Part shown: positions 1-64,000 of the stretch, in pieces
Layout: each line of letters starts with the position of its first letter
How positions within the stretch are numbered: the first letter of the stretch is position 1
NCBI GenBank assembly: GCA_902628365.1
Contig: CACOMW010000002.1
Span: 5,298 to 69,297 of the forward strand
Direction: 5' to 3'
Length of the DNA stretch: 64,000 bases
DNA from: an uncultured Marinoscillum sp.
GTDB taxonomy: Bacteria > Bacteroidota > Bacteroidia > Cytophagales > MED-G16
Program-made: the position numbers and the translations under genes
Notes under the pieces: generated by a model
What the model was told of the DNA's origin: nothing
The model's database searches: none
The model's input: only the letters and a program-made list of their open reading frames with translations

Positions 1-1
1 A

Positions 2-3000
2 GTTCTTCAACCTTTTGGTAAGAATTTAAGTTATTATTTTGAACAAAATAACGAAGAAAACCTTGTGTCTAAATACGTATTTGATGAGTTATATAATCTA
101 ACTAAATCAGATGCTATGAAAGTATTGTCAAAAAATAAATTTTATATACTAGGAAAGTATAGTTCTGGTTCTTCAAGTGAAATTAGTCTGCCTGGCCTTG
201 ACATTGCTGAAAATTCAGTTGTTGTAATGTCAGGAAATATTCAACTTGTAGAGGGTAAAGATTATACAGTTGATTACAACTTAGGAAAAATTAAGATAAT
301 TAATACTGGAATCTTAACTTCAGGAAAAGATATCAGTGTATCTTATGAAAAAGCAGACCTATTTAATTTCCAAACTAAATGGCTTTCAGGAGCTAGAATG
401 GAGTATAAATTCTCTGATAATGCAAGTTTAGGATTTACCTTGTTACATTTAAATGAAAGACCTGGGGGTATTAGTAGATATAGTATTGGAAGTGAACCAA
501 TTAAAAATACAAAATATGGTTTTGATCTTAGTGTTTTTCAAGAGAGTAAGTTATTGACAAAAATAATAGATTTTGTTCCTTTACTTGGAACTAAAGAAAT
601 TTCAAATATTAATTTGAATGCTGAATTTGCTCAATTAATTCCAGGCACCTCTAATAAGGTTAACGGTGAAGGAACAACCTATATAGATGATTTTGAAAAT
701 GCAATTATTCCTTTAAGCTTGGGAAGCTCATCTCAAATTTGGAAATTGGGAACTACTCCTTCTACTGACGACAATAGATTTGATCTAAGTAATATAACAA
801 GTAACAATTTAGGATACTCTTACAAAAGAGCTAAAATAGCATGGTATGTTATTGATAATATTTTCTATATTAAAGGTGGATTTGCTTCTTCTGCTCCAAG
901 AAATCTTACTAAAGAAGATTTAGAAAATAATTATGTTAAAGCAATTTCTCCCCAAGACATTTTTAGACAACAAGATAAAAAATTAATTAACACAAATTTA
1001 TCTACATTCGATGTAGCCTATTTTCCTACAGAAAGAGGTCAATATAATTATAATCCTGATTTATATCCGTCTGGATTATTGAAGAATCCAAAATCAAATT
1101 TTGGTGCTATAACTAGAAGTATTTCAAATGATGTTGATTTTGATAAAACTAATATTCAATATTTAGAATTTTGGATGATGGATCCCTTTATTAAAGGTGA
1201 AAAAGGAAAAGTAATTGATGGTATTTTTAATAAAAATAATGAAACTGGTGGTGATCTAATTTTTAATTTAGGAAATATTTCAGAAGATATAATGAAAGAT
1301 GAAATTCATGCTTTTGAAAATGGACTTTCAAAAGATTTTAATTCAAGTAATACTATTGAAAATGAATGGGGGAGAGTAACAACAAAACAATACTTAACTA
1401 AATTTTTTGAAAATGATAATTCTCTAAGAGAAATACAAGACGTTGGTCTGGATGGTTTAAATGATAATGATGAATTAGATTATTTCAAAGATTCATTTTT
1501 AAATAATATTTCTTTATCGGCTGAATCATCTTTAAAAATTGAAAAAGATGTTTCTGCAGATAATTTCAAATACTATCTAGGAGAAGATTTTGATTCTGAG
1601 GATATAAAAATTCTTGAAAGGTATAAAAATTATAACGGTATGGATGGAAATACTCCTTTAGCTTTTGAAGGGAATTTTGCTGCCCAAGGCTCTCCCTTTC
1701 CAGAAAATGAAGATATCAATGGAGATAATACTTTATCAGATTTAGAGAAATATTATGAATATAAAATACCTTTAGAACCTGGAAATTTAAAAATAGGGAC
1801 AAACCATATTGTTGATAAAATTGTTGACCAGTCTGGTGATGCAACTTGGTATCAATTTAGAATTCCAATTAGAGATCCTGATAGAATACAGGGTAGTATA
1901 TCCGATTTTAAAAACATAAGATTTATAAGGACATACCTCACTAATTGGGAGGAACCTGTGGTTTTAAGGTTTGCAAAATTTCAGTTTGTTGGAAGCCAAT
2001 GGCAAAAATATGAATCTTCATTGGTAGAAAAAGGATTAAATGAGATACCTGAATTTTCTTCATCTAATTTTGAAGTTTCAGTAGTCAATATTGAAGAAAA
2101 TAGTATAGGCTCGGAGGAAAAATCCCCTTATGTTATTCCTCCTGGAATAAGAAGGGATATTGACAATACTACAATTGTTCAAAGAAGGACTAACGAACAG
2201 TCTTTACAATTATGTGTAGACGATTTGTATGATGGAGATGCAAGAGCGGTATTTAAACAAGTGAGTTATGATTTAGTAAATTATGGTAGGATTAAAATGT
2301 TTTTACATGCGGAATCATCCAATGGAGATTTAGTTTATGATGATGAAGTAAGTGCAATTATAAGAATAGGATCTGATTATAAAGAAAATTTTTATGAAAT
2401 AGAGGTTCCATTAAAAATTACACAACCAAATCTAATTTCAAATCAAGGCGACATATCAAGGTTAGTTTGGCCTGAAGATAACGATTTAGATTTATCAGTA
2501 AATGAGCTTTTTGCAATAAAATCTCAAAGAAATAGATTAAATATAGATAATAAGATTCCGTATACTAAATTATCAGAAAATGGGAAGTACAAAATTTCAA
2601 TAGTTGGAAGGCCTAATATTAGTTCGGTACTTAATATTATGTTAGGAATACGGAATAACTATAGTAAGGATAGAGCATCTAAATCAGTTTGTGTTTGGTA
2701 TAATGAATTAAGAGCCACTGATTTTGATAAAAAGAAAGGTTGGGCTTCTAATGTTTCTCTAAATATGAAGTTGGCAGATTTTGCTGATGTAAGTGGTTCA
2801 GCTAGATATACATCTGTTGGTTTTGGATCAATTCAGCAAAGAATTTTTGAAAGGACAAGAGAAGAAAATTTTCAATATGATGCATCAGCAAATATTAATT
2901 TAGATAAATTTTTACCTTCAAAATCAGGTATAAAATTACCATTATATATTTCTACAGATAAAAGTAAAATTACTCCATATTATGATCCATTAGATAAAGA

Positions 3001-5281
3001 TATTCCATTAGATGCTTCTTTATCTTCATTTCAATCTGAAAATGAAAAAAAAGCTTATAAAAATTTAGTAGAGGAAACTAGAGAAAGTAAATCTATAAGT
3101 TTAAATAATGTTCGTAAAGAAAGAATGAAAGATTCAAGAGTTGATTTTTGGGATATAGAAAATATTACCACAAGTTTTTCTTATAGTGAAACGAAAAATA
3201 AAAGTATAAATCTTGCTACATCAGAAACAAAACAACATCGAGGAAATTTGACTTATAATTATTCTCCTAAAGAGAAAAATATTGAACCATTTAAAAAAAT
3301 TAAATGGTTGGATTCTAAATTTTTAAAATTGATAAAAGATTTTAATTTTAATCCAATACCATCAAATTTTTCTTTTTCAGCTGATTTAAACAGAAGTTAT
3401 GCTAAAGAACAATATAGAAATTCTGAGTTAAGCATTGAAAATGTTGATCCAATTTATGAAAAATATTTTTCATTTAATAGATCCTACAATTTTCGTTGGA
3501 ATTTAACTAAAAGCTTGAATTTAGATTACAATTCAACTACAAATGCTGTTATTGATGAGCCTGAAGGTGAAATCGATTCTAAAGAAAAGAGAGACTCTTT
3601 ATTATTTAATTTAAAAAAGCTTGGAAGGACAAAAAATTTTCAACAAAATATAACTGTTAGTTATAAACTACCATTAGAAAAATTACCAATTACTGATTGG
3701 ATATCCTCTCAAGCAAGGATGAATGTAAAATATATTTGGGTAGGAGGATCTTTAGCTCAATCGGATACTTTAGGTAATATTATTAATAACAATAGAGATT
3801 ATTTATTAAATGGAAAAATTGATATGATTAAACTTTATAATAAAATTCCTTTCTTAAAAAATTTTAATAAAAAATCTAAGCTTGTTTTAAATGATTCGCT
3901 TAAGACAATATATGATAATAAATTTCTTAAAACAATTATGAAATTAATTATGTCAGCAAGATCATTTAACATCAATTATTCAATGAATGGAGGAACAACT
4001 TTAGCAGGAATTACTAATTCTCCAAACCTATTTGGTATAAATTCAAAGTTTAAATCTCCAGGTTGGAATTTTATTTTAGGGTCTCAGGATCCAAATATCA
4101 GATTTAATGCATCTGGAAATAATTGGTTAACTAAAAACTCATCATTAACTAGTCCGTTCTTACAGTTTAGATCTCAAGATCTTACATTAAGAGGTAGTAT
4201 TCAACCTTTTGATTTTTTAAGAATTCAATTGGATGCAAAAAAATCTTTTTCTGAAAAATTTCAAGAAATATTTAGATATGATAATTCAAATCAATCCTTT
4301 GTTTCTCTTACACCTTCAAGGTCCGGTGACTTTTCTATTTCTTATATTTTTATAAAAACAGCATTTATTAAGGACGATGATCAAAATAGTTCTTCTACCT
4401 TCAATACTTTTATAAATAATCGAAAAGTTATTAGAAATAGACTTAATGCAATCAATTCTGTAGGTGAGTACGGATTAAATTCTCAAGATGTATTGATTCC
4501 AGCATTTGTATCAGCTTATTCTAAGTCTGATCCATCGAATATATCTTTGAATCCATTTATTAAATCACCTTTACCTAATTGGAGAGTTGATTTTGCAGGG
4601 TTATCAAAAGTTAGTTTTTTAAAAGATATTTTTTCGTCTATTAATATCAGCCATTCTTATCAATCTATTTATTCAATAAATAATTTTGTTAGTTCATTAT
4701 ATTATAATGAAAATATGGATTTTTCAAATAATTTTTCAGATTATCCTCTTGCATCAAAACAATCTGAAAATGGATTAGTTCCATTTTATGTTATTGGTCA
4801 AGTTAACATAATTGAAAGATTTTCACCTTTATTAGGAATTAATGTTAGAACTAAAAACAATTTGAGTGCAAGGATTGAATATAGAATTGAGAGAAATTTG
4901 AATTTAAATTTATCTAATTCCCAAATTTCAGAATTAAAAAACTCTGATATATCATTTGATTTTTCTTTTATGAAGTCAAAACTTAGATTGCCATTTAAAT
5001 ATAGAGGGGAAACTATTATTTTAGATAATGATGTTAAATTTAGGATGAATCTTGTTTTGCGAGATACGAAAACAATTCAAAGAAAAATTGAAGGAGAAAA
5101 TATTTTAACAAATGGTAATTACAATTTTCAATTAAGACCTAATATTAATTATTCAGTTAATGATAAATTAAATTTAATTATCTATTATGAAAATACAATC
5201 AACAAACCAAGTGTTGCAAATTCATTTCCAAGATATTCTTCTTCTTTTGGTGTTAAATTAAGATTAAGTTTATCTCAATAG
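2..5281 (+). CDS. sprA: SprA, type IX secretion translocon / gliding-motility outer-membrane protein (5'-truncated by window edge)
   Basis: The frame of ORF 65..5281 stays open back to nt 2, so the gene begins upstream of the window. The product is over 1,750 aa and beta-rich with N/S/Y-rich outer-membrane-type composition. sprA followed by gcvH and vanZ-like is a Flavobacteriia-typical neighbourhood, recalled from memory. porU, porV and gldH are in the same window. Confidence 0.75.
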   Translation, partial: VLQPFGKNLSYYFEQNNEENLVSKYVFDELYNLTKSDAMKVLSKNKFYILGKYSSGSSSEISLPGLDIAENSVVVMSGNIQLVEGKDYTVDYNLGKIKIINTGILTSGKDISVSYEKADLFNFQTKWLSGARMEYKFSDNASLGFTLLHLNERPGGISRYSIGSEPIKNTKYGFDLSVFQESKLLTKIIDFVPLLGTKEISNINLNAEFAQLIPGTSNKVNGEGTTYIDDFENAIIPLSLGSSSQIWKLGTTPSTDDNRFDLSNITSNNLGYSYKRAKIAWYVIDNIFYIKGGFASSAPRNLTKEDLENNYVKAISPQDIFRQQDKKLINTNLSTFDVAYFPTERGQYNYNPDLYPSGLLKNPKSNFGAITRSISNDVDFDKTNIQYLEFWMMDPFIKGEKGKVIDGIFNKNNETGGDLIFNLGNISEDIMKDEIHAFENGLSKDFNSSNTIENEWGRVTTKQYLTKFFENDNSLREIQDVGLDGLNDNDELDYFKDSFLNNISLSAESSLKIEKDVSADNFKYYLGEDFDSEDIKILERYKNYNGMDGNTPLAFEGNFAAQGSPFPENEDINGDNTLSDLEKYYEYKIPLEPGNLKIGTNHIVDKIVDQSGDATWYQFRIPIRDPDRIQGSISDFKNIRFIRTYLTNWEEPVVLRFAKFQFVGSQWQKYESSLVEKGLNEIPEFSSSNFEVSVVNIEENSIGSEEKSPYVIPPGIRRDIDNTTIVQRRTNEQSLQLCVDDLYDGDARAVFKQVSYDLVNYGRIKMFLHAESSNGDLVYDDEVSAIIRIGSDYKENFYEIEVPLKITQPNLISNQGDISRLVWPEDNDLDLSVNELFAIKSQRNRLNIDNKIPYTKLSENGKYKISIVGRPNISSVLNIMLGIRNNYSKDRASKSVCVWYNELRATDFDKKKGWASNVSLNMKLADFADVSGSARYTSVGFGSIQQRIFERTREENFQYDASANINLDKFLPSKSGIKLPLYISTDKSKITPYYDPLDKDIPLDASLSSFQSENEKKAYKNLVEETRESKSISLNNVRKERMKDSRVDFWDIENITTSFSYSETKNKSINLATSETKQHRGNLTYNYSPKEKNIEPFKKIKWLDSKFLKLIKDFNFNPIPSNFSFSADLNRSYAKEQYRNSELSIENVDPIYEKYFSFNRSYNFRWNLTKSLNLDYNSTTNAVIDEPEGEIDSKEKRDSLLFNLKKLGRTKNFQQNITVSYKLPLEKLPITDWISSQARMNVKYIWVGGSLAQSDTLGNIINNNRDYLLNGKIDMIKLYNKIPFLKNFNKKSKLVLNDSLKTIYDNKFLKTIMKLIMSARSFNINYSMNGGTTLAGITNSPNLFGINSKFKSPGWNFILGSQDPNIRFNASGNNWLTKNSSLTSPFLQFRSQDLTLRGSIQPFDFLRIQLDAKKSFSEKFQEIFRYDNSNQSFVSLTPSRSGDFSISYIFIKTAFIKDDDQNSSSTFNTFINNRKVIRNRLNAINSVGEYGLNSQDVLIPAFVSAYSKSDPSNISLNPFIKSPLPNWRVDFAGLSKVSFLKDIFSSINISHSYQSIYSINNFVSSLYYNENMDFSNNFSDYPLASKQSENGLVPFYVIGQVNIIERFSPLLGINVRTKNNLSARIEYRIERNLNLNLSNSQISELKNSDISFDFSFMKSKLRLPFKYRGETIILDNDVKFRMNLVLRDTKTIQRKIEGENILTNGNYNFQLRPNINYSVNDKLNLIIYYENTINKPSVANSFPRYSSSFGVKLRLSLSQ

Positions 5282-5306
5282 AGTTTATATTATAAAAATT
5301 AGATAT

Positions 5307-5314
5307 TACTTTTG
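5307..5314 (+). promoter_or_regulatory. Candidate Bacteroidetes -7 promoter element (TAnnTTTG) upstream of gcvH
   Basis: tacttttg is an exact match to the Bacteroidetes sigma-A -7 consensus TAnnTTTG and ends 18 nt before the gcvH ATG. No clean -33 TTTG was seen (gttta only). Confidence 0.3.
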
Positions 5315-5331
5315 GGAAAATTAAAATTATT

Positions 5332-5706
5332 ATGGATCCAAATAATTTAAAATACACTAAAGACCATGAATGGATAAGTATTGATGGGGATTATGCTTTT
5401 GTTGGAATCACAAATTTTGCTCAAAAAGAATTGGGAGATATTGTTTTTGTTGAAATTGAAAGTTTAGAACAAGAAATTAAATCTGGTGAAGTTTTTGGAT
5501 CGGTTGAAGCTGTTAAAACAGTTTCTGATCTTTTTATGCCTATGACTGGAGAAATTATAGAAGTAAACCAAAAGATTATTGATAACCCTGAGCTTGTAAA
5601 CTCCGATCCTTATGGTGAAGGATGGATGATTAAAATTAAAATTTTAGATTCAAATGAAGTTGAGGACCTTTTGGATCTTAAATCTTATGAAGAAATATCT
5701 GGATAA
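5332..5706 (+). CDS. gcvH: Glycine cleavage system protein H (lipoyl carrier)
   Basis: 124 aa. The lipoyl-lysine motif is in SVEAVKTVSDLFMP, and the N-terminal YTKDHEWI and C-terminal DPYGEGWM are classic GcvH signatures. Confidence 0.92.
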   Translation: MDPNNLKYTKDHEWISIDGDYAFVGITNFAQKELGDIVFVEIESLEQEIKSGEVFGSVEAVKTVSDLFMPMTGEIIEVNQKIIDNPELVNSDPYGEGWMIKIKILDSNEVEDLLDLKSYEEISG

Positions 5707-6049
5707 TTTTTATTTTAACTTATCTCTTAGTCTTATATGGATACTCTTCAGTACTTATTTGTTTTTTTTAAAAGTTGATACTTTTGAATATTCATCTCTT
5801 CCATTTAATGATAAATATGTTCATTTTACTATTTTTTTTGTAATGACTTATCTTTTACTTAGGACTTTAAGAGTTAGTAACTTCAATTATAATTTTCGAT
5901 CAAAAATTATTTTATTATTATCATTATTAGTATTTAGTTTTTTGATAGAATATTTTCAAAATTTAACAAATTATAGATCTTTTGAATTGAATGATATTTT
6001 TTTTAACATTCTGGGAATTTTCGTTTGTTATTTTGTTAAAATAAAATGA
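5687..6049 (+). CDS. VanZ-like family membrane protein
   Basis: Small 4-TM protein with the VanZ-like pattern DKxxHF (NDKYVHFTIFF) and E..Q......R.....D...N..G (IEYFQNLTNYRSFELNDIFFNILG). The start is ambiguous: ATG 5654 and ATG 5687 are both in frame, and 5687 gives the shorter overlap with gcvH. Confidence 0.7.
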   Translation: MKKYLDNFYFNLSLSLIWILFSTYLFFLKVDTFEYSSLPFNDKYVHFTIFFVMTYLLLRTLRVSNFNYNFRSKIILLLSLLVFSFLIEYFQNLTNYRSFELNDIFFNILGIFVCYFVKIK

Positions 6050-6089
6050 ATTAGTATAATTACATATAGTTTTTTAATATATATCATAT

Positions 6090-6767
6090 ATGGAATTAAA
6101 AAAGAATCCGAACGCTGACTTGGAAAAGAAATCAGGCCTTTTCATGAATATTGGTTTGTGTGTAAGTTTACTTCTTGTAATAACAGCTTTTGAATGGCGA
6201 TTTTATGATCGAGGGTCTGCTATGGATTTAGGCAACATTGAAGATGATTTTGAAGATCTATTAGAAATTCCTCCTACTGAACAGCCACCCCCACCTCCAC
6301 CTGTAATACAACAACCAGAAATTATTGAGGTTCCAGATGAAGAAGAAATTGAAGAAGAAATTGAAATAGAAATTGACGTTGAAATTACTGAAGAAACTGT
6401 TATTGAAGAAATTGTTTTTGAAGAAGCCCCTGAAGAAGAAGAAGTTGATGAAATTTTTACAATTGTTGAAGATCAACCACAACCTCCTGGTGGTATGGGT
6501 GCTTTTTATAAATATGTTGGAACTACTTTGAGGTATCCAGCTCAAGCAAGAAGAATGGGTATTGAAGGTAAAGTTTTTGTCCAATTTGTTGTTGGTAAAG
6601 ATGGTTCACTTACAGATGTGCAGGCAATAAAGGGAATTGGAGCTGGTTGTGATGAAGAAGCAGTTAGGGTAATTTCAAGAGCAAAAAAATGGTCTCCAGG
6701 TAAGCAAAGAGGAAGACCTGTTAGGGTTAGAATGATTTTACCAATTACTTTCAAATTAGGCGGCTAA
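6090..6767 (+). CDS. Energy transducer TonB (TonB C-terminal domain protein)
   Basis: N-terminal TM anchor, a Pro run (PPTEQPPPPPPV), an acidic linker, and a C-terminal TonB fold signature (YPAQARRMGIEGKVFVQFVVGKDGSLTDVQ...PVRVRMILPITFKL). Confidence 0.82.
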   Translation: MELKKNPNADLEKKSGLFMNIGLCVSLLLVITAFEWRFYDRGSAMDLGNIEDDFEDLLEIPPTEQPPPPPPVIQQPEIIEVPDEEEIEEEIEIEIDVEITEETVIEEIVFEEAPEEEEVDEIFTIVEDQPQPPGGMGAFYKYVGTTLRYPAQARRMGIEGKVFVQFVVGKDGSLTDVQAIKGIGAGCDEEAVRVISRAKKWSPGKQRGRPVRVRMILPITFKLGG

Positions 6768-6771
6768 TTTT

Positions 6772-7641
6772 TTAAAGTACATTAAAAAGTATTTCTTTTA
6801 TTTTTTCCAATTTTTCTTTCATTTCTATTACTTTATTTTTAATATCTAATTCATTGGTTTTGGAACCAATTGTGTTAATTTCTCTACCTAATTCTTGAGA
6901 AATGAAAATAAGTTTTTTCCCATAATGATTTTTAGATTTAATTGTTTTTAAAAAGTGAGATAAAAGACTTTTTAATCTTTGAATTTCTTCATTAATATCT
7001 TGCTTTTCAACATAATAAAGAATTTCTTGTTCGAGTCTATTTTTGTCAATTTCAATGTTATTACTAATATTTTTTAATTTGTTTTTTAATATTTTTTCTT
7101 TTTTATAAATAGTTTTTTTATCAGTTTTAATAATTGATTTTAGACAGCTATTAATTTTTTCTATATTTTTCTTTAAATCCTTAGCTAAATCTTTTCCTTC
7201 CTTTATCCTAAACTTATTACATTGATTGATGGTCTCATTTAAAAATGGTAGTATTTTATTATATGATATATTATTATTTGATTTGTAAGTGATAATATTA
7301 TTCAAGCTAGTAGTTATTTTAAATAAATCTTTTTCATGTGAATTTTTTACTGATTTTGAAAGGCTTTTAAGTTCATTATATTTTTTTTTGAAAATTTTTT
7401 TATTTATTTCAATAGTATCCTTTTTTATTAGTTGATTTATTGTAATTGATAAATTTATTTTTCCTCTTTTCAGATTTTTTTTTAATAAATTAATTATGTG
7501 AATTTCTTTATGATTTAATTCTTTTGGTATTTGATTTTGTATGTCAAAATATTTTGAGTTTAAAGATTTTATTTCAATTTCAATAATTTCATTTTTTATT
7601 TCAGCTCTTTTAAATCCATATCCTGTCATTGAAAGTATCAT
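6772..7641 (-). CDS. yicC: YicC family stress-induced protein
   Basis: Canonical N-terminus MILSMTGYG, C-terminal ISQELGREINTIGSK motif, and typical length of 289 aa. Confidence 0.85.
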   Translation of the reverse strand: MILSMTGYGFKRAEIKNEIIEIEIKSLNSKYFDIQNQIPKELNHKEIHIINLLKKNLKRGKINLSITINQLIKKDTIEINKKIFKKKYNELKSLSKSVKNSHEKDLFKITTSLNNIITYKSNNNISYNKILPFLNETINQCNKFRIKEGKDLAKDLKKNIEKINSCLKSIIKTDKKTIYKKEKILKNKLKNISNNIEIDKNRLEQEILYYVEKQDINEEIQRLKSLLSHFLKTIKSKNHYGKKLIFISQELGREINTIGSKTNELDIKNKVIEMKEKLEKIKEILFNVL

Positions 7642-7648
7642 AATTATT

Positions 7649-10600
7649 CTAGAAACTATAACCTATTGAAAAATGTAATTTTGGTTTCCCAACCTTATAA
7701 TCTTCAATGGGTTTTGCAAAATCTATTTTTACATAATAATCCATTATTAAAGATTGTATACCCCATCCAAAACTTGATAACCATGGGTTTTTTGAATTTA
7801 CAACCTCTGCATCAAAAACTGATCCAGGATCATTTATTACCCAAATGTTTATACTATTATCAGTATTAAATGGTGATTTTCCTGACCAAGATGATCCTAT
7901 ATCAAAAAAGCTTATTAATTGCAGATTTTGTAGAAAGGATGATGATACTTCTCTATTGAATAAATATTTTATTATTGGGACCCTTAGTTCAGTTGTAAAT
8001 TTTAGTATCTGATTACCTTGAAATTTATTATAATTATAACCCCTAAGGTTATGGAATTCAGTAAAAAGTACATTTGAATTATCAATTCCACTACTTATAG
8101 ATAAAGGGTTATATTTAGCATTTTCTTCTTTTTTTGAAAACAAAGAGTTCTTAACCCCTCCAAGTAAAAAATATTTAGGATTATTTCCGAAAAAATTTCC
8201 ATAATATAATTTAGATGCTAGTGTAATTTCTTTATGTATTTTTTGATAATGATTGATATCAAAATAAAATTTATTGAAATTATTTTGGGTAGCTTTTAAT
8301 GAATTATAATTTTCAAATCCAAATTTTAGCTTAGTCCCTTGTTGTAAGTTCATTGCAATTTTTTTTGTATTATCGAAAATAATTCTAGTTTTTATTCCTA
8401 TATAATTGAATTTGCTTTCAGTTAAATGGGGAATAGGAGTAGTATTTAAAACCCTATAGTCTAAATCATTAAATTGTGAATATTTATATTCAGGTGATAT
8501 TTCTATTCTTGAAAACTTTGAAATCGGATAAGATGATACAAAGTAAATAGAGTTATATTGATATTTATGGTACAAATAATCTTCATCATTCTCTAAAAAA
8601 ATTAATTTCCTTTTGAAGCCTAGTTTAAAATCAGTTCTTCTTTTTAAATAGCTATATTCAATAAAAATATCTGGACTTTTTAAATTTGAAAATGGAATAA
8701 AGGCATTACTATATAGTTTGTGATTTTCAAATAAATCTATTATGTCTGTTTCTATTCTATTTCCAAAACCTTTTATTGGATCAATAAATAAAAATGAATT
8801 AAAATTATTTTTAATTATAGAATATTTATAATCTTGAGAAGTGTAAGCACTTGAGCTTTTTTGAAATTTTTTGTAGTTTGAAATAATTGATGAAACATTA
8901 TTATAATTATTTTGATCTTCAAAAATAAAATTTTCAACATCTTCATAATCAATATCCTCAATTATAACAGCATCGTTTTTATCTATGGAATCAATTTTTG
9001 AAAGATTTTTATTTAATAAATTTTTTTTAATTAGAAATTTTTTACGGTTGGTTTCAAGAGTAAATACATTATTATTTAAACTAAAATCTTCATAATAATA
9101 ATTTTTAATTCCACCCTCATTAATAAATGATGCTATAAGAATATTATTTTCAATATCAATATCATAATTTAATATATCAGAAAAAAAATTACTAACTTGA
9201 AAGAAAGATTCATTAGTTAAGTCATATTTAAATAAATTACTAATTCCTTTAATATCACTTAAATAATATAATTCATTAATATTTTTGGCGAATGGTTTTG
9301 TATCCTTGCTGACTGTTTTTGTAATTTGTTTTAATTCTAATTTTGTGGTATCTAAATGATATAAAAAAATATTATAATTATCATCTTTTATTTCATTCAT
9401 CTTGAAATCTTCATCTTCCAAAAAAGGGGTTTTTCTATTTGAGCTAAATAAAATAATATCTTGATTAGGAATAAAAATAGGATCTATATCATCCCATTTG
9501 TCGTTTGTAATTTTTTTTATAAAATTCTTGTAAGTACTTAATAAGTATAAATCAGTTTTTCCGTTAAAAGAACCACTAATTACCAATAAGTTTGATGAAT
9601 AATTAAAATTGAAGCTATTTATATTATCAAAATTTTCTAGCTTTTTTGTTTCTTTTGTATTATTCAATAGATCATAAATTAATAAAACATATGATTTTTT
9701 ATCATAAGTTATTATTCCAACTTTTTCATTATTTAACCAATTAAGTTTTATTTGATCATCATTTAAATTATTAGGAGTTGAATAAATTTTATCTACTTTA
9801 TTTGTTATTAAGTTTTTGATAAAAACTTTTTGTTTATTTTCATCCATAATAGAATATAATATTTTATTTCTTTCTGGACTTAACTTAGTTTGTGTTGAAT
9901 TGATTTTTTCTTTATTATGATTTAATTGCTTTTCTTTTTCTGGAAGTTGATATTGAGAAATTAAATCTTTGGAATTGTCGATATAATAATTTTGCCAGTT
10001 TTTAAGTAGCAAATTAAATGATATTCCTAATGTGGATTCAAAGCTTCTAGGTGTATTTTTTATTATTTTAGAAAGATTTAAAACATTAGATAAACTTGAT
10101 TTTCCATAGGTATTTATTACATAGTTCCATATGCTTTGCCCAATTATTGGTGATTGATTCTCTGTGATTTTTGAAATTTTTTTGAAATCTGAAATTAAGA
10201 AGTAATCTCTCATATAATTATCCATTTCTTGACTCCATCCATTGGCAATGTATTTAGATGCTCCATTTGTAAACCATTTAGGTAAATAAACTAAAGAAGA
10301 TTTACCAAATCTCTGTGTGAAGCTTTTTTCACTATTCATCATATCACTAATCAATGAATTTGAAAAATCATATTTAAGTTTTTTAATAAAATCCTGCCTT
10401 GTTCCTGGAAAATATGTTGTAAATTCTAATTTAAAATTTGTTTGAACATTCGTAGTTAAAAAAACTTCTTTTTCATTAATTCCTAAGTTGCTTTGATTTA
10501 AATCTGCAGCAGAATTAAATATAAAAATTTTTGTCTTGGAATTAGGATAATGACCTATAAAATTAGTAATGAAATTAAAATTATCCTCTAATTCTTTAAT

Positions 10601-10795
10601 TGCAATTTCAGCATATATTTTTCCGTTGTCGTGATAATAAATATTAAAATTTTCTGATGATAAATATTTCCATTCGAATATTTTAAATTGAATTCTGTTT
10701 TTACCATATTCATTATATATTGAAGATTGGGATATGACTTCCATATGAATGAAGATAAATAAGAATAAACTTATGGATTTAAAAAATTTAGACAT
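7649..10795 (-). CDS. Large outer-membrane protein: N-terminal domain, TolB/PD40-like beta-propeller region and Omp85/surface-antigen-like C-terminal barrel
   Basis: Signal peptide. The middle region is repetitive and propeller-like. The C-terminal ~350 aa is beta-barrel-like, with alternating amphipathic strands and a terminal aromatic residue (SIGYSF). The family was not recognised precisely. Confidence 0.5.
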   Translation of the reverse strand: MSKFFKSISLFLFIFIHMEVISQSSIYNEYGKNRIQFKIFEWKYLSSENFNIYYHDNGKIYAEIAIKELEDNFNFITNFIGHYPNSKTKIFIFNSAADLNQSNLGINEKEVFLTTNVQTNFKLEFTTYFPGTRQDFIKKLKYDFSNSLISDMMNSEKSFTQRFGKSSLVYLPKWFTNGASKYIANGWSQEMDNYMRDYFLISDFKKISKITENQSPIIGQSIWNYVINTYGKSSLSNVLNLSKIIKNTPRSFESTLGISFNLLLKNWQNYYIDNSKDLISQYQLPEKEKQLNHNKEKINSTQTKLSPERNKILYSIMDENKQKVFIKNLITNKVDKIYSTPNNLNDDQIKLNWLNNEKVGIITYDKKSYVLLIYDLLNNTKETKKLENFDNINSFNFNYSSNLLVISGSFNGKTDLYLLSTYKNFIKKITNDKWDDIDPIFIPNQDIILFSSNRKTPFLEDEDFKMNEIKDDNYNIFLYHLDTTKLELKQITKTVSKDTKPFAKNINELYYLSDIKGISNLFKYDLTNESFFQVSNFFSDILNYDIDIENNILIASFINEGGIKNYYYEDFSLNNNVFTLETNRKKFLIKKNLLNKNLSKIDSIDKNDAVIIEDIDYEDVENFIFEDQNNYNNVSSIISNYKKFQKSSSAYTSQDYKYSIIKNNFNSFLFIDPIKGFGNRIETDIIDLFENHKLYSNAFIPFSNLKSPDIFIEYSYLKRRTDFKLGFKRKLIFLENDEDYLYHKYQYNSIYFVSSYPISKFSRIEISPEYKYSQFNDLDYRVLNTTPIPHLTESKFNYIGIKTRIIFDNTKKIAMNLQQGTKLKFGFENYNSLKATQNNFNKFYFDINHYQKIHKEITLASKLYYGNFFGNNPKYFLLGGVKNSLFSKKEENAKYNPLSISSGIDNSNVLFTEFHNLRGYNYNKFQGNQILKFTTELRVPIIKYLFNREVSSSFLQNLQLISFFDIGSSWSGKSPFNTDNSINIWVINDPGSVFDAEVVNSKNPWLSSFGWGIQSLIMDYYVKIDFAKPIEDYKVGKPKLHFSIGYSF

Positions 10796-10804
10796 AACAG
10801 GGCA

Positions 10805-11863
10805 TTAATATAACGAAATATATCTTTTTATGTTTATTTCTCTATTAATGTTTTTATGATTTTGAATATTATCAATTAATACTTTAGTACAATAAGGTGC
10901 TAGACTTATTCCTTTTGATCCTAAACCATTAATTATACCTATTTTATTATTATTTGGATGAAAACCAACAAATGGTCTTCTATTTTTCGTGGCAGGTCTA
11001 ATTCCTGCTTGTTTTTCGATTATTTCATATTTACATTTTAATATATTTTCAATCTTTTTTTTCAAATTTTTAATTCCTTTTTCACTTACTTTATTATTTA
11101 AATTTTCCCAATCATAAGTTGAACCAACAGAATATTCATTGGGTTTTTTAGTTGGAATAATCAATAATGATTTTTGAATTATTTCCTTAATTTCATGATG
11201 TATTTTTATATTAATGTTTTCACCTTTAACTAAATTGAAAGGTAACCATGAAAAAAATTCAGACTCATTTTCATAAAATCCTCTACATAGAATTAAATAC
11301 TTAGTTTTTTTATTAATTATTTCTATATGATCTTTTCTTGATTTAATATTTTTTGATTTTATATTATTTTCTATATATAAACTTTTATTCTGTAAATATT
11401 TTTTGGTTAAAAAAAGAAATTTTTTTACATCCAAATATCCACTTCTATTTGTTGTAACTCCTCCAATACTATCCTTAAGAAATTTATATTTCGATTGATA
11501 ATTCAATTTTTCAATATATTTTTTATATGTTTTAGATTCTCTTTTTAATTCCCAATCATTGGAATCTTTTTTACTTGAAAATGGGCGGTAAATATTTTTT
11601 TTATATAAAAATTTTTTATTTAATTTTTTTTCTATTGAAGTATAAAAATTTTCAGTTTCATTAATAATTTCATTAGAATTCCATGTTTCAACGAATTTTT
11701 TACCTGTTATGGGGTTATATAATCCAAGTGCTGAATTTGATGAGTTTATTTTACTTGAATCGTTAATTACTAAGAATTTAATATTCTTTTCAATAAGTCT
11801 CCAGCTTAAAACTGAACCTGCAATTCCTTGTCCAATAATTATAAAATCATAATTTTTGCCCAC
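10805..11863 (-). CDS. FAD-dependent oxidoreductase (DAO/glycine-oxidase-like superfamily)
   Basis: N-terminal Rossmann dinucleotide motif DFIIIGQGIAGS (GxGxxG) and a C-terminal AGIRPATKNRRPFVG-type segment. 352 aa. Confidence 0.7.
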   Translation of the reverse strand: MGKNYDFIIIGQGIAGSVLSWRLIEKNIKFLVINDSSKINSSNSALGLYNPITGKKFVETWNSNEIINETENFYTSIEKKLNKKFLYKKNIYRPFSSKKDSNDWELKRESKTYKKYIEKLNYQSKYKFLKDSIGGVTTNRSGYLDVKKFLFLTKKYLQNKSLYIENNIKSKNIKSRKDHIEIINKKTKYLILCRGFYENESEFFSWLPFNLVKGENINIKIHHEIKEIIQKSLLIIPTKKPNEYSVGSTYDWENLNNKVSEKGIKNLKKKIENILKCKYEIIEKQAGIRPATKNRRPFVGFHPNNNKIGIINGLGSKGISLAPYCTKVLIDNIQNHKNINREINIKRYISLY

Positions 11864-11915
11864 AATTTATAATTTAAACTTTTTTTAGAAGAAATTTGTA
11901 AAACAATTTAATCTA

Positions 11916-12554
11916 ATGTTAGAAATAAAATCATTTACCTTCAATCCTTATCAGGAAAATACATATTTAATTTTTGATGATTCAAAAGAAGCTGTTGTTA
12001 TTGATCCTGGAAATTATGAAGCTTATGAAAATGAATTAATTTCAAAATTTATAGATGAAAATAAATTACAATTAAAAAAAATTATTTTGACTCATTGTCA
12101 TATAGATCATTGCTTAGGCAATAAGTATTTAAATGAAAAATATGGAGCTGAATTATTAATTCCTTTTGATGAGAGGGATTTATATAAAAATGTAGAAAAT
12201 ATTGCAACTTTATTTGGGTTTGCTAATTATTCGCATTTAGATGAAAATGAATATTTAAAAGAAAAGGATAAAATAGAGTTTGGGGATATTAAACTTGATG
12301 TCTTATTCTTACCTGGTCATAGTCCTGGTCATTTAGCTTTTTATTTTAAAAACGACAATGTATGTTTTAGTGGTGATGTTCTTTTTTACAATAGTATAGG
12401 AAGAACAGATTTACCAGGTGGTGATCATGACACTTTAATTAATAGTATTAAAAATAAGCTATTTTTACTTAATCCAAATACTATAATTTATCCTGGTCAT
12501 GGACAAAAAACAACTCTAAAAAATGAAATGAAAGATAATCCCTTTTTAATATGA
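11916..12554 (+). CDS. MBL-fold metallo-hydrolase (glyoxalase II-like)
   Basis: HxHxDH motif (THCHIDH), downstream PGHSPGH, and GRTDLPGGD. 212 aa. Confidence 0.85.
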   Translation: MLEIKSFTFNPYQENTYLIFDDSKEAVVIDPGNYEAYENELISKFIDENKLQLKKIILTHCHIDHCLGNKYLNEKYGAELLIPFDERDLYKNVENIATLFGFANYSHLDENEYLKEKDKIEFGDIKLDVLFLPGHSPGHLAFYFKNDNVCFSGDVLFYNSIGRTDLPGGDHDTLINSIKNKLFLLNPNTIIYPGHGQKTTLKNEMKDNPFLI

Positions 12555-13234
12555 AAATTATTTTTCCTAGTTTTTTTACAGTCCTTAATTTACTATCTGG
12601 ATTTTTAGGTGTCTTGTTTCTTATTAACAAAAATTATAATCTAATTCAGTATTGTATTTATTCTTCTCTTATTTTTGATTTTTTGGATGGGTTTATAGCA
12701 AGAAAATTAAATGCAACATCTAATTTTGGTAAACAACTTGATTCTTTTGCTGATTTAATATCTTTTGGTCTTTTGCCAAGTTTAATTTTGTATGATTGGT
12801 TTTTAACTAATTCTTCAACTGATATTTATAAATACTTCTCGGTTCTTATTTTATTGTTTTCTTCTTTTAGGCTATCAAAGTTCAACTTAGATAATAATCA
12901 AGAATTTATATTTTTGGGTATTCCTACACCATTAGTTGCTTTATTTTTTAATTCTTTAATTTTTAATTCTGGTTTTTATAATAATTTTCTTACATCTGAA
13001 ATATTACTTTTATTTATTACATTTTTTTCAATAATGATGATAGTCAATATTAAGTTTATTTCTTTAAAATTTAAAGACTACTCCTTTTTTAAAAATATTC
13101 ATATGTATATCTTATTACTAATCTCTTTATTTTTATTATTATATCTCAAATTAGATGCTTTCCCAATAATTGTGATTATTTACATTTTAATTTCATTAGT
13201 TTATTTTTTATTTGTTAAGAATGAAATGAATTAA
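12551..13234 (+). CDS. pssA: CDP-alcohol phosphatidyltransferase, probable phosphatidylserine synthase
   Basis: Exact CDP-alcohol phosphatidyltransferase motif DGx2ARx8Gx3Dx3D in DFLDGFIARKLNATSNFGKQLDSFAD. Polytopic membrane protein. 4-nt ATGA overlap with the upstream gene. Confidence 0.8.
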   Translation: MKIIFPSFFTVLNLLSGFLGVLFLINKNYNLIQYCIYSSLIFDFLDGFIARKLNATSNFGKQLDSFADLISFGLLPSLILYDWFLTNSSTDIYKYFSVLILLFSSFRLSKFNLDNNQEFIFLGIPTPLVALFFNSLIFNSGFYNNFLTSEILLLFITFFSIMMIVNIKFISLKFKDYSFFKNIHMYILLLISLFLLLYLKLDAFPIIVIIYILISLVYFLFVKNEMN

Positions 13235-13261
13235 AATAAGCTTTTAATTACAATTTATTCT

Positions 13262-16200
13262 ATGATTTTATGTTATAAAAAGAAAAAATTGTTGACTAGA
13301 TTAAAAATTATATTTTTTATAATATTTTTTATCATTGATATTAAAGATATTTTATCACAGGAATCTATTTTATCTAAAGGTGATTGGATTAGAATTGGAA
13401 TTACTGAAAATGGTGTTTATAAGTTAGATAGGTCTTTTTTTGAATCGTATTCATCAAAAATAGATATTGATAGGATTGTTCCTAGTACTATTCAAATATT
13501 TGGAAGTGGAATTATAGGGCCTTTAACTCAAAATAATGATGCTTTAAGTTTTACTTCACCAGTTGAAATGAAAATTGATTTTGTTGGTAATGAAAATAAT
13601 TATTTTGAAAATAATGAATATATAACTTTTTATGCTAATGGTCCCGATAAAGTTTCATATGATTCTCTACAAAAAAATATATTTTATTTAAATAATGTTT
13701 ATAGTGATACAGCATTTTATTTATTAACATTTAACCAAAAAGAAGGTAAGAGGATTGAATCTAAAGCTTCCCTGGAGAACTATTCTAATGTTATCGATTT
13801 TTCTTCAGAAACATTTATTTATGAAAGTGATATTAATAATATTCTTCAATCAGGTAGAGAGTGGGTAGGTGAGTTATTTTCTAACGGAGATTCAAAAAAC
13901 ATTAATATTCCATCACCCAATCTTTATAATAATGACGTTACCATTATTTTAAGTGCTTTATCTAGATCTACGGATAATTCAAAATTTGAAATTTCTCTTA
14001 ATAATAATAAAGTCGCTGAATTAAATTTGGAGAAAATCAATGAAGATTTATATGGTGAAAAAGTTATTTTCTCATTAGATACATTTGAAATTAAAATTAA
14101 TGATTTAAACAATTTAAATTTATCCATTAGTTATTCAGGAACTTCAAAATCCTTAGCTTATTTAGATTATATAATCCTTAATTATAACAGTAAACTTATC
14201 TTTGATTCTAATCAAAAAGTTTTCAATAATTTAAATGAAGTTGCTTCTGATAAAATACAATTTAATATTCTATCTGATATTCCAAATTTTAAAATTTGGA
14301 ATATAACAGATCCTTATCTAGTGATAAATCAATTGTATGATAATGATATAGGGAAAAGCATTTTTAATATAAACTCAAATAGATTCCAAGAATATATAAT
14401 ATTTGACGAAAACAACTTATTGATTCCTGCATCTCATCAATATGCTTTCTCTACTAATAATCAAACTAGAATTAGAGATATTTTATCAGTCACAAATGTA
14501 GATTTGTTAATTATAACAGATGATTTATTCCTTTTTGATGCAAAAAGATTAGCAAATTTTAGACTGTCTAATGATAGACTAAATACAAAGGTTGTTACAG
14601 TTGATGAAATATATCTTCAATTTTCATCGTCAACTCCTGATATTTCTTCTATTCGTAATTACATAAAATATTTGTATGAAAAATCATCCAAAAAATTAAA
14701 GTATGTTTTATTATTTGGTGATGCTTCCTATGATTATAAAAATAGAATTTTTAATAATACAAATTATGTTCCTACATACCAGTCAAGAAATTCTACAAAT
14801 AATATTTATAGCTATTCATCGGATGATTTTTTTGGTTTTTTAGATGATGATGAAGGTGAATGGACTGAAAATCTTTTGGGAGATCATGATTTAGATGTAG
14901 GTATTGGTAGAATTCCAGTAAATAACAATGTTGATTCTAAATTAGTTATTGATAAATTGATTAGATATAGTTCAAACAATGATTTTGGTAGATGGAAAAA
15001 TGATATATACTTAATTGCTGATGATGGAGATTATAATATACATCAAATTAATGCCGAAAAACATTTTGATTTAGTAGATTCTAATAATCCGCAGTTCAAT
15101 ATAAAAAAAATATTTATTGATTATTATAAACAAGAGTTAGTTGGCGGTGTAAAAAAATCAATCGACGGAAACATAAAGTTAAATGAAGCTATTGAGCAAG
15201 GAAGTTTAATTATAAATTATATTGGACATGGAAATGAATTTTTGTGGGCGGAAGAAAGAATATTAGATGAAAATTCGATAGAAAAATGGAAGAACAGATC
15301 AAAAATACCTCTTTTAGTATCTGCAACTTGTGAATTTGGAAAATTTGATAATCCGTTAATTACTTCTGGTGGTGAATTAATGATAAATAAAGGAGATGGT
15401 GGTTCAATAGCTCTATTTACTACTACGAGACCTGTTTTTTCTCAAACTAATTTTTTATTGAACGACCAGTTTTATAAAAATGTATTTAAGAAACAAAATA
15501 ATAATTTTCTTAGATTAGGTGATATTTTTAGAATCACAAAAAATAATAGTTTAAGTGGTCCTATAAATAGAAATTTTTCTCTTTTAGGGGATCCGTCTTT
15601 AACTTTAAATTATCCAAAATTAGATATTGAGATAAACATTCCAGATAGCCTTTCAATAGATACTTTGCGCGCGCTCGAAAAATATTCTTTTAACGGAGAA
15701 ATAATTAATAACGGAAAGAAAGTTGAAAATTTTAATGGTGAAGTTTTTATTGATTTTTTTGATAAATTGTCTGTGAAGCAAACCCTAGGAGATGAAAGTG
15801 ATCCTTTTTCTTTTAAACAATGGGATAAGTCTATTTTTAGAGGTTCATCAAGTGTTAATAATGGTAATTTTACATTTGAATTTGTAGTTCCAAAAAACAT
15901 AGAATATAATTTTGGTAAAGCAAAAGTTACTATGTACGCAACCGATAGTCTTAATCAAATAGATGCAAATGGATCTAATATTGAATTTAATATAGGAGGT
16001 ACTTCCAAAAATTTTTCTCTAGATAAAACTCCACCTGAAATAAATATTTTTCTTAATGATAGAACATTTAAGTCAGAAGATAATGTGTCTTCAAATGCAT
16101 TGCTTATAATTGACTTGTATGATGAAAATGGTATTAATATTTATAATTCAGATTATTCAAATAATATTGTTGCAACCTTGGATGATAGTATTAATTTTAT

Positions 16201-16684
16201 TTTGAATGATTATTTCATTTCATTTAAAGATGACTTCAAAAGAGGGTCTGTTCGTTATCCTATTGAAAATTTAGATATTGGAAAACATAAACTCGAAATA
16301 AAAGTTTATGATACTTACAATAATATTGGTAATGAATCAGTTCTATTTATGGTTTCAAATGATTTAAAAATCAAAATTAATAATCTTATGAATTATCCTA
16401 ATCCTTTTTCAGAATCAACCTCATTTAGTTTTGAACATGACAGGGAAGAAGAGGACCTTGAGGTTTCTATTGAAATTATTAATTTAAATGGAAAAGTTAT
16501 TTACAAAAAATCTGAAATCATTGAAAATTCAAATAATCTTGTAAATGGGATTATTTGGAATGGAAAAAATTCAAATCAACAAATAGTTTCCGATGGAATA
16601 TATATATATAAATTGCATGTTAAAAGTTTATTTGACGGAGCCTATAATCAATCATATAAAAAAATGATAAAAAGAAAATTATAA
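13262..16684 (+). CDS. porU: PorU, type IX secretion C-terminal signal peptidase (peptidase C25/gingipain-like)
   Basis: 1,140 aa with a signal peptide and a C25-like core. The C-terminal T9SS sorting-domain-like tail runs NYPNPFSESTSFSF...GIYIYKLHV. porV follows immediately after a 1-nt gap. Confidence 0.78.
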   Translation: MILCYKKKKLLTRLKIIFFIIFFIIDIKDILSQESILSKGDWIRIGITENGVYKLDRSFFESYSSKIDIDRIVPSTIQIFGSGIIGPLTQNNDALSFTSPVEMKIDFVGNENNYFENNEYITFYANGPDKVSYDSLQKNIFYLNNVYSDTAFYLLTFNQKEGKRIESKASLENYSNVIDFSSETFIYESDINNILQSGREWVGELFSNGDSKNINIPSPNLYNNDVTIILSALSRSTDNSKFEISLNNNKVAELNLEKINEDLYGEKVIFSLDTFEIKINDLNNLNLSISYSGTSKSLAYLDYIILNYNSKLIFDSNQKVFNNLNEVASDKIQFNILSDIPNFKIWNITDPYLVINQLYDNDIGKSIFNINSNRFQEYIIFDENNLLIPASHQYAFSTNNQTRIRDILSVTNVDLLIITDDLFLFDAKRLANFRLSNDRLNTKVVTVDEIYLQFSSSTPDISSIRNYIKYLYEKSSKKLKYVLLFGDASYDYKNRIFNNTNYVPTYQSRNSTNNIYSYSSDDFFGFLDDDEGEWTENLLGDHDLDVGIGRIPVNNNVDSKLVIDKLIRYSSNNDFGRWKNDIYLIADDGDYNIHQINAEKHFDLVDSNNPQFNIKKIFIDYYKQELVGGVKKSIDGNIKLNEAIEQGSLIINYIGHGNEFLWAEERILDENSIEKWKNRSKIPLLVSATCEFGKFDNPLITSGGELMINKGDGGSIALFTTTRPVFSQTNFLLNDQFYKNVFKKQNNNFLRLGDIFRITKNNSLSGPINRNFSLLGDPSLTLNYPKLDIEINIPDSLSIDTLRALEKYSFNGEIINNGKKVENFNGEVFIDFFDKLSVKQTLGDESDPFSFKQWDKSIFRGSSSVNNGNFTFEFVVPKNIEYNFGKAKVTMYATDSLNQIDANGSNIEFNIGGTSKNFSLDKTPPEINIFLNDRTFKSEDNVSSNALLIIDLYDENGINIYNSDYSNNIVATLDDSINFILNDYFISFKDDFKRGSVRYPIENLDIGKHKLEIKVYDTYNNIGNESVLFMVSNDLKIKINNLMNYPNPFSESTSFSFEHDREEEDLEVSIEIINLNGKVIYKKSEIIENSNNLVNGIIWNGKNSNQQIVSDGIYIYKLHVKSLFDGAYNQSYKKMIKRKL

Positions 16685-16685
16685 G

Positions 16686-17915
16686 ATGAAATTATTTATC
16701 ATAAATTTATTTACAATATTTACTTTTTTTTCCCTAGGGCCATTCCATTTGTTTTCACAGGGTTCTTCTTCCATTTTATCTGGCCAAGATACAGCAAGAA
16801 GACCAATTATTACTGCCGTTCCTTTCCTTTTGATTTCACCAGATTCAAGAAGTTCTGCAATGGGCGAAACTGGTGTTGCTACATCCCCTGATATTAATTC
16901 TGCACATTGGAATAATGCTAAATTATCATTTTTAGAAAAAGATTATGGCTTTTCAGTATCTTATGTGCCTTGGCTTGGGAATATTGTTGATGATATGTCT
17001 ATTTCTTATTTATCAGGATTTTATAAGCTAGATGATATTCAGTCTTTCGGATTAAACTTAAAATATTTTGATTTAGGTGAGATTCAGCTCACTGACAACC
17101 AAGGGCTATCTCTGGGTATTGAAAATCCAAAAGAATTAAGTACTTCAATTACTTATTCTAGAAGACTAACAGAAAATATTGGAATAGGGAGTTCATTTAG
17201 ATATATATGGTCTAATTTATCAGGAAGTATATCTGGATATTCAGATGCAAAATCAGGATCTAGTTTTTCAGTTGATATTGGTTTTTATTATAAAAATGAT
17301 ATAACAATTAATGGAAAGGATGCAACAATTTCTTTTGGATCTCATATTTCAAATATTGGAGGTAAAATTACATATGGAAGTGTCTCAAATCTTGATTTTA
17401 TTCCAATTAATTTTAGAGTTGGTAGCTCATTAAAAACATATTTCGATCAGTACAATTCACTAACATTTGCTTTAGATTTTAACAAATTATTAGTTCCTTC
17501 TCCTCCAATTTATGTAATTGATGAACAAGGTGATTATGTTATTGATCCTATTACAAATAAACCAAAAATCTTAAAAGGAAAAGATCCAACCAGATCAGTA
17601 CTTAGTGGTATCTTTTCTTCTTTTTCTGATGCCCCAAATGGATTTAGAGAGGAGCTAAATGAAATTACTATATCTTCAGGATTAGAGTATTTATATAAAG
17701 ACCTTCTAGCTTTAAGAGTTGGTTATTTTCATGAAAATAATGATAAAGGAGCTAGAAAATTTATCACAATGGGAGCAGGATTGCTATATAATAACTTTTC
17801 TGTTGATTTTTCATATATTTCTACTATCGAACAAAATCATCCTTTAGCAGAAACAATGAGATTTTCAGTTGCATTTTTATTCAATAAATCAGATGAAGAA
17901 ATAAGTGATAATTAA
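16686..17915 (+). CDS. porV: PorV (LptO), type IX secretion outer-membrane shuttle protein
   Basis: 409-aa beta-barrel with a signal peptide. The conserved N-terminal segment is ITAVPFLLISPDSRSSAMGETGVATSPD. It sits in the canonical position directly after porU. Confidence 0.8.
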   Translation: MKLFIINLFTIFTFFSLGPFHLFSQGSSSILSGQDTARRPIITAVPFLLISPDSRSSAMGETGVATSPDINSAHWNNAKLSFLEKDYGFSVSYVPWLGNIVDDMSISYLSGFYKLDDIQSFGLNLKYFDLGEIQLTDNQGLSLGIENPKELSTSITYSRRLTENIGIGSSFRYIWSNLSGSISGYSDAKSGSSFSVDIGFYYKNDITINGKDATISFGSHISNIGGKITYGSVSNLDFIPINFRVGSSLKTYFDQYNSLTFALDFNKLLVPSPPIYVIDEQGDYVIDPITNKPKILKGKDPTRSVLSGIFSSFSDAPNGFREELNEITISSGLEYLYKDLLALRVGYFHENNDKGARKFITMGAGLLYNNFSVDFSYISTIEQNHPLAETMRFSVAFLFNKSDEEISDN

Positions 17916-17917
17916 GA

Positions 17918-18385
17918 TTAATTCTTTTTAACTAATACACCAATAGATTGTATTCCAATTAGATTTTTTTCTCTCATCTTTTGATAAATATGAATCGAGA
18001 AAGATGAGTTTTTTTTTAATGTAAGATTTTCAATTATTTTTTCATCTAAAATGAAAGTTTTACTAATACCAGAACCTAAGGGTTTTCCATTAATTTCATC
18101 AAAAAGAATCATCTCATTTAATTCTTTTTTTACAATAGTATCAATTGAATCTAAAATATTAAAATTATAGTAGAGGTTCTGATAAGGGTATTCAATGTCA
18201 TATTTTATTCTTAAAGAAACATTAGTAATATAATCAAGATCTTTTGTTGAAAAGTTAAAAATAGATGGGGTATTAGAGATCCATCCTCTTTGATCAAAAT
18301 CTTTGAATTTATCAATTAGTTTTTTCTCATTACAAGAAATCATTATAATTAAAAAAATTAGAATCTTAAATAAATTATTTACCAT
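17918..18385 (-). CDS. gldH: GldH-like gliding-motility/T9SS lipoprotein
   Basis: 155-aa lipoprotein (MISC lipobox). Its pattern matches my recollection of the GldH family: W...F.F, then YPYQNLY, then a C-terminal MRxxxLxGIxxIGVLVKK-like segment. No search was run. Confidence 0.6.
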   Translation of the reverse strand: MVNNLFKILIFLIIMISCNEKKLIDKFKDFDQRGWISNTPSIFNFSTKDLDYITNVSLRIKYDIEYPYQNLYYNFNILDSIDTIVKKELNEMILFDEINGKPLGSGISKTFILDEKIIENLTLKKNSSFSIHIYQKMREKNLIGIQSIGVLVKKN

Positions 18386-19680
18386 TATTTATTCTTATTT
18401 ATTAAATCTCTTCCAATATCTTTTCTGTAATATTTACCTTCCCAATCTATCTTTTTTGCTAATTCATATGATATATTCAAAGATTCTGATATTGTATCCC
18501 CAATTCCTGTACATGCTATGACCCTTCCTCCATTCGATATTATATCATTTTCTTCTTTTATAGTCCCTGCGTGAAATATTATAGAATTTTTGATTTCATC
18601 CAGTCCTGATATTTTGAATCCTTTTTGATATTTTTCAGGATATCCTTTAGATGATAATATTACAGTTGATGTTATTTTATTATCTATATTAATTTTAATG
18701 TTTTTTAAATTCATGTCAATACATGAAATTAAAACTTTTAAAAAATCATTTTTTATTCTAGGAATCACAACTTGAGTTTCAGGATCCCCCATTCTTACAT
18801 TGTATTCAATTACAAAAGGATCTCCATTTACATTCATTAGTCCAATAAATAAAAAACCCTTAAATGGTATATTATCTTTTTTTAGTCCCTCAATTGTTCT
18901 TTTAATAATTCTATTTTCAACTTTTTTTTCAAATTCTTCATCATAAAAATTCACAGGAGAAACGGCTCCCATCCCACCCGTATTTAATCCTGTATCATTT
19001 TCTCCAATTCTTTTATAATCTTTAGCTTCAGGTAATGAGATATAGTTTTCTCCATCAGTAATAATAAAACATGAAATTTCAATTCCAGATAAAAATTCTT
19101 CAATAAGCACTTTTTTACTTGCTTCACCAAATTGTTTATTGATTAGCATATTTTTAAATGAATTTTCTGCATTTTCAAGGTTTTTCGAAATTATTACCCC
19201 TTTACCTGCAGCCAATCCATCTGCTTTTAAAACAAATGGTGGTGATGAATTTCTTAAAAATTTAATTCCTTCATCAACTTCATTTAAATTAAATGATTTG
19301 AATTTAGCTGACGGTATATTATGTCTTTTCATAAAGGATTTTGAAAATGATTTGCTTCCTTCTAATTGAGCTCCTAATTTATTCGGTCCAAAAATTTTAA
19401 CATTTTTGAGTTCATATGACTGTTCAAAATAATCAACTATTCCATTAACTAGAGGGTCTTCAGGGCCAACTAAAACCAAATCAATTTTTTTATTTATTAC
19501 TAAATTTTTAATTTCATCGAAATTATTTATGTCAGCATATATATTTTCTCCATAATTACTTGTCCCTCCATTACCAGGTGAAATATATAACTTTTTACAT
19601 AAATGACTTTGTGAAATTTTCCAAGCAAACGTATGTTCTCTTCCTCCTGAACCTAATATTAAGATATTCATAATAATCAA
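18385..19680 (-). CDS. purD: Phosphoribosylamine--glycine ligase
   Basis: ILGSGGREH N-terminus, ATP-grasp core (LVLKADGLAAGKGV, IEEFLSGIE) and NVRMGDPETQ. The true start may be the MNILILG Met at 19671. Confidence 0.95.
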   Translation of the reverse strand: MIIMNILILGSGGREHTFAWKISQSHLCKKLYISPGNGGTSNYGENIYADINNFDEIKNLVINKKIDLVLVGPEDPLVNGIVDYFEQSYELKNVKIFGPNKLGAQLEGSKSFSKSFMKRHNIPSAKFKSFNLNEVDEGIKFLRNSSPPFVLKADGLAAGKGVIISKNLENAENSFKNMLINKQFGEASKKVLIEEFLSGIEISCFIITDGENYISLPEAKDYKRIGENDTGLNTGGMGAVSPVNFYDEEFEKKVENRIIKRTIEGLKKDNIPFKGFLFIGLMNVNGDPFVIEYNVRMGDPETQVVIPRIKNDFLKVLISCIDMNLKNIKINIDNKITSTVILSSKGYPEKYQKGFKISGLDEIKNSIIFHAGTIKEENDIISNGGRVIACTGIGDTISESLNISYELAKKIDWEGKYYRKDIGRDLINKNK

Positions 19681-19736
19681 TTAAGTTAGTAACAATTATT
19701 TTAATAGTTTTATATTATATTAAATATATTTAAATT

Positions 19737-20141
19737 ATGAAATTAGTTGCTATTAGTGGTTATTTCGACCCTATTCATGTTGGACATATTGAATATATTA
19801 AACTTGCAAAAAAACTTGGAGACAAATTAGTAGTAATAGTAAATAATGATTATCAATCCAAATTAAAAAAAGGGAAATCTTTCATGAATGAATCAGATAG
19901 GTTAGAAATAGTTAAATCAATTATTTGGGTAGATGATGCAATTATATCGATTGATAAAGACGGGACTGTTTGTAAGTCAATTGAATTGCTTAAGCCAAAT
20001 ATTTTTGCTAATGGAGGTGATAGAAAGAATAAGGAAATTCCAGAATCAATAATTTGTAATAAGTTCGGAATTAAAATAATTGATGGACTAGGCAAAAAAA
20101 TAAGAAGTAGCTCACACTATACTGGTCTTAAATCAAAATAA
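19737..20141 (+). CDS. Cytidylyltransferase-family nucleotidyltransferase (adenylyl/cytidylyltransferase)
   Basis: GYFDPIHVGHIEY matches the (T/H)xGH nucleotidyltransferase motif. 134 aa. Confidence 0.75.
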   Translation: MKLVAISGYFDPIHVGHIEYIKLAKKLGDKLVVIVNNDYQSKLKKGKSFMNESDRLEIVKSIIWVDDAIISIDKDGTVCKSIELLKPNIFANGGDRKNKEIPESIICNKFGIKIIDGLGKKIRSSSHYTGLKSK

Positions 20142-20873
20142 TCTTTGTCTAATTATTTCATATAATATGATAGAAGTACTATTTGACACATTTAATGAAT
20201 CTATTTTTCCATACATTGGAATTTTAATTTTATGATCACTTAATTCAAGTAAATTTTTAGATATTCCATTTTTTTCAGATCCAAGTATTATTGCTAAAGG
20301 GCAATTATAATCTAAATCATAAACTAATTCCTCACCTTTTTCTGTACAGGATATAATTTTTAATCCACTTTTTTTTAATGTTTTACATATGTAACTAAGA
20401 CTTTCAACTTTACAAACTGGCACATAATTTAAAGCACCAGCAGACGTCTTAATAGCATCAGAAGTAATAAGAGCTGAACCTTTTTTTGGTATGACTATAG
20501 CATCTACTTTCACGGCTTCTGCAACTCTTGAAATGGACCCAAGATTTCTCGTATCGGTAATTTTATCTAAAATAATGATAATTGGGTCCTTACCTTTTTC
20601 ATAACATCTTAATACAATTTCGTCAATAGGTTGATATGATATTGGGCTGATATAGCAAATTATACCTTGATGATTTTTTCTTGTTATTCTATTTAATTTT
20701 TCTTTTGGAACTATTGATATATTTAATTTAAATTTTTTTCCTAAAGTTTTGATTTCTTCAATAATATCTTTGTTGGTATTTTTTTGAATAAAAATTCTTT
20801 CAATGTTTTTATTTGATTTAATTGCCTCTAAAACTGGTCTTGTTCCAAATATTATATCTTTATTTCTCATCAT
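20133..20873 (-). CDS. rlmB: 23S rRNA 2'-O-ribose methyltransferase, SpoU/TrmH family (RlmB-like)
   Basis: N-terminal IFGTRPVLEAI substrate-binding domain and a SpoU core (LDKITDTRNLGSISR, LGSEKNGIS, SLNVSNSTSIILYE). Confidence 0.8.
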   Translation of the reverse strand: MMRNKDIIFGTRPVLEAIKSNKNIERIFIQKNTNKDIIEEIKTLGKKFKLNISIVPKEKLNRITRKNHQGIICYISPISYQPIDEIVLRCYEKGKDPIIIILDKITDTRNLGSISRVAEAVKVDAIVIPKKGSALITSDAIKTSAGALNYVPVCKVESLSYICKTLKKSGLKIISCTEKGEELVYDLDYNCPLAIILGSEKNGISKNLLELSDHKIKIPMYGKIDSLNVSNSTSIILYEIIRQRLF

Positions 20874-20936
20874 TATACAAAATATTATTTGCTTAAATTT
20901 ATATCATCAAATAATATACTTATTAATTTTACAAAA

Positions 20937-21710
20937 ATGTCAATATTTACTACTGAAATAACTTCTGAAAAAATAACTTCTGATAATCCAATTCATCAAA
21001 GATTATTTAGAGCATATGTTGAATCGGTTCCTTTTATTAGGGGAGATGTTTTAGAATTAGGTTGTGGTGAAGGTAGGGGTATTGATTTAATTAATCAAAA
21101 AGCTAAAACATTCACTGCTGTTGACAAAATTGATTCAGTTATTACCAAGCTTAAAGCAAAATATCCCATGAATAAATATATTAAATCATCATTTCCTCCT
21201 CTAAGTATTTTTGATGATAATTCATTTGATACAATAATTTCATTTCAAGTTATAGAACATATAAAAAATGATAAGCTTTTTGTAAAGGAAATATATAGAC
21301 TTTTAAAAAAAGGCGGTAATGCTTTAATTACGACTCCAAATATTTTGATGACGTTAACTAGAAATCCCTGGCATATTCGTGAGTATACATCTAAATCATT
21401 GGAATCTATTATATCCGATTCATTTAGTGATTTTAAGATTAAAGGTATTGCCGGTAATGAAAAAGTGAAAACATATTATAATGCAAATAAAAACTCGGTA
21501 CAAAAATTTAAAAATGTAGATATATTTAATTTAGAAAAAAATCTTCCTTCTTTTCTTTACAAAATACCTTATGAAATTTTAAATAGAATAAATAGAAATA
21601 AATTAGAAAATAAGAATGATAGCTTAGTTTCTTCAATTTCTGAAAAAGATTATTATTTAAATAAAGATCAAAAAGATAATTTAGATTTATTTTGTATTCT
21701 TAAAAAGTAA
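20937..21710 (+). CDS. Class I SAM-dependent methyltransferase
   Basis: SAM motif I VLELGCGEGRG and motif II-like FDTIISFQVIEH. The ORF opens at TTG 20889, but ATG 20937 (MSIFTTE) is the more likely start. Confidence 0.75.
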   Translation: MSIFTTEITSEKITSDNPIHQRLFRAYVESVPFIRGDVLELGCGEGRGIDLINQKAKTFTAVDKIDSVITKLKAKYPMNKYIKSSFPPLSIFDDNSFDTIISFQVIEHIKNDKLFVKEIYRLLKKGGNALITTPNILMTLTRNPWHIREYTSKSLESIISDSFSDFKIKGIAGNEKVKTYYNANKNSVQKFKNVDIFNLEKNLPSFLYKIPYEILNRINRNKLENKNDSLVSSISEKDYYLNKDQKDNLDLFCILKK

Positions 21711-22174
21711 TGAAATATATATTATATATATTAATTTTTACAATCTCACTGTCAAGTTGTATTTCTTCAAAGAAACTTGCAAATAATACTTCAGTTCATA
21801 CAGTAATAAACAAAGCTAGGACATATATTGGCACACCATACAAATGGGGAGGCACTTCTTCAAAAGGTATGGATTGTTCAGGTTTACTTGTAAGGTCTTT
21901 TCAATCTATAGATTTAAATATACCTAGAACCACATCTGAACAGGTTTTTTTAGGTAAGAAAGTAAAGTTAAAAAAATCAAAAAAAGGTGATTTAGTTTTT
22001 TTTGCATTTGGAAAGAAAAAAAAGAAAGTAACTCATGTTGGATTAATTTCAGACGTTAAATCAAGTGATAAAATTGATTTTATTCATGCTTCCTCTAGCA
22101 AGGGTGTAATTGAAACAAAATTGAATAGAGAATATTATCTGAAAAGAATAAGAGTTATTAGAAGAATTTTGTGA
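21710..22174 (+). CDS. NlpC/P60 (C40) family peptidoglycan endopeptidase lipoprotein
   Basis: Lipobox LSSC, catalytic Cys motif GTPYKWGGTSSKGMDCSGL, and downstream His in THVGLI. 1-nt TAATG overlap with the upstream gene. Confidence 0.85.
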   Translation: MKYILYILIFTISLSSCISSKKLANNTSVHTVINKARTYIGTPYKWGGTSSKGMDCSGLLVRSFQSIDLNIPRTTSEQVFLGKKVKLKKSKKGDLVFFAFGKKKKKVTHVGLISDVKSSDKIDFIHASSSKGVIETKLNREYYLKRIRVIRRIL

Positions 22175-22241
22175 TCATATTAAAATTTTTTTTATAAAAA
22201 ATTATTTAATATTACTATCCCATTAAATAAATAACTCAATT

Positions 22242-24791
22242 ATGAAAAAATTATTACTAATATTCTCTTTTTTATCAACATTTTTTTTGACTGCTCAGGA
22301 TAAGGAAAAAGATAAAGAAAAACCTAAGAAAAATAAAACTATAAGTGAACTAACAAAAACATCTAAAAAAATTGAAGGTTTATTTATTATCTATCAAGAT
22401 ACTGTTTCAGGTGAATTAAAAATGGAGATTGGAAATGATCAATTAAATCAAGATTATATTTATTTTTCTCAAGTTGCAGATGGAGTTACTGAGGCTGGGA
22501 GTTTTAGAGGTGCTTATGGATCTTCTGTAATTTTTCATATAAAGAAATATTTTAATAAGATTGAAATAATTGCGCCGAATACAAATTTTTATTTTGATCC
22601 AAGCAATCCTCTATCTAGATCACAGGAAGCTAATATGAGTCACGCTGTTATTTCTAGTAATAAAATATTATCTGAAGATAAAAAAAGAGGATCTTATCTT
22701 ATAAATGTAAATAGTCTATTTCTTTCAGAAACTTTGACTAGGGTAAAGCCACCTAAAAGACCTGGGGCATCCCCTAATAGGTTTAGTCTGGGGTCTTTTG
22801 ATAAAGCAAAATCAAAAATTTTAGAAATAAACAATTATCCCAAAAATACAAACTTGAAAACCGAGTACGTTTTTAAAAACCCTAATGTTTTAAATGGTGG
22901 GTCTGAAGCTGTAACAGACGGCAGGTATGTTTCAATTCAACTATTCCATTCATTGATGAGTATGCCAGATAAAGGTTATGAACCTCGATATGATGATCCA
23001 AGAGTTGGATATTTTTTGAACTATGTCAATGATATGACAGAAACTGGAACAACAAATTATAGAGATATGATTAACAGATGGAGACTTGAAAAGAAGAATC
23101 CAGATCAAGAAATATCTGAGCCAGTAAAACCTATAGTCTGGTGGATAGAAAACTCAACTCCTATGGAATGGAGAGAAACAATTCGAGAAGGTGTTTTAGA
23201 GTGGAATAAATCTTTTGAAAAAGCAGGTTTTAAAAATGCTTTAGTTGTAAAAGTTCAACCTGATGATGCAGAATGGGATGCTGGAGATGTAAGATATAAT
23301 GTGTTAAGGTGGACATCTTCACCTAGACCTCCCTTTGGTGGATATGGACCAAGTATGACTAATCCAAGAACTGGTGAAATAATTGGAGCTGATATTATGC
23401 TTGAATTTGTTCATTTTACCAATAGGGTATTTTATGATAAATTAGTTGGAGATGCATCATCTAATATGAGTCTTGAAGATGAAGAAGATTATTCTGATTT
23501 TGGTAATAACAAAAATAAGTTTTATTGTTCGATGGGTCATCTTATGCATGAAAATCAGTTATTTGGGAAAACCTTATTAGAGCTTGATGATGCTTCAGAA
23601 TATGATCTAGATAGAATAGAAAAAGAAGGGATGAAATCTTTGATAATGCACGAAGTTGGACATACACTTGGTCTCAATCATAATATGAAAGCTAGTCAAT
23701 TATTTTCTCCATCAGAGCTTTATGATGCAGATTTTATTGAAGGAAAAGCGCTTACAGGATCTGTAATGGATTATGCAGGTATCAATTTATCTCCAGATAG
23801 ATCATCTCAAGGACAATTTTATGATATGTCTGTTGGTCCTTATGATGATTGGGCCATTCAGTTTGGTTATACTCCATTTAAAAATGTTGCTGAAATGGAC
23901 GCGTTACTTTCTAGATCTACTGATCCAGAATTAATATTTGGTAATGATGCTGATGATATGAGATCTCCTGGTAAAGCTATTGACCCAAGAGTTATGACAG
24001 GGGATTTATCAAATGATCAAATTCGTTATTCTATTGATAGATTTAAACTTGTAAATAGTATGATGGGAAAAATCATTTCAAAATTTAGTATCGATGGAAA
24101 TACATATGAGGATCTAAGAAGAGCTTATTACACATTAAACTCTCAAGCAGCCAGAGCAGGAGATGTGATTTCAAGATTTATTGGAGGTGTGTATGTTGAT
24201 AGATCTACTATTGGTCAAGAAGGTGGTAGAAGACCATATTCTCCTGTAAACCTTAGGGATCAAAAGAGAGCTTTTAATGCTCTAAAAACTTATGTATTTT
24301 CAGCAGATGCCTTTAGTGCACCTAATGAATTATACAATCTTCTTGCAAAGCAAAGGAGAGGGTTTGATTTTTTCTCAGGACCAGAAGATCCAAAAATTCA
24401 TGATCAAGTCCTAAGCTATCAAACCAGAGTACTTGCCCATATTTTACATCCAAATACCTTACAAAGAATTATTGACTCTGAACTTTATGGAAATAGATAT
24501 AATCTTTCTCTTTTTATGACGGATTTAAACGATGCAATGTTTAAAGATGATTTAACATCTGACATTAATACATTCAGGCAAAATCTTCAAGCTGTTTATG
24601 TCACAAGACTGATAAGCATGATCAATGGTAAATCATCTGGAAGGTATAAGATACCAGCAAAATCTATGGCGATTTATAATTTAAAACAAATAGCTAAATG
24701 GCTAAAAAAACCTACAGGAAACACTTCCTCTATCGCTCATAGAACTCACATAAAGATTCTAATAGATAAAGCTTTAAAAGATTATAATTAA
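22242..24791 (+). CDS. Secreted zinc-dependent met-zincin metalloprotease (DUF5117/DUF4953-type)
   Basis: Signal peptide. Extended zincin motif HEVGHTLGLNHN (HExxHxxGxxH). Conserved PIVWWIENSTP...AGFKNA region shared with the neighbouring paralogue. Confidence 0.8.
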   Translation: MKKLLLIFSFLSTFFLTAQDKEKDKEKPKKNKTISELTKTSKKIEGLFIIYQDTVSGELKMEIGNDQLNQDYIYFSQVADGVTEAGSFRGAYGSSVIFHIKKYFNKIEIIAPNTNFYFDPSNPLSRSQEANMSHAVISSNKILSEDKKRGSYLINVNSLFLSETLTRVKPPKRPGASPNRFSLGSFDKAKSKILEINNYPKNTNLKTEYVFKNPNVLNGGSEAVTDGRYVSIQLFHSLMSMPDKGYEPRYDDPRVGYFLNYVNDMTETGTTNYRDMINRWRLEKKNPDQEISEPVKPIVWWIENSTPMEWRETIREGVLEWNKSFEKAGFKNALVVKVQPDDAEWDAGDVRYNVLRWTSSPRPPFGGYGPSMTNPRTGEIIGADIMLEFVHFTNRVFYDKLVGDASSNMSLEDEEDYSDFGNNKNKFYCSMGHLMHENQLFGKTLLELDDASEYDLDRIEKEGMKSLIMHEVGHTLGLNHNMKASQLFSPSELYDADFIEGKALTGSVMDYAGINLSPDRSSQGQFYDMSVGPYDDWAIQFGYTPFKNVAEMDALLSRSTDPELIFGNDADDMRSPGKAIDPRVMTGDLSNDQIRYSIDRFKLVNSMMGKIISKFSIDGNTYEDLRRAYYTLNSQAARAGDVISRFIGGVYVDRSTIGQEGGRRPYSPVNLRDQKRAFNALKTYVFSADAFSAPNELYNLLAKQRRGFDFFSGPEDPKIHDQVLSYQTRVLAHILHPNTLQRIIDSELYGNRYNLSLFMTDLNDAMFKDDLTSDINTFRQNLQAVYVTRLISMINGKSSGRYKIPAKSMAIYNLKQIAKWLKKPTGNTSSIAHRTHIKILIDKALKDYN

Positions 24792-24793
24792 TA

Positions 24794-27226
24794 TTAATCT
24801 GATAGCATATTCTCTGTAGATTGAGAAATCAATAGATTCAAATAATTTAAATGATCTTTTGTATTAACGTCTTTTGATTGTTTTGCAATAGTTTTAATTT
24901 TTTTTTGTAAGAAGATTAATTCTGATAGAATTCTAGGCCTAATATCAGATTCATCAAATTTAATATTTGCCCCATTCCTTTTTGAATAAGTCGATTGAGT
25001 TTTTGATTCTTTCAAAGTATTTATTAAAAGATTGATATAGCCTTTTTGTAAATTCCTTTCATATAAACTTATCATAGAATTTGAATTTAAATTTTTCCAT
25101 ATAGATTTATTTAAATCCTTAATCATTTCATTAATTGTATATGCAGAAGTCTTATTCTTTTCTTCATTTTCGATCATTCTAGCTAATCTAGAATAATCGA
25201 ATAATCTATTTAAAGCATACATTTGTACTTGTCTAATTCTTTCAACAGACCCTATGTTTTCAATTTTTTCAAGAACTTCATAATTTACCATCCAATCTAA
25301 AGAATTAAAAACATAGGAATTTAAAAAACTTATTGCTCTTTTTTGTTGTTCTTTATTTACATGGACATAAACTGGTCCATCTTGATCATAACTTTTAATG
25401 TCTTCAAGTATTCCTCCTACATTTGTTGTTACATGACCAATATATCTTCTAAACTGGGAAACTACATTTAAATAAAGTTCTTTAAGATCATCATAATCTT
25501 TCCCTTCTTCGTAAGACCATTTAATTATATTAGGAACAATTCTCTTTAAATTCTCTAAACCATAATAACTAGCTTTCATATTATCATCACCAATTGATTC
25601 AGTCTGAGATCGTGGATCTATTCCATTATAATATCCAAACCAATATTCATAATCACCGGCATGAGATTTAATCCATTCATTAAGTATTTTTTGTTCAGAC
25701 TTAGTGGTTTCATCATGAAAATATGAATACCCCCATTTAACAGACCATTTATCATATGTACCTACCATAGGATAAAAATTAGAAACATTATCTTCAGGTT
25801 GAGCAACATAATTGAATCTAGCATAATCCATAATTGAGGGAGCTACGCCGTGGTTAGAAGTAAATGTTTTTGATCGTAAACTATCTACTGGGTAAGCATA
25901 ACTAGAACCCATATTATGAGGAAGACCAATTGTATGACCAACTTCATGAGCAGATACAAATCTAATAAGCTGACCCATCACTTCATCATCAAACTTAACA
26001 CTTCTTGAGGATTCATTTACCGCTGCAGTTTGTACTAGATACCAATTTCTTAAAAGATTCATTACATTATGATACCAACCTATATCGCTTTCCAATATTT
26101 CTCCAGTTCTAGGGTCGGCTGTGTGTGGTCCATATGCGTTTTGTATGTCAGAAGCAAAATATCTAATTACAGAATACCTTGCATCTTCCGGACTCCAATC
26201 CGGATCCTCTTCTTTTGATGGAGGGTATTTACAAAATATTGCATTTTTAAAACCGGCCTGCTCAAAAGCAACTTGCCAATCATCTACACCTTGTTTGAGA
26301 TACTTTCTCCACTTCTCTGGAGTTGCGGGGTCAATGTAATATACTATTGGTTTAATAGGCTCAACAAGCTCACCTCTATTGTAAGCTTCAATATCTTTTG
26401 GTACTAATTTCCATCTTTTTATATAAGTAGTTGTTTTTGCTTTTTGTTCATCCAATCCATAATCTGTCTGAGTTTGAGAAAAATACCCAACCCTTCTGTC
26501 TCTTAGTCTGGGTTTCATTTTATCTTCAGGAAGTAAAAGCATGGAATTATTTATTTCTAAACTAACTGTTTGTGAATTACTCAAAGATGGGGGAGAACCT
26601 GATTTATAAGTTAGAACATTTCTTGCCTCAATATTTATGGGATAACTCTTAATTGATTCTATAAAGGATCTTTTTTTATCTAGCGATGTAATTTTTAATT
26701 GTTTTCTTCTTCTTTCTGGAAATCCAATTGCTTTTATATCTTCGGTAAAAAAAGAACTTACATCAATAATAACAGAACTATCTTTTTCATTATATGTTTC
26801 TATATCAAAAGAATATAATATTGGTTCAAAATTTGAATTTTTTACAGATATAGAAATAGGCAATGTATCATTTGCTATATTTTCATAACTAACTATTCTT
26901 AATAGAATTTTATCATATTTCTTTTCCCATCTTAACACCTGAGAATTTATTTTTTGACCACCATAACCAATCCCATTTGCTGTTTTAGAAATTCTTGTAA
27001 CCATCAACATCTCCTTGTTTAATAAATTAGGTGGTATTTCATATAAATATTTGTCCATTTTGGAGTGGACTTTAAATAACCCCTCATCTGTTTTATATGT
27101 TGAGTCTACTACCTCGTTATAACTTTTAATTTTTGATTTTTCTTCAGAGTCTTTTTTATTTTTTTGAGAATAGGAGCTATTAAAAGATATAAATAATAAA
27201 ATATTTATTGATAGAAATATTTTCAT
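24794..27226 (-). CDS. Secreted zinc-dependent met-zincin metalloprotease (paralogue of 22242..24791)
   Basis: Signal peptide. HEVGHTIGLPHN. The blocks PIVYYIDPATP...AGFKNA and DPRTGEIL align by eye with the convergent neighbour. Confidence 0.8.
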   Translation of the reverse strand: MKIFLSINILLFISFNSSYSQKNKKDSEEKSKIKSYNEVVDSTYKTDEGLFKVHSKMDKYLYEIPPNLLNKEMLMVTRISKTANGIGYGGQKINSQVLRWEKKYDKILLRIVSYENIANDTLPISISVKNSNFEPILYSFDIETYNEKDSSVIIDVSSFFTEDIKAIGFPERRRKQLKITSLDKKRSFIESIKSYPINIEARNVLTYKSGSPPSLSNSQTVSLEINNSMLLLPEDKMKPRLRDRRVGYFSQTQTDYGLDEQKAKTTTYIKRWKLVPKDIEAYNRGELVEPIKPIVYYIDPATPEKWRKYLKQGVDDWQVAFEQAGFKNAIFCKYPPSKEEDPDWSPEDARYSVIRYFASDIQNAYGPHTADPRTGEILESDIGWYHNVMNLLRNWYLVQTAAVNESSRSVKFDDEVMGQLIRFVSAHEVGHTIGLPHNMGSSYAYPVDSLRSKTFTSNHGVAPSIMDYARFNYVAQPEDNVSNFYPMVGTYDKWSVKWGYSYFHDETTKSEQKILNEWIKSHAGDYEYWFGYYNGIDPRSQTESIGDDNMKASYYGLENLKRIVPNIIKWSYEEGKDYDDLKELYLNVVSQFRRYIGHVTTNVGGILEDIKSYDQDGPVYVHVNKEQQKRAISFLNSYVFNSLDWMVNYEVLEKIENIGSVERIRQVQMYALNRLFDYSRLARMIENEEKNKTSAYTINEMIKDLNKSIWKNLNSNSMISLYERNLQKGYINLLINTLKESKTQSTYSKRNGANIKFDESDIRPRILSELIFLQKKIKTIAKQSKDVNTKDHLNYLNLLISQSTENMLSD

Positions 27227-27345
27227 GATTTTTAGAGTTTTTGTTGTTTTAAGTAAATCTAAGAAAAAATTTTAACTTAAATAAAGCTAGATTTAAAATC
27301 ACTTTTTTTATAATTGATAAATTTTTAATTAAAAAAACACAACTT

Positions 27346-27858
27346 ATGAAAAAGTATATATTAATTTTTATAACATATTTAATTTTTTCTTGTTCAAATG
27401 AAAATCAAATTTCTAAAATACCGTCTAACGGTTTTATTAATGGAGTTGATGCAAAGGTTATGATGGGGAGTGAATCTGCTGTTGATACTTTTAATAAAAT
27501 TGATAAAGCATGGGCTGATTTAGATTATGATGTTCTTAGAACCTTTATTGCAGAAGATGCAGAAATGAAATTTGCAGATGGAAATTTTGCTAAAGGACCT
27601 GACCAGTTTATTGAAAGAATAAAAGAGTGGGTAAAAGAAGTTGAAGAAGACGATGGAAATGAGTATACCTGGACAACTGATTATGCATTTGCTTTAGCTT
27701 TAACTGAAGGAGAAGGCGATTGGGTAAATGCTCAGTTTACTTCTACTCATACCAATCCTGAATCTGAATTGTCTGCTGAAGTATTTTATGAATTTTATCA
27801 TATTGTAGATGGAAAAGTTCAAGAATGGAATCAGTTTAAAAGAGATGTGCCTAGATAA
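27346..27858 (+). CDS. Lipoprotein, NTF2/SnoaL-like fold (putative)
   Basis: Lipobox IFSC. The pattern AWADLDYDVLRTFIAEDAEMKFADG resembles the SnoaL-like / nuclear transport factor 2 N-terminal helix-strand signature. Confidence 0.45.
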   Translation: MKKYILIFITYLIFSCSNENQISKIPSNGFINGVDAKVMMGSESAVDTFNKIDKAWADLDYDVLRTFIAEDAEMKFADGNFAKGPDQFIERIKEWVKEVEEDDGNEYTWTTDYAFALALTEGEGDWVNAQFTSTHTNPESELSAEVFYEFYHIVDGKVQEWNQFKRDVPR

Positions 27859-27864
27859 AAAATG

Positions 27865-27938
27865 GGGGCCATAGCTCAGCTGGCTAGAGTGCTTGACTGG
27901 CAGTCAAGAGGTCGAGGGTTCGACTCCCTCTGGCTCCA
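27865..27938 (+). tRNA. tRNA-Ala (anticodon GGC)
   Basis: Folded by hand. Acceptor stem GGGGCCA/TGGCTCC with the G3:U70 alanine identity pair. D arm GCTC..GAGT. Anticodon stem CTTGA/TCAAG with loop CT-GGC-AG. T arm GAGGG-TTCGACT-CCCTC. Discriminator A, 74 nt, CCA not encoded. Confidence 0.92.
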
Positions 27939-28019
27939 CATTTTTAATAATACTTATAAACTAACTTTTTATAATTTTCTACGTAATGTAAGGTACTTTT
28001 ATAACCTTAAAATAAAAAT

Positions 28020-29375
28020 ATGAATAAATTTTTTATAATTATTGCAGCTTTATTTATTGGGTTTAGTTCATATAGTCAAAGAAAATATATGAAGCCAAAA
28101 TTTGCTGAAAATTGGAGTAAACCTTCAAAACATCCTGATCATATTGTATTAAATTTTTCTAATGATCCAGCTACTTCTATAAGTGTAACATGGAGAACAA
28201 GCAGTGAGGTAACTCAAGCTTATGGAGAAATTGCAGTTTCTCATGAAAATCCAAAATTTACTAATCAGGCAATTACTAAAAAAGCTATAACAAATACATT
28301 AAGATCTTCGAACGTTGTTAGTTATTGGAATTACAGAAATCCTGATCAATCTCTTTATTCTAATATTAATCAAAATTATCATTCAGTAACATTTGATGAT
28401 CTTAATCCAAATACAGTTTATGCATACAGAGTTGGGAATGGAAGTATATGGAGTGAGTGGATACAGTTTAAGACTGCAAGTAAATCTAATGATCCATTTT
28501 CATTTTTATATGTAGGTGATGCACAAAACTATATTTTAGAATTATGGTCTCGGTTAATTAGAGAAGGTTATAAAAAAGATCCTAATGCAAGTTTTATAAT
28601 TCATGCAGGTGATTTGGTAAATGATCCTCATAACGAAGATCAATGGCATGAGTGGTTTAAAGCTGGAGGATGGATTCATAGGTCCCTTCCATCATTACCT
28701 GTACCTGGAAATCATGAATATGGTCCTCTATATCAGGATGATCTGGCTGAAAAAGTGAGAAAACTATCTATTCAATGGAATGATCAGTTTACTCTACCAC
28801 AAAATGGAGTAAAAGGAATTCTTGAAACTAACTATTATGTTGATTATCAAGGTGTAAGGTTTGTTGCTCTTAATACCAATACAATGATTAAAAAACAATC
28901 TGAATGGTTAGAAGATGTTTTAAAAAATAATCCAAATAAGTGGACAATAGCTGTATTTCATCATCCGGTTTTTTCTGCTTCTAGAGGTAGGGATAATAAG
29001 ATTATTAGAGAATATTGGAAACCATTATTTGATAAATATAAAGTAGACCTTGCACTTCAAGGACACGATCACAGTTATACAAGGGGTAAAGTATCTCCCT
29101 TTGAAAAAAATACACTTTCAGGTCAAAATAAAAAAGATTTAACTGGTACCGTATATGTTGTATCTGTCAGTGGAGGTAAAATGTATCAATTAAAATCAAA
29201 TTGGGATGATTATGAAGCTAAAAGAGATAAAATTGGAAGTCAAAAGCAATTATTTCAGGTAATTTCTATAGATGGAAATAAATTATTGTATAAGTCCTAC
29301 ACAGCATTAGGAGAGTTATTTGATGAGTTTGAGTTAGTTAAAAATGAAAATGGTTCTAACTCAATTGTTCAATAA
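28020..29375 (+). CDS. Secreted metallophosphoesterase, purple-acid-phosphatase-like
   Basis: Signal peptide and an N-terminal PAP-type beta domain (ISVTWRT). Full calcineurin-like motif set: GDAQN, GDLVND, GNHE, FHHP, GHDH. Confidence 0.82.
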   Translation: MNKFFIIIAALFIGFSSYSQRKYMKPKFAENWSKPSKHPDHIVLNFSNDPATSISVTWRTSSEVTQAYGEIAVSHENPKFTNQAITKKAITNTLRSSNVVSYWNYRNPDQSLYSNINQNYHSVTFDDLNPNTVYAYRVGNGSIWSEWIQFKTASKSNDPFSFLYVGDAQNYILELWSRLIREGYKKDPNASFIIHAGDLVNDPHNEDQWHEWFKAGGWIHRSLPSLPVPGNHEYGPLYQDDLAEKVRKLSIQWNDQFTLPQNGVKGILETNYYVDYQGVRFVALNTNTMIKKQSEWLEDVLKNNPNKWTIAVFHHPVFSASRGRDNKIIREYWKPLFDKYKVDLALQGHDHSYTRGKVSPFEKNTLSGQNKKDLTGTVYVVSVSGGKMYQLKSNWDDYEAKRDKIGSQKQLFQVISIDGNKLLYKSYTALGELFDEFELVKNENGSNSIVQ

Positions 29376-29395
29376 AATTTATTTGAATATTTAAT

Positions 29396-29947
29396 TTAAT
29401 ACGAAAACTCTGCTGATTCTTGAGCTTTTACTCTTGAATACACATTGATTCTTTTAATTTTACCATCAACAAATTGAATATCATGAACATTATGTTCAAA
29501 TATTTCATTTCCATTTTCATCAGTATCAGTATAATCATTTCCTGTTGTTAACCACTGCACTACCACTCCATCTTCATTTTCCGCAGCATTAGCAATCATC
29601 CATTTAATTTCCCATTTTGGATTGGCTGTTTTAAACCAATTATCTAAAATTTCAATATGTGAGTCACTACCCTTTACAACACTACCATCGGCAGTATAAC
29701 CTTCCCAATCAACTGCATTTATTTCAGCTATTTTATCTAAATCTCTTTCATTATGAGCTTTTATATAATCAATCCAAACTTGTTCATTGTTTGTATCACC
29801 AGCAACTATTTGAATTTTTTTACCATTATCTAGTGTTCCAGATCCAATAACTGAAGGTTCATTTGAATTAGAAGTTTGATTTTGGTTTGAAGAGTTGCAT
29901 GAAACTAATGCCAAAGATAAAATTGATATATATATTAAATATTTCAT
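29396..29947 (-). CDS. Lipoprotein, NTF2/SnoaL-like fold (putative)
   Basis: Lipobox LVSC. WIDYIKAHNERDLDKIAEINAVDWEGYTADG fits the SnoaL-like pattern. Possibly a distant paralogue of 27346..27858. Confidence 0.45.
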   Translation of the reverse strand: MKYLIYISILSLALVSCNSSNQNQTSNSNEPSVIGSGTLDNGKKIQIVAGDTNNEQVWIDYIKAHNERDLDKIAEINAVDWEGYTADGSVVKGSDSHIEILDNWFKTANPKWEIKWMIANAAENEDGVVVQWLTTGNDYTDTDENGNEIFEHNVHDIQFVDGKIKRINVYSRVKAQESAEFSY

Positions 29948-30035
29948 AATTATTATTTATTTGTTAGAAAATAATTATTAAATATAATCTAATTAAATGA
30001 TAAGAAATTTATAAGCCCCCTAAATTTTTGATTAT

Positions 30036-32681
30036 TTATTCAATAATTACTTTTACTTTATGTATTTCTTTATCAGAAGCTAAGTTTAGTATATATATAC
30101 CTTTATCAAGATTCGATACATTCACTTTAATTTGATTTTTCTTTGTAAATATTTTATTTGGTTGTACTATTTTACCACTAAAGTCTACAAATTCTATCTT
30201 TATAATTTTCTTATCTTCTTTTAATTGAATTGCAAGATTATTTTTTGTTGGGTTAGGGTATATTCTTTCAATGATCTTGGAAGATTCTATGCCAGTTGTT
30301 ATCGGATCATCATCATCTTGAATGGTAATGGTAACTTTTTGATTTCCATCCTCCACTCCATATATTATGGTATCGATTTCAATGATAATTGTTTCTTCTT
30401 GCTCAACATCTTGATCTTGTACAATCATAAAATCAAGAGTTGCGATGCTATCATTAGATTTAATAGTTAATGAGTCACTATTATAAAAGTAGTCTACTTG
30501 ATCTGCGTTAGCAGTACCAGAAACTTTTAATTTAACAGTTACATCTTTTGTATGAGATTTACTTAAGGTAGCGTAGAGAGTAGATTTTTCTTGATTTTCT
30601 GCTACTGAGGTTTTATCTACTGATAAAGTAACTTTAGGTCGATCATCTGTATTATCACATGCATCTCCAATACCATCATCATCTAAGTCTTCTTGATTAG
30701 GATTGTAAGTGTCTGGACAATTATCAACATCATTCATTATACCATCCTTATCATTATCTAAAATAAAATTCCAAGGATATAATTTAGGAGTCCATCCAAC
30801 TATACCAGCTTTCCATTGAGTTCCTCCGAATTCATATGCTCCAATATCTGGTTTTGAACCAATAACATCTTGAGATATTGAATCAATTGATATACCATTA
30901 TCGACTAATATTGATCCTTGCTTTGGCATAAATGTTATAGTGTCAACTAAACTGTAGATTATACTATTAATATTATCCTTATCAGTATAATTTGTTTTAA
31001 CTGAATCCCAGCCATTCCAATTATTAGATGATGTTCCTGGTATCTTATAATCTGGAATGCCATCTACATTTTCATCAATAAAATTATCTTTACTTCTATG
31101 ACCACTTAATTTATCAACTAAATTATTTTGAGTGTATGTGTTAAGATTTGAGTTTTCCTCATCAAGTATAATTAATCCATTATTGATGCTATTAATTACT
31201 GTATTATGACTTATATAATGGTAATCGCCTTTTACCATGATCCCATTTGTTTTAAATGATACGTTATTATACATTTTACCTCTTTGACCAGCAGCGTTTG
31301 GATCATTTCCTGGAGCATCAAATCTTAAAGCATATTTTGGAGTATTATAAATAAAATTATGATGAATTTTTGCATCAGCAACCGCGTTTTTAGTTCCTTG
31401 AAAAACTGATCCATCTGACTGTAGTGCACCAGTTCTTGTAACATCATTGTAAGAAAATTCACTTCTTTCGCCTGGAGAAACTGTTGCAGATGCCTGTACA
31501 TCTCGAATGCTATTTTTTGTTATTATATTTTTATCACCATTTATATGAATAGTTACCATTAAGCCTGGTATTTCTGAGGCCGTGTAATCAATATATTGAA
31601 ATAAATTATTTTCTAAGGTATTCCTATCACCATAAATCCTTAATGCATCGCCATCAGTATATTCAAAAAGACATCTGTTAATTTTACTATCATTTACTTT
31701 ATTGGAAGAACCACTCAGTCCAAGTGAGGAAGCTAATGGTGTCCCCAAATCTCCAAGCATTCTCTTTGATGTAGAAGGGTAAGAAAAGTGACAATCTTCA
31801 ATCAATAAATTATTACTTGAAGAAGCAATGAATGAAGAAGAAAAGAAATAAAAACCTTTAATTGATACATTCGACGAATTTTTGATGTTGATTGAATAAG
31901 ATGAGACTTTACCTCTAATTTCAAGGTCATTTGGATTTGTACCATCAGTCATTAACCATAATTCACCATTTGAAGGGTTATGATACCATTCATTTAATGT
32001 ATCTAAAAGGTCCAAATCACCTTCTATAAAAAAGTGATGATGTTTTGTTTTGTATGCACCATTTGGTACTGGATCATATGTGAAATTATTATTTCCTTTT
32101 ATATGATTAATTTTTCTATTCCAGGTTCTAAATGATCCTATGTTCAAAATTGCATGAGCACTATCAAGAGTATGGTTAATAGATGACATATCATGATAGC
32201 TGGGATCAACAGTTAATAAACCATTATTACTATTAGCTTCATCACCTTGAGCCCAACTGCTCCAATTATAAATTGATTTATTTGAAAATTGTGCATTTGG
32301 CCATCTAGCCATCACCATTTCTTTATGATTTACGAATAATTGCCAAATTGATGTCTGTATATCAGTTTTAAAAATATTATTTCCTGTATTAGTCCAATTA
32401 AATGAGCTAATATCTATTGTTCCATCAAAAATAACTTTTTCATTTTCATAAGGTCTTATTGTCAAATTACTTTTGCCATCAATAATAAATACCTCTCTGT
32501 ATCTGCCTTTTCTTAATATAATTTCACCAGAAGAGATTTCAGATAGAGCTTTAGTGACCGTTTTATAAGGAAACTCTATTGAACCATTATTACTATCATT
32601 TCCCGATATAGAAACATATTTTTTTTGAGAAAAAAGATTTATTGAAATAAATAAAAGGAAGAGTAAAATTTTTTTTTTCAT
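30036..32681 (-). CDS. T9SS-secreted right-handed beta-helix (pectate-lyase-fold) protein with thrombospondin type-3 repeats and Calx-beta-like domain
   Basis: Signal peptide from Met 32681 (the ORF opens at 32708). Long parallel beta-helix-like region. Ca-binding TSP3 repeats DNDKDGIMNDVDNCPDTYNPNQEDLDDDGIGDACDN. The last ~75 aa (30039..30263; IYPNPT...GIYILNL...KVKVIIE) form a Por/T9SS C-terminal sorting domain. Confidence 0.72.
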   Translation of the reverse strand: MKKKILLFLLFISINLFSQKKYVSISGNDSNNGSIEFPYKTVTKALSEISSGEIILRKGRYREVFIIDGKSNLTIRPYENEKVIFDGTIDISSFNWTNTGNNIFKTDIQTSIWQLFVNHKEMVMARWPNAQFSNKSIYNWSSWAQGDEANSNNGLLTVDPSYHDMSSINHTLDSAHAILNIGSFRTWNRKINHIKGNNNFTYDPVPNGAYKTKHHHFFIEGDLDLLDTLNEWYHNPSNGELWLMTDGTNPNDLEIRGKVSSYSINIKNSSNVSIKGFYFFSSSFIASSSNNLLIEDCHFSYPSTSKRMLGDLGTPLASSLGLSGSSNKVNDSKINRCLFEYTDGDALRIYGDRNTLENNLFQYIDYTASEIPGLMVTIHINGDKNIITKNSIRDVQASATVSPGERSEFSYNDVTRTGALQSDGSVFQGTKNAVADAKIHHNFIYNTPKYALRFDAPGNDPNAAGQRGKMYNNVSFKTNGIMVKGDYHYISHNTVINSINNGLIILDEENSNLNTYTQNNLVDKLSGHRSKDNFIDENVDGIPDYKIPGTSSNNWNGWDSVKTNYTDKDNINSIIYSLVDTITFMPKQGSILVDNGISIDSISQDVIGSKPDIGAYEFGGTQWKAGIVGWTPKLYPWNFILDNDKDGIMNDVDNCPDTYNPNQEDLDDDGIGDACDNTDDRPKVTLSVDKTSVAENQEKSTLYATLSKSHTKDVTVKLKVSGTANADQVDYFYNSDSLTIKSNDSIATLDFMIVQDQDVEQEETIIIEIDTIIYGVEDGNQKVTITIQDDDDPITTGIESSKIIERIYPNPTKNNLAIQLKEDKKIIKIEFVDFSGKIVQPNKIFTKKNQIKVNVSNLDKGIYILNLASDKEIHKVKVIIE

Positions 32682-32866
32682 AAACTGATTTTGAGTTTTG
32701 ATTTTCAAAGGTAAAAAAAAATTTTTTGTATAAAAAAACTCCTTTTTTTTGTAATTTTTTTGTAGCAGAAAAACTTAAAAAATAATGATGAAAATGGTAA
32801 TAAAATGGTTATCTTAGAGTAACAAATGTTTGTTTTTTTTAACATTAAAACCAAAACTTAAAATAT

Positions 32867-33589
32867 ATGAATATGTTCAATTTTATTTTAGGAGTAAGTT
32901 TACAACCAGGTGATTTCACTGGTTTTACTTTCTTCATTGGATCTGTTTCAATGTTAGCTGCTACTGTGTTTTTTTTAGTACAACATGGTCAAGTTGACAA
33001 GAAATTTAAAGATTCTATGCTTGTTGCTGCATTGATTACTGGTATTGCAGCTGTACATTATTACTATATGAGAGATCAGTGGGCTGCTGGACTAGGTTCG
33101 CCAACTGAATTGAGATATATAGATTGGATTCTTACCGTTCCTCTAATGGTAGTAGAGTTTGCTTTACTTACTGGTGTAGGAATGAGAAAATTATTCTGGG
33201 CTTCAGTTGTTATGTTAGTAACAGGATATTTTGGTGAATCTGGAGTAACTGGCATGCTAGACGCTCAAATTTGGGGTGCTATAGCTGGTCTTGCTTATTT
33301 TTGGATGGCTTATGAAGTCGGTTGTTTAACCATTTTTGGTGGACCTAGTGGTGAAGTTGGTAATGCTCTTGCTAAAGCTGATGGTAAAATACCAGCTGCT
33401 GGAAGAATGTTACAGTGGTTTGTATTAGTTGGATGGTCTATTTATCCTTTAGGATATATGTTAGGAACTGACGGATGGTATAGCGGAATGCTTGCTGGCC
33501 TTCCATTAAATATGGATATTGTATATAATATTGGTGATGCAATCAATAAGATTGGATTCGGTATGGCTGTTTGGTCTGCTGCAAAATAA
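32867..33589 (+). CDS. Proteorhodopsin, light-driven proton pump (DTE motif, Met at tuning site = green type)
   Basis: Seven TM helices. AAVHYYYM (conserved His). RYIDWILTVPLMVVEF carries the acceptor Asp, Thr, Met at the position-105 equivalent and the donor Glu. IYPLGYM. Schiff-base Lys in NIGDAINKIGFG. Confidence 0.95.
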   Translation: MNMFNFILGVSLQPGDFTGFTFFIGSVSMLAATVFFLVQHGQVDKKFKDSMLVAALITGIAAVHYYYMRDQWAAGLGSPTELRYIDWILTVPLMVVEFALLTGVGMRKLFWASVVMLVTGYFGESGVTGMLDAQIWGAIAGLAYFWMAYEVGCLTIFGGPSGEVGNALAKADGKIPAAGRMLQWFVLVGWSIYPLGYMLGTDGWYSGMLAGLPLNMDIVYNIGDAINKIGFGMAVWSAAK

Positions 33590-33610
33590 TATTATATTCC
33601 TATTAATTAA

Positions 33611-33640
33611 AAAGGTGAGGTTTTCCTCACCTTTTTTTTT
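33611..33640 (+). terminator. Rho-independent terminator after proteorhodopsin
   Basis: Perfect 10-bp stem AAAGGTGAGG / CCTCACCTTT with a TTTT loop, running into a T-tract to 33640. It starts 22 nt after the PR stop codon. Confidence 0.75.
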
Positions 33641-33652
33641 GTGTTTGATAAT

Positions 33653-34528
33653 ATGATTCCCTCTAAAGACTATTTAATTCCTTCAAAGATATTTGGTTTA
33701 ATTGTTTCATTATCAATTATTTTTTTTGATGTTGAAAGTTCTTATTCAATCTTATTTTTTTTATTTATTATGTTAACAATAGGAATACCACACGGATCTA
33801 TAGATCATTTAATTGCTTTTATAAATCCTAAGACAAGGAGATTTCAAAATAAATTTTATTTTTTTATATCGTACATATCATTAATTTTTTTTAATATTTT
33901 ACTATGGATCATTTCCCCATATCTTGGGCTTTTTATTTTTTTAATAATTTCATGCTATCATTTTGGTGAAACTCAAGTATTAGGGTACACTACTACTGAT
34001 AATAAATTTTTAAGTTTTATCCTGGGCGCAAATATTCTATTATCTCTTTTTTTAAATAATATATTTGAGCTACAGGAGATATTATCTTCTCTCTCGTTTT
34101 TTAGCAGTATCGATTTAAGTGCTTTTGATAAGATATTTTTTTTATTGTTATCTATATCTATATTAATGATTTCAATTATTTATTCTGATGTTAAAAGAAA
34201 AATTCTTTTGTATGCGGAAATGAGTATTATGTACTTAATATTTTTTCATACTGATCTTCTAATATCATTTTCTTTATTTTTTGGATTTTCTCATTCTCTA
34301 CCTATGCTATTGATGGAATTTAAAGAAATGAAGGAAAAGAATTTTATAAAGTTTTATTTTAAGACTTTACCTTTTACTTTTTTATCAATTCTATTTGGAA
34401 TAATAATTTATTACTTTAATTCTGATCTACTTACAACAGATAATCTAATTTTATTCATATTTATAATTATATCAAGCTTAACTTTACCTCATGTTTTTAT
34501 TATGAAAGATTTTATACAAAACAAATAA
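33653..34528 (+). CDS. blh: Brp/Blh family beta-carotene 15,15'-dioxygenase (retinal synthesis)
   Basis: Polytopic membrane protein next to PR with four spaced conserved His segments (IPHGSIDH, CYHFGETQ, FSHSLPM, LPHVF), as in the Brp/Blh family. The start is either ATG 33653 or GTG 33641, directly abutting the terminator T-tract. Confidence 0.85.
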   Translation: MIPSKDYLIPSKIFGLIVSLSIIFFDVESSYSILFFLFIMLTIGIPHGSIDHLIAFINPKTRRFQNKFYFFISYISLIFFNILLWIISPYLGLFIFLIISCYHFGETQVLGYTTTDNKFLSFILGANILLSLFLNNIFELQEILSSLSFFSSIDLSAFDKIFFLLLSISILMISIIYSDVKRKILLYAEMSIMYLIFFHTDLLISFSLFFGFSHSLPMLLMEFKEMKEKNFIKFYFKTLPFTFLSILFGIIIYYFNSDLLTTDNLILFIFIIISSLTLPHVFIMKDFIQNK

Positions 34529-34573
34529 CTCATTAACAACGTAATTATGTTTTTTAATTTTTATTAAGACATT

Positions 34574-35443
34574 TTGAATAAAGTAGATAAGATATTTAAT
34601 TTTATATTTTCTGATATAGTTCAGAGAAAGTTTGAAAAATTTATTTTATTTCTAGCAACAGCTGGATTTATAATTCATTTATTATTGATTTATTTAAATA
34701 GGTATGAGATTATCAGTTTTACTTTTAATGACAGTCTCTTATTAAATCCAATTTCAGCATTATATACTCCATTCTCATTTATTCTTGTATATGAAGCCTT
34801 TTTATTAATTTATTTTATACCAAACTCATTTACTGTTTCAGTAGTTAAAGGGTATGAAATTATTTCTCTGATCTTGATAAGAAAAATTTTTAAAGACGTG
34901 CCTTTAGTAAATTTAGATACAAATTTTTTGTTAGATCCTTATTCCACACAATTGATATATGACTTACTCGGTATAATTATTATTTTCTTTTTGATCTATT
35001 TATTTAAGAAAAACGCAGGGATTAAGAAAAAGAAAACAATCGGTAAAAGACTAGAAAAGTTTATAATAAAGAAAAAAGCAATTTCAGTTCTTTTAGTTCC
35101 AACTTTGATTTTTTTAGTTTGCTATAGTTTTTATTTTTGGTTTAACGGTGTAGTTCTCTCAAATTCATTTACTCAAGATTTAAATTATCTATTTTTTATC
35201 GATTTTTTTACAATTTTAATTCTTGTTGATGTTTTTATCTTATTAATCTCATTTAGATATACAGAGAGATATTCTCAACTTATAAGAAATACTGGTTTTA
35301 TTATATCAACCATTTTGTTAAGGTTATCATTTGGAGTTTCAGGATTAAAAAGTATTATTTTATTAATTTCAGGAATACTATTTGGCTTGTTAATTCTTTT
35401 GATATATAAGAAAATGGAAAAAGTTAAATATTTAGATAATTAG
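34574..35443 (+). CDS. Unknown polytopic membrane protein, ~8 TM, two homologous 4-TM halves
   Basis: Long ORF with strong TM periodicity. It is closed upstream by TAA 34565..34567 and has no Met before residue 281, so TTG 34574 is the only plausible start. The internal repeat is seen by eye. No family recognised. Confidence 0.6.
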   Translation: MNKVDKIFNFIFSDIVQRKFEKFILFLATAGFIIHLLLIYLNRYEIISFTFNDSLLLNPISALYTPFSFILVYEAFLLIYFIPNSFTVSVVKGYEIISLILIRKIFKDVPLVNLDTNFLLDPYSTQLIYDLLGIIIIFFLIYLFKKNAGIKKKKTIGKRLEKFIIKKKAISVLLVPTLIFLVCYSFYFWFNGVVLSNSFTQDLNYLFFIDFFTILILVDVFILLISFRYTERYSQLIRNTGFIISTILLRLSFGVSGLKSIILLISGILFGLLILLIYKKMEKVKYLDN

Positions 35444-35450
35444 ATATTCT

Positions 35451-36455
35451 TCAGTTAAATCTTGAAAAAATAATTAGAGTTAATCCTAATATAAAAAGAC
35501 AAAACATAACTGAAATTAAATTGTTTGTCCCTTTAGGGGCATGCTTGAATTCTTTCCAAATGAAAACTCCCCATGCCGCTGCTACCATTGTTGCTCCCTG
35601 ACCGAGACCATATGATATTGCGTATCCTGCTTTTTCACTAGAAATCATACTCAAACTCATTCCAATACACCATATAACTCCTCCTAATATTCCTATTAAA
35701 TGAAGTTTTAGATTCCCTTTTGTTATATAATCAGAATAACTTAATTTATTGCCTTCTATTGGATTGTACATGAAATAGGTATTCCATAAAAAATTGGAAA
35801 TAAAAATTCCAAGAGAGAAAATAAATACAGCACTATATGGAGTTAATAATCCAGGTTCAGGAGAATCAAAATTTGTGATTATAGATGAAGCAACAAATCG
35901 ATAAAAGAATCCCATCAAAATACCACCCAGAATTGAAATGATTATTCCTTTTGATGATGTTGCCTTATTATTTATAGATAATCTTTTATAGGCTATAGCA
36001 TCTATAATTATAGCAATAGTTACTATCGCTACTCCTGAAAATAATATTATAGGATTTCCAATTGGTGTAGCAATATAATTTACTATAACACCTAAAACAA
36101 GTGCAATCCCAATTCCAATAGGAAATGCAACTGCCATTCCTGCTATGCTTATTGCAGCTACTATTAATAAATTTGCAATATTGAATATTACTCCTCCAAA
36201 AAATGCATTTAAAAAAGAGCTTGAACTACCTTGATTAAGATCATCGAAAAAGCTTCTCCCATTTTCTCCAAAGCTGCCAAATGTTAACCCAAGTATCAAA
36301 GAAAATAAAATTACCCCAATAGAATAATCCCAATAATAAAGTGGAAAGCTCCATGATTTTGAAGTAAGTTTTTGAGTATTTGCCCATGAACCCCAACAAA
36401 TCATAGTTATGAAACATAATATTACAGCAATCTCATAACTTTTAATTATCAACAT
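35451..36455 (-). CDS. DMT-superfamily GRP-type sugar (ribose/glucose-like) permease
   Basis: 10-TM protein of 334 aa. The N-terminal CWGSWANTQK segment and overall layout resemble the sugar-transport (GRP/RhaT-like) branch of DMT transporters. Substrate not determinable. Confidence 0.6.
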   Translation of the reverse strand: MLIIKSYEIAVILCFITMICWGSWANTQKLTSKSWSFPLYYWDYSIGVILFSLILGLTFGSFGENGRSFFDDLNQGSSSSFLNAFFGGVIFNIANLLIVAAISIAGMAVAFPIGIGIALVLGVIVNYIATPIGNPIILFSGVAIVTIAIIIDAIAYKRLSINNKATSSKGIIISILGGILMGFFYRFVASSIITNFDSPEPGLLTPYSAVFIFSLGIFISNFLWNTYFMYNPIEGNKLSYSDYITKGNLKLHLIGILGGVIWCIGMSLSMISSEKAGYAISYGLGQGATMVAAAWGVFIWKEFKHAPKGTNNLISVMFCLFILGLTLIIFSRFN

Positions 36456-36458
36456 GAT

Positions 36459-38018
36459 TTAAATAGATTTTTTTTTATAAGTTATTAAGTTTGTTATATC
36501 TAATCTTACATCTTTATTAGGATTTTTTATTTTCATTTTTAAGGTGTGCTCTCCTGGATCTAAATCATATTTAAAAAATAACTCATGTGCTCTTTCAATG
36601 AAATATATTGGAGTTTGTATAGTCTTAGAAATTTTATTATCGATGGAATATTCTATTTCTAAATTATAATTATTGATTGTTTCTTCATCTGTAATTAAAG
36701 CATATTTATTATCAAAATTTTTATTTCTCACTCTCCCTTTTAAAACAATACCGATACCTTCAAATTCTAAACTTAACTCTTGCTTATCTTCAAATCCAAT
36801 GCTTTTATTGATTTTGATTTTTTCACCTAATTTATAATTAGGAAAACTTTGTTCCATAGGTGCTGTAATTGCATTTTGAATTTTAATTTTTATTTTTTCA
36901 TTATCGACTTTTCCACCATTTTTAATTATTAACTCTTTTGCATGTTTTAAACTTATCTCGTATACTTTATTTAAGGATGTATTTGTAAATTGAAAATCAA
37001 TATCTTCAATAGATTTTAATCCTTTTGTCCAAAATTTTGGTATTTTGCTATAACCTTTTAATGTTCCTAAGATCGCCATTGCTGTAGCAGGATTACAGTC
37101 TGAATCTTGGCCGGCTCTAGTTGAAATTTCTAAGGTATTTTTAAAATTTTCTTTTCCATAAAGAAGCCCGAGAACTACATAGGCAGCATTTATTTTTGCA
37201 TCTATGTTAAAGTCTTCATGAGCACCATCTGGACATCCAATATCTTCTCCCCATTTTTTTTCAATCAATTCCCAATTTTTTTTCCAATCTTTTGGGTACT
37301 CATTATGCCAATCGATTACATCTTTTATACATTGATAAAATGTGCTTTCTTTTGGTATCATATTTAGAGATTTATTAATTATAGTAGGAATATCATTCTC
37401 CACAAATGCATGACTGTACATTCCTGCTACAAAAACACCACCATAATACCCATCACCATAATTCATTATATGACCAACTTTATCACAAATTTCTAAAGCT
37501 GTATTAGGCATTCCTGGAGTCATTATTCCAGCAAAATCAGCTTCAATTTGAAAGTCAATATCATCTGCATGGGGATTATTTAACCAATGTCCAGATTCTG
37601 GAGGCATCATACCATTTAATATATTATAACGCCCTTGTTGATTAGCATGCCATAGCCAGTATTTTGCATTAGCATATGCTTTTGCATGTGATGAAGCTGG
37701 CGCATCAAGTCCTTCTTTTTCCATAACCTCAACAAAAGTTAGATCCATATAAATATCATCATATAATCCAGGAGTATTTTTCATCGTATTGTATAATGTG
37801 CTATCATCCCATAATATCTCAATACTGTCTGGTATAATTTTTTTTAAATATCTAAATTCGGTCGGCCCTCCAAATGTGACCCCAATGGTTTGAGAAGCCC
37901 ATGCTCCTTTAACTTTATCTTTTAACTCATCCTCTGATATTATATAATATTTATTTTGTTCATAATTATTACAGCTAATCAGAGTAAAAAAAAATAATGT
38001 AGGTAACAGGTATTTCAT
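36459..38018 (-). CDS. Exported ADP-ribosylglycohydrolase-family lipoprotein with extra C-terminal domain
   Basis: Lipobox LISC. N-terminal ARH signature VKGAWASQTIGVTFGGPTE and C-terminal metal-binding signature AGQDSDCNPATAMAILG (equivalent to GGDTDT). About 130 additional C-terminal residues are beta-rich. Confidence 0.68.
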   Translation of the reverse strand: MKYLLPTLFFFTLISCNNYEQNKYYIISEDELKDKVKGAWASQTIGVTFGGPTEFRYLKKIIPDSIEILWDDSTLYNTMKNTPGLYDDIYMDLTFVEVMEKEGLDAPASSHAKAYANAKYWLWHANQQGRYNILNGMMPPESGHWLNNPHADDIDFQIEADFAGIMTPGMPNTALEICDKVGHIMNYGDGYYGGVFVAGMYSHAFVENDIPTIINKSLNMIPKESTFYQCIKDVIDWHNEYPKDWKKNWELIEKKWGEDIGCPDGAHEDFNIDAKINAAYVVLGLLYGKENFKNTLEISTRAGQDSDCNPATAMAILGTLKGYSKIPKFWTKGLKSIEDIDFQFTNTSLNKVYEISLKHAKELIIKNGGKVDNEKIKIKIQNAITAPMEQSFPNYKLGEKIKINKSIGFEDKQELSLEFEGIGIVLKGRVRNKNFDNKYALITDEETINNYNLEIEYSIDNKISKTIQTPIYFIERAHELFFKYDLDPGEHTLKMKIKNPNKDVRLDITNLITYKKKSI

Positions 38019-38059
38019 ACTTTTGGGAATTAGTGTTTAATAAATAAAAATAATAAATC

Positions 38060-39715
38060 TTAATTACTTAAATTCTTACTAGTAACATAATAATCTCTGT
38101 CTATTGATATTTTTTTATTTTTAATTTCAAGTTCTTGCCATTTATTTTTTGGAAATAATTTTTGATTTTTTTTATCGATTATTATTTCTATTGGCATATT
38201 AAAGTTTTCAATTGTATTTGCCCATCTATATTTTAGTTTATTGCTCTCAATTTTATATTCAAATACTGGGATTCTATAATCTCTTAAATATTGATCAAAA
38301 ACATATTTTAAATCGAAACCAATATTTTTAGAAATATATTCTTCTACTTGTGCTGAAGATACAGTTTGATGATAAAATGTTTTATTTAAACCTCTAAAAA
38401 TCGCTCTCCATTTTTCATCATTGGGAGCAATTTGTCTAATTGTATGCAGTAAGTTTGCTCCTTTTGAATACATATCTTTTGAACCTTCTCTATTTACATT
38501 GTACGGTCCAATTATTGGTTTTGTATTCTGAATTCCTTTACGTGTTCCGATTGTATAATCTGCTCCAGCTTCTTTACCAAAATGATAATTTAAAAATAAA
38601 TTTTCTGAATATGCTGTAAAGCCTTCGTGAATCCACATATCAGCCATGTCAATATAAGTGATATTATTTGCAAACCATTCATGGCCAGATTCATGAATAA
38701 TTATAAAATCAAATTTTAAGCCCCATCCGGTATCAGAAGGGTCTCTACCTAAATAACCTTTCAAAAATTTATTTCCATAAGTTATTGAGCTTTGATGTTC
38801 CATGCCGAGATAAGGTACTTCAACCAATTTATAGCCATCTTCATAAAACGGATAGGGTCCAAACCAATATTCAAATGCTTCTAGCATTTTTGGCACATCT
38901 TTAAAATGTTTTTTAGCTTTTTCTAGATTATAACTTAATACAAAATAATCAACATCTAATTTACCTTTCTCTCCATCATAGATTTCAGAAAAGTTAACAT
39001 AATCACCAATGTTTATGTTTACACCGTAATTGTTTATTGGGTTATTAACAAAGTAATGGTAAGTTTTTCTTTCATTATTTTCGGATGTTACTTTTCTCAA
39101 TCTACCATTAGATACATTAATCAGATTTTCTGGTATATTAACACTAATGAGCATACTGTCAACTTCATCATACATATGATCTTTATTAGGCCACCATACA
39201 CTTGCTCCAAGTCCTTGACATGATGTTGCAATAAAATGATTATTATTTTCATCTCTATCCCAAGAAAGTCCTCCGTCCCAAGGCGCTCTTATGGCTTCTT
39301 TTGGTTTTCCTTCATATTCTATAATTAATTTATTTATGTCACCGACTTTCTGTTCTTTACTTAAAAAGATGAAATATACATTACCTTCTCTATTATATTT
39401 TAAAGGTTTATTTTCTTGAATTACTGAAGTAATCATCATAGGTTCTTGTAGGTCAATTTGAATTACTTGATAAGGTTTTAGTACACTATATACTACGGTA
39501 TTCTTTCCAGAAATAAATTTTTCATCAGGGAAAACAGAAATATCTAAATGATAATAATTTAAATCCCACCACTCTCTTTCTTTTGTTATACTTCCTCTCA
39601 GGGTATCTTGTCTGGTAAAAGATTCCTTTTCTTCAAATATGCCCTGAGAAAATAAAGGATATGATAAAATTTGTATACATGTAACAATAAAAAAACAAAA
39701 AATGTTTTTATTCAT
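38060..39715 (-). CDS. M1-family zinc metallopeptidase (aminopeptidase N-like), secreted
   Basis: HESGHEWFANNITYIDMADMWIHEG is an exact HExxH-x18-E gluzincin motif. Signal peptide. 551 aa. Confidence 0.87.
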   Translation of the reverse strand: MNKNIFCFFIVTCIQILSYPLFSQGIFEEKESFTRQDTLRGSITKEREWWDLNYYHLDISVFPDEKFISGKNTVVYSVLKPYQVIQIDLQEPMMITSVIQENKPLKYNREGNVYFIFLSKEQKVGDINKLIIEYEGKPKEAIRAPWDGGLSWDRDENNNHFIATSCQGLGASVWWPNKDHMYDEVDSMLISVNIPENLINVSNGRLRKVTSENNERKTYHYFVNNPINNYGVNINIGDYVNFSEIYDGEKGKLDVDYFVLSYNLEKAKKHFKDVPKMLEAFEYWFGPYPFYEDGYKLVEVPYLGMEHQSSITYGNKFLKGYLGRDPSDTGWGLKFDFIIIHESGHEWFANNITYIDMADMWIHEGFTAYSENLFLNYHFGKEAGADYTIGTRKGIQNTKPIIGPYNVNREGSKDMYSKGANLLHTIRQIAPNDEKWRAIFRGLNKTFYHQTVSSAQVEEYISKNIGFDLKYVFDQYLRDYRIPVFEYKIESNKLKYRWANTIENFNMPIEIIIDKKNQKLFPKNKWQELEIKNKKISIDRDYYVTSKNLSN

Positions 39716-39776
39716 AATTAATTTTATTTGTGTTAAGAATTTAAATGTAAATATTTTTTAACTAAATTTAATTGTA

Positions 39777-40538
39777 ATGATAAAATATACATTCTTTTTA
39801 ATTTTTTGTTTTTCTATTTCATTTTCTGCGGATGCTCAATCACTAAAAGGATTAAAAAATAAAGCTCTTAACTTAAAAAATAACCTTAAAAACACTTCCA
39901 AAAGTCTTCCATCCATTACTGAAGATGAAGCAGCTACCGCTTTAAGAGATGCTCTAAATAATGGAATAAATAATTCTGTTGAAATAGTATCTAAAGTTGA
40001 TGGATATTTACAAAATCCAGAAATAAAAATACCTTTTCCTCCTGATGCAAAAAAAATTGAAGATAGATTAAGGTCATTAGGGTTGAATAAATTAGTTGAT
40101 GATGCTATTTTATTTATTAATAGGGCAGCGGAAGATGCTGCAACAGAAGCTAAACCTATTATCATTCAAGCCATTAAAAATATGACAGTTAAAGATGCTA
40201 TAAATATAGTTAAAGGAAAAGAAGATGAAGGAACAAATTATTTAAAGAAAAATACCTTTGACTCATTATATAAAAAGTTTATTCCACCTATTGAAATTTC
40301 GTTAGAAAAAGTTAATGCTACTAAACATTGGTCAACTGTTATAAATAGATATAATAAAATTCCTCTGGTTCAAAAAGTGAATCCTGATTTAGATGATTAT
40401 GTTACAAGAAAAGCTTTAGATGGATTATTTATTATGATTGCAAAGGAAGAAAAAAAAATTAGAGAAAAACCTTTAGCAAGAGTAACTGAAACATTAAAGA
40501 AAGTATTTGATTGGGTTGATAATCAAAAAAATGAATAA
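39777..40538 (+). CDS. DUF4197 domain-containing secreted protein
   Basis: Signal peptide. Conserved blocks match my recollection of DUF4197: NPEIKIPFPPDA, INRAAEDAA, MTVKDAINIV, YVTRKALDGLF, IAKEEKKIREKPLAR. Confidence 0.68.
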   Translation: MIKYTFFLIFCFSISFSADAQSLKGLKNKALNLKNNLKNTSKSLPSITEDEAATALRDALNNGINNSVEIVSKVDGYLQNPEIKIPFPPDAKKIEDRLRSLGLNKLVDDAILFINRAAEDAATEAKPIIIQAIKNMTVKDAINIVKGKEDEGTNYLKKNTFDSLYKKFIPPIEISLEKVNATKHWSTVINRYNKIPLVQKVNPDLDDYVTRKALDGLFIMIAKEEKKIREKPLARVTETLKKVFDWVDNQKNE

Positions 40539-40547
40539 TATTTACCT

Positions 40548-41225
40548 ATGATTAAAATTAAATTAAAGCAATTCTTTATCCTTTTTATTTTTTTATTTTC
40601 ATTAAAAATAAAAGCTCAAAATAATGAGGGAGGAATTTATATGTTACAATTTAAAATAGATAATGATTTAATAGAGGAGTTTAAAGTAGAATTCCCGGAA
40701 AAAAAATTTTTTACTTCATTTAGTGAAATTATTGAATTTTCTGATGAAGTATTGGATTCTATTAAGTTTGTAAGTGAAAGTTTTCTCTCAAAAAAGTTGA
40801 GTTCTGATGTGAAGTGTATATATAAGTATACTAAAAGGGGAAAGAAAATTACATCTGTTGGGGTTTTAGGACAGTTGGATGGTATGCCAGTAAATACTTT
40901 TAAAAATACAATTCAGAGTTATAATAAAAAATACTATATTTCTATAGTTGCAAATTTCCAAGCAGGAGGATATTCTATTGATTTTGGAAGAGGAAAAAGA
41001 AGTAAAATAAAACCAAAATTAACTTTAGTTGTAAATGTTTTTGATGTAGATAAAAATTTAATTTTTAAAAATAAATTTGTAGAAAAAAATTTTGAAAAAC
41101 TTAGATCATATTCAGGATCCTATGAAGGTGTTAGAGGTAATACTGTAGTTACAGCATCAGAAACATTAAGAGATGTGGATTTTTTTTCAATGTATAAGTC
41201 AACTTTAGATAAACTCCTCAAATAA
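40548..41225 (+). CDS. Hypothetical secreted protein
   Basis: Signal peptide (FSLKIKAQ). No recognisable motifs. Coding supported only by ORF length and operon-like spacing (9 nt after the DUF4197 gene). Confidence 0.4.
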   Translation: MIKIKLKQFFILFIFLFSLKIKAQNNEGGIYMLQFKIDNDLIEEFKVEFPEKKFFTSFSEIIEFSDEVLDSIKFVSESFLSKKLSSDVKCIYKYTKRGKKITSVGVLGQLDGMPVNTFKNTIQSYNKKYYISIVANFQAGGYSIDFGRGKRSKIKPKLTLVVNVFDVDKNLIFKNKFVEKNFEKLRSYSGSYEGVRGNTVVTASETLRDVDFFSMYKSTLDKLLK

Positions 41226-42093
41226 TAAATGTATTTTTTGGTATTGAAATTGCCCCACCTTTTTTTGTTACACAAATTGAAGCAGCTTTAGATGCAATTA
41301 ATAAACAATCTTTTATTTCTTTTTTTTTAGATAAGTAACTTATAAAATAACCAATAAAAGTATCTCCTGCCGCCGTAGTGTCTACAGCTTTAACTTTCAC
41401 CGCTTCGCATTTTAAATATTCATTTTTATTAAAATAAATAGATCCTTTTTCTCCAAGGGTTAGCAAAATGGATGTATTAGAATATTTATTTTTTAAATAA
41501 TAAATTATTTCATCATAATCAATATTATTTTTTGATAGTTTTTTTGCTTCACTTTCATTTACAATAAGATAATCTACTAAACTAAGTGGGTAGTTTAAAA
41601 CCTCTTTTGTCATAGGGGCTGGATTGAAAAATATTCTCATTCCTCTATTTGCAGCTTTTTCTATTATTTCGGGTATTTTATTTATTTCATTTTGGAGAAG
41701 TAAAATATCTCCTTGATTAAAATTTTGTAATATTTTATCTATTTGACTTGATTCAAAAGCTCTGTTTGCACCTCCGTGAATAATAATTGAATTTTCTCCA
41801 TTTTTATTTACTTGAATTATTGCATGACCAGTACTTTCATCTACCTCCTTTATGTAATCAATATTAACATTCCATTTTATTAATTCTTTTTTAATATTAT
41901 CATCTTTGATATTTATATTTCCGGCATGAAAAACTTGAGAACCAGCTTGAGCTAATGCCACACTTTGATTTAATCCTTTTCCACCTAGAAAAACTTTAAA
42001 ATTATTACTAGGAATTGTTTCACCAGATTTTACAAAATTATCTACTTCATAAACATAATCAATATTAATTGAACCTATATTTAGTATTTTCAT
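41218..42093 (-). CDS. rbsK: Ribokinase (PfkB family)
   Basis: GGKGLNQSVALAQ (the GGKGxNQ ribokinase motif) and C-terminal PfkB signature AVDTTAAGDTFIG. 291 aa. Confidence 0.85.
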   Translation of the reverse strand: MKILNIGSINIDYVYEVDNFVKSGETIPSNNFKVFLGGKGLNQSVALAQAGSQVFHAGNINIKDDNIKKELIKWNVNIDYIKEVDESTGHAIIQVNKNGENSIIIHGGANRAFESSQIDKILQNFNQGDILLLQNEINKIPEIIEKAANRGMRIFFNPAPMTKEVLNYPLSLVDYLIVNESEAKKLSKNNIDYDEIIYYLKNKYSNTSILLTLGEKGSIYFNKNEYLKCEAVKVKAVDTTAAGDTFIGYFISYLSKKKEIKDCLLIASKAASICVTKKGGAISIPKNTFII

Positions 42094-43004
42094 GTTAATG
42101 ATTTCTTAAATATATCAAGAAATTTTTTTCTAGACGCTTTTAATATAATTGTAGTATTTTTTTTGCCTTTTTCATTAAGAATATTTTCTCCTCGATGTTC
42201 TTCATTGGAAAGATTAATTTTAACATTATATTTTTTTGATTCCATAACGATACTTGGATCTAAAGCTATAGCCATTGCTAAAGGATCTGCTAGTTCTATT
42301 GTTTCATTTCCATATTTCTTTTTTTTGTATTTTTTTGGGTTATTTTGAATGTCCATTGAAAATTTGGAAAGAGGTGTATTTATTTTATTAATTGATTTAA
42401 TAGTTTTAGAATCAAACCATGCATATTTTTTTGTAGCATCCCAATCAATCATAGTAATTTTCATTCCTGATTGAAGTACAATTTCTGCAGCCTCAGGGTC
42501 TACCCAAAAGTTAAACTCTGAAAATGGGGTAATATTTCCCGGACCAAATGCAGTTCCACCCATAATAAAACAATTTTTTATTTTTGAAATTATTCTAGGG
42601 TCTCTTTTTATTGCTATGGCAAGATTAGTAAGAGGTCCTAATGCTACAATCTCTAAGTTATTTCCAAGTTGATAAACCTTTTCAATTATAATATCTATTG
42701 CATTGCCTTCTGTTGCTTTTCTTCCTTTTAAATCTAGTCCTATATCACCAAGACCATCTTGGCCATGAAAAAATTCGGACGTTCTTAAAGGTCTTTTTAA
42801 AGGTTTTCCTTCACCTAGATAAACTGGAGTTTTTTTATTACATAGATCAACGGTATATAGAGCATTTTGAAGCCCTTGTTCTACGGGAATATTTCCAGCT
42901 ACTATAGTAATTGCTTCTATGCTTATTTTTGAATTATTAAGAGCCATTACAAGAGCAACAGCATCATCTGAGCCAGTATCTGTATCGATTAATATATGTC
43001 TCAT
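42090..43004 (-). CDS. Nucleoside hydrolase (inosine/uridine-preferring IUNH family)
   Basis: N-terminal aspartate cluster ILIDTDTGSDDAVAL (DxDxxxDD). 304 aa. 4-nt overlap with ribokinase. Confidence 0.87.
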   Translation of the reverse strand: MRHILIDTDTGSDDAVALVMALNNSKISIEAITIVAGNIPVEQGLQNALYTVDLCNKKTPVYLGEGKPLKRPLRTSEFFHGQDGLGDIGLDLKGRKATEGNAIDIIIEKVYQLGNNLEIVALGPLTNLAIAIKRDPRIISKIKNCFIMGGTAFGPGNITPFSEFNFWVDPEAAEIVLQSGMKITMIDWDATKKYAWFDSKTIKSINKINTPLSKFSMDIQNNPKKYKKKKYGNETIELADPLAMAIALDPSIVMESKKYNVKINLSNEEHRGENILNEKGKKNTTIILKASRKKFLDIFKKSLT

Positions 43005-43011
43005 TAAAAAA

Positions 43012-43956
43012 TTAGCCTTCTAATGCAGCTTTCGTGAAGACATATTTGCCATTTTTCTCTTCAATTAGATACCAGAGGTTTTTTATTTTACTTACATTAG
43101 AATTATCATCTGACCAATCAGTTTCACTACTACAATTATGAAAAAAACTACCATCAAGAATCTCAGATTCTTTAAGCCAACCTCTTTCAATCATTAAGCG
43201 AATACCACCAGCACCTCTACCTGCAATTCCACTACCTGAAATAGAAGTATCTTTATCTTCATTATAGTTTTCATAAGCCTGTTTAAGTAAAGCGCTTACC
43301 CCATCTTTATTATTCATTTCTCCTGTAACTACTTTAGCAAAATATTCTGCACCTCCTTCAACCACCCATTTGTGGTTGCTTTTAGATTTATCTCTTGACT
43401 TTCTACAGCTTTCATCACTTAAATCTTGTTGAAATGCATGATAAAGTTCATGGATTACAAGGGATTGTTTGTTTTCTTCATTCATATCTTTTGTAAACCC
43501 CATAAGAATTATACGAGATTTAGGGCAGATGTCAAATTGACTAGAAGCATCAGCTCCGTTTTCTATATAGCCTCTAAATTTTTCTAGCTCTTCTTTTTTC
43601 CCGTTATTTCCTAAACATGATTTATCAAGCCATTCAGAAATTCCTGTCATTAATTTTTCTATTTGTTCTTTGGACAATAGTACCTTATGTTGATTAAATG
43701 GTTTTGCTTCCTTAACAAAATCTCCTACATCCCAAGATACTGCTAATATATCAGCATTTTGATCCTTCATCTTTTTTGAAGCGTAGCTTGTCCATGATTC
43801 AATCTTTGAGTTGCTAATACTACTTTCATTTAGGATTTTAATTCCAGGTATCACATTTTCATCTGCTTTTTTAACCTCATCTTCTTTTGAACAAGAGATA
43901 ATAAAAGATGAAATTATAAAAATTGATAATATATATCTAAGTTTTTTCATTTTCAA
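43012..43956 (-). CDS. Lipoprotein with HExxH motif (putative MA-clan zinc metallopeptidase)
   Basis: Lipobox IISC. HELYH is followed about 30 residues later by VVEGGAEYF, a possible third-ligand Glu as in gluzincins. Evidence is at motif level only. Confidence 0.45.
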   Translation of the reverse strand: MKMKKLRYILSIFIISSFIISCSKEDEVKKADENVIPGIKILNESSISNSKIESWTSYASKKMKDQNADILAVSWDVGDFVKEAKPFNQHKVLLSKEQIEKLMTGISEWLDKSCLGNNGKKEELEKFRGYIENGADASSQFDICPKSRIILMGFTKDMNEENKQSLVIHELYHAFQQDLSDESCRKSRDKSKSNHKWVVEGGAEYFAKVVTGEMNNKDGVSALLKQAYENYNEDKDTSISGSGIAGRGAGGIRLMIERGWLKESEILDGSFFHNCSSETDWSDDNSNVSKIKNLWYLIEEKNGKYVFTKAALEG

Positions 43957-43958
43957 TT

Positions 43959-44294
43959 TTATTTTTTTCTAGCTTCAATAAAACTTTTTACAAAATAAAT
44001 CATAGCATACAAAGAAGAAGATAACATAATAATTATTCTAACTGCTGCTTCATTTCGTCCATCCTCTAATGCACTGAGTAAAGGCATGATGTTTGCAAAT
44101 GATAATAATGTAACAAGAACTGCAATATGAGCAATTACTTTATTACTATTTTTTATTCCATTATTTAAAAAAATAAGTACTACTCCTATGGCAACAGGTA
44201 TTAATGATGTAGGAGAACCAGAAATAAAATAACCCCATCCACCTATAACAATTAAAACTATTGCATTTAATAAACTAGCTACATGTGCTTTCAT
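43959..44294 (-). CDS. Small 4-TM membrane protein, unknown function
   Basis: 111 aa with four hydrophobic helices. 2-nt gap to the downstream lipoprotein gene. Confidence 0.5.
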   Translation of the reverse strand: MKAHVASLLNAIVLIVIGGWGYFISGSPTSLIPVAIGVVLIFLNNGIKNSNKVIAHIAVLVTLLSFANIMPLLSALEDGRNEAAVRIIIMLSSSLYAMIYFVKSFIEARKK

Positions 44295-44345
44295 ATTATT
44301 TATTTTAAAGTTTAGTTTTTCTAAAATTAATACAACTTTTTTAAA

Positions 44346-45653
44346 TTAATATTTTTTTAAACCCAAATCTATATTGAGCTGACCTTTTTTCTTAAGCCAC
44401 ATTGAACGATAAATTCCTTTTTTATCATGAAGTTCGGATTGTCTTTCAGGGTTAAAAACCCAATTTCTAGTATTGTTTCCGACTCCTGCAATATACATCC
44501 AATTACACCAGTTACTTGTTACATCATAATCTATCAAATGCTTTTCAAAGAATGATGCACCCCATACCCAATTTAGATCTAAATTGTTAATTAAATAACT
44601 TGCTACATTTTGTCTGCCTCTGTTACTCATAAAGCCAGTCTCTTTAAGTTCTTTCATATTGGCATCAATAAACTCTTGACCAGTTTCTCCTCTTTTCCAT
44701 TTTTCAAATAATTTTAAGTCATTATTAAAATTTTTAGAAAATATATTACCATTAATGCCTTCTTTTAAAAAAATCTTATTTTTAGCTTTTAGATATACAT
44801 ACCTAAAAAACTCTCTCCATAAAAGTTCAAAAATAAGCCAGTAAGTAGATGAATTTTTTTTAATCTCTTTTTCATATCTTTTCACCTCTTGATAAATCAT
44901 TACAGGTGAAATACATCCAAGGCATAGATACGCTGAAAACTTAGAAGAGTATTCAGTTCCTATAAGGCCGTTTCTTGTTTCTTTGTATTTTTCTATATTT
45001 TTTGATTTCCAAAGATAATTTTTAAGCCTATTAAGACCGTTATTTTCACCTCCTACAAATGGATAAGAAGAATTTAGATTAGTATCTATCATCAAATATT
45101 CTAATTGAATTGTAAAAGGGGAGAGATAATCATTTTTTGATTGAATAGTAGGATCAAATTTTTCAACGTCTCTGATGACAACTAACTTTTCAACCTTCTT
45201 TCTAAAGTGAGTAAATATAAGAGGTAATTCTTCAACTTGATATGGTAATTTTTTTGATTCAAATAGATTTTGATCTTCAAATAAATTTAAATTGAAATCA
45301 TTATCATAAAGTATTTTTTCCTCCCTTTCTTCATATGTACCAACCTCTTTTGTTCCATATACCGTAGTACTATATTTTTTTAAGTCATCGAAGATTTCAA
45401 GAATATTGCCTTCAAGAATCATGAGTTTAATATTGATTTTATTCAGGTCTTTTTTTAAGTTTAATATGGATTCAATTAAAAATTTTTCTCTGAATTTACC
45501 AATCTTTTCAGTATCAGAATTAATTGGATTGAATATTTTATAATCCATTATATATACAAAAAGAAGCTCATCATTTTCTTTTATTGCGCTATTTAATGAA
45601 GGGTTATCATGTATTCTTAAGTTTTTTCTAAACCAATATATTGCCTTTTTCAT
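44346..45653 (-). CDS. Cryptochrome DASH (photolyase/cryptochrome family)
   Basis: N-terminal IYWFRKNLRIHDNPSL and FAD-binding C-terminal blocks (TGFMSNRGRQNVASYL, WGASFFEKHLIDYDVTSNWCNWMY). The ~435-aa size is typical of CRY-DASH. Confidence 0.85.
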   Translation of the reverse strand: MKKAIYWFRKNLRIHDNPSLNSAIKENDELLFVYIMDYKIFNPINSDTEKIGKFREKFLIESILNLKKDLNKINIKLMILEGNILEIFDDLKKYSTTVYGTKEVGTYEEREEKILYDNDFNLNLFEDQNLFESKKLPYQVEELPLIFTHFRKKVEKLVVIRDVEKFDPTIQSKNDYLSPFTIQLEYLMIDTNLNSSYPFVGGENNGLNRLKNYLWKSKNIEKYKETRNGLIGTEYSSKFSAYLCLGCISPVMIYQEVKRYEKEIKKNSSTYWLIFELLWREFFRYVYLKAKNKIFLKEGINGNIFSKNFNNDLKLFEKWKRGETGQEFIDANMKELKETGFMSNRGRQNVASYLINNLDLNWVWGASFFEKHLIDYDVTSNWCNWMYIAGVGNNTRNWVFNPERQSELHDKKGIYRSMWLKKKGQLNIDLGLKKY

Positions 45654-45654
45654 A

Positions 45655-47127
45655 TTATAAATTATTTAAAAAACTCTTTGCAGTTATATTCAAATTATTT
45701 TTCTTATTTGTATCCATTTTATCATAAGAATTTACAAGCATTCTCATTCTAGGATTTCTTATAAAAAACTCTTTTTGATTTTTAATAAAATTCCAAAATA
45801 GAGAATCCCATATTACACACCAATCTCCTTTTTTATAGTCACTCATTTTAAGAATATAACTACTACCGCTTATATATGGTTTTGTTGACATCAACCCCCC
45901 ATCTGCGAATTGACTCATTCCATAAACATTTGGTACCATCACCCAATCATAAGAATCTATAAATAGTTCCATAAACCATTTATAAACCTCATCAGGATCA
46001 AATTCACATAGAAGCATGAAATTACCTAGAATCATAAGTCTTTCAATATGATGGGTATAAGCACTGTTTATCACTTTATTTATACTTTCATCAACTGGAT
46101 CTATCCCTGTTTTACCATTGTAAAAAGATGACGGTATTTTTCTTTTGAAACCCCAATAGTTTTTTGTTCTTTCATAGCTTCCTTTGACTGTATAAATTCC
46201 TCTAATGAATTCTCTCCAACCAATTATTTGTCTAATAAACCCTTCACATGAATTGATAGGTATTTTATTTATTTTATAAAATTTTATTGTTTCATTAATT
46301 ATATATTTTGGAGATAAGAGCCCAACATTAATCAATGGAGATAATAAACTATGGTTTAATATGGATTCATCTTTTAATATAGCATCTTCATACGGACCGA
46401 ATTCTTTAAATCTTACTTTTAAAAACTCATGAAACCATTTTTTTGCAGATTTAAAATTATTAGGGTAAATAATTTTGGAGTTAATCGATCCTAAATTATT
46501 ATTAAAATGGATTGTCACATATCTGACTGCCTCAGCTTGAATTTCATCTGTTTTAGGATATAAAATATTAGGTGTTTTTTTATTCTTAGGATATTTTTCT
46601 CTGTTTTCATTATCATAAGTCCATTTCCCACCAGCTGGATCGTTATTATCAATTAATATATTAAGGTTTTTTCTTTGATTTTTATAAAAGGATGTTTGAA
46701 AAAATTTTACTTTTTCATTTTTAAAAAATGTTTTTAAATCTTCCTTTGTATTGATAAATGATGGATTGTCATAAAAAATAATTTTTATACTTCTTTTTTG
46801 ACATTCTTTTTTTAATCTTTTTTCAATTAAAAAATCATCTGGATCAATTGTATGAATAGTTTCTATCTCTTTTGAAAGGTTTCTAATAAAATTTTTTATT
46901 TCAGAACTTTTATCTTTAGATTCTATATATCTAACATCATAACCTATTTTGATAAGATAATTTTCATAATGTTTCATAGTTGATCTATGAAAAATTAATT
47001 TTTGTTTATGAAAGTTAAATTGTTTAAAAAATAAGTACTCCTCAATTAGATAAATTGGGAATTCTTTTTTCAAAAACTGATTGTTTTCATGAAGTTGGTT
47101 TGGTAGAATAATTGATATTTCTTTCAT
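45655..47127 (-). CDS. Photolyase-related CPF protein (COG3046 / FeS-BCP-CryPro-related)
   Basis: ILPNQL N-terminus, CEGFIRQIIGWREFIRG, HHIERLMILGNF, NVYGMSQFADGG...KPYISGSSYILKMSDY. These blocks are characteristic of the deoxyribodipyrimidine photolyase-related family. Confidence 0.8.
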   Translation of the reverse strand: MKEISIILPNQLHENNQFLKKEFPIYLIEEYLFFKQFNFHKQKLIFHRSTMKHYENYLIKIGYDVRYIESKDKSSEIKNFIRNLSKEIETIHTIDPDDFLIEKRLKKECQKRSIKIIFYDNPSFINTKEDLKTFFKNEKVKFFQTSFYKNQRKNLNILIDNNDPAGGKWTYDNENREKYPKNKKTPNILYPKTDEIQAEAVRYVTIHFNNNLGSINSKIIYPNNFKSAKKWFHEFLKVRFKEFGPYEDAILKDESILNHSLLSPLINVGLLSPKYIINETIKFYKINKIPINSCEGFIRQIIGWREFIRGIYTVKGSYERTKNYWGFKRKIPSSFYNGKTGIDPVDESINKVINSAYTHHIERLMILGNFMLLCEFDPDEVYKWFMELFIDSYDWVMVPNVYGMSQFADGGLMSTKPYISGSSYILKMSDYKKGDWCVIWDSLFWNFIKNQKEFFIRNPRMRMLVNSYDKMDTNKKNNLNITAKSFLNNL

Positions 47128-47281
47128 TTTTATTTCTTCTGCATTTTTCTGAACAATATTTAACTTCTTTCCAGCAGTTTCTCCATTTTTTTCTATAAGA
47201 AAATGGTTTAAGGCAAACTATACATATTTTGAAGTCAAGTTTTTTTTTACCATTTTTTGGGTAATTCATTTCTTTTTGCAT
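47087..47281 (-). CDS. DUF2256 zinc-ribbon protein
   Basis: KICIVCLKPFSYRKKWRNCWKEVKYCSEKCRRNK carries CxxC...CxxxC and the RKKW...W..VKYCS..CR pattern of DUF2256. It overlaps both neighbours in different frames. An alternative start is Met 47269. Confidence 0.75.
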   Translation of the reverse strand: MQKEMNYPKNGKKKLDFKICIVCLKPFSYRKKWRNCWKEVKYCSEKCRRNKNERNINYSTKPTS

Positions 47282-47876
47282 AAGGATACTTTGCTATTTT
47301 TTTTGTTGAGTAATAACTGTCAAGTCCAGATATACATACTGTATCTAATTCTTCAAATTTTAAAGATCCATCTTCTTCAATTAACTCATTTCTAGTTTTA
47401 ATTTTTGTTACCCTACCAACTATTAAAATTGTATTATTAGAATTAATAGTAATCTCTTCTACCAATTTTAATCCAATCTTCACCTTGCTTTCTTTAACAA
47501 ATGGAGCATAGAAATTATCGATATACATTTCTTCTAATGAACATTTTTCAAATTCTGATTCTTCATCTTTAAATTTAGCAGAAGTGTAATGAGCTTTTTT
47601 TATATTGTCTTTCGATATATGATTTATAGTAAAATATTTTGTGTCTATAATATTTTTGTAGGTATGTCTTGGTACGGTATTTGGTCTGGTTACAATACCG
47701 ATAAGTGCAGGATTGGATCCAAGATGTATTACAGAAGAAAATATAGCTAAATTAGTTACTCCATTTTTTGATTTGGTGCCAATCAAATTAGCTGGTTTGT
47801 AACCTGTAATGCTATTGATAAGATTTAATCTAAAAACTTTATCTAATGATTTTATAGACTCTTCTGAGTAGGTCAC
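47247..47876 (-). CDS. Flavin reductase-like (FMN-binding split-barrel) protein
   Basis: ANLIGTKSKNGVTNLAIFSSVIHLGSNPALIGIVTRP resembles the flavin-reductase-like domain core. 209 aa. Confidence 0.62.
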   Translation of the reverse strand: MTYSEESIKSLDKVFRLNLINSITGYKPANLIGTKSKNGVTNLAIFSSVIHLGSNPALIGIVTRPNTVPRHTYKNIIDTKYFTINHISKDNIKKAHYTSAKFKDEESEFEKCSLEEMYIDNFYAPFVKESKVKIGLKLVEEITINSNNTILIVGRVTKIKTRNELIEEDGSLKFEELDTVCISGLDSYYSTKKIAKYPYAKRNELPKKW

Positions 47877-47878
47877 AA

Positions 47879-48565
47879 TTATATTTTTAATGTAGACATA
47901 CCTGAATCAACCCGCATAATTTGGCCAGTTATTTTATTACTTTCTTTTGATATCAAAAAATTTGCTACAGCTGCAACATCATCAGCTTCACATATTTTTT
48001 TAAGTGGGTGACTATTAGAAATATTTTCTTCTATTTTTTCATTTCTTAAAATATTTTTTGCCAACTCAGTTTTGGTAATAGTTGGAGCAATACAATTTAC
48101 ACGAACAGTAGGTGCAAATTCAGCTGCTAATGATTTTGTAATACCCTCAATTGCAGCCTTTGCTGAGGATATAGATGCGTGAAAAGCCATACCTTTAGTT
48201 ACTGCAACAGTACTGAATAGTACAATAGATGGATTTGATCCCTTTTTGAGTACATTTAAATACTTTTGTATTGACCGGACCGCACCTATAACATTAATTT
48301 CAAAATCATTTTTAAAATCTTCTTCTTTTAATTGAAGAAATGGTTTTAAAGTTATTGATCCTGGGCAGTAAACCAATGAATCAATAGAATCAATGTCTGG
48401 TAATTCATCTTTAAGAATATCAAGATTATACTCCTTGTAATTTTCATTGTTTACAGCAAGAGAATTTCTTGAAATATTTATACAATAATTACCAGTATTC
48501 AATTGATAATTTAGGATACTATTTCCTATACCTCTACTTCCACCTATTATTAATATATTTCTCAT
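47879..48565 (-). CDS. Short-chain dehydrogenase/reductase family protein (atypical active site)
   Basis: Cofactor motif IIGGSRGIG and the SDR-type segment RVNCIAPTITKT. The expected YxxxK reads ISSAK by eye. Confidence 0.8.
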   Translation of the reverse strand: MRNILIIGGSRGIGNSILNYQLNTGNYCINISRNSLAVNNENYKEYNLDILKDELPDIDSIDSLVYCPGSITLKPFLQLKEEDFKNDFEINVIGAVRSIQKYLNVLKKGSNPSIVLFSTVAVTKGMAFHASISSAKAAIEGITKSLAAEFAPTVRVNCIAPTITKTELAKNILRNEKIEENISNSHPLKKICEADDVAAVANFLISKESNKITGQIMRVDSGMSTLKI

Positions 48566-49038
48566 TTTTTAAATAATTTATTTAATTGTTTAGTTCTGAA
48601 TTCAAAAATATTTTTTAATTGATATTTCACAATTTTACCTCCAAAAAATCTACCGATAAAACCAAGTGGTAATTTAAATTTTACAACATCATAAGCCCAT
48701 AGTTTTTTATTCTTTTCTTCAAATTTATGTTCATGCTCCCAAAAACTAAAAGGACCAGATATTTGTTTATCTATAAATCCAAATGGTTTTTTAACATAAG
48801 TAATTTTTGTTGTCCAACCAACTCTGGTAAATGGAAATGGAGAAACTCTATATTTTATTATTAAGCCTTCGTACATAGTATTAAAATCTGTCAGAATTTC
48901 AAAATTCATATGCTTTGGAGTGATCTTAAATAAATTTTTTGGGTTCGAAAAAAATTGCCAACTCTTTGCTAAACTTGTATTAAGTTTTTGTTTTGATTTT
49001 AAATAGTAAAATCCAGATTTATATTTTATATTTATCAT
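48562..49038 (-). CDS. SRPBCC (START/Bet v1-like) superfamily protein
   Basis: 158 aa. The size and alternating beta/long C-terminal helix pattern are typical of polyketide-cyclase/dehydrase-like lipid-binding proteins. Weak, by-eye call. Confidence 0.5.
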   Translation of the reverse strand: MINIKYKSGFYYLKSKQKLNTSLAKSWQFFSNPKNLFKITPKHMNFEILTDFNTMYEGLIIKYRVSPFPFTRVGWTTKITYVKKPFGFIDKQISGPFSFWEHEHKFEEKNKKLWAYDVVKFKLPLGFIGRFFGGKIVKYQLKNIFEFRTKQLNKLFKK

Positions 49039-49109
49039 GAATCTTTATACTCTTTTTAAAAGATTTGGTTTACGTTTTTTAAATATTTTTTCTAATAAAT
49101 CTAAACGCT

Positions 49110-50060
49110 ATGATTAGAACAGTTTTGTTTTTGATTATTACACTTTTTGGTGTAGTTTCTTTATCATTTTATTATGACATTTTTAATGTCACTTTTTCTT
49201 TAGAACAGGAAGAAGCATTGTATGCAATGATTAAACTTTATTTATTTTCTGTAGCATATTGTTTTATTGTAAGTGAGCTAGCAGTAAATTATAGTCAAGT
49301 CGATAAATTTTGGAGTACAATACCAATAGCTTATGCTTGGTATTTTGCTTATGCAAGTGGAATGAATGATAGACTTCTGTTAATGGCTGTTTTAGTAACT
49401 GCTTGGGGAGTGAGATTAACATATAATTTCGGAAGAAAAGGTGGTTTCAGTATATATTTTTGGAAAGGAGAGGAAGATTATAGATGGGTAGAAGTTCGTA
49501 AAAGTATGGCTTTTTTGAAGGGTAGATTTACCTGGGGATTATTTAATTTATTTTTTATATGTTTTTATCAATTAGGATTAATTTTTTTATTCACTTTACC
49601 TATTTTAGCTGCATGGCAAGGAATGGATCAACCATTGTATTGGGCTGACTATCTTATTGCTCTATTAATGTTATTCGCCATTGTAATTGAGACAATAGCA
49701 GATGAACAACAATATAATTTTCAAACAGAGAAATATCGAAGAATAAATAATGGTGAAAAACTAGATGGAGACTATAAACTAGGATTTAGAACTACTGGAT
49801 TATGGGCTTTATCAAGACATCCAAATTTTGCAGCTGAGCAACTTATATGGATACTATTTTATTGTTTTAGTGTATCCGCTACTGGTCTTTGGTTCAATTG
49901 GTCCGTAATAGGATCTATACTGTTAGTTGTATTATTTAAAAATAGTGCAGATTTTAGCGAAGGCATCAGCTCGCGAAAATATCCAATGTATAAAAAATAC
50001 ATTGAAAATGTTCCAATGTTTTTACCGCTTTTTGGACTAAACACAAAGTGGAAGGACTAA
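49110..50060 (+). CDS. DUF1295 membrane protein (steroid 5-alpha-reductase / ICMT-like superfamily)
   Basis: Polytopic. The C-terminal signature GLWALSRHPNFAAEQLIW is the RHPNY-type motif of DUF1295. Confidence 0.75.
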   Translation: MIRTVLFLIITLFGVVSLSFYYDIFNVTFSLEQEEALYAMIKLYLFSVAYCFIVSELAVNYSQVDKFWSTIPIAYAWYFAYASGMNDRLLLMAVLVTAWGVRLTYNFGRKGGFSIYFWKGEEDYRWVEVRKSMAFLKGRFTWGLFNLFFICFYQLGLIFLFTLPILAAWQGMDQPLYWADYLIALLMLFAIVIETIADEQQYNFQTEKYRRINNGEKLDGDYKLGFRTTGLWALSRHPNFAAEQLIWILFYCFSVSATGLWFNWSVIGSILLVVLFKNSADFSEGISSRKYPMYKKYIENVPMFLPLFGLNTKWKD

Positions 50061-50063
50061 ATA

Positions 50064-50585
50064 TTATTTTCTAAATTCTTTATAAATCATGCTGGGTTGA
50101 ATGCTCTTATTTTTTTGATATTTATCACTTACATAGGTTTTGTAATCTCCATTTAAACTGTGATAATAAATTTGGCATATTTCGATTTCAGGATATATTT
50201 TAATTGGTTGAACACAAAAAATCTCTAAAGTCCAATAGCCTTCAAATCCAACGTCTCCAAATCCAGCGGTTATATGTACAAATAACCCAAGTCTACCAAT
50301 AGAAGATCTTCCTTCAAGCATGGGAACAAGATTTTGAGTTTTGGTATGCTCTTTTGTCCTTCCTAAGTAAAGTTTATTTGGCTTGAGGATTAAACCTTCA
50401 TTTGGAATAATTAGACTTGAAGTTTTCAATTCTTTTTTCATATCAAAAACTTCGTCTTCATAATACATTAACTTTTTATGAAGTCTTAAATTATAACTAT
50501 TAGGGTTAAGTTGATCTTCATTGAAAGGATCAATATGAATATCACTACCTAATCTTTTTTTTATTTCTAGTCCAGATAATATCAT
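50064..50585 (-). CDS. dcd: dCTP deaminase
   Basis: MILSGLEI N-terminus, GRSSIGRLGL, GFEGYWTLE. 173 aa. Confidence 0.85.
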   Translation of the reverse strand: MILSGLEIKKRLGSDIHIDPFNEDQLNPNSYNLRLHKKLMYYEDEVFDMKKELKTSSLIIPNEGLILKPNKLYLGRTKEHTKTQNLVPMLEGRSSIGRLGLFVHITAGFGDVGFEGYWTLEIFCVQPIKIYPEIEICQIYYHSLNGDYKTYVSDKYQKNKSIQPSMIYKEFRK

Positions 50586-50590
50586 TATTA

Positions 50591-51610
50591 TTATATTAAT
50601 TTTTGAAGTAAAGCCTTGGTTGCAATTATGCCTTCGTGTGGATTCAGATAATTTCCTTTGCCTCCAAATAGATTTAGCATAGCTCCTTCATATTCTATAG
50701 CAATATAACCTTCATATGAAGACTGTTTTACAATAGTAATCATTTTTTCAAAATCTGTATTTATATCATTTCCTTTCTCATCAAATTCATGCGATTTAGC
50801 ACTAATGCCTTTTGCAAATGGTAGGAGTTCCTCTACACCTTCATATTTGTCATATTGTTGATCACATGGTTTTGTTAGATTAGATAAATCCAACCGTTCT
50901 CTTTTCATACAAAACCCATGATTTCCGAAATCAGGAAGAGTACCTACAAATTCACTATTTACCTCTTTTATAACTTTAACCAACCATTTTGCATTTCCAG
51001 TTAATCCACCATGATTTTCAACTATTGTGCTTACGCCATATTTTGAACCAAAATCTGCTAATATTGATATGCTTTCAGCACTTGTTTTTAATATTTCTTC
51101 CTCTGATCCTACATCAGATTTTAAATTTACTCGAATAGAATGGCAGTTTATTTTTGATGCAACTTCAATCCAATGTTTATGAAATTCTATAGCCTTATTT
51201 CTTTCTTCTTTATTTAAGGAAGCTAGACTAGGTCCTGGCTCCATAGTTTGAATGTTAATATCATCTACAAGTATAATGGTATTTGAAACACCAAGATCTT
51301 TACTTTTTTGATTAAGATCATCAAGGAAATTTTTATTTTTTTCTTGATTCATAAATGCTATAGACCAATATTCTGCACCGTTTAATCCGTATGTATTTTT
51401 TACAATTTCTGGAAAATCTATTATATTAAATTTTCCAGCCATTAATAATGGAGCAAAAGAATAAGCTTGAAGTGATATTTTAAGATTGGAACTTTTTATT
51501 TTTTCTATACATGAAGAGAAAATAAATGGAGATGGAATCGTAGAAGTAAGAGATAATCCGAAAGAATATTTTAAACTATTTTTTATAAATTTTCTTCTAT
51601 GATTTTCCAT
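50591..51610 (-). CDS. Tat-exported sugar phosphate isomerase/epimerase (xylose-isomerase-like TIM barrel)
   Basis: Twin-arginine-like leader MENHRRKFIKNSL. TIM-barrel family blocks (IRVNL, IVENHGG, IAIEYEG). Confidence 0.72.
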   Translation of the reverse strand: MENHRRKFIKNSLKYSFGLSLTSTIPSPFIFSSCIEKIKSSNLKISLQAYSFAPLLMAGKFNIIDFPEIVKNTYGLNGAEYWSIAFMNQEKNKNFLDDLNQKSKDLGVSNTIILVDDINIQTMEPGPSLASLNKEERNKAIEFHKHWIEVASKINCHSIRVNLKSDVGSEEEILKTSAESISILADFGSKYGVSTIVENHGGLTGNAKWLVKVIKEVNSEFVGTLPDFGNHGFCMKRERLDLSNLTKPCDQQYDKYEGVEELLPFAKGISAKSHEFDEKGNDINTDFEKMITIVKQSSYEGYIAIEYEGAMLNLFGGKGNYLNPHEGIIATKALLQKLI

Positions 51611-51683
51611 TCTATTTGCTTTTATTAGATCTGATAAAATTATTACTTTTTTAACTTATATTACAACATAATTTAATCTGATT

Positions 51684-52682
51684 ATGAAAAACAAATCTAT
51701 AATTTTTACAAAAAGACCAAAGGACTTTCCTACAAATGAAAATTTTTCAGTTCAAGATGATATTGTTCCAGTTCTTAATGATAATCAAATACTCCTCAAG
51801 ACAGTTTATGTATCTGTAGATCCATATTTAAGGGGAAGAATGAATAATGTAAAATCTTATATTCCACCTTTTGAAGTAGGGGAGCCTATGAAGTCTACTA
51901 TAGTTGCAGAGGTTATTGAATCAAAAAATAAAAATTATTCTGTTGGATCTCACTTATATGGCATGCTAGATTGGAAAACTTTTCAAGTTTCTGATGGAAC
52001 TGGATTATTTCCTATCCCCAAAGATCTTGCGCCTCTTTCATCTTACCTTGGAGTGCTAGGAGTAACAGGCTTAACTGCATACTTTGGATTGTTAGAGATA
52101 GGTAAACCTAAAGAAAACGAAACATTATTGGTTTCAGGAGCTGCTGGAGCTGTTGGTATTACTGTTTCACAAATAGGAAAAATAAAAGGATGCAGAGTGG
52201 TCGGTATAGCTGGTTCAGATGAAAAAGTTGATAGGCTAAAAAATAAATTTGGATTAGATGCAGCAATAAATTATAAAAACAATAAAAATCTTTTAAATGA
52301 ACTAAAAACTGCTTGTCCAAATGGAGTTGATGTATATTTTGATAATGTTGGCGGAGAAGTATCTGATACAGTTTTTTACCTTACAAATAATTTTTGTAGG
52401 ATTCCTGTATGCGGTGCTATATCTCAATACAATCAACCAACTCTTCCAGTTGGACCAAGAAATAATCCTTTTATTATTAGTAGAAGAATAAAAATGCAAG
52501 GTTTTATTGTATTCGATTATTCAGATAAATATTTAGAAGCACAAATGCAGTTGGCAAGTTGGATGAAAGAAGGAAAAGTAACTTTAGAAGAAACCATTAT
52601 AGAAGGATTTGAAAATATTCCAGATGCTTTTCTTGGATTATTTAATGGAAAAAATTTCGGAAAAATGATTGTTAAAATTTAA
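51684..52682 (+). CDS. NADP-dependent oxidoreductase, MDR family (alkenal/one reductase, YncB/CurA-like)
   Basis: VSGAAGAVG cofactor motif, YLGVLGVTGLTAYFGL, and the C-terminal GKNFGKMIVKI ending typical of the LTB4-dehydrogenase-like subgroup. Confidence 0.85.
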   Translation: MKNKSIIFTKRPKDFPTNENFSVQDDIVPVLNDNQILLKTVYVSVDPYLRGRMNNVKSYIPPFEVGEPMKSTIVAEVIESKNKNYSVGSHLYGMLDWKTFQVSDGTGLFPIPKDLAPLSSYLGVLGVTGLTAYFGLLEIGKPKENETLLVSGAAGAVGITVSQIGKIKGCRVVGIAGSDEKVDRLKNKFGLDAAINYKNNKNLLNELKTACPNGVDVYFDNVGGEVSDTVFYLTNNFCRIPVCGAISQYNQPTLPVGPRNNPFIISRRIKMQGFIVFDYSDKYLEAQMQLASWMKEGKVTLEETIIEGFENIPDAFLGLFNGKNFGKMIVKI

Positions 52683-52693
52683 ATTTGAATATT

Positions 52694-53113
52694 ATGAAAA
52701 GAAAAATTAACGCAATATGGAAAGGAGATGGGGCTGATGGAACTGGGGTATTAACTGCACAAAGTGGTGCATTTAATAATATGCCTTATAGTTTTAAAAC
52801 GAGATTTAAAAATGATGATGGTACTTTAGGAACGAATCCTGAAGAACTTATTGCTGCAGCCCATGCTGGATGTTTCAATATGAAATTGAGCTTTGTATTA
52901 AATGAGTCTGACTATAATCCGGAAGAATTAAATACAGATGCAGTTTTAACTTTTGAAGATGGAAAAGTAATTTCTATAGAATTAAATTTAAAAGCTAAAG
53001 TCCCTAATATAGATGAAGAAAAATTTCAAGAATTAGCAGAAGAGGCTAAAGAAAATTGTCCTATTTCTGGCGCATTAAATTGTGATATTATTTTGAAAGC
53101 GACTTTAATTTAA
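52694..53113 (+). CDS. osmC: OsmC family peroxiredoxin
   Basis: Two conserved Cys contexts, AAHAGCF and NCPISGAL. About 140 aa. The ORF opens at TTG 52685 and the likely start is ATG 52694. Confidence 0.85.
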   Translation: MKRKINAIWKGDGADGTGVLTAQSGAFNNMPYSFKTRFKNDDGTLGTNPEELIAAAHAGCFNMKLSFVLNESDYNPEELNTDAVLTFEDGKVISIELNLKAKVPNIDEEKFQELAEEAKENCPISGALNCDIILKATLI

Positions 53114-53137
53114 TTTTTTTTTTATTATTTTCGCAGC

Positions 53138-53449
53138 ATGAAAAAGATGTTTCTTTCTTTATTTTTATCATTTATTATATTACTTCCTACTATTATTGAA
53201 GTATCCGCACATTTATCAGATCATAATCATGAAATGTGTAATAAAGATGGAATCCATTTTCATGAAAACGAATTCGACTGTAGTACATGCTTAATAAATA
53301 AAATTAACTCTGAAGAGTACATAAACTTAACTCTTATATTATTCGAAACTGATGGTATAATTGATAATTATAAAATTGATTTGTATCATTATTCTGGAAA
53401 TTTTCACTTAATTCCTTTATCTAGAGGGCCACCTGAAAATATATCATAA
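53138..53449 (+). CDS. Small His/Cys-rich exported or membrane-anchored protein, unknown family
   Basis: N-terminal hydrophobic leader, then HLSDHNHEMCNKDGIHFHENEFDCSTC (5 His, 3 Cys including a CxxC). 103 aa. Confidence 0.45.
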   Translation: MKKMFLSLFLSFIILLPTIIEVSAHLSDHNHEMCNKDGIHFHENEFDCSTCLINKINSEEYINLTLILFETDGIIDNYKIDLYHYSGNFHLIPLSRGPPENIS

Positions 53450-53525
53450 TTCAATTATGAGGTTTTTTGTAACCTGAGATTTTAATCTCAAATACAATCT
53501 TTTTTTAAACTTAAATTTTTATACG

Positions 53526-54137
53526 ATGAAATTACAATTAAAACAATACTATTTGTTTACATTATTATTTTCTATGATTTTTCTTTATTCGTGTGATGAG
53601 GATGATGCAGCACCGGCTGAAGAAAATGAAGAGGAAGTTATCACTGATATCAAGCTTATATTTACTAATAAAGCAGATGCAAATGATAAAGTTGAGGCTA
53701 AAGCAAAAGATCCTGATGGTGAAGGTACTAAGGAGCTTGAAGTTTCTGATGCAATTAGCTTAAAAGCCGCTACTTCATATACTCTTACTTTTGAGATTAT
53801 GAATAATTTAGAAACTCCGGGAGAAGATATTGGAGAGGAAGTAAAAGAAGAAGGAGCTGAACACCAAATTTTCTTTTCTTTTACTGACGATGCTTTTTCA
53901 GATCCTGCAGGAAATGGAAATATTGATAATGCATCTGATAAGATAAATTATAAGGATACTGACTCTAACGGAAATCCTATTGGATTAATTACTGAATGGA
54001 CTACTGGTTCAAATGCTGTTTCAAATGGTGAATTTGTTGTAAGACTACAACATCAGCCAGATGTAAAAACTAGTACTTCTACAGCTACAACGGGAGATAC
54101 AGATTTTAATTTGAAATTTGTATTAAATATCCAGTAA
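53526..54137 (+). CDS. Acidic lipoprotein, unknown function
   Basis: Lipobox LYSC followed by an acidic linker DEDDAAPAEENEEE. The body is beta-rich. A strong terminator follows. Confidence 0.5.
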   Translation: MKLQLKQYYLFTLLFSMIFLYSCDEDDAAPAEENEEEVITDIKLIFTNKADANDKVEAKAKDPDGEGTKELEVSDAISLKAATSYTLTFEIMNNLETPGEDIGEEVKEEGAEHQIFFSFTDDAFSDPAGNGNIDNASDKINYKDTDSNGNPIGLITEWTTGSNAVSNGEFVVRLQHQPDVKTSTSTATTGDTDFNLKFVLNIQ

Positions 54138-54169
54138 TTATTATGTAAAATACATAAGTATATTATATT

Positions 54170-54206
54170 AATACCGGCATTAATAATTATTAATGCCGGT
54201 ATTTTT
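54170..54206 (+). terminator. Rho-independent terminator
   Basis: Perfect palindrome AATACCGGCATTAATAA/TTATTAATGCCGGTATT (54170..54203) with a GC core CCGGC/GCCGG, running into a T run to 54206. It begins 33 nt after the stop codon. Confidence 0.7.
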
Positions 54207-54262
54207 ATTTTTAGTTTATCTCATAAACATAGGGTAAGTATGCTTATTTTTACATTATCTTA

Positions 54263-56650
54263 ATGAGAATTTTATTTTTGCTTATTTCTTTTATTATAAT
54301 AAATAGTAATATTTATTCTCAGAATGACTGTTCTCTTTCTGTAAATGGAAAAGTTTTAGATAATGAGACTAAGGAGCCTCTATCTAGTGTTTTGATTAGA
54401 GTTGATCAATCACAAGAATTTGCTATTTCTGATGAAGAGGGAAAATTTATTTTAGATAATTTATGCTCTTATAATTTTAAATCAATTATCACAAGAGTTG
54501 GTTATTATGATTCTATTTTCCAAATCAATGAAAAAAATGTAACGATATATTTATCTCAAGAAACTGTCGAACTAAATTCTATTTTGATTATTGATGAAAA
54601 AGAAGAAAATGTAGGAATTAGAAGTATATCTCAAAGATCGATTAATATAAAAGATAAAAATATTAATCCAACCCAATCTCTAGCAAATCTGATCAGTAGT
54701 ATTGATGGAGTAACATTCTCTTCAGTAGGATCTAACGTTGAGATTCCTGTTATTCATGGATTATACGGTAATAGAATATTAGTTTTAAACAATTATGTTA
54801 AACATGGTTTTCAAAATTGGGGTAAGGATCATGCACCGGAAATTAATATATCCTCATCTGAAGTTGTAACTGTAATAAAAGGATCATCAGGGGTTCGGTT
54901 TGGACCAGAGGGTATTGGGGGAGCTATAATAATTCAACCTAATTTAATAAAATTGAATAATCCATTTTATTTAGACTTAGGTACTGGCTTTCAAAGTAAT
55001 GGAAATGGTTATAATTTTAATTTTAAAACAGGTAAAGGGTATAAAAAATTTGGTTATTTTTTAAGTGCAGATTATATTAAAATTGGTGATAGACATGCCC
55101 CATCATACTCCCTTACCAATTCGGGAAAAGAAGAAAAAGCATTAAACCTTGGGATTCACAACCATTTAAACAATTTTGATATTAAAATGTATTATAGTTA
55201 TTTAGATCAAAATTTAGCTTTATTAAGATCCTCTTTCTTCCAAAGTGGAGAGGCAATATCTAGGGCAATAAGTTCTGATGTTCCATTATTTATTAGACCT
55301 TTTTCATATAAAATTGATGAACCATATCAAGATGTGGCTCATCACTTTGCTAAAGCTAAAGTAGACTGGTGGTATAAAGAAGATGAAAAAATATCTCTAA
55401 CATTTGGTGGACAATTAAATAAAAGAAAAGAATTTGATGTTAGAAGAAATGCTGAAAAACCTATAATAGATTTAGATTTAAATACATTTGATTATTTACT
55501 TGAATGGGACCACTCATTTGGTGAAGGTTCTGAGGGATTAGTTGGTATTCATTATTTTAATCAGGATAATGATAATAATCCAGGAACTGGTACTACTCCT
55601 TACATTCCAAACTATAATATCGATCGATTGAGTTTATTTATTTTAGAATCAAAAAAATTTGGAAAAAATTTAATTGAAGCAGGCGTACGATTTGATAACG
55701 AAACTAGTAGTGTGAGAGGAAGAGAAACCAATCAAAATATTTTTAGAGATAAATTCAGTAAATCCAATGTAACTTTTTCTATTGGATATCAAAATGAAGT
55801 TTCAGAAAGCTTTTTATTTAGATCAAATTTTGGTTCGGCATGGAGAACACCAAATATGGCTGAGCTATATACTTTTGGAGCTCATGGTTTTAAATCAACT
55901 TTTGGTCTTTTTAGATATTATATTCAGGATTCAAATTTTAATACAGACCGGGTTATAAAAATGGAAGAAAACTTAGTTTCATCTGAAAAAGCTTTCAAAT
56001 TTATAAATGAGTTTGAAATAAATAAATATAAAACCAATTTAAAATTTACTTTATTTTCTAATTATATTTTAAATTATGTTTTTGAAAGACCTATTGGTAT
56101 TTATGGGACAATTAGAGGTCCAATGCCTTATTTTATATATGATCAAGCTGATGTAATATTTTTAGGTTCAGATTTTTCTTTTAAAAGAGAAATTTCAAAA
56201 AAAATAACTTCTGATTTTGTTTTTAACTATTTATGGTCTAAGAATTTATTTAAGAACGAAAAATTAATTGACCAACCTCCGATCAGAATAAGCAATAATT
56301 TTATTTGGAATATAAACTCTTTTTGGAAAATAAATTCTTCAGAAATTTCCCTTTTACCAAGTTATACATTCAAACAATTTCAGGCGCCAATTGCCATTTC
56401 TCCTAAAGATTTAATTGATGGATCAATTAGTATAAATCAAGATTCTGAAATTTTTGATTTTAAAGATGCCCCGGATGGATATTTATTGTTGGATCTTTCA
56501 TGGAAAGTCAATGTAAATGATTTATCTTTTTCTTTCATGGTTAAAAATCTATTGAACAAAAAATACAGAAGCTATTTAAATCATATGAGATATTTTGCAG
56601 ACGAGGTAGGAAGAAATTTTATATTTAATCTCTCTTATTCATTTAAATAG
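54263..56650 (+). CDS. TonB-dependent receptor with N-terminal CarboxypepD_reg-like domain
   Basis: Signal peptide. Carboxypeptidase-regulatory-like segment GKVLDNETKEPLSSVLIRV...DEEGKFIL. Plug region (IPVIHGLYGNRILVLNN) and a long beta-barrel. No SusD partner. Confidence 0.8.
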   Translation: MRILFLLISFIIINSNIYSQNDCSLSVNGKVLDNETKEPLSSVLIRVDQSQEFAISDEEGKFILDNLCSYNFKSIITRVGYYDSIFQINEKNVTIYLSQETVELNSILIIDEKEENVGIRSISQRSINIKDKNINPTQSLANLISSIDGVTFSSVGSNVEIPVIHGLYGNRILVLNNYVKHGFQNWGKDHAPEINISSSEVVTVIKGSSGVRFGPEGIGGAIIIQPNLIKLNNPFYLDLGTGFQSNGNGYNFNFKTGKGYKKFGYFLSADYIKIGDRHAPSYSLTNSGKEEKALNLGIHNHLNNFDIKMYYSYLDQNLALLRSSFFQSGEAISRAISSDVPLFIRPFSYKIDEPYQDVAHHFAKAKVDWWYKEDEKISLTFGGQLNKRKEFDVRRNAEKPIIDLDLNTFDYLLEWDHSFGEGSEGLVGIHYFNQDNDNNPGTGTTPYIPNYNIDRLSLFILESKKFGKNLIEAGVRFDNETSSVRGRETNQNIFRDKFSKSNVTFSIGYQNEVSESFLFRSNFGSAWRTPNMAELYTFGAHGFKSTFGLFRYYIQDSNFNTDRVIKMEENLVSSEKAFKFINEFEINKYKTNLKFTLFSNYILNYVFERPIGIYGTIRGPMPYFIYDQADVIFLGSDFSFKREISKKITSDFVFNYLWSKNLFKNEKLIDQPPIRISNNFIWNINSFWKINSSEISLLPSYTFKQFQAPIAISPKDLIDGSISINQDSEIFDFKDAPDGYLLLDLSWKVNVNDLSFSFMVKNLLNKKYRSYLNHMRYFADEVGRNFIFNLSYSFK

Positions 56651-56793
56651 AAATAAACTGCGATAAACAAATAAAAACCAAAAATATTCCACTTAAAATT
56701 TCTAAAGCTCTTAGGTGTAAAGTTGAGGATTTATTTAAGTTACCTTAGAAACAGTATTATACTATTTTTATATTTATCTTGCAAAAATAAAAA

Positions 56794-59157
56794 ATGAAAA
56801 AATTTTTCTTTTTATTGATTCTTATTTTATCATTTCAAACCTCTTATTCCCAAGTTTTTTTATCTGGATATATTCAGGAGAATGGGTCAGAGGAAAAGCT
56901 TCCCTTTGCAAATGTTTTTATTAGTGAATTGGATTTAGGAACTACAACTAATGAAAACGGATATTTTACATTAAATGGAGATATAAAAGAAGGAATGGTT
57001 ATTTCGGCAAGTTATGTTGGGTACAAAACTGAGTCAATTACTATTACAAACCAACTTCTAAGTAGTCCAATAGAAATAAATTTAGTTGCTTTAACTTCAA
57101 CTTTAAATGAGGTTGTTATTGCTGCAAATTCAAATAAGTTTTTACAGACTAACACTGAAATTAGTAGACATCAAATTTCAACAAAACAAATTAATTTGAT
57201 GCCAAGTATTGGGGAGGTAGATATATTTAGATCTTTACAATTACTACCAGGTGTAAGTGGTACTTCAGAAAGTACTTCAGGATTGCATATTAGAGGAGGT
57301 ACTCCTGAACAAAATTTAGTTCTTTTGGATGGAATCAAGGTTTATAATGTTGAACATTTTTTTGGTTTTTTTAGTGCATTTAATGCTAATGCTATAAAGA
57401 GTGTGGACCTATATAAGGGCGCTTTTCCTGCACGATATGGAGGTAGGTTGTCAGGGGTGATTGATATGATTGGAAGAACTGGAAGTTTTAACGAAATAAA
57501 AGGTCAAGTTTCTGCAAATTTGTTAAGTGCAGGAGGAAGTATAGAAATACCTTTTAAAAATAAATTTAGTTTACTAATAGCAGGAAGAAGATCATTTACA
57601 GATCTACTTAAAACATCTTTTTTTGAAAAGCTATTTAATCAATTTGAAGATGATAGTGGAAACATTGAAGAGTTAGAAGAATTTGTGCCTTCTTTTAATT
57701 TTTTTGATTTCAACTCAAAGCTTTCCTATAAGCCATCAAACAAAGATCTAATTACATTTAGCTATTATAAAGGACAAGATAATTTGGATGAGATAAGTTC
57801 TACAGACCGTTTAATTTATCCAGACATTGGTCCAGAGAAAATAAATATTCTTGGAGATGTTTCTAAAATATCAAAATGGGGTAACGATGGATATGGTTTT
57901 AAATGGTCTAGGCAATGGAATCCTAAATTTTATAATGTATTAAATATCTCATATTCAGAATATTTTAATAATAGAGATGATAATTATTCTGTAAATGTAA
58001 ACATACCTGATACCGATTCTACCATTTTAGATTTTAAATTAAAGTTGATACAAAAAAATAATGTCAAAGATTTTACAGCCAGATACGATGGTGAGTTTGT
58101 CTTACGTAAAAATAATAACTTAGAATTTGGATTAGAATATACAAAATCATCAGTTGATTATACTTTTGTTAGAGACGATACACTAAATCTTATTACTACT
58201 GATCAAGATTCAAAATTGTATTCATATTATTTATCATATAATTTGAATTCAGTTAAAAATCTTAAAATAAAGTTAGGAATGAGAGGGAATAGATATGATT
58301 TTAATAAAAAAAATTATTTTTCTCCAAGAGCTAGTTTAGACTATAAAATATTTGAAAATCTAAAACTTAAGTTGGGTTACGGAGCTCATTATCAATTTGT
58401 CAAAATGATTTTAGGTGAATCTGTAACATCAAGCTCTAGAGATTTTTGGCTTTTAGCAAATGGCGAAGATGTGAAAATTGGTAAGGCAACGCATTATGTT
58501 GCTGGCATTTCTTACGAGAGAGATGCGTGGCTAATCGATGTTGAGGGTTTTTATAAGGAACTTGAAAATTTGACTGAATTTTCTCTACGATACCAATCTA
58601 GCAACCTAAGGTCTTTGTTTTTTAATGGATCGGGGGAGGTTAAAGGTTTTGAAGTTTTATTACAAAAAAAGATAGAAAAATATACAGGTTGGATTTCTTA
58701 TACCTACACAGATGTTGAGCATTTATTTCCATTATTAAATGAAGGAAAAAAATTTCCAGGTAGAAATACCCAAAAAAATGAATTTAAAATATTTAATAAC
58801 TACGAGATAAATGGTTGGAATTTTTCAGTTTCTTTTATATATGGTTCTGGTCAACCATATACTGAGCCGTCTTATAAGTATAATATCAACCTACTTGATG
58901 ATTCAAAGTTATCATTTATTGGAGTAGGGCCGAAAAATGGATCCCTTCTTCCTGATTATCATAGAATGGACATTGGGGTTCATCATATATTTACTTTTAA
59001 TGGTACAAAAGGCGATATTGGCTTGTCAATATTTAATATTTATAATAGAGCAAATGTATGGTATTATGAATACGACTTTAACCAAGAACCAGTTTTAAAA
59101 ACTAGAGTAAAATATCTTGGATTTGTTCCAAACATAAATTTAAAATTTGAATTTTAA
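56794..59157 (+). CDS. TonB-dependent receptor with N-terminal CarboxypepD_reg-like domain
   Basis: LSGYIQENGSEEKLPFANVFI...NENGYFTL, plug (DIFRSLQLLPGV, IRGGTPEQNLVLLDGIKVYN), and a barrel ending in the aromatic terminal NLKFEF. Confidence 0.85.
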   Translation: MKKFFFLLILILSFQTSYSQVFLSGYIQENGSEEKLPFANVFISELDLGTTTNENGYFTLNGDIKEGMVISASYVGYKTESITITNQLLSSPIEINLVALTSTLNEVVIAANSNKFLQTNTEISRHQISTKQINLMPSIGEVDIFRSLQLLPGVSGTSESTSGLHIRGGTPEQNLVLLDGIKVYNVEHFFGFFSAFNANAIKSVDLYKGAFPARYGGRLSGVIDMIGRTGSFNEIKGQVSANLLSAGGSIEIPFKNKFSLLIAGRRSFTDLLKTSFFEKLFNQFEDDSGNIEELEEFVPSFNFFDFNSKLSYKPSNKDLITFSYYKGQDNLDEISSTDRLIYPDIGPEKINILGDVSKISKWGNDGYGFKWSRQWNPKFYNVLNISYSEYFNNRDDNYSVNVNIPDTDSTILDFKLKLIQKNNVKDFTARYDGEFVLRKNNNLEFGLEYTKSSVDYTFVRDDTLNLITTDQDSKLYSYYLSYNLNSVKNLKIKLGMRGNRYDFNKKNYFSPRASLDYKIFENLKLKLGYGAHYQFVKMILGESVTSSSRDFWLLANGEDVKIGKATHYVAGISYERDAWLIDVEGFYKELENLTEFSLRYQSSNLRSLFFNGSGEVKGFEVLLQKKIEKYTGWISYTYTDVEHLFPLLNEGKKFPGRNTQKNEFKIFNNYEINGWNFSVSFIYGSGQPYTEPSYKYNINLLDDSKLSFIGVGPKNGSLLPDYHRMDIGVHHIFTFNGTKGDIGLSIFNIYNRANVWYYEYDFNQEPVLKTRVKYLGFVPNINLKFEF

Positions 59158-59159
59158 TA

Positions 59160-59987
59160 ATGAGAAATCATCTTTATTTTTTACTAATATTTTTCCTTTT
59201 TTCTTGCGATGAAGAAACCTCTATTGAAGATAATTTTGTAGTGGAAGCATTTTTATTTCAAGGAGAACCTATTGATGATGTTAAAGTTTTTAAAGCAAAA
59301 TTGTATAATAGTTCAGATACAACAGAAGAAGTTATTTCAGATGCAAAAGTTAAAATCATTTATGATGGAGATAATTATGAATTAGATTATGATGTAAATT
59401 CAATGAAGTATGTTTATAATAATAATGATTTGAATATTATATCAAATAAACAGTATGGCCTTGAAGTAACAGTAAATGATAGAACAGCTACTTCACAAAC
59501 TTCTGTTCCAACAAAACCCATTGGTTTATTATTATCAGAAAATAAAATAATAATTCCCGAGTTAGTTCTTTCACGAGCTCTTCCAACCATTCTCGCAAAT
59601 TTGTATGAAAATGCTAGAGCAAAAATATCTTGGGATAATCCTAATAATGAATATCATTATTTAACTATAAAATATATGGGTGATTCTGAAAATCCGATAT
59701 TCTCAGATGAACTACCAGCTGGTGTTGGTAATTTTTTTGAAAACTTTTCAATAGTTTCTGAGCCAACAAAAGATAAAGAATATAGTATAATTGGTTTAAG
59801 TTTAAAAAACTATGGTAGATATAAAGTTTCTTTATTTAAGATCAATCAAGATTATGTAAGCCTATTTGAAAATCAAGAACAAGATAGTAATGAACTTAAT
59901 GAGCCTCCATCAAATATTATAAATGCATTTGGTGTATTTTCAGCTTTTGCAAGTGATACTACTTCCTTTGAAATTGTAAAAGAGTAA
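59160..59987 (+). CDS. DUF4249 family lipoprotein (TBDR partner)
   Basis: Lipobox FSC. It starts 2 nt after the TBDR stop. The N-terminal FVVEAFLFQGEPIDDVKV pattern fits DUF4249 proteins, which follow CarboxypepD_reg-type TBDRs in Bacteroidota. Confidence 0.68.
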   Translation: MRNHLYFLLIFFLFSCDEETSIEDNFVVEAFLFQGEPIDDVKVFKAKLYNSSDTTEEVISDAKVKIIYDGDNYELDYDVNSMKYVYNNNDLNIISNKQYGLEVTVNDRTATSQTSVPTKPIGLLLSENKIIIPELVLSRALPTILANLYENARAKISWDNPNNEYHYLTIKYMGDSENPIFSDELPAGVGNFFENFSIVSEPTKDKEYSIIGLSLKNYGRYKVSLFKINQDYVSLFENQEQDSNELNEPPSNIINAFGVFSAFASDTTSFEIVKE

Positions 59988-59992
59988 AAAAA

Positions 59993-62900
59993 TTATTCCA
60001 TAACAATTATATCTACACCTTTATCTCTTAAAGAATTCAAAGTGTTTTTTAAGTTTTCATTTTTTAAGTTTTCAAATTGCTCTCCAACTTTATCTAAGCG
60101 AGATTTTAATAATTTATGTACCTCATGATATGAATCTGCAGGTTTAAAATCAGATATTTGAACATTATTAGCTAAGTAAGCTAATTTTTCTCCTATCATT
60201 TTTTCATATCTAACTTCATCTTGACCTGTTCCAGTAGTTTTTAACTGTGTAAGTTGCTTTTCAAGTTCTAAAAATTCGGATTCTAATATATCGACTAATG
60301 AAATTAACTCTTCTTCATGATTTGTATTTTTAAGCATGGCCTTAAGATCAAGGAGTTGCCTTCTAACTACTTCAATCGAGTTAATATAATGAACAGCAAG
60401 ATTTATATCATCATAAATTTCTGTTACTAACTGATTTTGAAGCATTATATCTTCTGTAGTTCCTTCTGAGTGAGGATCTTTTATTACTTCTAAAGATTTA
60501 GTCATAGTATTGTCACCTGATTTTAAAGTTATATTATATGTTCCTGGAGGAGATAATATTGAAAAATTATATGGGGCTTTTCTTTCTCTATTTTTATCAA
60601 GTGAAACCCAATCTGCGTATAATGGTTTTGTTCTAAAAACGATATCATCCGTTTTTTCACCAGAGAAATCCCACCATAATCTGTTTATGCCTTTGTTTCC
60701 TTTATCTTTTATCGTTTTGATCGTATCATTTTTTTGATTTGTGATTATGATTTCTATATCATCTTGTTTTTCTTTTAGCCAATAATTTATAGATGCTCCA
60801 TTAGGAGGGTCTTGACCGGTAGATGCCTCAGGAAACATTTGAAGACTACTTGTGACATTTTGAAATCTATATGATGGTTTTATATCAAATAGATGTGATG
60901 CTTTCTTTTCAATAGTTTCATCAAGTTGTTGTAAAGGAGATATATCATCTAAAATCCATATTCCTCTTCCATATGTTCCAATAACAAGGTCATTGAAATG
61001 TTCTTGAATTTCCATCCAGTACATAGGAGAATGGGGAAGGTTAGACATAAGACTTTGCCAATTCTCTCCATCATCATTAGAAACATACAATGCATTTTCT
61101 GTGCCAAGATATAATAGACCTTCTCTGACTGGATCTTCTTTAATACATCTAGTATAACTTAAATTTCCAGGTTTAATTCCATTAGTTATTTTTTTCCATG
61201 ATTTACCAAAATTTTCGGTTTTATAAACATATGGTTCAAAATTTCCGATCTGATGAAATTCTATGGTTAAATAAGCTTTTCCAGCACTCCATTTAGATGC
61301 ATCAATATTTCTAACAACACCTAACTTTGGAAGATTAGGAATATTTTTTGTTACATTATTCCAAGTTTTTCCATTGTCTTGGCTGATGTGTACTAGACCA
61401 TCATTTGTACCTGCCCATAAGACCCCTTTTTGTACTGGAGATTCATCAAAGGCATAAATAACATTTGCATATTCAACTGCTATGTTATCCCCAGTTAATC
61501 CACCAGAAAACCCCTGCATGCTTTTATCATTTAATGATAAATCAGGACTAATAACTTCCCATGTTTGACCATCATTTGTTGTTCTATGGACATGTTGACT
61601 TGTAACATAAATTGTTTTATTATCATGGGGTGAAATTAATACAGGAAATGTCCATTGAAATCTGTACTTAAGTAGAGAGGCATGACTTCCAGCAGTAAAT
61701 TCAGGCCACACTTCCAGTTGTCTATATTGTTTTGTATTTTCATTATATCTAGTAACAATTCCACCCAATGGACCGTATCCAGATGCACTAGACCAAATAA
61801 TATCTGGATTTTTAGGATCTGCAGTTGCAAAACCACTTTCTCCTCCACCAATTTCTCTCCACATTCCTGATTGAATCATTCCTGGACCAAACCAATTTCC
61901 TGTTCTTGATCTACTAGGCCCTTTCATTGAAGGACCATCTTGTCTATTAGTTAATACATTATATGGAACATTGTTATCCGTTGTTACATGATAAAGTTGT
62001 GCTATGGGTAAAAATGTTCTATGCCATGACTTCCCTCTGTTTTGCGAGATTGAGATTCCCCCATCACCAGCTACAGCCATTCTATCCCCGTTATGTGGAT
62101 CTATCCACATCTCATGATGATCCCAGTTCGGGGAGGAAAGTTGAGGTCTATTTTCTAAGGAAATTCCGCCATCTATACTAGAAAAAAATCTATTACTCAT
62201 AAAATATACTTCATTAGGATTATCTGTAGAAGCAGCTGTTCTAGTGTAGTATGCTTGCCTTCCCCCAAGGTTTCTATTCGAGTTAATCAATTTAAAAGTT
62301 TTTCCATTATCATCTGATCTCCACAATTCACCTGATTCTGTTTCTTTTCCCATATAAGGGACACCGTCACCTGTTTCAATTAATGCATACAATCTATCAG
62401 GACTAGCTGGAGTCATTGCAAGAGCAATTTTACCAACATCTTTATTGGGTAATCCATTTCCTTTGAGTCTTTTCCAAGTATCTCCACCATCTACAGATTT
62501 AAATAAACCACTTCCAGGTCCACCACTTATTCTTCTCCAAGTTTTAAGATCAAGCTGCCACGCTCCAGCGAATAAAATTCTAGAATTATCTGGGTCCATT
62601 ACTATATCTGAAATTCCTGTGTTATTGTCTATGTAAAGAACATGTTTCCATGTTTGTCCTCCATTATCACTCTTAAAAACCCCTCTTTCTTTTTGTGGAG
62701 CATACGCATGCCCTAGTGCTCCTACATAAATTAAATTTCTATTTTTAGGATGCACTACAATTCTGCTAATTCTTCCTGAATTTTTTAATCCAATATGTTT
62801 CCAAGTATCTCCACCATCTTCAGACTTATACACTCCATTACCAATAGACACATTGGATCGAATTGAACTTTCACCGGTTCCTACATATATTGTCATGGGA

Positions 62901-63190
62901 TCGGATGGGGCAACAGATATTGATCCAATAGAATGAACTTCTTGACTATCAAAAATTGGTTTCCAATTTAAACCACCATCTTTTGTTTTCCATACACCTC
63001 CAGATGCAGCTCCTACATAATAAGTCATTGGATCATTTGGAACACCAGCAACAGTTGTAAGTCTGTTTCCAATAGGGCCGACATGTCTAAATTTCATATC
63101 TTTTATAATTTCTTTATTTATCGTTTGAGAATGCAATGACATAGAACATAAAATGCCAATAGCTATATAAAGTATAATTTGATTTTTCAT
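59993..63190 (-). CDS. Secreted BNR/Asp-box repeat protein, sortilin/VPS10-like tandem beta-propeller (glycosyl-hydrolase-like)
   Basis: Signal peptide. At least nine Asp-box SxDxGxTW repeats (SEDGGDTWK, SDNGGQTWK, SVDGGDTWK, SDDNGKTF, TTNDGQTWE, SQDNGKTWN, TENFGKSWK, SNDDGENWQ and others). Helical C-terminal tail. Confidence 0.8.
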   Translation of the reverse strand: MKNQIILYIAIGILCSMSLHSQTINKEIIKDMKFRHVGPIGNRLTTVAGVPNDPMTYYVGAASGGVWKTKDGGLNWKPIFDSQEVHSIGSISVAPSDPMTIYVGTGESSIRSNVSIGNGVYKSEDGGDTWKHIGLKNSGRISRIVVHPKNRNLIYVGALGHAYAPQKERGVFKSDNGGQTWKHVLYIDNNTGISDIVMDPDNSRILFAGAWQLDLKTWRRISGGPGSGLFKSVDGGDTWKRLKGNGLPNKDVGKIALAMTPASPDRLYALIETGDGVPYMGKETESGELWRSDDNGKTFKLINSNRNLGGRQAYYTRTAASTDNPNEVYFMSNRFFSSIDGGISLENRPQLSSPNWDHHEMWIDPHNGDRMAVAGDGGISISQNRGKSWHRTFLPIAQLYHVTTDNNVPYNVLTNRQDGPSMKGPSRSRTGNWFGPGMIQSGMWREIGGGESGFATADPKNPDIIWSSASGYGPLGGIVTRYNENTKQYRQLEVWPEFTAGSHASLLKYRFQWTFPVLISPHDNKTIYVTSQHVHRTTNDGQTWEVISPDLSLNDKSMQGFSGGLTGDNIAVEYANVIYAFDESPVQKGVLWAGTNDGLVHISQDNGKTWNNVTKNIPNLPKLGVVRNIDASKWSAGKAYLTIEFHQIGNFEPYVYKTENFGKSWKKITNGIKPGNLSYTRCIKEDPVREGLLYLGTENALYVSNDDGENWQSLMSNLPHSPMYWMEIQEHFNDLVIGTYGRGIWILDDISPLQQLDETIEKKASHLFDIKPSYRFQNVTSSLQMFPEASTGQDPPNGASINYWLKEKQDDIEIIITNQKNDTIKTIKDKGNKGINRLWWDFSGEKTDDIVFRTKPLYADWVSLDKNRERKAPYNFSILSPPGTYNITLKSGDNTMTKSLEVIKDPHSEGTTEDIMLQNQLVTEIYDDINLAVHYINSIEVVRRQLLDLKAMLKNTNHEEELISLVDILESEFLELEKQLTQLKTTGTGQDEVRYEKMIGEKLAYLANNVQISDFKPADSYHEVHKLLKSRLDKVGEQFENLKNENLKNTLNSLRDKGVDIIVME

Positions 63191-63276
63191 TTCAAGTTAA
63201 TTTTAGTTGATTCTTAAATATAGAATAAAAATAAAATAAAAGTAAATTAGATTTACAAATTAATTTTTTTGTAAAA

Positions 63277-64000
63277 ATGGATTCAAAGCTTACTGTAATA
63301 ATTGTAAATTATAAGTCTTGGAATTATTTGTCCAAGTGTTTAAATAGTCTCATTGAACAAGATTCTGAAACACCAAATATTGTTGTAGTTGATAACTTCT
63401 CGAATGATGGTAAAATACAGAAATTTGAATCACAGTATAAATCAGTTAAATGGATAAAATTAAGTTATAATTCTGGATTTTCTACAGCTTGTAACATTGG
63501 AGCTAAACATGCAAAGTCTTCTTGGATACTATTTTTAAATCCAGATTCAATTGTTCCAAAAGATTGTTTTAAAAAGTTAATTCCTTTTTGTGAAAGGAAT
63601 AAGGAATTAAAAATTATTTCAATAAGATCTAAAAATGCTTATTTAAATAAATCATTTTCTCATGGCTTTTATTTTAACTTTTGGACAGTAACCAATTTTA
63701 TTAGACAGTTTTATATTCTATTAAATAAAAGTAATATAGAGATAAAAAAAATTGATGGTAAAAAGGTAATCATGATAGGTTGGGTTTCAGGATCATTTCT
63801 TTTGATAAGGAAAAATGATTTTAAATCTATAGGTGGATGGGATGAGGATTTTTGGATGTATGCTGAGGATATGGATATTTGTAAAAGAGCTTATGAAAAA
63901 GGTATGTTTCCCTGTGTAATTTATGATTGGGATTATTACCATATGCACGGTGGTTCTTCAAGAAAAAATAAAAAAATTAAATTAATCACAAAATCAGAAT
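63277..64000 (+). CDS. Family 2 glycosyltransferase (3'-truncated by window edge)
   Basis: My own translation from ATG 63277 has no stop through nt 64000. LTVIIVNYKSWNYLSKCLNSL...VVVDNFSNDG, NSGFSTACNIG, and DEDFWMYAEDMDICKR are GT2 (GT-A, DxD-type) signatures. Confidence 0.85.
   Translation, partial: MDSKLTVIIVNYKSWNYLSKCLNSLIEQDSETPNIVVVDNFSNDGKIQKFESQYKSVKWIKLSYNSGFSTACNIGAKHAKSSWILFLNPDSIVPKDCFKKLIPFCERNKELKIISIRSKNAYLNKSFSHGFYFNFWTVTNFIRQFYILLNKSNIEIKKIDGKKVIMIGWVSGSFLLIRKNDFKSIGGWDEDFWMYAEDMDICKRAYEKGMFPCVIYDWDYYHMHGGSSRKNKKIKLITKSE

Follow-up and report, generated by a model that had tools for sequence, protein, structure and literature searches.

Organization of the PR-blh locus

The window, that is, the whole 64,000-nt stretch of DNA that was analyzed, comes from an uncultured Marinoscillum sp. 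(contig CACOMW010000002.1). It carries a proteorhodopsin (PR) gene followed by blh, which encodes the beta-carotene 15,15'-dioxygenase that makes retinal, and, behind blh on the same strand, a gene for a 289-aa protein with eight predicted transmembrane (TM) helices, hereafter referred to as the 8-TM gene. The features of this part of the window are as follows.

32867..33589, + strand: proteorhodopsin (Pfam Bac_rhodopsin, 7e-31), with the proton-pump motif D..T..E ('RYIDWILTVPLMVVEF') and the Lys that binds retinal ('DAINKIG')
33609..33636, + strand: terminator- or attenuator-like hairpin in the PR-blh gap (12-bp stem, 4-nt loop, T run)
33641..34528, + strand: blh (Pfam BCD, 1.2e-38; TIGR03753, 5e-41)
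34529..34573, + strand: 45-nt spacer between blh and the 8-TM gene, without a terminator-like hairpin, containing an in-frame TAA at 34565-34567
34574..35443, + strand: coding sequence of the 289-aa 8-TM protein, with start codon TTG at 34574 (alternatively ATT at 34571) and stop codon TAG at 35441-35443

A preliminary description of this DNA had placed the 8-TM gene 45 nt behind blh on the same strand and had proposed an obligate non-ATG start, and both points stand. blh ends at 34528, which leaves a gap of 45 nt. The only Met codon in the frame of the 8-TM gene is residue 281 and the frame is closed upstream by the in-frame TAA, so translation must begin at TTG 34574 or ATT 34571. Homologues start with 'ML(K/N)KVD', and their ATG lies exactly at the position of the ATT in the window. 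In L088, a metagenomic contig (94% identical), the 'att TTG' recurs and is preceded by a stop at a distance of two codons, indicating that the non-ATG start is a trait of the lineage and not a sequencing error. Judged from these alignments, the odd start is the product of an ATG-to-ATT change in the lineage of the window. The ORF is a real gene under purifying selection, with a dN/dS of 0.125 between the window and L088 and 24 invariant positions across 106 homologues (down to about 32% identity).

A scan of the spacer found no terminator-like site between blh and the 8-TM gene, and the next gene downstream is convergent. The short same-strand gap without a terminator points to a shared transcript, and blh and the 8-TM gene are probably co-transcribed in the window. 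From the hairpin in the PR-blh gap, expression of PR would be expected to exceed that of the two genes behind it by a wide margin. Near the 8-TM gene, no Bacteroidetes-type promoter motifs (TTTG..TAnnTTTG) were found, and a sigma-70 promoter scan there stayed below shuffle expectation.

The nearest relatives of the 8-TM protein are encoded in Marinoscillum-like MAGs (69-73% identity), which have no PR or blh beside the gene, indicating that PR-blh came to lie beside the 8-TM gene within the lineage of the window. When positions 28020-42093 were compared with L001, L008-L010, and L013, genes for Metallophos, SnoaL-like, T9SS-tail, M1 peptidase, and PfkB proteins were shared, in rearranged order. 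PR-blh upstream of the 8-TM gene was confined in this comparison to the window and L088, as was a pair of genes downstream of it (35451-38018) that encode a ureide-permease-like transporter and an ADP-ribosylglycohydrolase.

An undescribed family of membrane proteins

The preliminary description had left the protein unassigned to any family, and our searches agree. The 8-TM protein had no match at E<=1 in Pfam or NCBIfam, and three further homologues had none in NCBIfam. When 83 diverse members were searched, no family was matched by more than four of them, and the best E value was 0.0023. A profile built from the 83 sequences had no match at E<=10 among PDB sequences. Foldseek comparison of the full-length model with the PDB returned generic helical-bundle noise (best E 0.17, TM<=0.29), and the model of the N-terminal half gave a best E of 3.7. 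We found no published description of the family in the literature, and every source labels its members 'hypothetical protein'. The 8-TM protein is a member of an undescribed membrane-protein family found across the FCB group.

The family comprises more than 6,700 clusters at 90% identity (E<=1e-3). Its representatives at 50% identity number 701 at E<=1e-3 and 414 at 1e-10, and relatives occur in at least 572 GTDB species genomes. Nearly all members are 288-320 aa long, and most are from Bacteroidota plus Balneolaceae. Named sources include Flavobacteriaceae, Cryomorphaceae, Cyclobacteriaceae, Saprospiraceae, Marinoscillum/Flammeovirgaceae, and Balneolaceae, together with one Calditrichota MAG and one Pyrinomonadales MAG, and some distant members are from high-GC organisms. 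The family was absent from the IMG/VR viral contigs searched.

Several other assignments were considered and set aside. Longer homologues were examined for informative domain fusions, and their extra N-terminal residues seem to be over-called ORFs or to be of low complexity. The protein is not a microbial rhodopsin: it has eight helices instead of seven, no Bac_rhodopsin match, and no conserved mid-membrane Lys, and the rhodopsin chains in its Foldseek list had TM scores of only 0.22-0.29. Nor could it be assigned to the known carotenoid or retinal enzymes, having no Pfam match to Blh/Brp BCD, lycopene cyclases, CruF, or CrtZ/W.

Predicted architecture and internal duplication

An AlphaFold2 model of the 8-TM protein, based on an alignment of 106 sequences, had a pLDDT of 81.4 and a pTM of 0.78, and the N-terminal half modeled separately had a pLDDT of 87.7. 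Both are confident models. In the full-length model, a short amphipathic helix at the N-terminus precedes eight long ones, predicted at residues 14-43, 59-81, 86-111, and 122-148 (helices 1-4) and at residues 158-195, 203-229, 233-254, and 258-288 (helices 5-8). Helix 3, which carries K92, E95, R103, K/R104, K107, and D108, is too polar to be detected by hydropathy. Basic segments are found at the N-terminus, in the loop between helices 4 and 5 (KKNAGIKKKKTIGKRLEKFIIKKK, very basic), and at the C-terminus. By the positive-inside rule, both ends and the central loop would be cytoplasmic.

According to the preliminary description, the protein consists of two homologous 4-TM halves, each with a buried acidic residue and an Arg. 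The two halves are as follows.

34607..35023, + strand: repeat 1, residues 12-150, TM1-TM4, with conserved H35, Y64-T65-P66-F67, E74, S85, E95, R103, D108, and D130
35027..35440, + strand: repeat 2, residues 152-289, TM5-TM8, with conserved K167, W189, F207, F212, D219, S226, R238, N239, G241, T246, and S252

Among homologues down to about 32% identity, the positions that do not vary, or hardly vary, include all of those given for repeat 1 and K167, W189, D219, R238, N239, and T246 of repeat 2. Each motif on which the description had relied was found in place: RKFEKFI at residues 18-24 and KRLEKFI at residues 158-164, the pairs ILVYEAFLLI and ILVDVFILLI and IISLILIRKIF and IISTILLRLSF, and a KK after the last helix of each half, that is, after helices 4 and 8. 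Aligned with each other by blastp, the halves are collinear over 99 aa with 23% identity (E 8e-4, without composition correction). Comparison of the halves by hhalign was marginal (P about 0.04-0.05), and we therefore wrote our own profile-profile Smith-Waterman permutation test. The observed score was 25.8, compared with 13.3+/-1.8 for full column shuffles (z 7.0) and 15.8+/-2.3 for shuffles within each helix or loop (z 4.3). In 300 shuffles of each type, the observed score was never reached, and the reversed half scored 17.5. In the register of the repeat, E74 aligns with D219 and R103 with R250, as expected from the proposed pairing of acidic residues and arginines. On these alignment scores, we accept the internal duplication as real but weak and ancient.

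H35 is the only invariant His in the family. The alignment of homologues contained no conserved mid-membrane Lys, no His/Cys clusters or metal-binding motifs, and no Asp-rich motifs, and we recognized no catalytic motif or cofactor site.

Genomic context of the family

Gene neighborhoods were analyzed for a sample of 176 loci with flanks of up to 10 kb, which were searched with HMMs for blh, rhodopsin, photolyase/cryptochrome, and DPRP genes. Clustering of the 8-TM proteins at 70% identity gave 55 lineages, 43 of which had enough flanking sequence to be informative. blh was the most frequent neighbor family within 3 kb (13 of the 55 lineages). Rhodopsin genes were found within this distance in six lineages, and a photolyase-like subfamily of ~495 aa in five. 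Among the 43 informative lineages, blh or rhodopsin lay within 3 kb in 13, which represent at least five gene orders, and cryptochrome, photolyase, or DPRP genes did so in six. At least one of these two types of light gene was present in 18 lineages and neither in 25. Light genes became monotonically sparser with distance from the 8-TM gene: their density per 100 kb of flank was 7.6 in the first 1 kb and 1.6 at 6-10 kb.

The gene order at light-linked loci varied, with six or more arrangements that span different families and orders, including Balneolaceae. In several of these arrangements the genes are closely packed on one strand (same-strand gaps of 2-100 nt). By our own rough estimate, which assumes a genome of ~3 Mb with about three light loci and is not a computed genome-wide null, chance linkage would occur in ~1% of lineages, so that ~0.4 of the 43 would be expected to be linked where 18 were observed. 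One conserved flavobacterial block accounts for about half of the lineages linked to blh, which reduces the number of independent blh-linkage events from 13 to about 6-8. On three long contigs from other clades, the homologue was surrounded by unrelated genes. The link of the family to light genes is not obligate.

The gene orders with blh and rhodopsin are given below, where T is the 8-TM gene and the signs are strands.

PR+ blh+ T+: window, L088, and L151
T+ blh+ rhodopsin-: Gracilimonas halophila, L081
T+ blh- PR-: Cyclobacteriaceae, L068 and L080; also L134, L138, and L141
T+ PR+ followed by a crtY-blh fusion+: L101; the short contig L166 shows only the T+ PR+ start
T+ HtrA+ blh-: Saprospiraceae MAG, L065
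glyoxalase+ T+ folD- (ffh-) blh- PR+: conserved flavobacterial block, about 20 loci, one or two events

blh directly adjoins the 8-TM gene in the window and in L088, L151, L081, L068, L080, L134, L138, L141, and L114. The crtY-blh fusion of L101 (8970-11021) is a single 684-aa ORF with Lycopene_cycl (6e-41) and BCD/Blh (3e-35) domains, located directly 3' of the 8-TM gene and PR on the same strand. The neighboring folD gene was considered as a link to the MTHF antenna of photolyases and was discarded, as this adjacency is confined to the one syntenic flavobacterial block.

The gene orders with cryptochrome and photolyase genes were as follows (phr, photolyase-like gene).

CryDASH+ T+ DPRP+ phr+: Winogradskyella, L070, with gaps of 55, 8, and 2 nt
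T+ phr+: L159, with a gap of 4 nt
T+ phr-: Robertkochia aurantiaca, L089
T+ DPRP+: L090

In L154, L107, and L062, photolyase-family genes lie 1.4-3 kb from the 8-TM gene. The photolyase-family genes that most often adjoin it encode the ~495-aa subfamily, whose members are 34-59% identical (for example, L070, 9250-10740, and L089, 8894-10378; also L159, L154, L107, and L062). This subfamily appears to be unclassified, as its members score below the NCBIfam cut-offs of the CPD, DASH, 8-HDF, and plant-cryptochrome models. The same-strand string of the Winogradskyella locus also holds genes for an ABC1 kinase, a flavin reductase, a DUF2867 protein, GTP cyclohydrolase I, an SDR, and a CPD photolyase. 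The window itself has a cluster of this kind at 44346-50060, with genes for a DASH cryptochrome, a DPRP, a flavin reductase, an SDR, a 158-aa ORF, and a divergent DUF1295 protein, and the Winogradskyella locus has the same gene set with the 8-TM family embedded in it. The first two genes of the window cluster are as follows.

44346-45653, - strand: DASH cryptochrome (TIGR02765, 441 bits, above cut-off)
45655-47127, - strand: DPRP-type photolyase-related gene

From its position directly behind PR and blh, the 8-TM protein had been proposed to be an accessory of the PR photosystem. This proposal holds in part. blh is the top neighbor and recurs directly beside the 8-TM gene in several unrelated taxa and in varied orientations, so that the adjacency is not peculiar to the window, but 25 of the 43 informative lineages have no light gene nearby. 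A dedicated PR accessory is in any case too narrow a description, because the 8-TM gene is placed just as tightly in cryptochrome/photolyase operons that have no rhodopsin. The evidence points to a light-response module instead.

Comparison with known systems

PR, blh, and a photolyase-like flavoprotein gene were reported to be the only genes exclusive to PR-containing flavobacteria (Woyke et al. 2009, PMC2668756). The 8-TM family is not among them, which implies that it is not strictly tied to PR. Kumagai et al. (2018, PMC5932025) showed that blh, DUF2237, and a photolyase cluster are enriched in PR-containing flavobacteria. Orthologue groups without a known function were left out of their test, a possible reason why the family was never flagged. 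The 8-TM gene, itself of unknown function, is tied by context to PR, blh, and photolyase-like genes, the three types of gene reported as exclusive in PMC2668756. Its product is integral to the membrane, and neither PMC5932025 nor PMC2668756 mentions it. A survey from 2026 describes rhodopsin operons as consisting of rhodopsin, blh, and up to four carotenoid genes (PMC13043013). Compared with PR photosystem clusters (PR-blh with optional crtE/I/B/Y and idi), the 8-TM gene lies in or beside the PR-blh pair and recurs there in several taxa, but it is no described component and has no similarity to carotenoid enzymes, and most carriers do not have it at the PR locus.

Heme A synthase CtaA/COX15 and the UbiA prenyltransferases are pseudo-symmetric membrane proteins of two times four TM helices. 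The predicted architecture of the 8-TM protein is likewise one of eight helices in two parallel homologous halves, with both termini cytoplasmic and conserved polar residues at equivalent positions in the two halves. It differs in having neither the paired His of CtaA nor the Asp-rich motifs of UbiA, and in having no Pfam or Foldseek match. Voltage-sensor and Hv1-type domains are four-helix bundles in which the basic helix is the fourth. The 8-TM protein also has one Arg/Lys-rich helix per half ('IRRIFKD' in helix 3) and conserved acidic partners on adjacent helices (E74 and D130), but its basic helix is the third and lacks RxxR periodicity, and the model of the N-terminal half retrieved no voltage-sensor structure (best Foldseek E 3.7).

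Candidate roles

The reading we favor, tentatively and with somewhat less than even confidence, is that the 8-TM proteins are a family of light-response inner-membrane proteins with a duplicated 4-TM architecture and are probable translocators of an ion or small solute. The family would be part of a light-response gene neighborhood, placed in or beside the blh-PR pair or in a cryptochrome/photolyase operon depending on the lineage. In the window, the 8-TM gene would be transcribed with blh, and the hairpin upstream would separate the highly expressed PR from blh. The predicted helix positions suggest two layers of charged or polar residues, one toward the inner leaflet (K92, E95, E74, D219, R238, and N239) and one toward the outer leaflet (H35, Y64, T65, R103, K107, D108, D130, W189, and N204). 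Together with the unusually charged helix 3, these layers could form a polar path across the membrane. Through such a path the protein would pass an ion or small solute, as a channel or secondary transporter whose activity the illuminated cell requires. In our judgment, the predicted protein, with no His/Cys clusters, mid-membrane Lys, or Asp-rich motifs, fits a channel or transporter better than a carotenoid enzyme or chromophore receptor. A caution against transport is that the model resembles no solved fold, and a structural role in salt bridges, or a catalytic one, would account for the conserved charges equally well.

That the top neighbor of the family is blh rather than PR would also suit a partner of Blh and rhodopsin in retinal or carotenoid handling, which might deliver beta-carotene, hand retinal to the opsin, or detoxify or modify free retinal. 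The many loci listed above at which blh directly adjoins the 8-TM gene are in keeping with this role, as is L101, where the 8-TM gene heads the string with PR and the crtY-blh fusion. We nevertheless regard such a role as unlikely. The absence of a conserved mid-membrane Lys and of His/Cys metal-binding motifs counts against it, as does the absence of matches to BCD, lycopene cyclase, CruF, CrtZ/W, and UbiA models. The 8-TM gene is equally embedded in cryptochrome/photolyase operons without retinal genes, and E. coli reportedly needs nothing beyond PR, crtEIBY, and blh for a working PR photosystem (a result ascribed to Martinez, 2007). These operons could instead argue for a membrane enzyme or protectant that is induced with photolyases against damage to lipids or quinones by singlet oxygen or UV. 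The 8-TM gene lies between Cry-DASH, DPRP, and photolyase genes, with flavin reductase, SDR, DUF2867, ABC1 kinase, and DUF1295 genes in the same cluster; and retinal and flavins are photosensitizers. The role would be analogous to that of the membrane proteins in proteobacterial sigmaE/ChrR-photolyase clusters. With no recognizable catalytic motif or cofactor site in the protein, and with linkage to blh/PR commoner than linkage to photolyase genes (13 versus six lineages), we consider photo-oxidative protection quite unlikely.

The linkage itself might have little to do with function if the protein were an ordinary housekeeping membrane protein, brought near light genes by inherited synteny and chance. 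The variable neighborhoods, most of which have no light genes, would be accounted for in this way, as would the large share of linked loci contributed by one flavobacterial block and the implication of PMC2668756 that the family is not exclusive to PR-containing genomes. Inherited synteny does not readily explain six or more gene orders across families and orders that include Balneolaceae, several with same-strand gaps of 2-100 nt. The first rank of blh among all neighbor families, the monotonic fall of light-gene density with distance, and the excess of linked lineages over our rough estimate for chance (18 versus ~0.4 of 43) also speak against it, and a housekeeping protein seems to us very doubtful.

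Rhodopsin phototrophy is regarded as a two-gene system (opsin and blh) fed by carotenoid genes, and how cells turn it into a benefit for growth or survival is still debated. The 8-TM family is abundant in marine Bacteroidota metagenomes, highly conserved, and unnamed, and its recurrent context with blh/PR or cryptochrome/photolyase genes makes it a concrete candidate for a membrane component that accounts of the light response have so far missed. A broader claim, which we consider possible though on balance not likely, is that the family is an unrecognized third component of the bacteroidetal rhodopsin/light system. Its members would then be channels or transporters of a new kind, or would handle retinal. 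Produced together with blh/PR and with cryptochromes, they would be required for cells to draw a physiological benefit from light-driven proton pumping or from light sensing. The family occurs in cultured bacteria (Winogradskyella, Polaribacter, Gracilimonas halophila, and Robertkochia aurantiaca), and E. coli systems for PR expression are available. Even if the link to light were only regulatory, the family would be a new class of membrane-protein fold with no solved relative detectable here.

Two loci with distant homologues have other neighbors. On the high-GC contig L177 (3-2275), a gene for a 2-TM K+ channel with a TVGYG filter and an RCK domain (TrkA_N/TrkA_C) overlaps the start of the homologue by 4 nt. 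This overlap, the sole case among 180 loci, may be taken as a single weak hint of a role in ion handling. On L176 (2050-4127), the homologue is followed, also with an overlap of 4 nt, by a gene for a protein with an AceK regulatory domain, and two Ferritin_2 genes lie upstream.

Follow-up and report, generated by a model that had tools for sequence, protein, structure and literature searches.

A compact cluster of two photolyase-type genes and four accessory genes in a marine Bacteroidota genome

Organization of the gene cluster

Analysis of a 64-kb stretch of a marine Bacteroidota genome (the window) demonstrated that two photolyase-type CPF genes and four accessory genes form six contiguous ORFs on the minus strand, with a DUF1295 gene as the divergent neighbour. 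Gene families were called with Pfam at its cut-offs and with NCBIfam cut-offs. The features of the locus are as follows:

48562-49038, minus strand: SRPBCC gene, the first gene (158 aa)
47879-48565, minus strand: SDR gene (228 aa)
47247-47876, minus strand: flavin-reductase-like gene (209 aa, GTG start)
47087-47281, minus strand: DUF2256 gene (64 aa)
45655-47127, minus strand: DPRP/CPF gene, (6-4)-photolyase-type (490 aa)
44346-45653, minus strand: CRY-DASH gene (435 aa)
43959-44294, minus strand: ORF without family match (111 aa), 51 nt downstream of CRY-DASH
49039-49109, no strand: divergent intergenic region (71 nt)
49110-50060, plus strand: DUF1295 gene, divergent neighbour (316 aa)

The spacers recomputed from the ORF coordinates were -4 nt between SRPBCC and SDR, +2 nt between SDR and the flavin reductase, -35 nt between the flavin reductase and DUF2256 (-23 nt if DUF2256 starts at its second ATG), -41 nt between DUF2256 and DPRP, and +1 nt between DPRP and CRY-DASH; both large overlaps thus involve DUF2256. 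These coordinates and spacers, including the 71-nt gap, agreed with those of a preliminary description of the locus, which had also spoken of the cluster as "fusing" proteins, but the genes are separate ORFs. The coding fraction of the window is 96%, and its same-strand spacers have a median of 7 nt, 20 of 34 being 9 nt or shorter. The packing of the cluster is therefore not unusual for the host genome, and packing alone is weak evidence of coupling. The proteorhodopsin (32867-33589) and blh (33641-34528) genes lie approximately 10 kb away, as previously described. Stress genes encoding OsmC and an alkenal/quinone-reductase-type ADH were also observed near the cluster.

The two photolyase-type genes

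The 435-aa protein scored 440.7 bits against TIGR02765 (cut-off, 317) and exceeded the Pfam cut-offs for DNA_photolyase and FAD_binding_7. Its best PDB matches were the Synechocystis and Arabidopsis Cry-DASH proteins (E value, 2e-101), and by these sequence criteria it is a true CRY-DASH of the single-stranded-DNA CPD photolyase type.

The 490-aa protein was above the Pfam cut-off for DPRP, and its best PDB matches, which were full-length (E value, 1e-76), were the prokaryotic (6-4) photolyases (FeS-BCP/CryPro) PhrB (4dja), CryB (3zxs), and the V. cholerae 6-4 photolyase (7ykn). It shares with these enzymes the DPRP N-terminal domain, the catalytic pair His365/His366, W390, and Y424. Unlike the PhrB/CryB type, it lacks three of the four [4Fe-4S] cysteines, with a 10-aa deletion that takes out the CxxC loop, and carries the substitutions Y391F, Y395F, and E403M. 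The retained residues were shared by all, or almost all, members of a set of 80 relatives, as were Y391F (80/80) and E403M (79/80). The protein is accordingly described here as a putative enzyme, a prokaryotic (6-4)-photolyase relative without the [4Fe-4S] cysteines. The absence of these cysteines fits the FeS-less subgroup M, for which a characterized member (PromaPL) and an interrupted electron-transfer chain have been described; most non-ABG subgroup members have a Met near N5 (PMC9178010).

The accessory genes

The SRPBCC protein gave only a sub-threshold match to Pfam Polyketide_cyc (E value, 0.0065). Its AF2 model (pLDDT, 90.2) has a helix-grip fold, and Foldseek aligned it with PR-10, PYL, TTHA0849, and START structures at TM scores of 0.6–0.7. 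The model thus confirmed its predicted identity as a helix-grip, Bet v 1/START-like protein that would bind small ligands. The SDR protein, a classical short-chain dehydrogenase/reductase, was above the Pfam cut-off for adh_short and also matched adh_short_C2, while all NCBIfam models remained below cut-off. Its best 25 matches were generic reductases, and pterin or folate reductases were absent among them.

The flavin-reductase-like protein, a split-barrel protein, was above the Pfam cut-off for Flavin_Reduct and matched PDB 3fge over its full length (E value, 1e-58). This structural-genomics entry carries the title "putative flavin reductase with split barrel domain" without functional assignment, and the tie of 3fge-type proteins to photolyase genes comes solely from the gene neighbourhoods analyzed here. 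The DUF2256 protein (Pfam DUF2256, 63 bits) is very basic and has a four-Cys zinc-ribbon, and its gene overlaps both neighbours. DUF2256 has been placed in the TRASH clan (PMC4047054). In 1448 clusters it occurred as a small protein on its own, and one fusion was seen, to DUF2805/TIGR03643, another small photolyase-linked protein. Together with the Pfam cut-off reached by the DUF1295 membrane protein, these results bear out all seven family assignments proposed earlier.

The divergent region and flanking genes

The 71-nt divergent region presumably holds the promoters of both the operon and DUF1295. It is near-identical in a relative with 86% identity (L081) and has diverged in L082, and a motif could not be established. 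A sigma-70 scan of the region gave nothing above chance, and searches of the window identified neither a promoter nor an operator or regulator. Synteny of DUF1295 with the cluster was confined to three close relatives (L081–L083). The 111-aa ORF belongs to no Pfam or NCBIfam family and is judged from its hydrophobic sequence to be a membrane protein; it is found at the same position in L082 and L083 (78% identity). No terminator was found between CRY-DASH and this ORF, which is possibly a seventh gene of the operon, and the co-directional string may continue from it into unrelated nucleoside genes.

Conservation of the linkage in other species

Neighbourhoods of ±10 kb were analyzed around the (6-4)-type gene at 80 species-level loci, which represented Bacteroidota, Ignavibacteria, Balneolaceae, Acidobacteriota (Pyrinomonadaceae), a gammaproteobacterium, and a Bdellovibrio-like MAG. 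By chance, this distance would include a given single-copy gene in less than 1% of 3-Mb genomes. DUF2256 was found in 52 of the 80 loci, another CPF gene in 34, the flavin reductase in 26, SDR orthologues (at least 40% identity) in 25, and SRPBCC orthologues, mostly adjoining SDR or a CPF gene, in 14. CRY-DASH orthologues (approximately 40% identity or more) adjoined the DPRP gene in nine. These results show a conserved linkage of the six families outside the source genome, as previously suggested, but the linkage did not extend to DUF1295, which was within 10 kb in none of the 80 loci (0/80) and is a doubtful member of the module.

Gene order and content varied widely. DUF2256 alone accompanied the photolyase in 26/80 loci, SDR and SRPBCC occurred without the other genes in 5/80, and all five partner genes were together in only 4/80. 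The "obligate coupling" from which a single functional module had been proposed is not upheld, given the separable sub-modules, the varied order, and the tight spacing of the genome as a whole.

Of 36 DUF2256 genes lying directly upstream of a photolyase gene, 31 have a stop that overlaps the CPF start; the overlap is mostly 4 nt and is seen across phyla. Among 20 loci, 14 have the flavin reductase directly before DUF2256. Three different CPF classes have DUF2256 before or after them. The flavin reductase and DUF2256 were also found beside other CPF types, namely an Fe-S-containing PhrB-type protein (Rhizobium) and other photolyases (Salinivibrio and Vibrio pelagius); in V. pelagius, it is the flavin reductase that adjoins a different photolyase. 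Erwinia and Spirosoma plasmids carry DUF2256 away from any photolyase, and Pseudoalteromonas has an annotated SDR directly upstream of a flavin reductase without a CPF gene. These helpers are thus not strictly photolyase-bound.

Comparison with known light-regulated systems

In Dokdonia sp. MED134, a marine proteorhodopsin-bearing flavobacterium, the genes for CRY-DASH (MED134_10201), a photolyase-related protein, DPRP (MED134_10206), and a photolyase/cryptochrome (MED134_10211) form a predicted operon that has been reported to be upregulated by light. The same two CPF families are adjacent in that operon, and the light association proposed for the present cluster agrees with this report. Flavobacteriaceae loci of the Dokdonia type (L005, L022, and L036) also have the flavin reductase, DUF2256, SDR, and SRPBCC. 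They are arranged as DUF2256-CRYDASH-DPRP-CPF, whereas DPRP precedes CRY-DASH here, the third CPF gene is missing, and all six genes are contiguous. Larger Flavobacteriaceae clusters have GTP cyclohydrolase I between DUF2805 and SDR, and the clusters of relatives also hold glutathione peroxidase, Msr, and ABC1 kinase. No DUF2805, GTP cyclohydrolase I, glutathione peroxidase, ABC1 kinase, or TetR-like gene was found in the whole window.

Similar gene sets had also been said to occur in light and singlet-oxygen regulons, and this was borne out. In the Rhodobacter RpoE-ChrR core regulon and the Pseudomonas class II LitR regulons, genes without a known function are regulated together with those for photolyase and SDR. 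The Pseudomonas LitR regulon includes phrB, SDR, ufaM, cryB, and folE, and folE, folM, and folX are light-induced along with cryB and phrB. In proteobacterial regulons, cryB is transcribed as a pair with a small gene upstream of it. The likeness extends to plasmids: the best plasmid match to the SDR, in a Mesorhizobium cluster, adjoins a PhrB-type CPF gene (one of five plasmid matches), and an Acinetobacter plasmid carries TIGR03643, DUF2256, and further on a CFA-synthase-type gene followed by DUF1295. Unlike the Rhodobacter and Pseudomonas systems, the window contains no sigma/anti-sigma pair or LitR/MerR regulator, and unlike the proteobacterial regulons, it contains no CFA-synthase, DUF1365, or FAD-oxidoreductase (furan fatty acid) genes. 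Genes for conventional transcription factors are likewise absent from the window.

Proposed function of the cluster

The best reading of these results is a co-regulated light-damage operon built from sub-modules rather than one obligate pathway. We consider it probable that the cluster is a compact operon for responding to light/UV damage, and we infer that a shared transcript starting in the 71-nt divergent region would cover its three sub-modules. One would consist of SRPBCC, as a binder of small hydrophobic ligands, and SDR, as an NAD(P)-dependent reductase, which probably target a lipid, quinone, isoprenoid, or pterin-type molecule prone to photo-oxidation. Another would be the translationally coupled trio of flavin reductase, DUF2256, and the cluster-less photolyase, which would repair (6-4) photoproducts. 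The basic zinc-ribbon DUF2256 may act as a stoichiometric helper that binds DNA or the photolyase. The role of the flavin reductase would be to support flavin chemistry, most likely by keeping FAD reduced or bringing it to that state, since Phe takes the place of the usual Tyr photoreduction chain. However, SePhrB, whose chain is interrupted in a similar way and which carries Met399, photoreduces efficiently unaided (PMC9178010), which makes the need for a reductase less convincing. The remaining sub-module, CRY-DASH, would repair cyclobutane dimers in single-stranded or unwound DNA.

It is less likely, although a serious alternative, that the genes are only co-regulated, being independent light and oxidative-stress genes packed by genome streamlining with no shared pathway or protein partnership; the accessory genes would then handle lipid or cofactor photo-oxidative damage apart from DNA repair. 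This would suit the dense packing of the window, the variable order and separable sub-modules of the 80 loci, the Pseudoalteromonas pair, the plasmid-borne DUF2256 of Erwinia and Spirosoma, the nearby OsmC and ADH genes, and the glutathione peroxidase, Msr, and ABC1 kinase of relatives' clusters. The conserved DUF2256-to-CPF overlap, the three CPF classes that DUF2256 precedes or follows, and the adjacency of the flavin reductase to DUF2256 nevertheless indicate a linkage tighter than co-regulation alone needs.

Two further explanations appear improbable to a similar degree. One or both CPF proteins could be blue-light sensors for, e.g., proteorhodopsin, carotenoid, or stress genes, with DUF2256 as the DNA-binding output and the redox proteins tuning the flavin signalling state. 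Regulation of genes for photosynthesis and energy metabolism has been reported for the FeS-BCP protein RsCryB (cited in PMC9178010), and the lack of a conventional transcription factor in the window, the strongly basic DUF2256 with its one fusion to DUF2805/TIGR03643, and the proximity of proteorhodopsin and blh are consistent with such a role. However, the clade shows no variation in the His-His pair critical for repair or in other key residues of PhrB, and characterized members of both CPF families repair DNA. Alternatively, SDR, SRPBCC, and the flavin reductase could make or deliver an antenna chromophore or reduced pterin/flavin for both photolyases, such as pterin/folate for CRY-DASH and a flavin or lumazine derivative for the (6-4) enzyme. 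The GTP cyclohydrolase I gene of the larger Flavobacteriaceae clusters and the light-induced fol genes of Pseudomonas would accord with this, as would the unknown antenna of subgroup M (PMC9178010). Against it, the SDR resembles generic reductases, folE or any other pterin gene is absent from the window, and SRPBCC proteins bind many hydrophobic ligands.

The earlier interpretation is thus supported in part, namely in its gene families, conserved linkage, and light links, but not in its obligate single module or its inclusion of DUF1295; the proposed flavin-repair and membrane-lipid-remodelling chemistry remains hypothetical. Given the versions found in many bacteria and the light-induced core in a relative, the locus represents, in compact form, a kind of cluster already known.

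Gene Organization of the Locus

The ORF list matched exactly the coordinates assigned in the preliminary description to the six minus-strand genes and the divergent DUF1295 gene.

Genes of the locus in the ORF list
49110-50060, plus strand: DUF1295 (316 aa; begins 71 nt from the SRPBCC gene)
48562-49038, minus strand: SRPBCC (158 aa)
47879-48565, minus strand: SDR (228 aa)
47247-47876, minus strand: flavin-reductase-like protein, FlavRed (209 aa; GTG start)
47087-47281, minus strand: DUF2256 (64 aa)
45655-47127, minus strand: (6-4)-type cryptochrome/photolyase family (CPF) protein (490 aa)
44346-45653, minus strand: CRY-DASH (435 aa)

From SRPBCC to CRY-DASH, the spacers were −4, +2, −35 (−23 from the second ATG), −41, and +1 nt, and both of the unusually long overlaps involve DUF2256. 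Pfam matches above the cut-offs were DNA_photolyase with FAD_binding_7, DPRP, DUF2256, Flavin_Reduct, adh_short, and DUF1295. The packing of the locus is ordinary for its genome. The window has a mean G + C content of about 27% and is about 96% coding, and its same-strand spacers have a median of 7 nt, with 20 of 34 measuring 9 nt or less. Because dense packing is normal in the window, the tight spacing is not enough to establish the “obligate coupling” that had been suggested for these genes.

The same-direction gene string runs on downstream with a 111-aa ORF, a putative peptidase, a nucleoside hydrolase, and a PfkB kinase. The 111-aa ORF (43959-44294), located 51 nt downstream of CRY-DASH, is hydrophobic and membrane-like and has no family match; it keeps its position with 78% identity in two contigs of close relatives (L082 and L083) and is a possible seventh gene of the operon. 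On the other side, the flank at 50064-53113 encodes a dCTP deaminase, a xylose-isomerase-like TIM-barrel protein, an alkenal/quinone-reductase-type zinc ADH, and OsmC. A further close-relative contig (L081) has all four of these genes and L082 and L083 have three, without the zinc ADH; some of them could be part of an oxidative-stress neighborhood. The proteorhodopsin and blh genes (32867-33589 and 33641-34528) were confirmed to lie about 10 kb from the locus, and together with a 289-aa ORF without a family match they span 32867-35443. The window is a streamlined Bacteroidota segment that also carries the type IX secretion/gliding genes SprA (65-5281), PorV (16686-17915), and GldH (17918-18385).

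Neither a sigma E-ChrR pair nor a LitR/MerR regulator, nor any of the transcription-factor families, was found among the window ORFs of at least 100 aa. The search for an operator gave no conserved motif in the 71-nt divergent region, which is near-identical only in the relative with 86% photolyase identity and has diverged in the one with 71%. No motif shared between this region and the proteorhodopsin upstream region was seen by eye. A sigma-70 scan, whose model does not cover Bacteroidota promoters, gave 70 sites against 63 expected. The terminator scan gave no minus-strand terminator at the locus, and Rfam and tRNA scans returned nothing within it.

Features of the Two CPF Proteins

Against TIGR02765, the 435-aa protein scored 440.7 bits (cut-off, 317.05), passing the whole-protein family threshold, and it has the two-domain photolyase architecture (PF00875 and PF03441). 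Its closest solved structures are all Cry-DASH (1np7, E value 2e-101; 2j4d and 2ijg, E value 3e-93), with the Synechocystis and Arabidopsis proteins as the best relatives. Judged by its sequence, this protein is a DASH cryptochrome, for which CPD repair confined to single-stranded or loop DNA would be expected.

The 490-aa protein has a DPRP N-terminal domain (PF04244; 180 bits). It matched PhrB with an E value of 1e-76 across residues 20-489 and aligned full-length with PhrB, CryB, and the Vibrio cholerae enzyme (E value about 1e-76). The [4Fe-4S] cysteines of PhrB (C350, C438, C441, and C454) are not all conserved: both in the window protein and in 80 of the 80 relatives retrieved, Pro stands in place of C350 and the CxxC pair of C438 and C441 is lost through a deletion of 10 residues. 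The window protein has a single nearby Cys, which coincides with C454 in the pairwise and five-sequence alignments and precedes it by one position in the 82-sequence alignment; across the clade, the C454 position varies. All four cysteines are present in the Rhizobium homologue in the five-sequence alignment. Because the loss is common to all 80 relatives, the 490-aa protein is not a strict FeS-BCP.

The catalytic His365/His366 pair is retained in the 490-aa protein; H366, W390, Y424, D179, and D254 are invariant in the clade, and H365 is found in 73 of the 80 relatives. The significance of these individual key residues is the one assigned to them in PhrB mutagenesis studies. The W342/W390/Y391/Y395 photoreduction chain is broken in the window protein (W342Y, Y391F, and Y395F), and Glu403 is replaced by Met. 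Subgroups A, B, and G typically keep this chain intact, and it is interrupted in the non-ABG subgroups, most members of which have Met near N5 (PMC9178010). In the published phylogeny, the FeS-less subgroup M, which includes the characterized Prochlorococcus enzyme PromaPL, also has an interrupted electron-transfer chain (PMC9178010). The 490-aa protein resembles subgroup M in the absence of the Fe-S cysteines and in the interrupted chain, and most non-ABG members in having Met in place of Glu403 (PMC9178010). By its DPRP domain, its full-length homology to PhrB and CryB, and the retained key residues, it is placed with the wider prokaryotic (6-4) photolyases, including subgroup M, and light-dependent repair of (6-4) lesions is predicted. 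The two CPF enzymes would cover complementary lesions, one being of the (6-4) photolyase type and the other of the single-stranded-DNA CPD photolyase type.

Conservation of the Linkage

One genome per species was scanned with the alignment of the 490-aa protein, giving 80 loci with 10-kb flanks, in which linkage was counted by tblastn and ORF clustering. These 80 scored best among more than 600 loci, and Bacteroidota are over-represented in them. They derive from Flavobacteriales, Cytophagales, Chitinophagales, Saprospiraceae, Ignavibacteria, Balneolaceae, Pyrinomonadaceae, a Marinicellaceae gammaproteobacterium, and a Bdellovibrio-like MAG.

Genes linked to the (6-4)-type CPF gene (best 80 of more than 600 loci)
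DUF2256: 52/80
Another CPF gene: 34/80
Flavin reductase: 26/80
SDR orthologue (at least 40% identity): 25/80
SRPBCC: 14/80
CRY-DASH orthologue: 9/80

The linked genes are on the same strand in nearly all of these loci, and fewer than one locus in 80 would be expected by chance for single-copy genes. The linkage of these families is conserved outside this genome, as the preliminary description had supposed. Gene order and content are variable across the same best 80 of more than 600 loci: DUF2256 alone accompanies the photolyase gene in 26, SDR and SRPBCC occur without the others in five, and all five genes are present in four. The sub-modules are separable in other species, and the idea of an obligate six-gene unit is not supported. 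DUF2256 lies directly upstream of the photolyase gene 36 times in these 80 loci, and in 31 of these its stop runs into the photolyase start, most often by 4 nt; it precedes CRY-DASH with the same stop/start overlap in nine further loci. In 14 of 20 loci, the end of FlavRed falls immediately before DUF2256.

DUF1295 had also been counted in the module, and was rejected as a conserved member because it lies within 10 kb in none of these best 80 of more than 600 loci. The six-gene order together with DUF1295, dCTP deaminase, and other neighbors is found only in the three close-relative metagenomic contigs (L081-L083), with photolyase identities of 86% and 71% to the window protein. The SDR gene of L082 (6643-7330) is broken into two ORFs of 51 and 187 aa, by either a frameshift or an assembly error, and is intact in the near-identical L083. 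The DUF2256 ORF of L081 (7889-8080) and of L082 and L083 (7985-8122) is absent from the public gene calls because the photolyase start is placed there at an in-frame ATG farther upstream, giving 504 or 519 aa in place of 490 aa.

SRPBCC and SDR Proteins

The Pfam match of the SRPBCC protein (Polyketide_cyc) is sub-threshold. Its AlphaFold2 model, made with 20 homologues, has a pLDDT of 90.2 and a helix-grip fold comprising seven strands and a C-terminal helix (127-155). Foldseek returned 274 PDB matches at E values of 0.001 or lower, headed by PR-10, PYL, and TTHA0849 and also including START-type structures. The original SRPBCC label is right, because the modeled helix-grip fold matches PR-10, PYL, and START-type structures. 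Assignment of the SDR to a named enzyme (FabG, or a pterin or folate reductase) was rejected, as no NCBIfam model matched at its cut-off. The SRPBCC and SDR proteins probably act on a small molecule that is either hydrophobic or of the pterin type.

Larger Clusters and Known Light Regulons

Three Flavobacteriaceae loci (L005, L022, and L036) have a larger cluster at approximately 6000-18300 of each locus. It contains TetR-like, ABC1 kinase, FlavRed, NAD-binding/DUF2867, DUF2256, CRY-DASH, (6-4)-type CPF, and another CPF gene, followed by genes for an uncharacterized 141-aa protein, DUF2805, GTP cyclohydrolase I, a protein of 74 aa, SDR, and glutathione peroxidase, and then those for SRPBCC and one more CPF. 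One of the third and fourth CPF genes in these clusters is short and photolyase-like; a short photolyase-like gene with the FAD domain only is present in 35 of the best 80 of more than 600 loci. The window locus is a reduced version of these clusters, because none of the extra genes (TetR-like, ABC1 kinase, NAD-binding/DUF2867, third and fourth CPF, DUF2805/TIGR03643, GTP cyclohydrolase I, and glutathione peroxidase) is found in the window. In Dokdonia, MED134_10201-10211 (CRY-DASH, DPRP, and photolyase) form one predicted operon that is upregulated by light, according to a preprint; for the window locus, this bears on light induction only indirectly.

Outside Bacteroidota, the best of five plasmid SDR matches (39-45% identity to the window SDR) lies in a Mesorhizobium cluster, adjoining a PhrB-type gene; this cluster also has FAD-oxidoreductase, DUF1365, CFA-synthase, MsrPQ, photolyase, and TspO. 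An Acinetobacter plasmid has a row of TIGR03643, DUF2256, lipocalin, desaturase, FAD-oxidoreductase, DUF1365, CFA-synthase, and DUF1295. The Pseudomonas LitR light regulon includes phrB, SDR, ufaM, folE, and a two-gene transcript whose last gene is cryB. The Mesorhizobium and Acinetobacter sets, and those of Rhizobium, Salinivibrio, Vibrio pelagius, and Pseudoalteromonas described below, resemble this regulon and the RpoE-ChrR core regulon, and the earlier statement that such gene sets recur in light and singlet-oxygen regulons is therefore broadly right. Of the RpoE-ChrR/LitR content (photolyase, SDR, FAD-oxidoreductase, DUF1365, and the CFA-synthase-type UfaM), the window has CPF genes and SDR; it also has DUF1295, and the furan-fatty-acid genes are absent from it.

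A Zobellia locus (L029) has an unannotated 165-aa ORF (11501-11998) directly after the (6-4)-type CPF gene, and a Mesorhizobium plasmid (L092, 7543-8133) encodes a CIA30-family-annotated protein between SDR and the CPF gene. From its sequence, we suspect that the Zobellia ORF is also CIA30-like, in which case it would be another cross-phylum companion gene.

DUF2256 and FlavRed as Companions of Photolyase Genes

DUF2256 belongs to the TRASH clan (PMC4047054), and its function is not addressed in the listed papers that mention the family. The window protein is a stand-alone, very basic zinc ribbon with four Cys; FlavRed is close to the uncharacterized PDB entry 3fge. Both recur beside other photolyases: in Rhizobium, DUF2256 follows a plasmid-borne PhrB-type gene with all four Fe-S cysteines, in Salinivibrio it overlaps another kind of photolyase gene, and in Vibrio pelagius FlavRed follows a further photolyase gene. 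In Pseudoalteromonas, FlavRed follows an SDR gene. Replacement of the lost [4Fe-4S] cluster in trans by DUF2256 was rejected, since the four-cysteine Rhizobium PhrB-type protein and the Salinivibrio photolyase also have DUF2256.

DUF2256 and DUF2805/TIGR03643 are the small families most often found beside photolyase genes. No fusion of DUF2256 with CPF or FlavRed was found among the best 150 of 1448 representative clusters, where the longer matches are probably read-through calls; a word-index search with the 64-aa query gave nine matches. One 113-aa protein from the representative-protein search (P0291) joins DUF2256 and DUF2805/TIGR03643, as a genuine fusion or else through a read-through call.

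The locus is probably a co-transcribed light-damage operon of sub-modules. The preliminary interpretation is partly supported: the gene set is conserved and light-linked, and an obligate six-gene unit and the membership of DUF1295 are not supported. The locus is a compact version of a cluster kind already known. Because translational coupling to whichever CPF gene follows is conserved, DUF2256 may be a partner made in stoichiometric amounts, with DNA or the CPF enzyme as its binding target. FlavRed would keep the photolyase FAD reduced, an attractive role because the Tyr chain is lost clade-wide; this role is inferred, as a cyanobacterial enzyme whose chain is interrupted in a similar way photoreduces well alone (PMC9178010). 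It is improbable, in our estimate, that DUF2256 and the 3fge-type FlavRed are dedicated, undescribed photolyase partners, with the ratio fixed by coupling, FAD reduced independently of light by NAD(P)H in a (6-4) enzyme that lacks both the Fe-S cluster and the Tyr photoreduction chain, and DUF2256 as a tether to DNA or the enzyme. Should the helpers be no more than stress genes under shared regulation, the locus would be an unremarkable operon of the light response.

In textbooks, photolyases are repair enzymes that act as single proteins. DUF2256 and FlavRed are uncharacterized and linked to photolyases in several phyla, DUF2256 usually by translational coupling, and this widespread, little-studied association is the point to follow up. 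The locus is a minimal contiguous cluster from streamlined marine Bacteroidota with proteorhodopsin, a type that is abundant, and for that reason the window is a clean template for asking what the helpers do. If they were dedicated partners, photoreactivation would be a multi-protein system and not a single-enzyme reaction.
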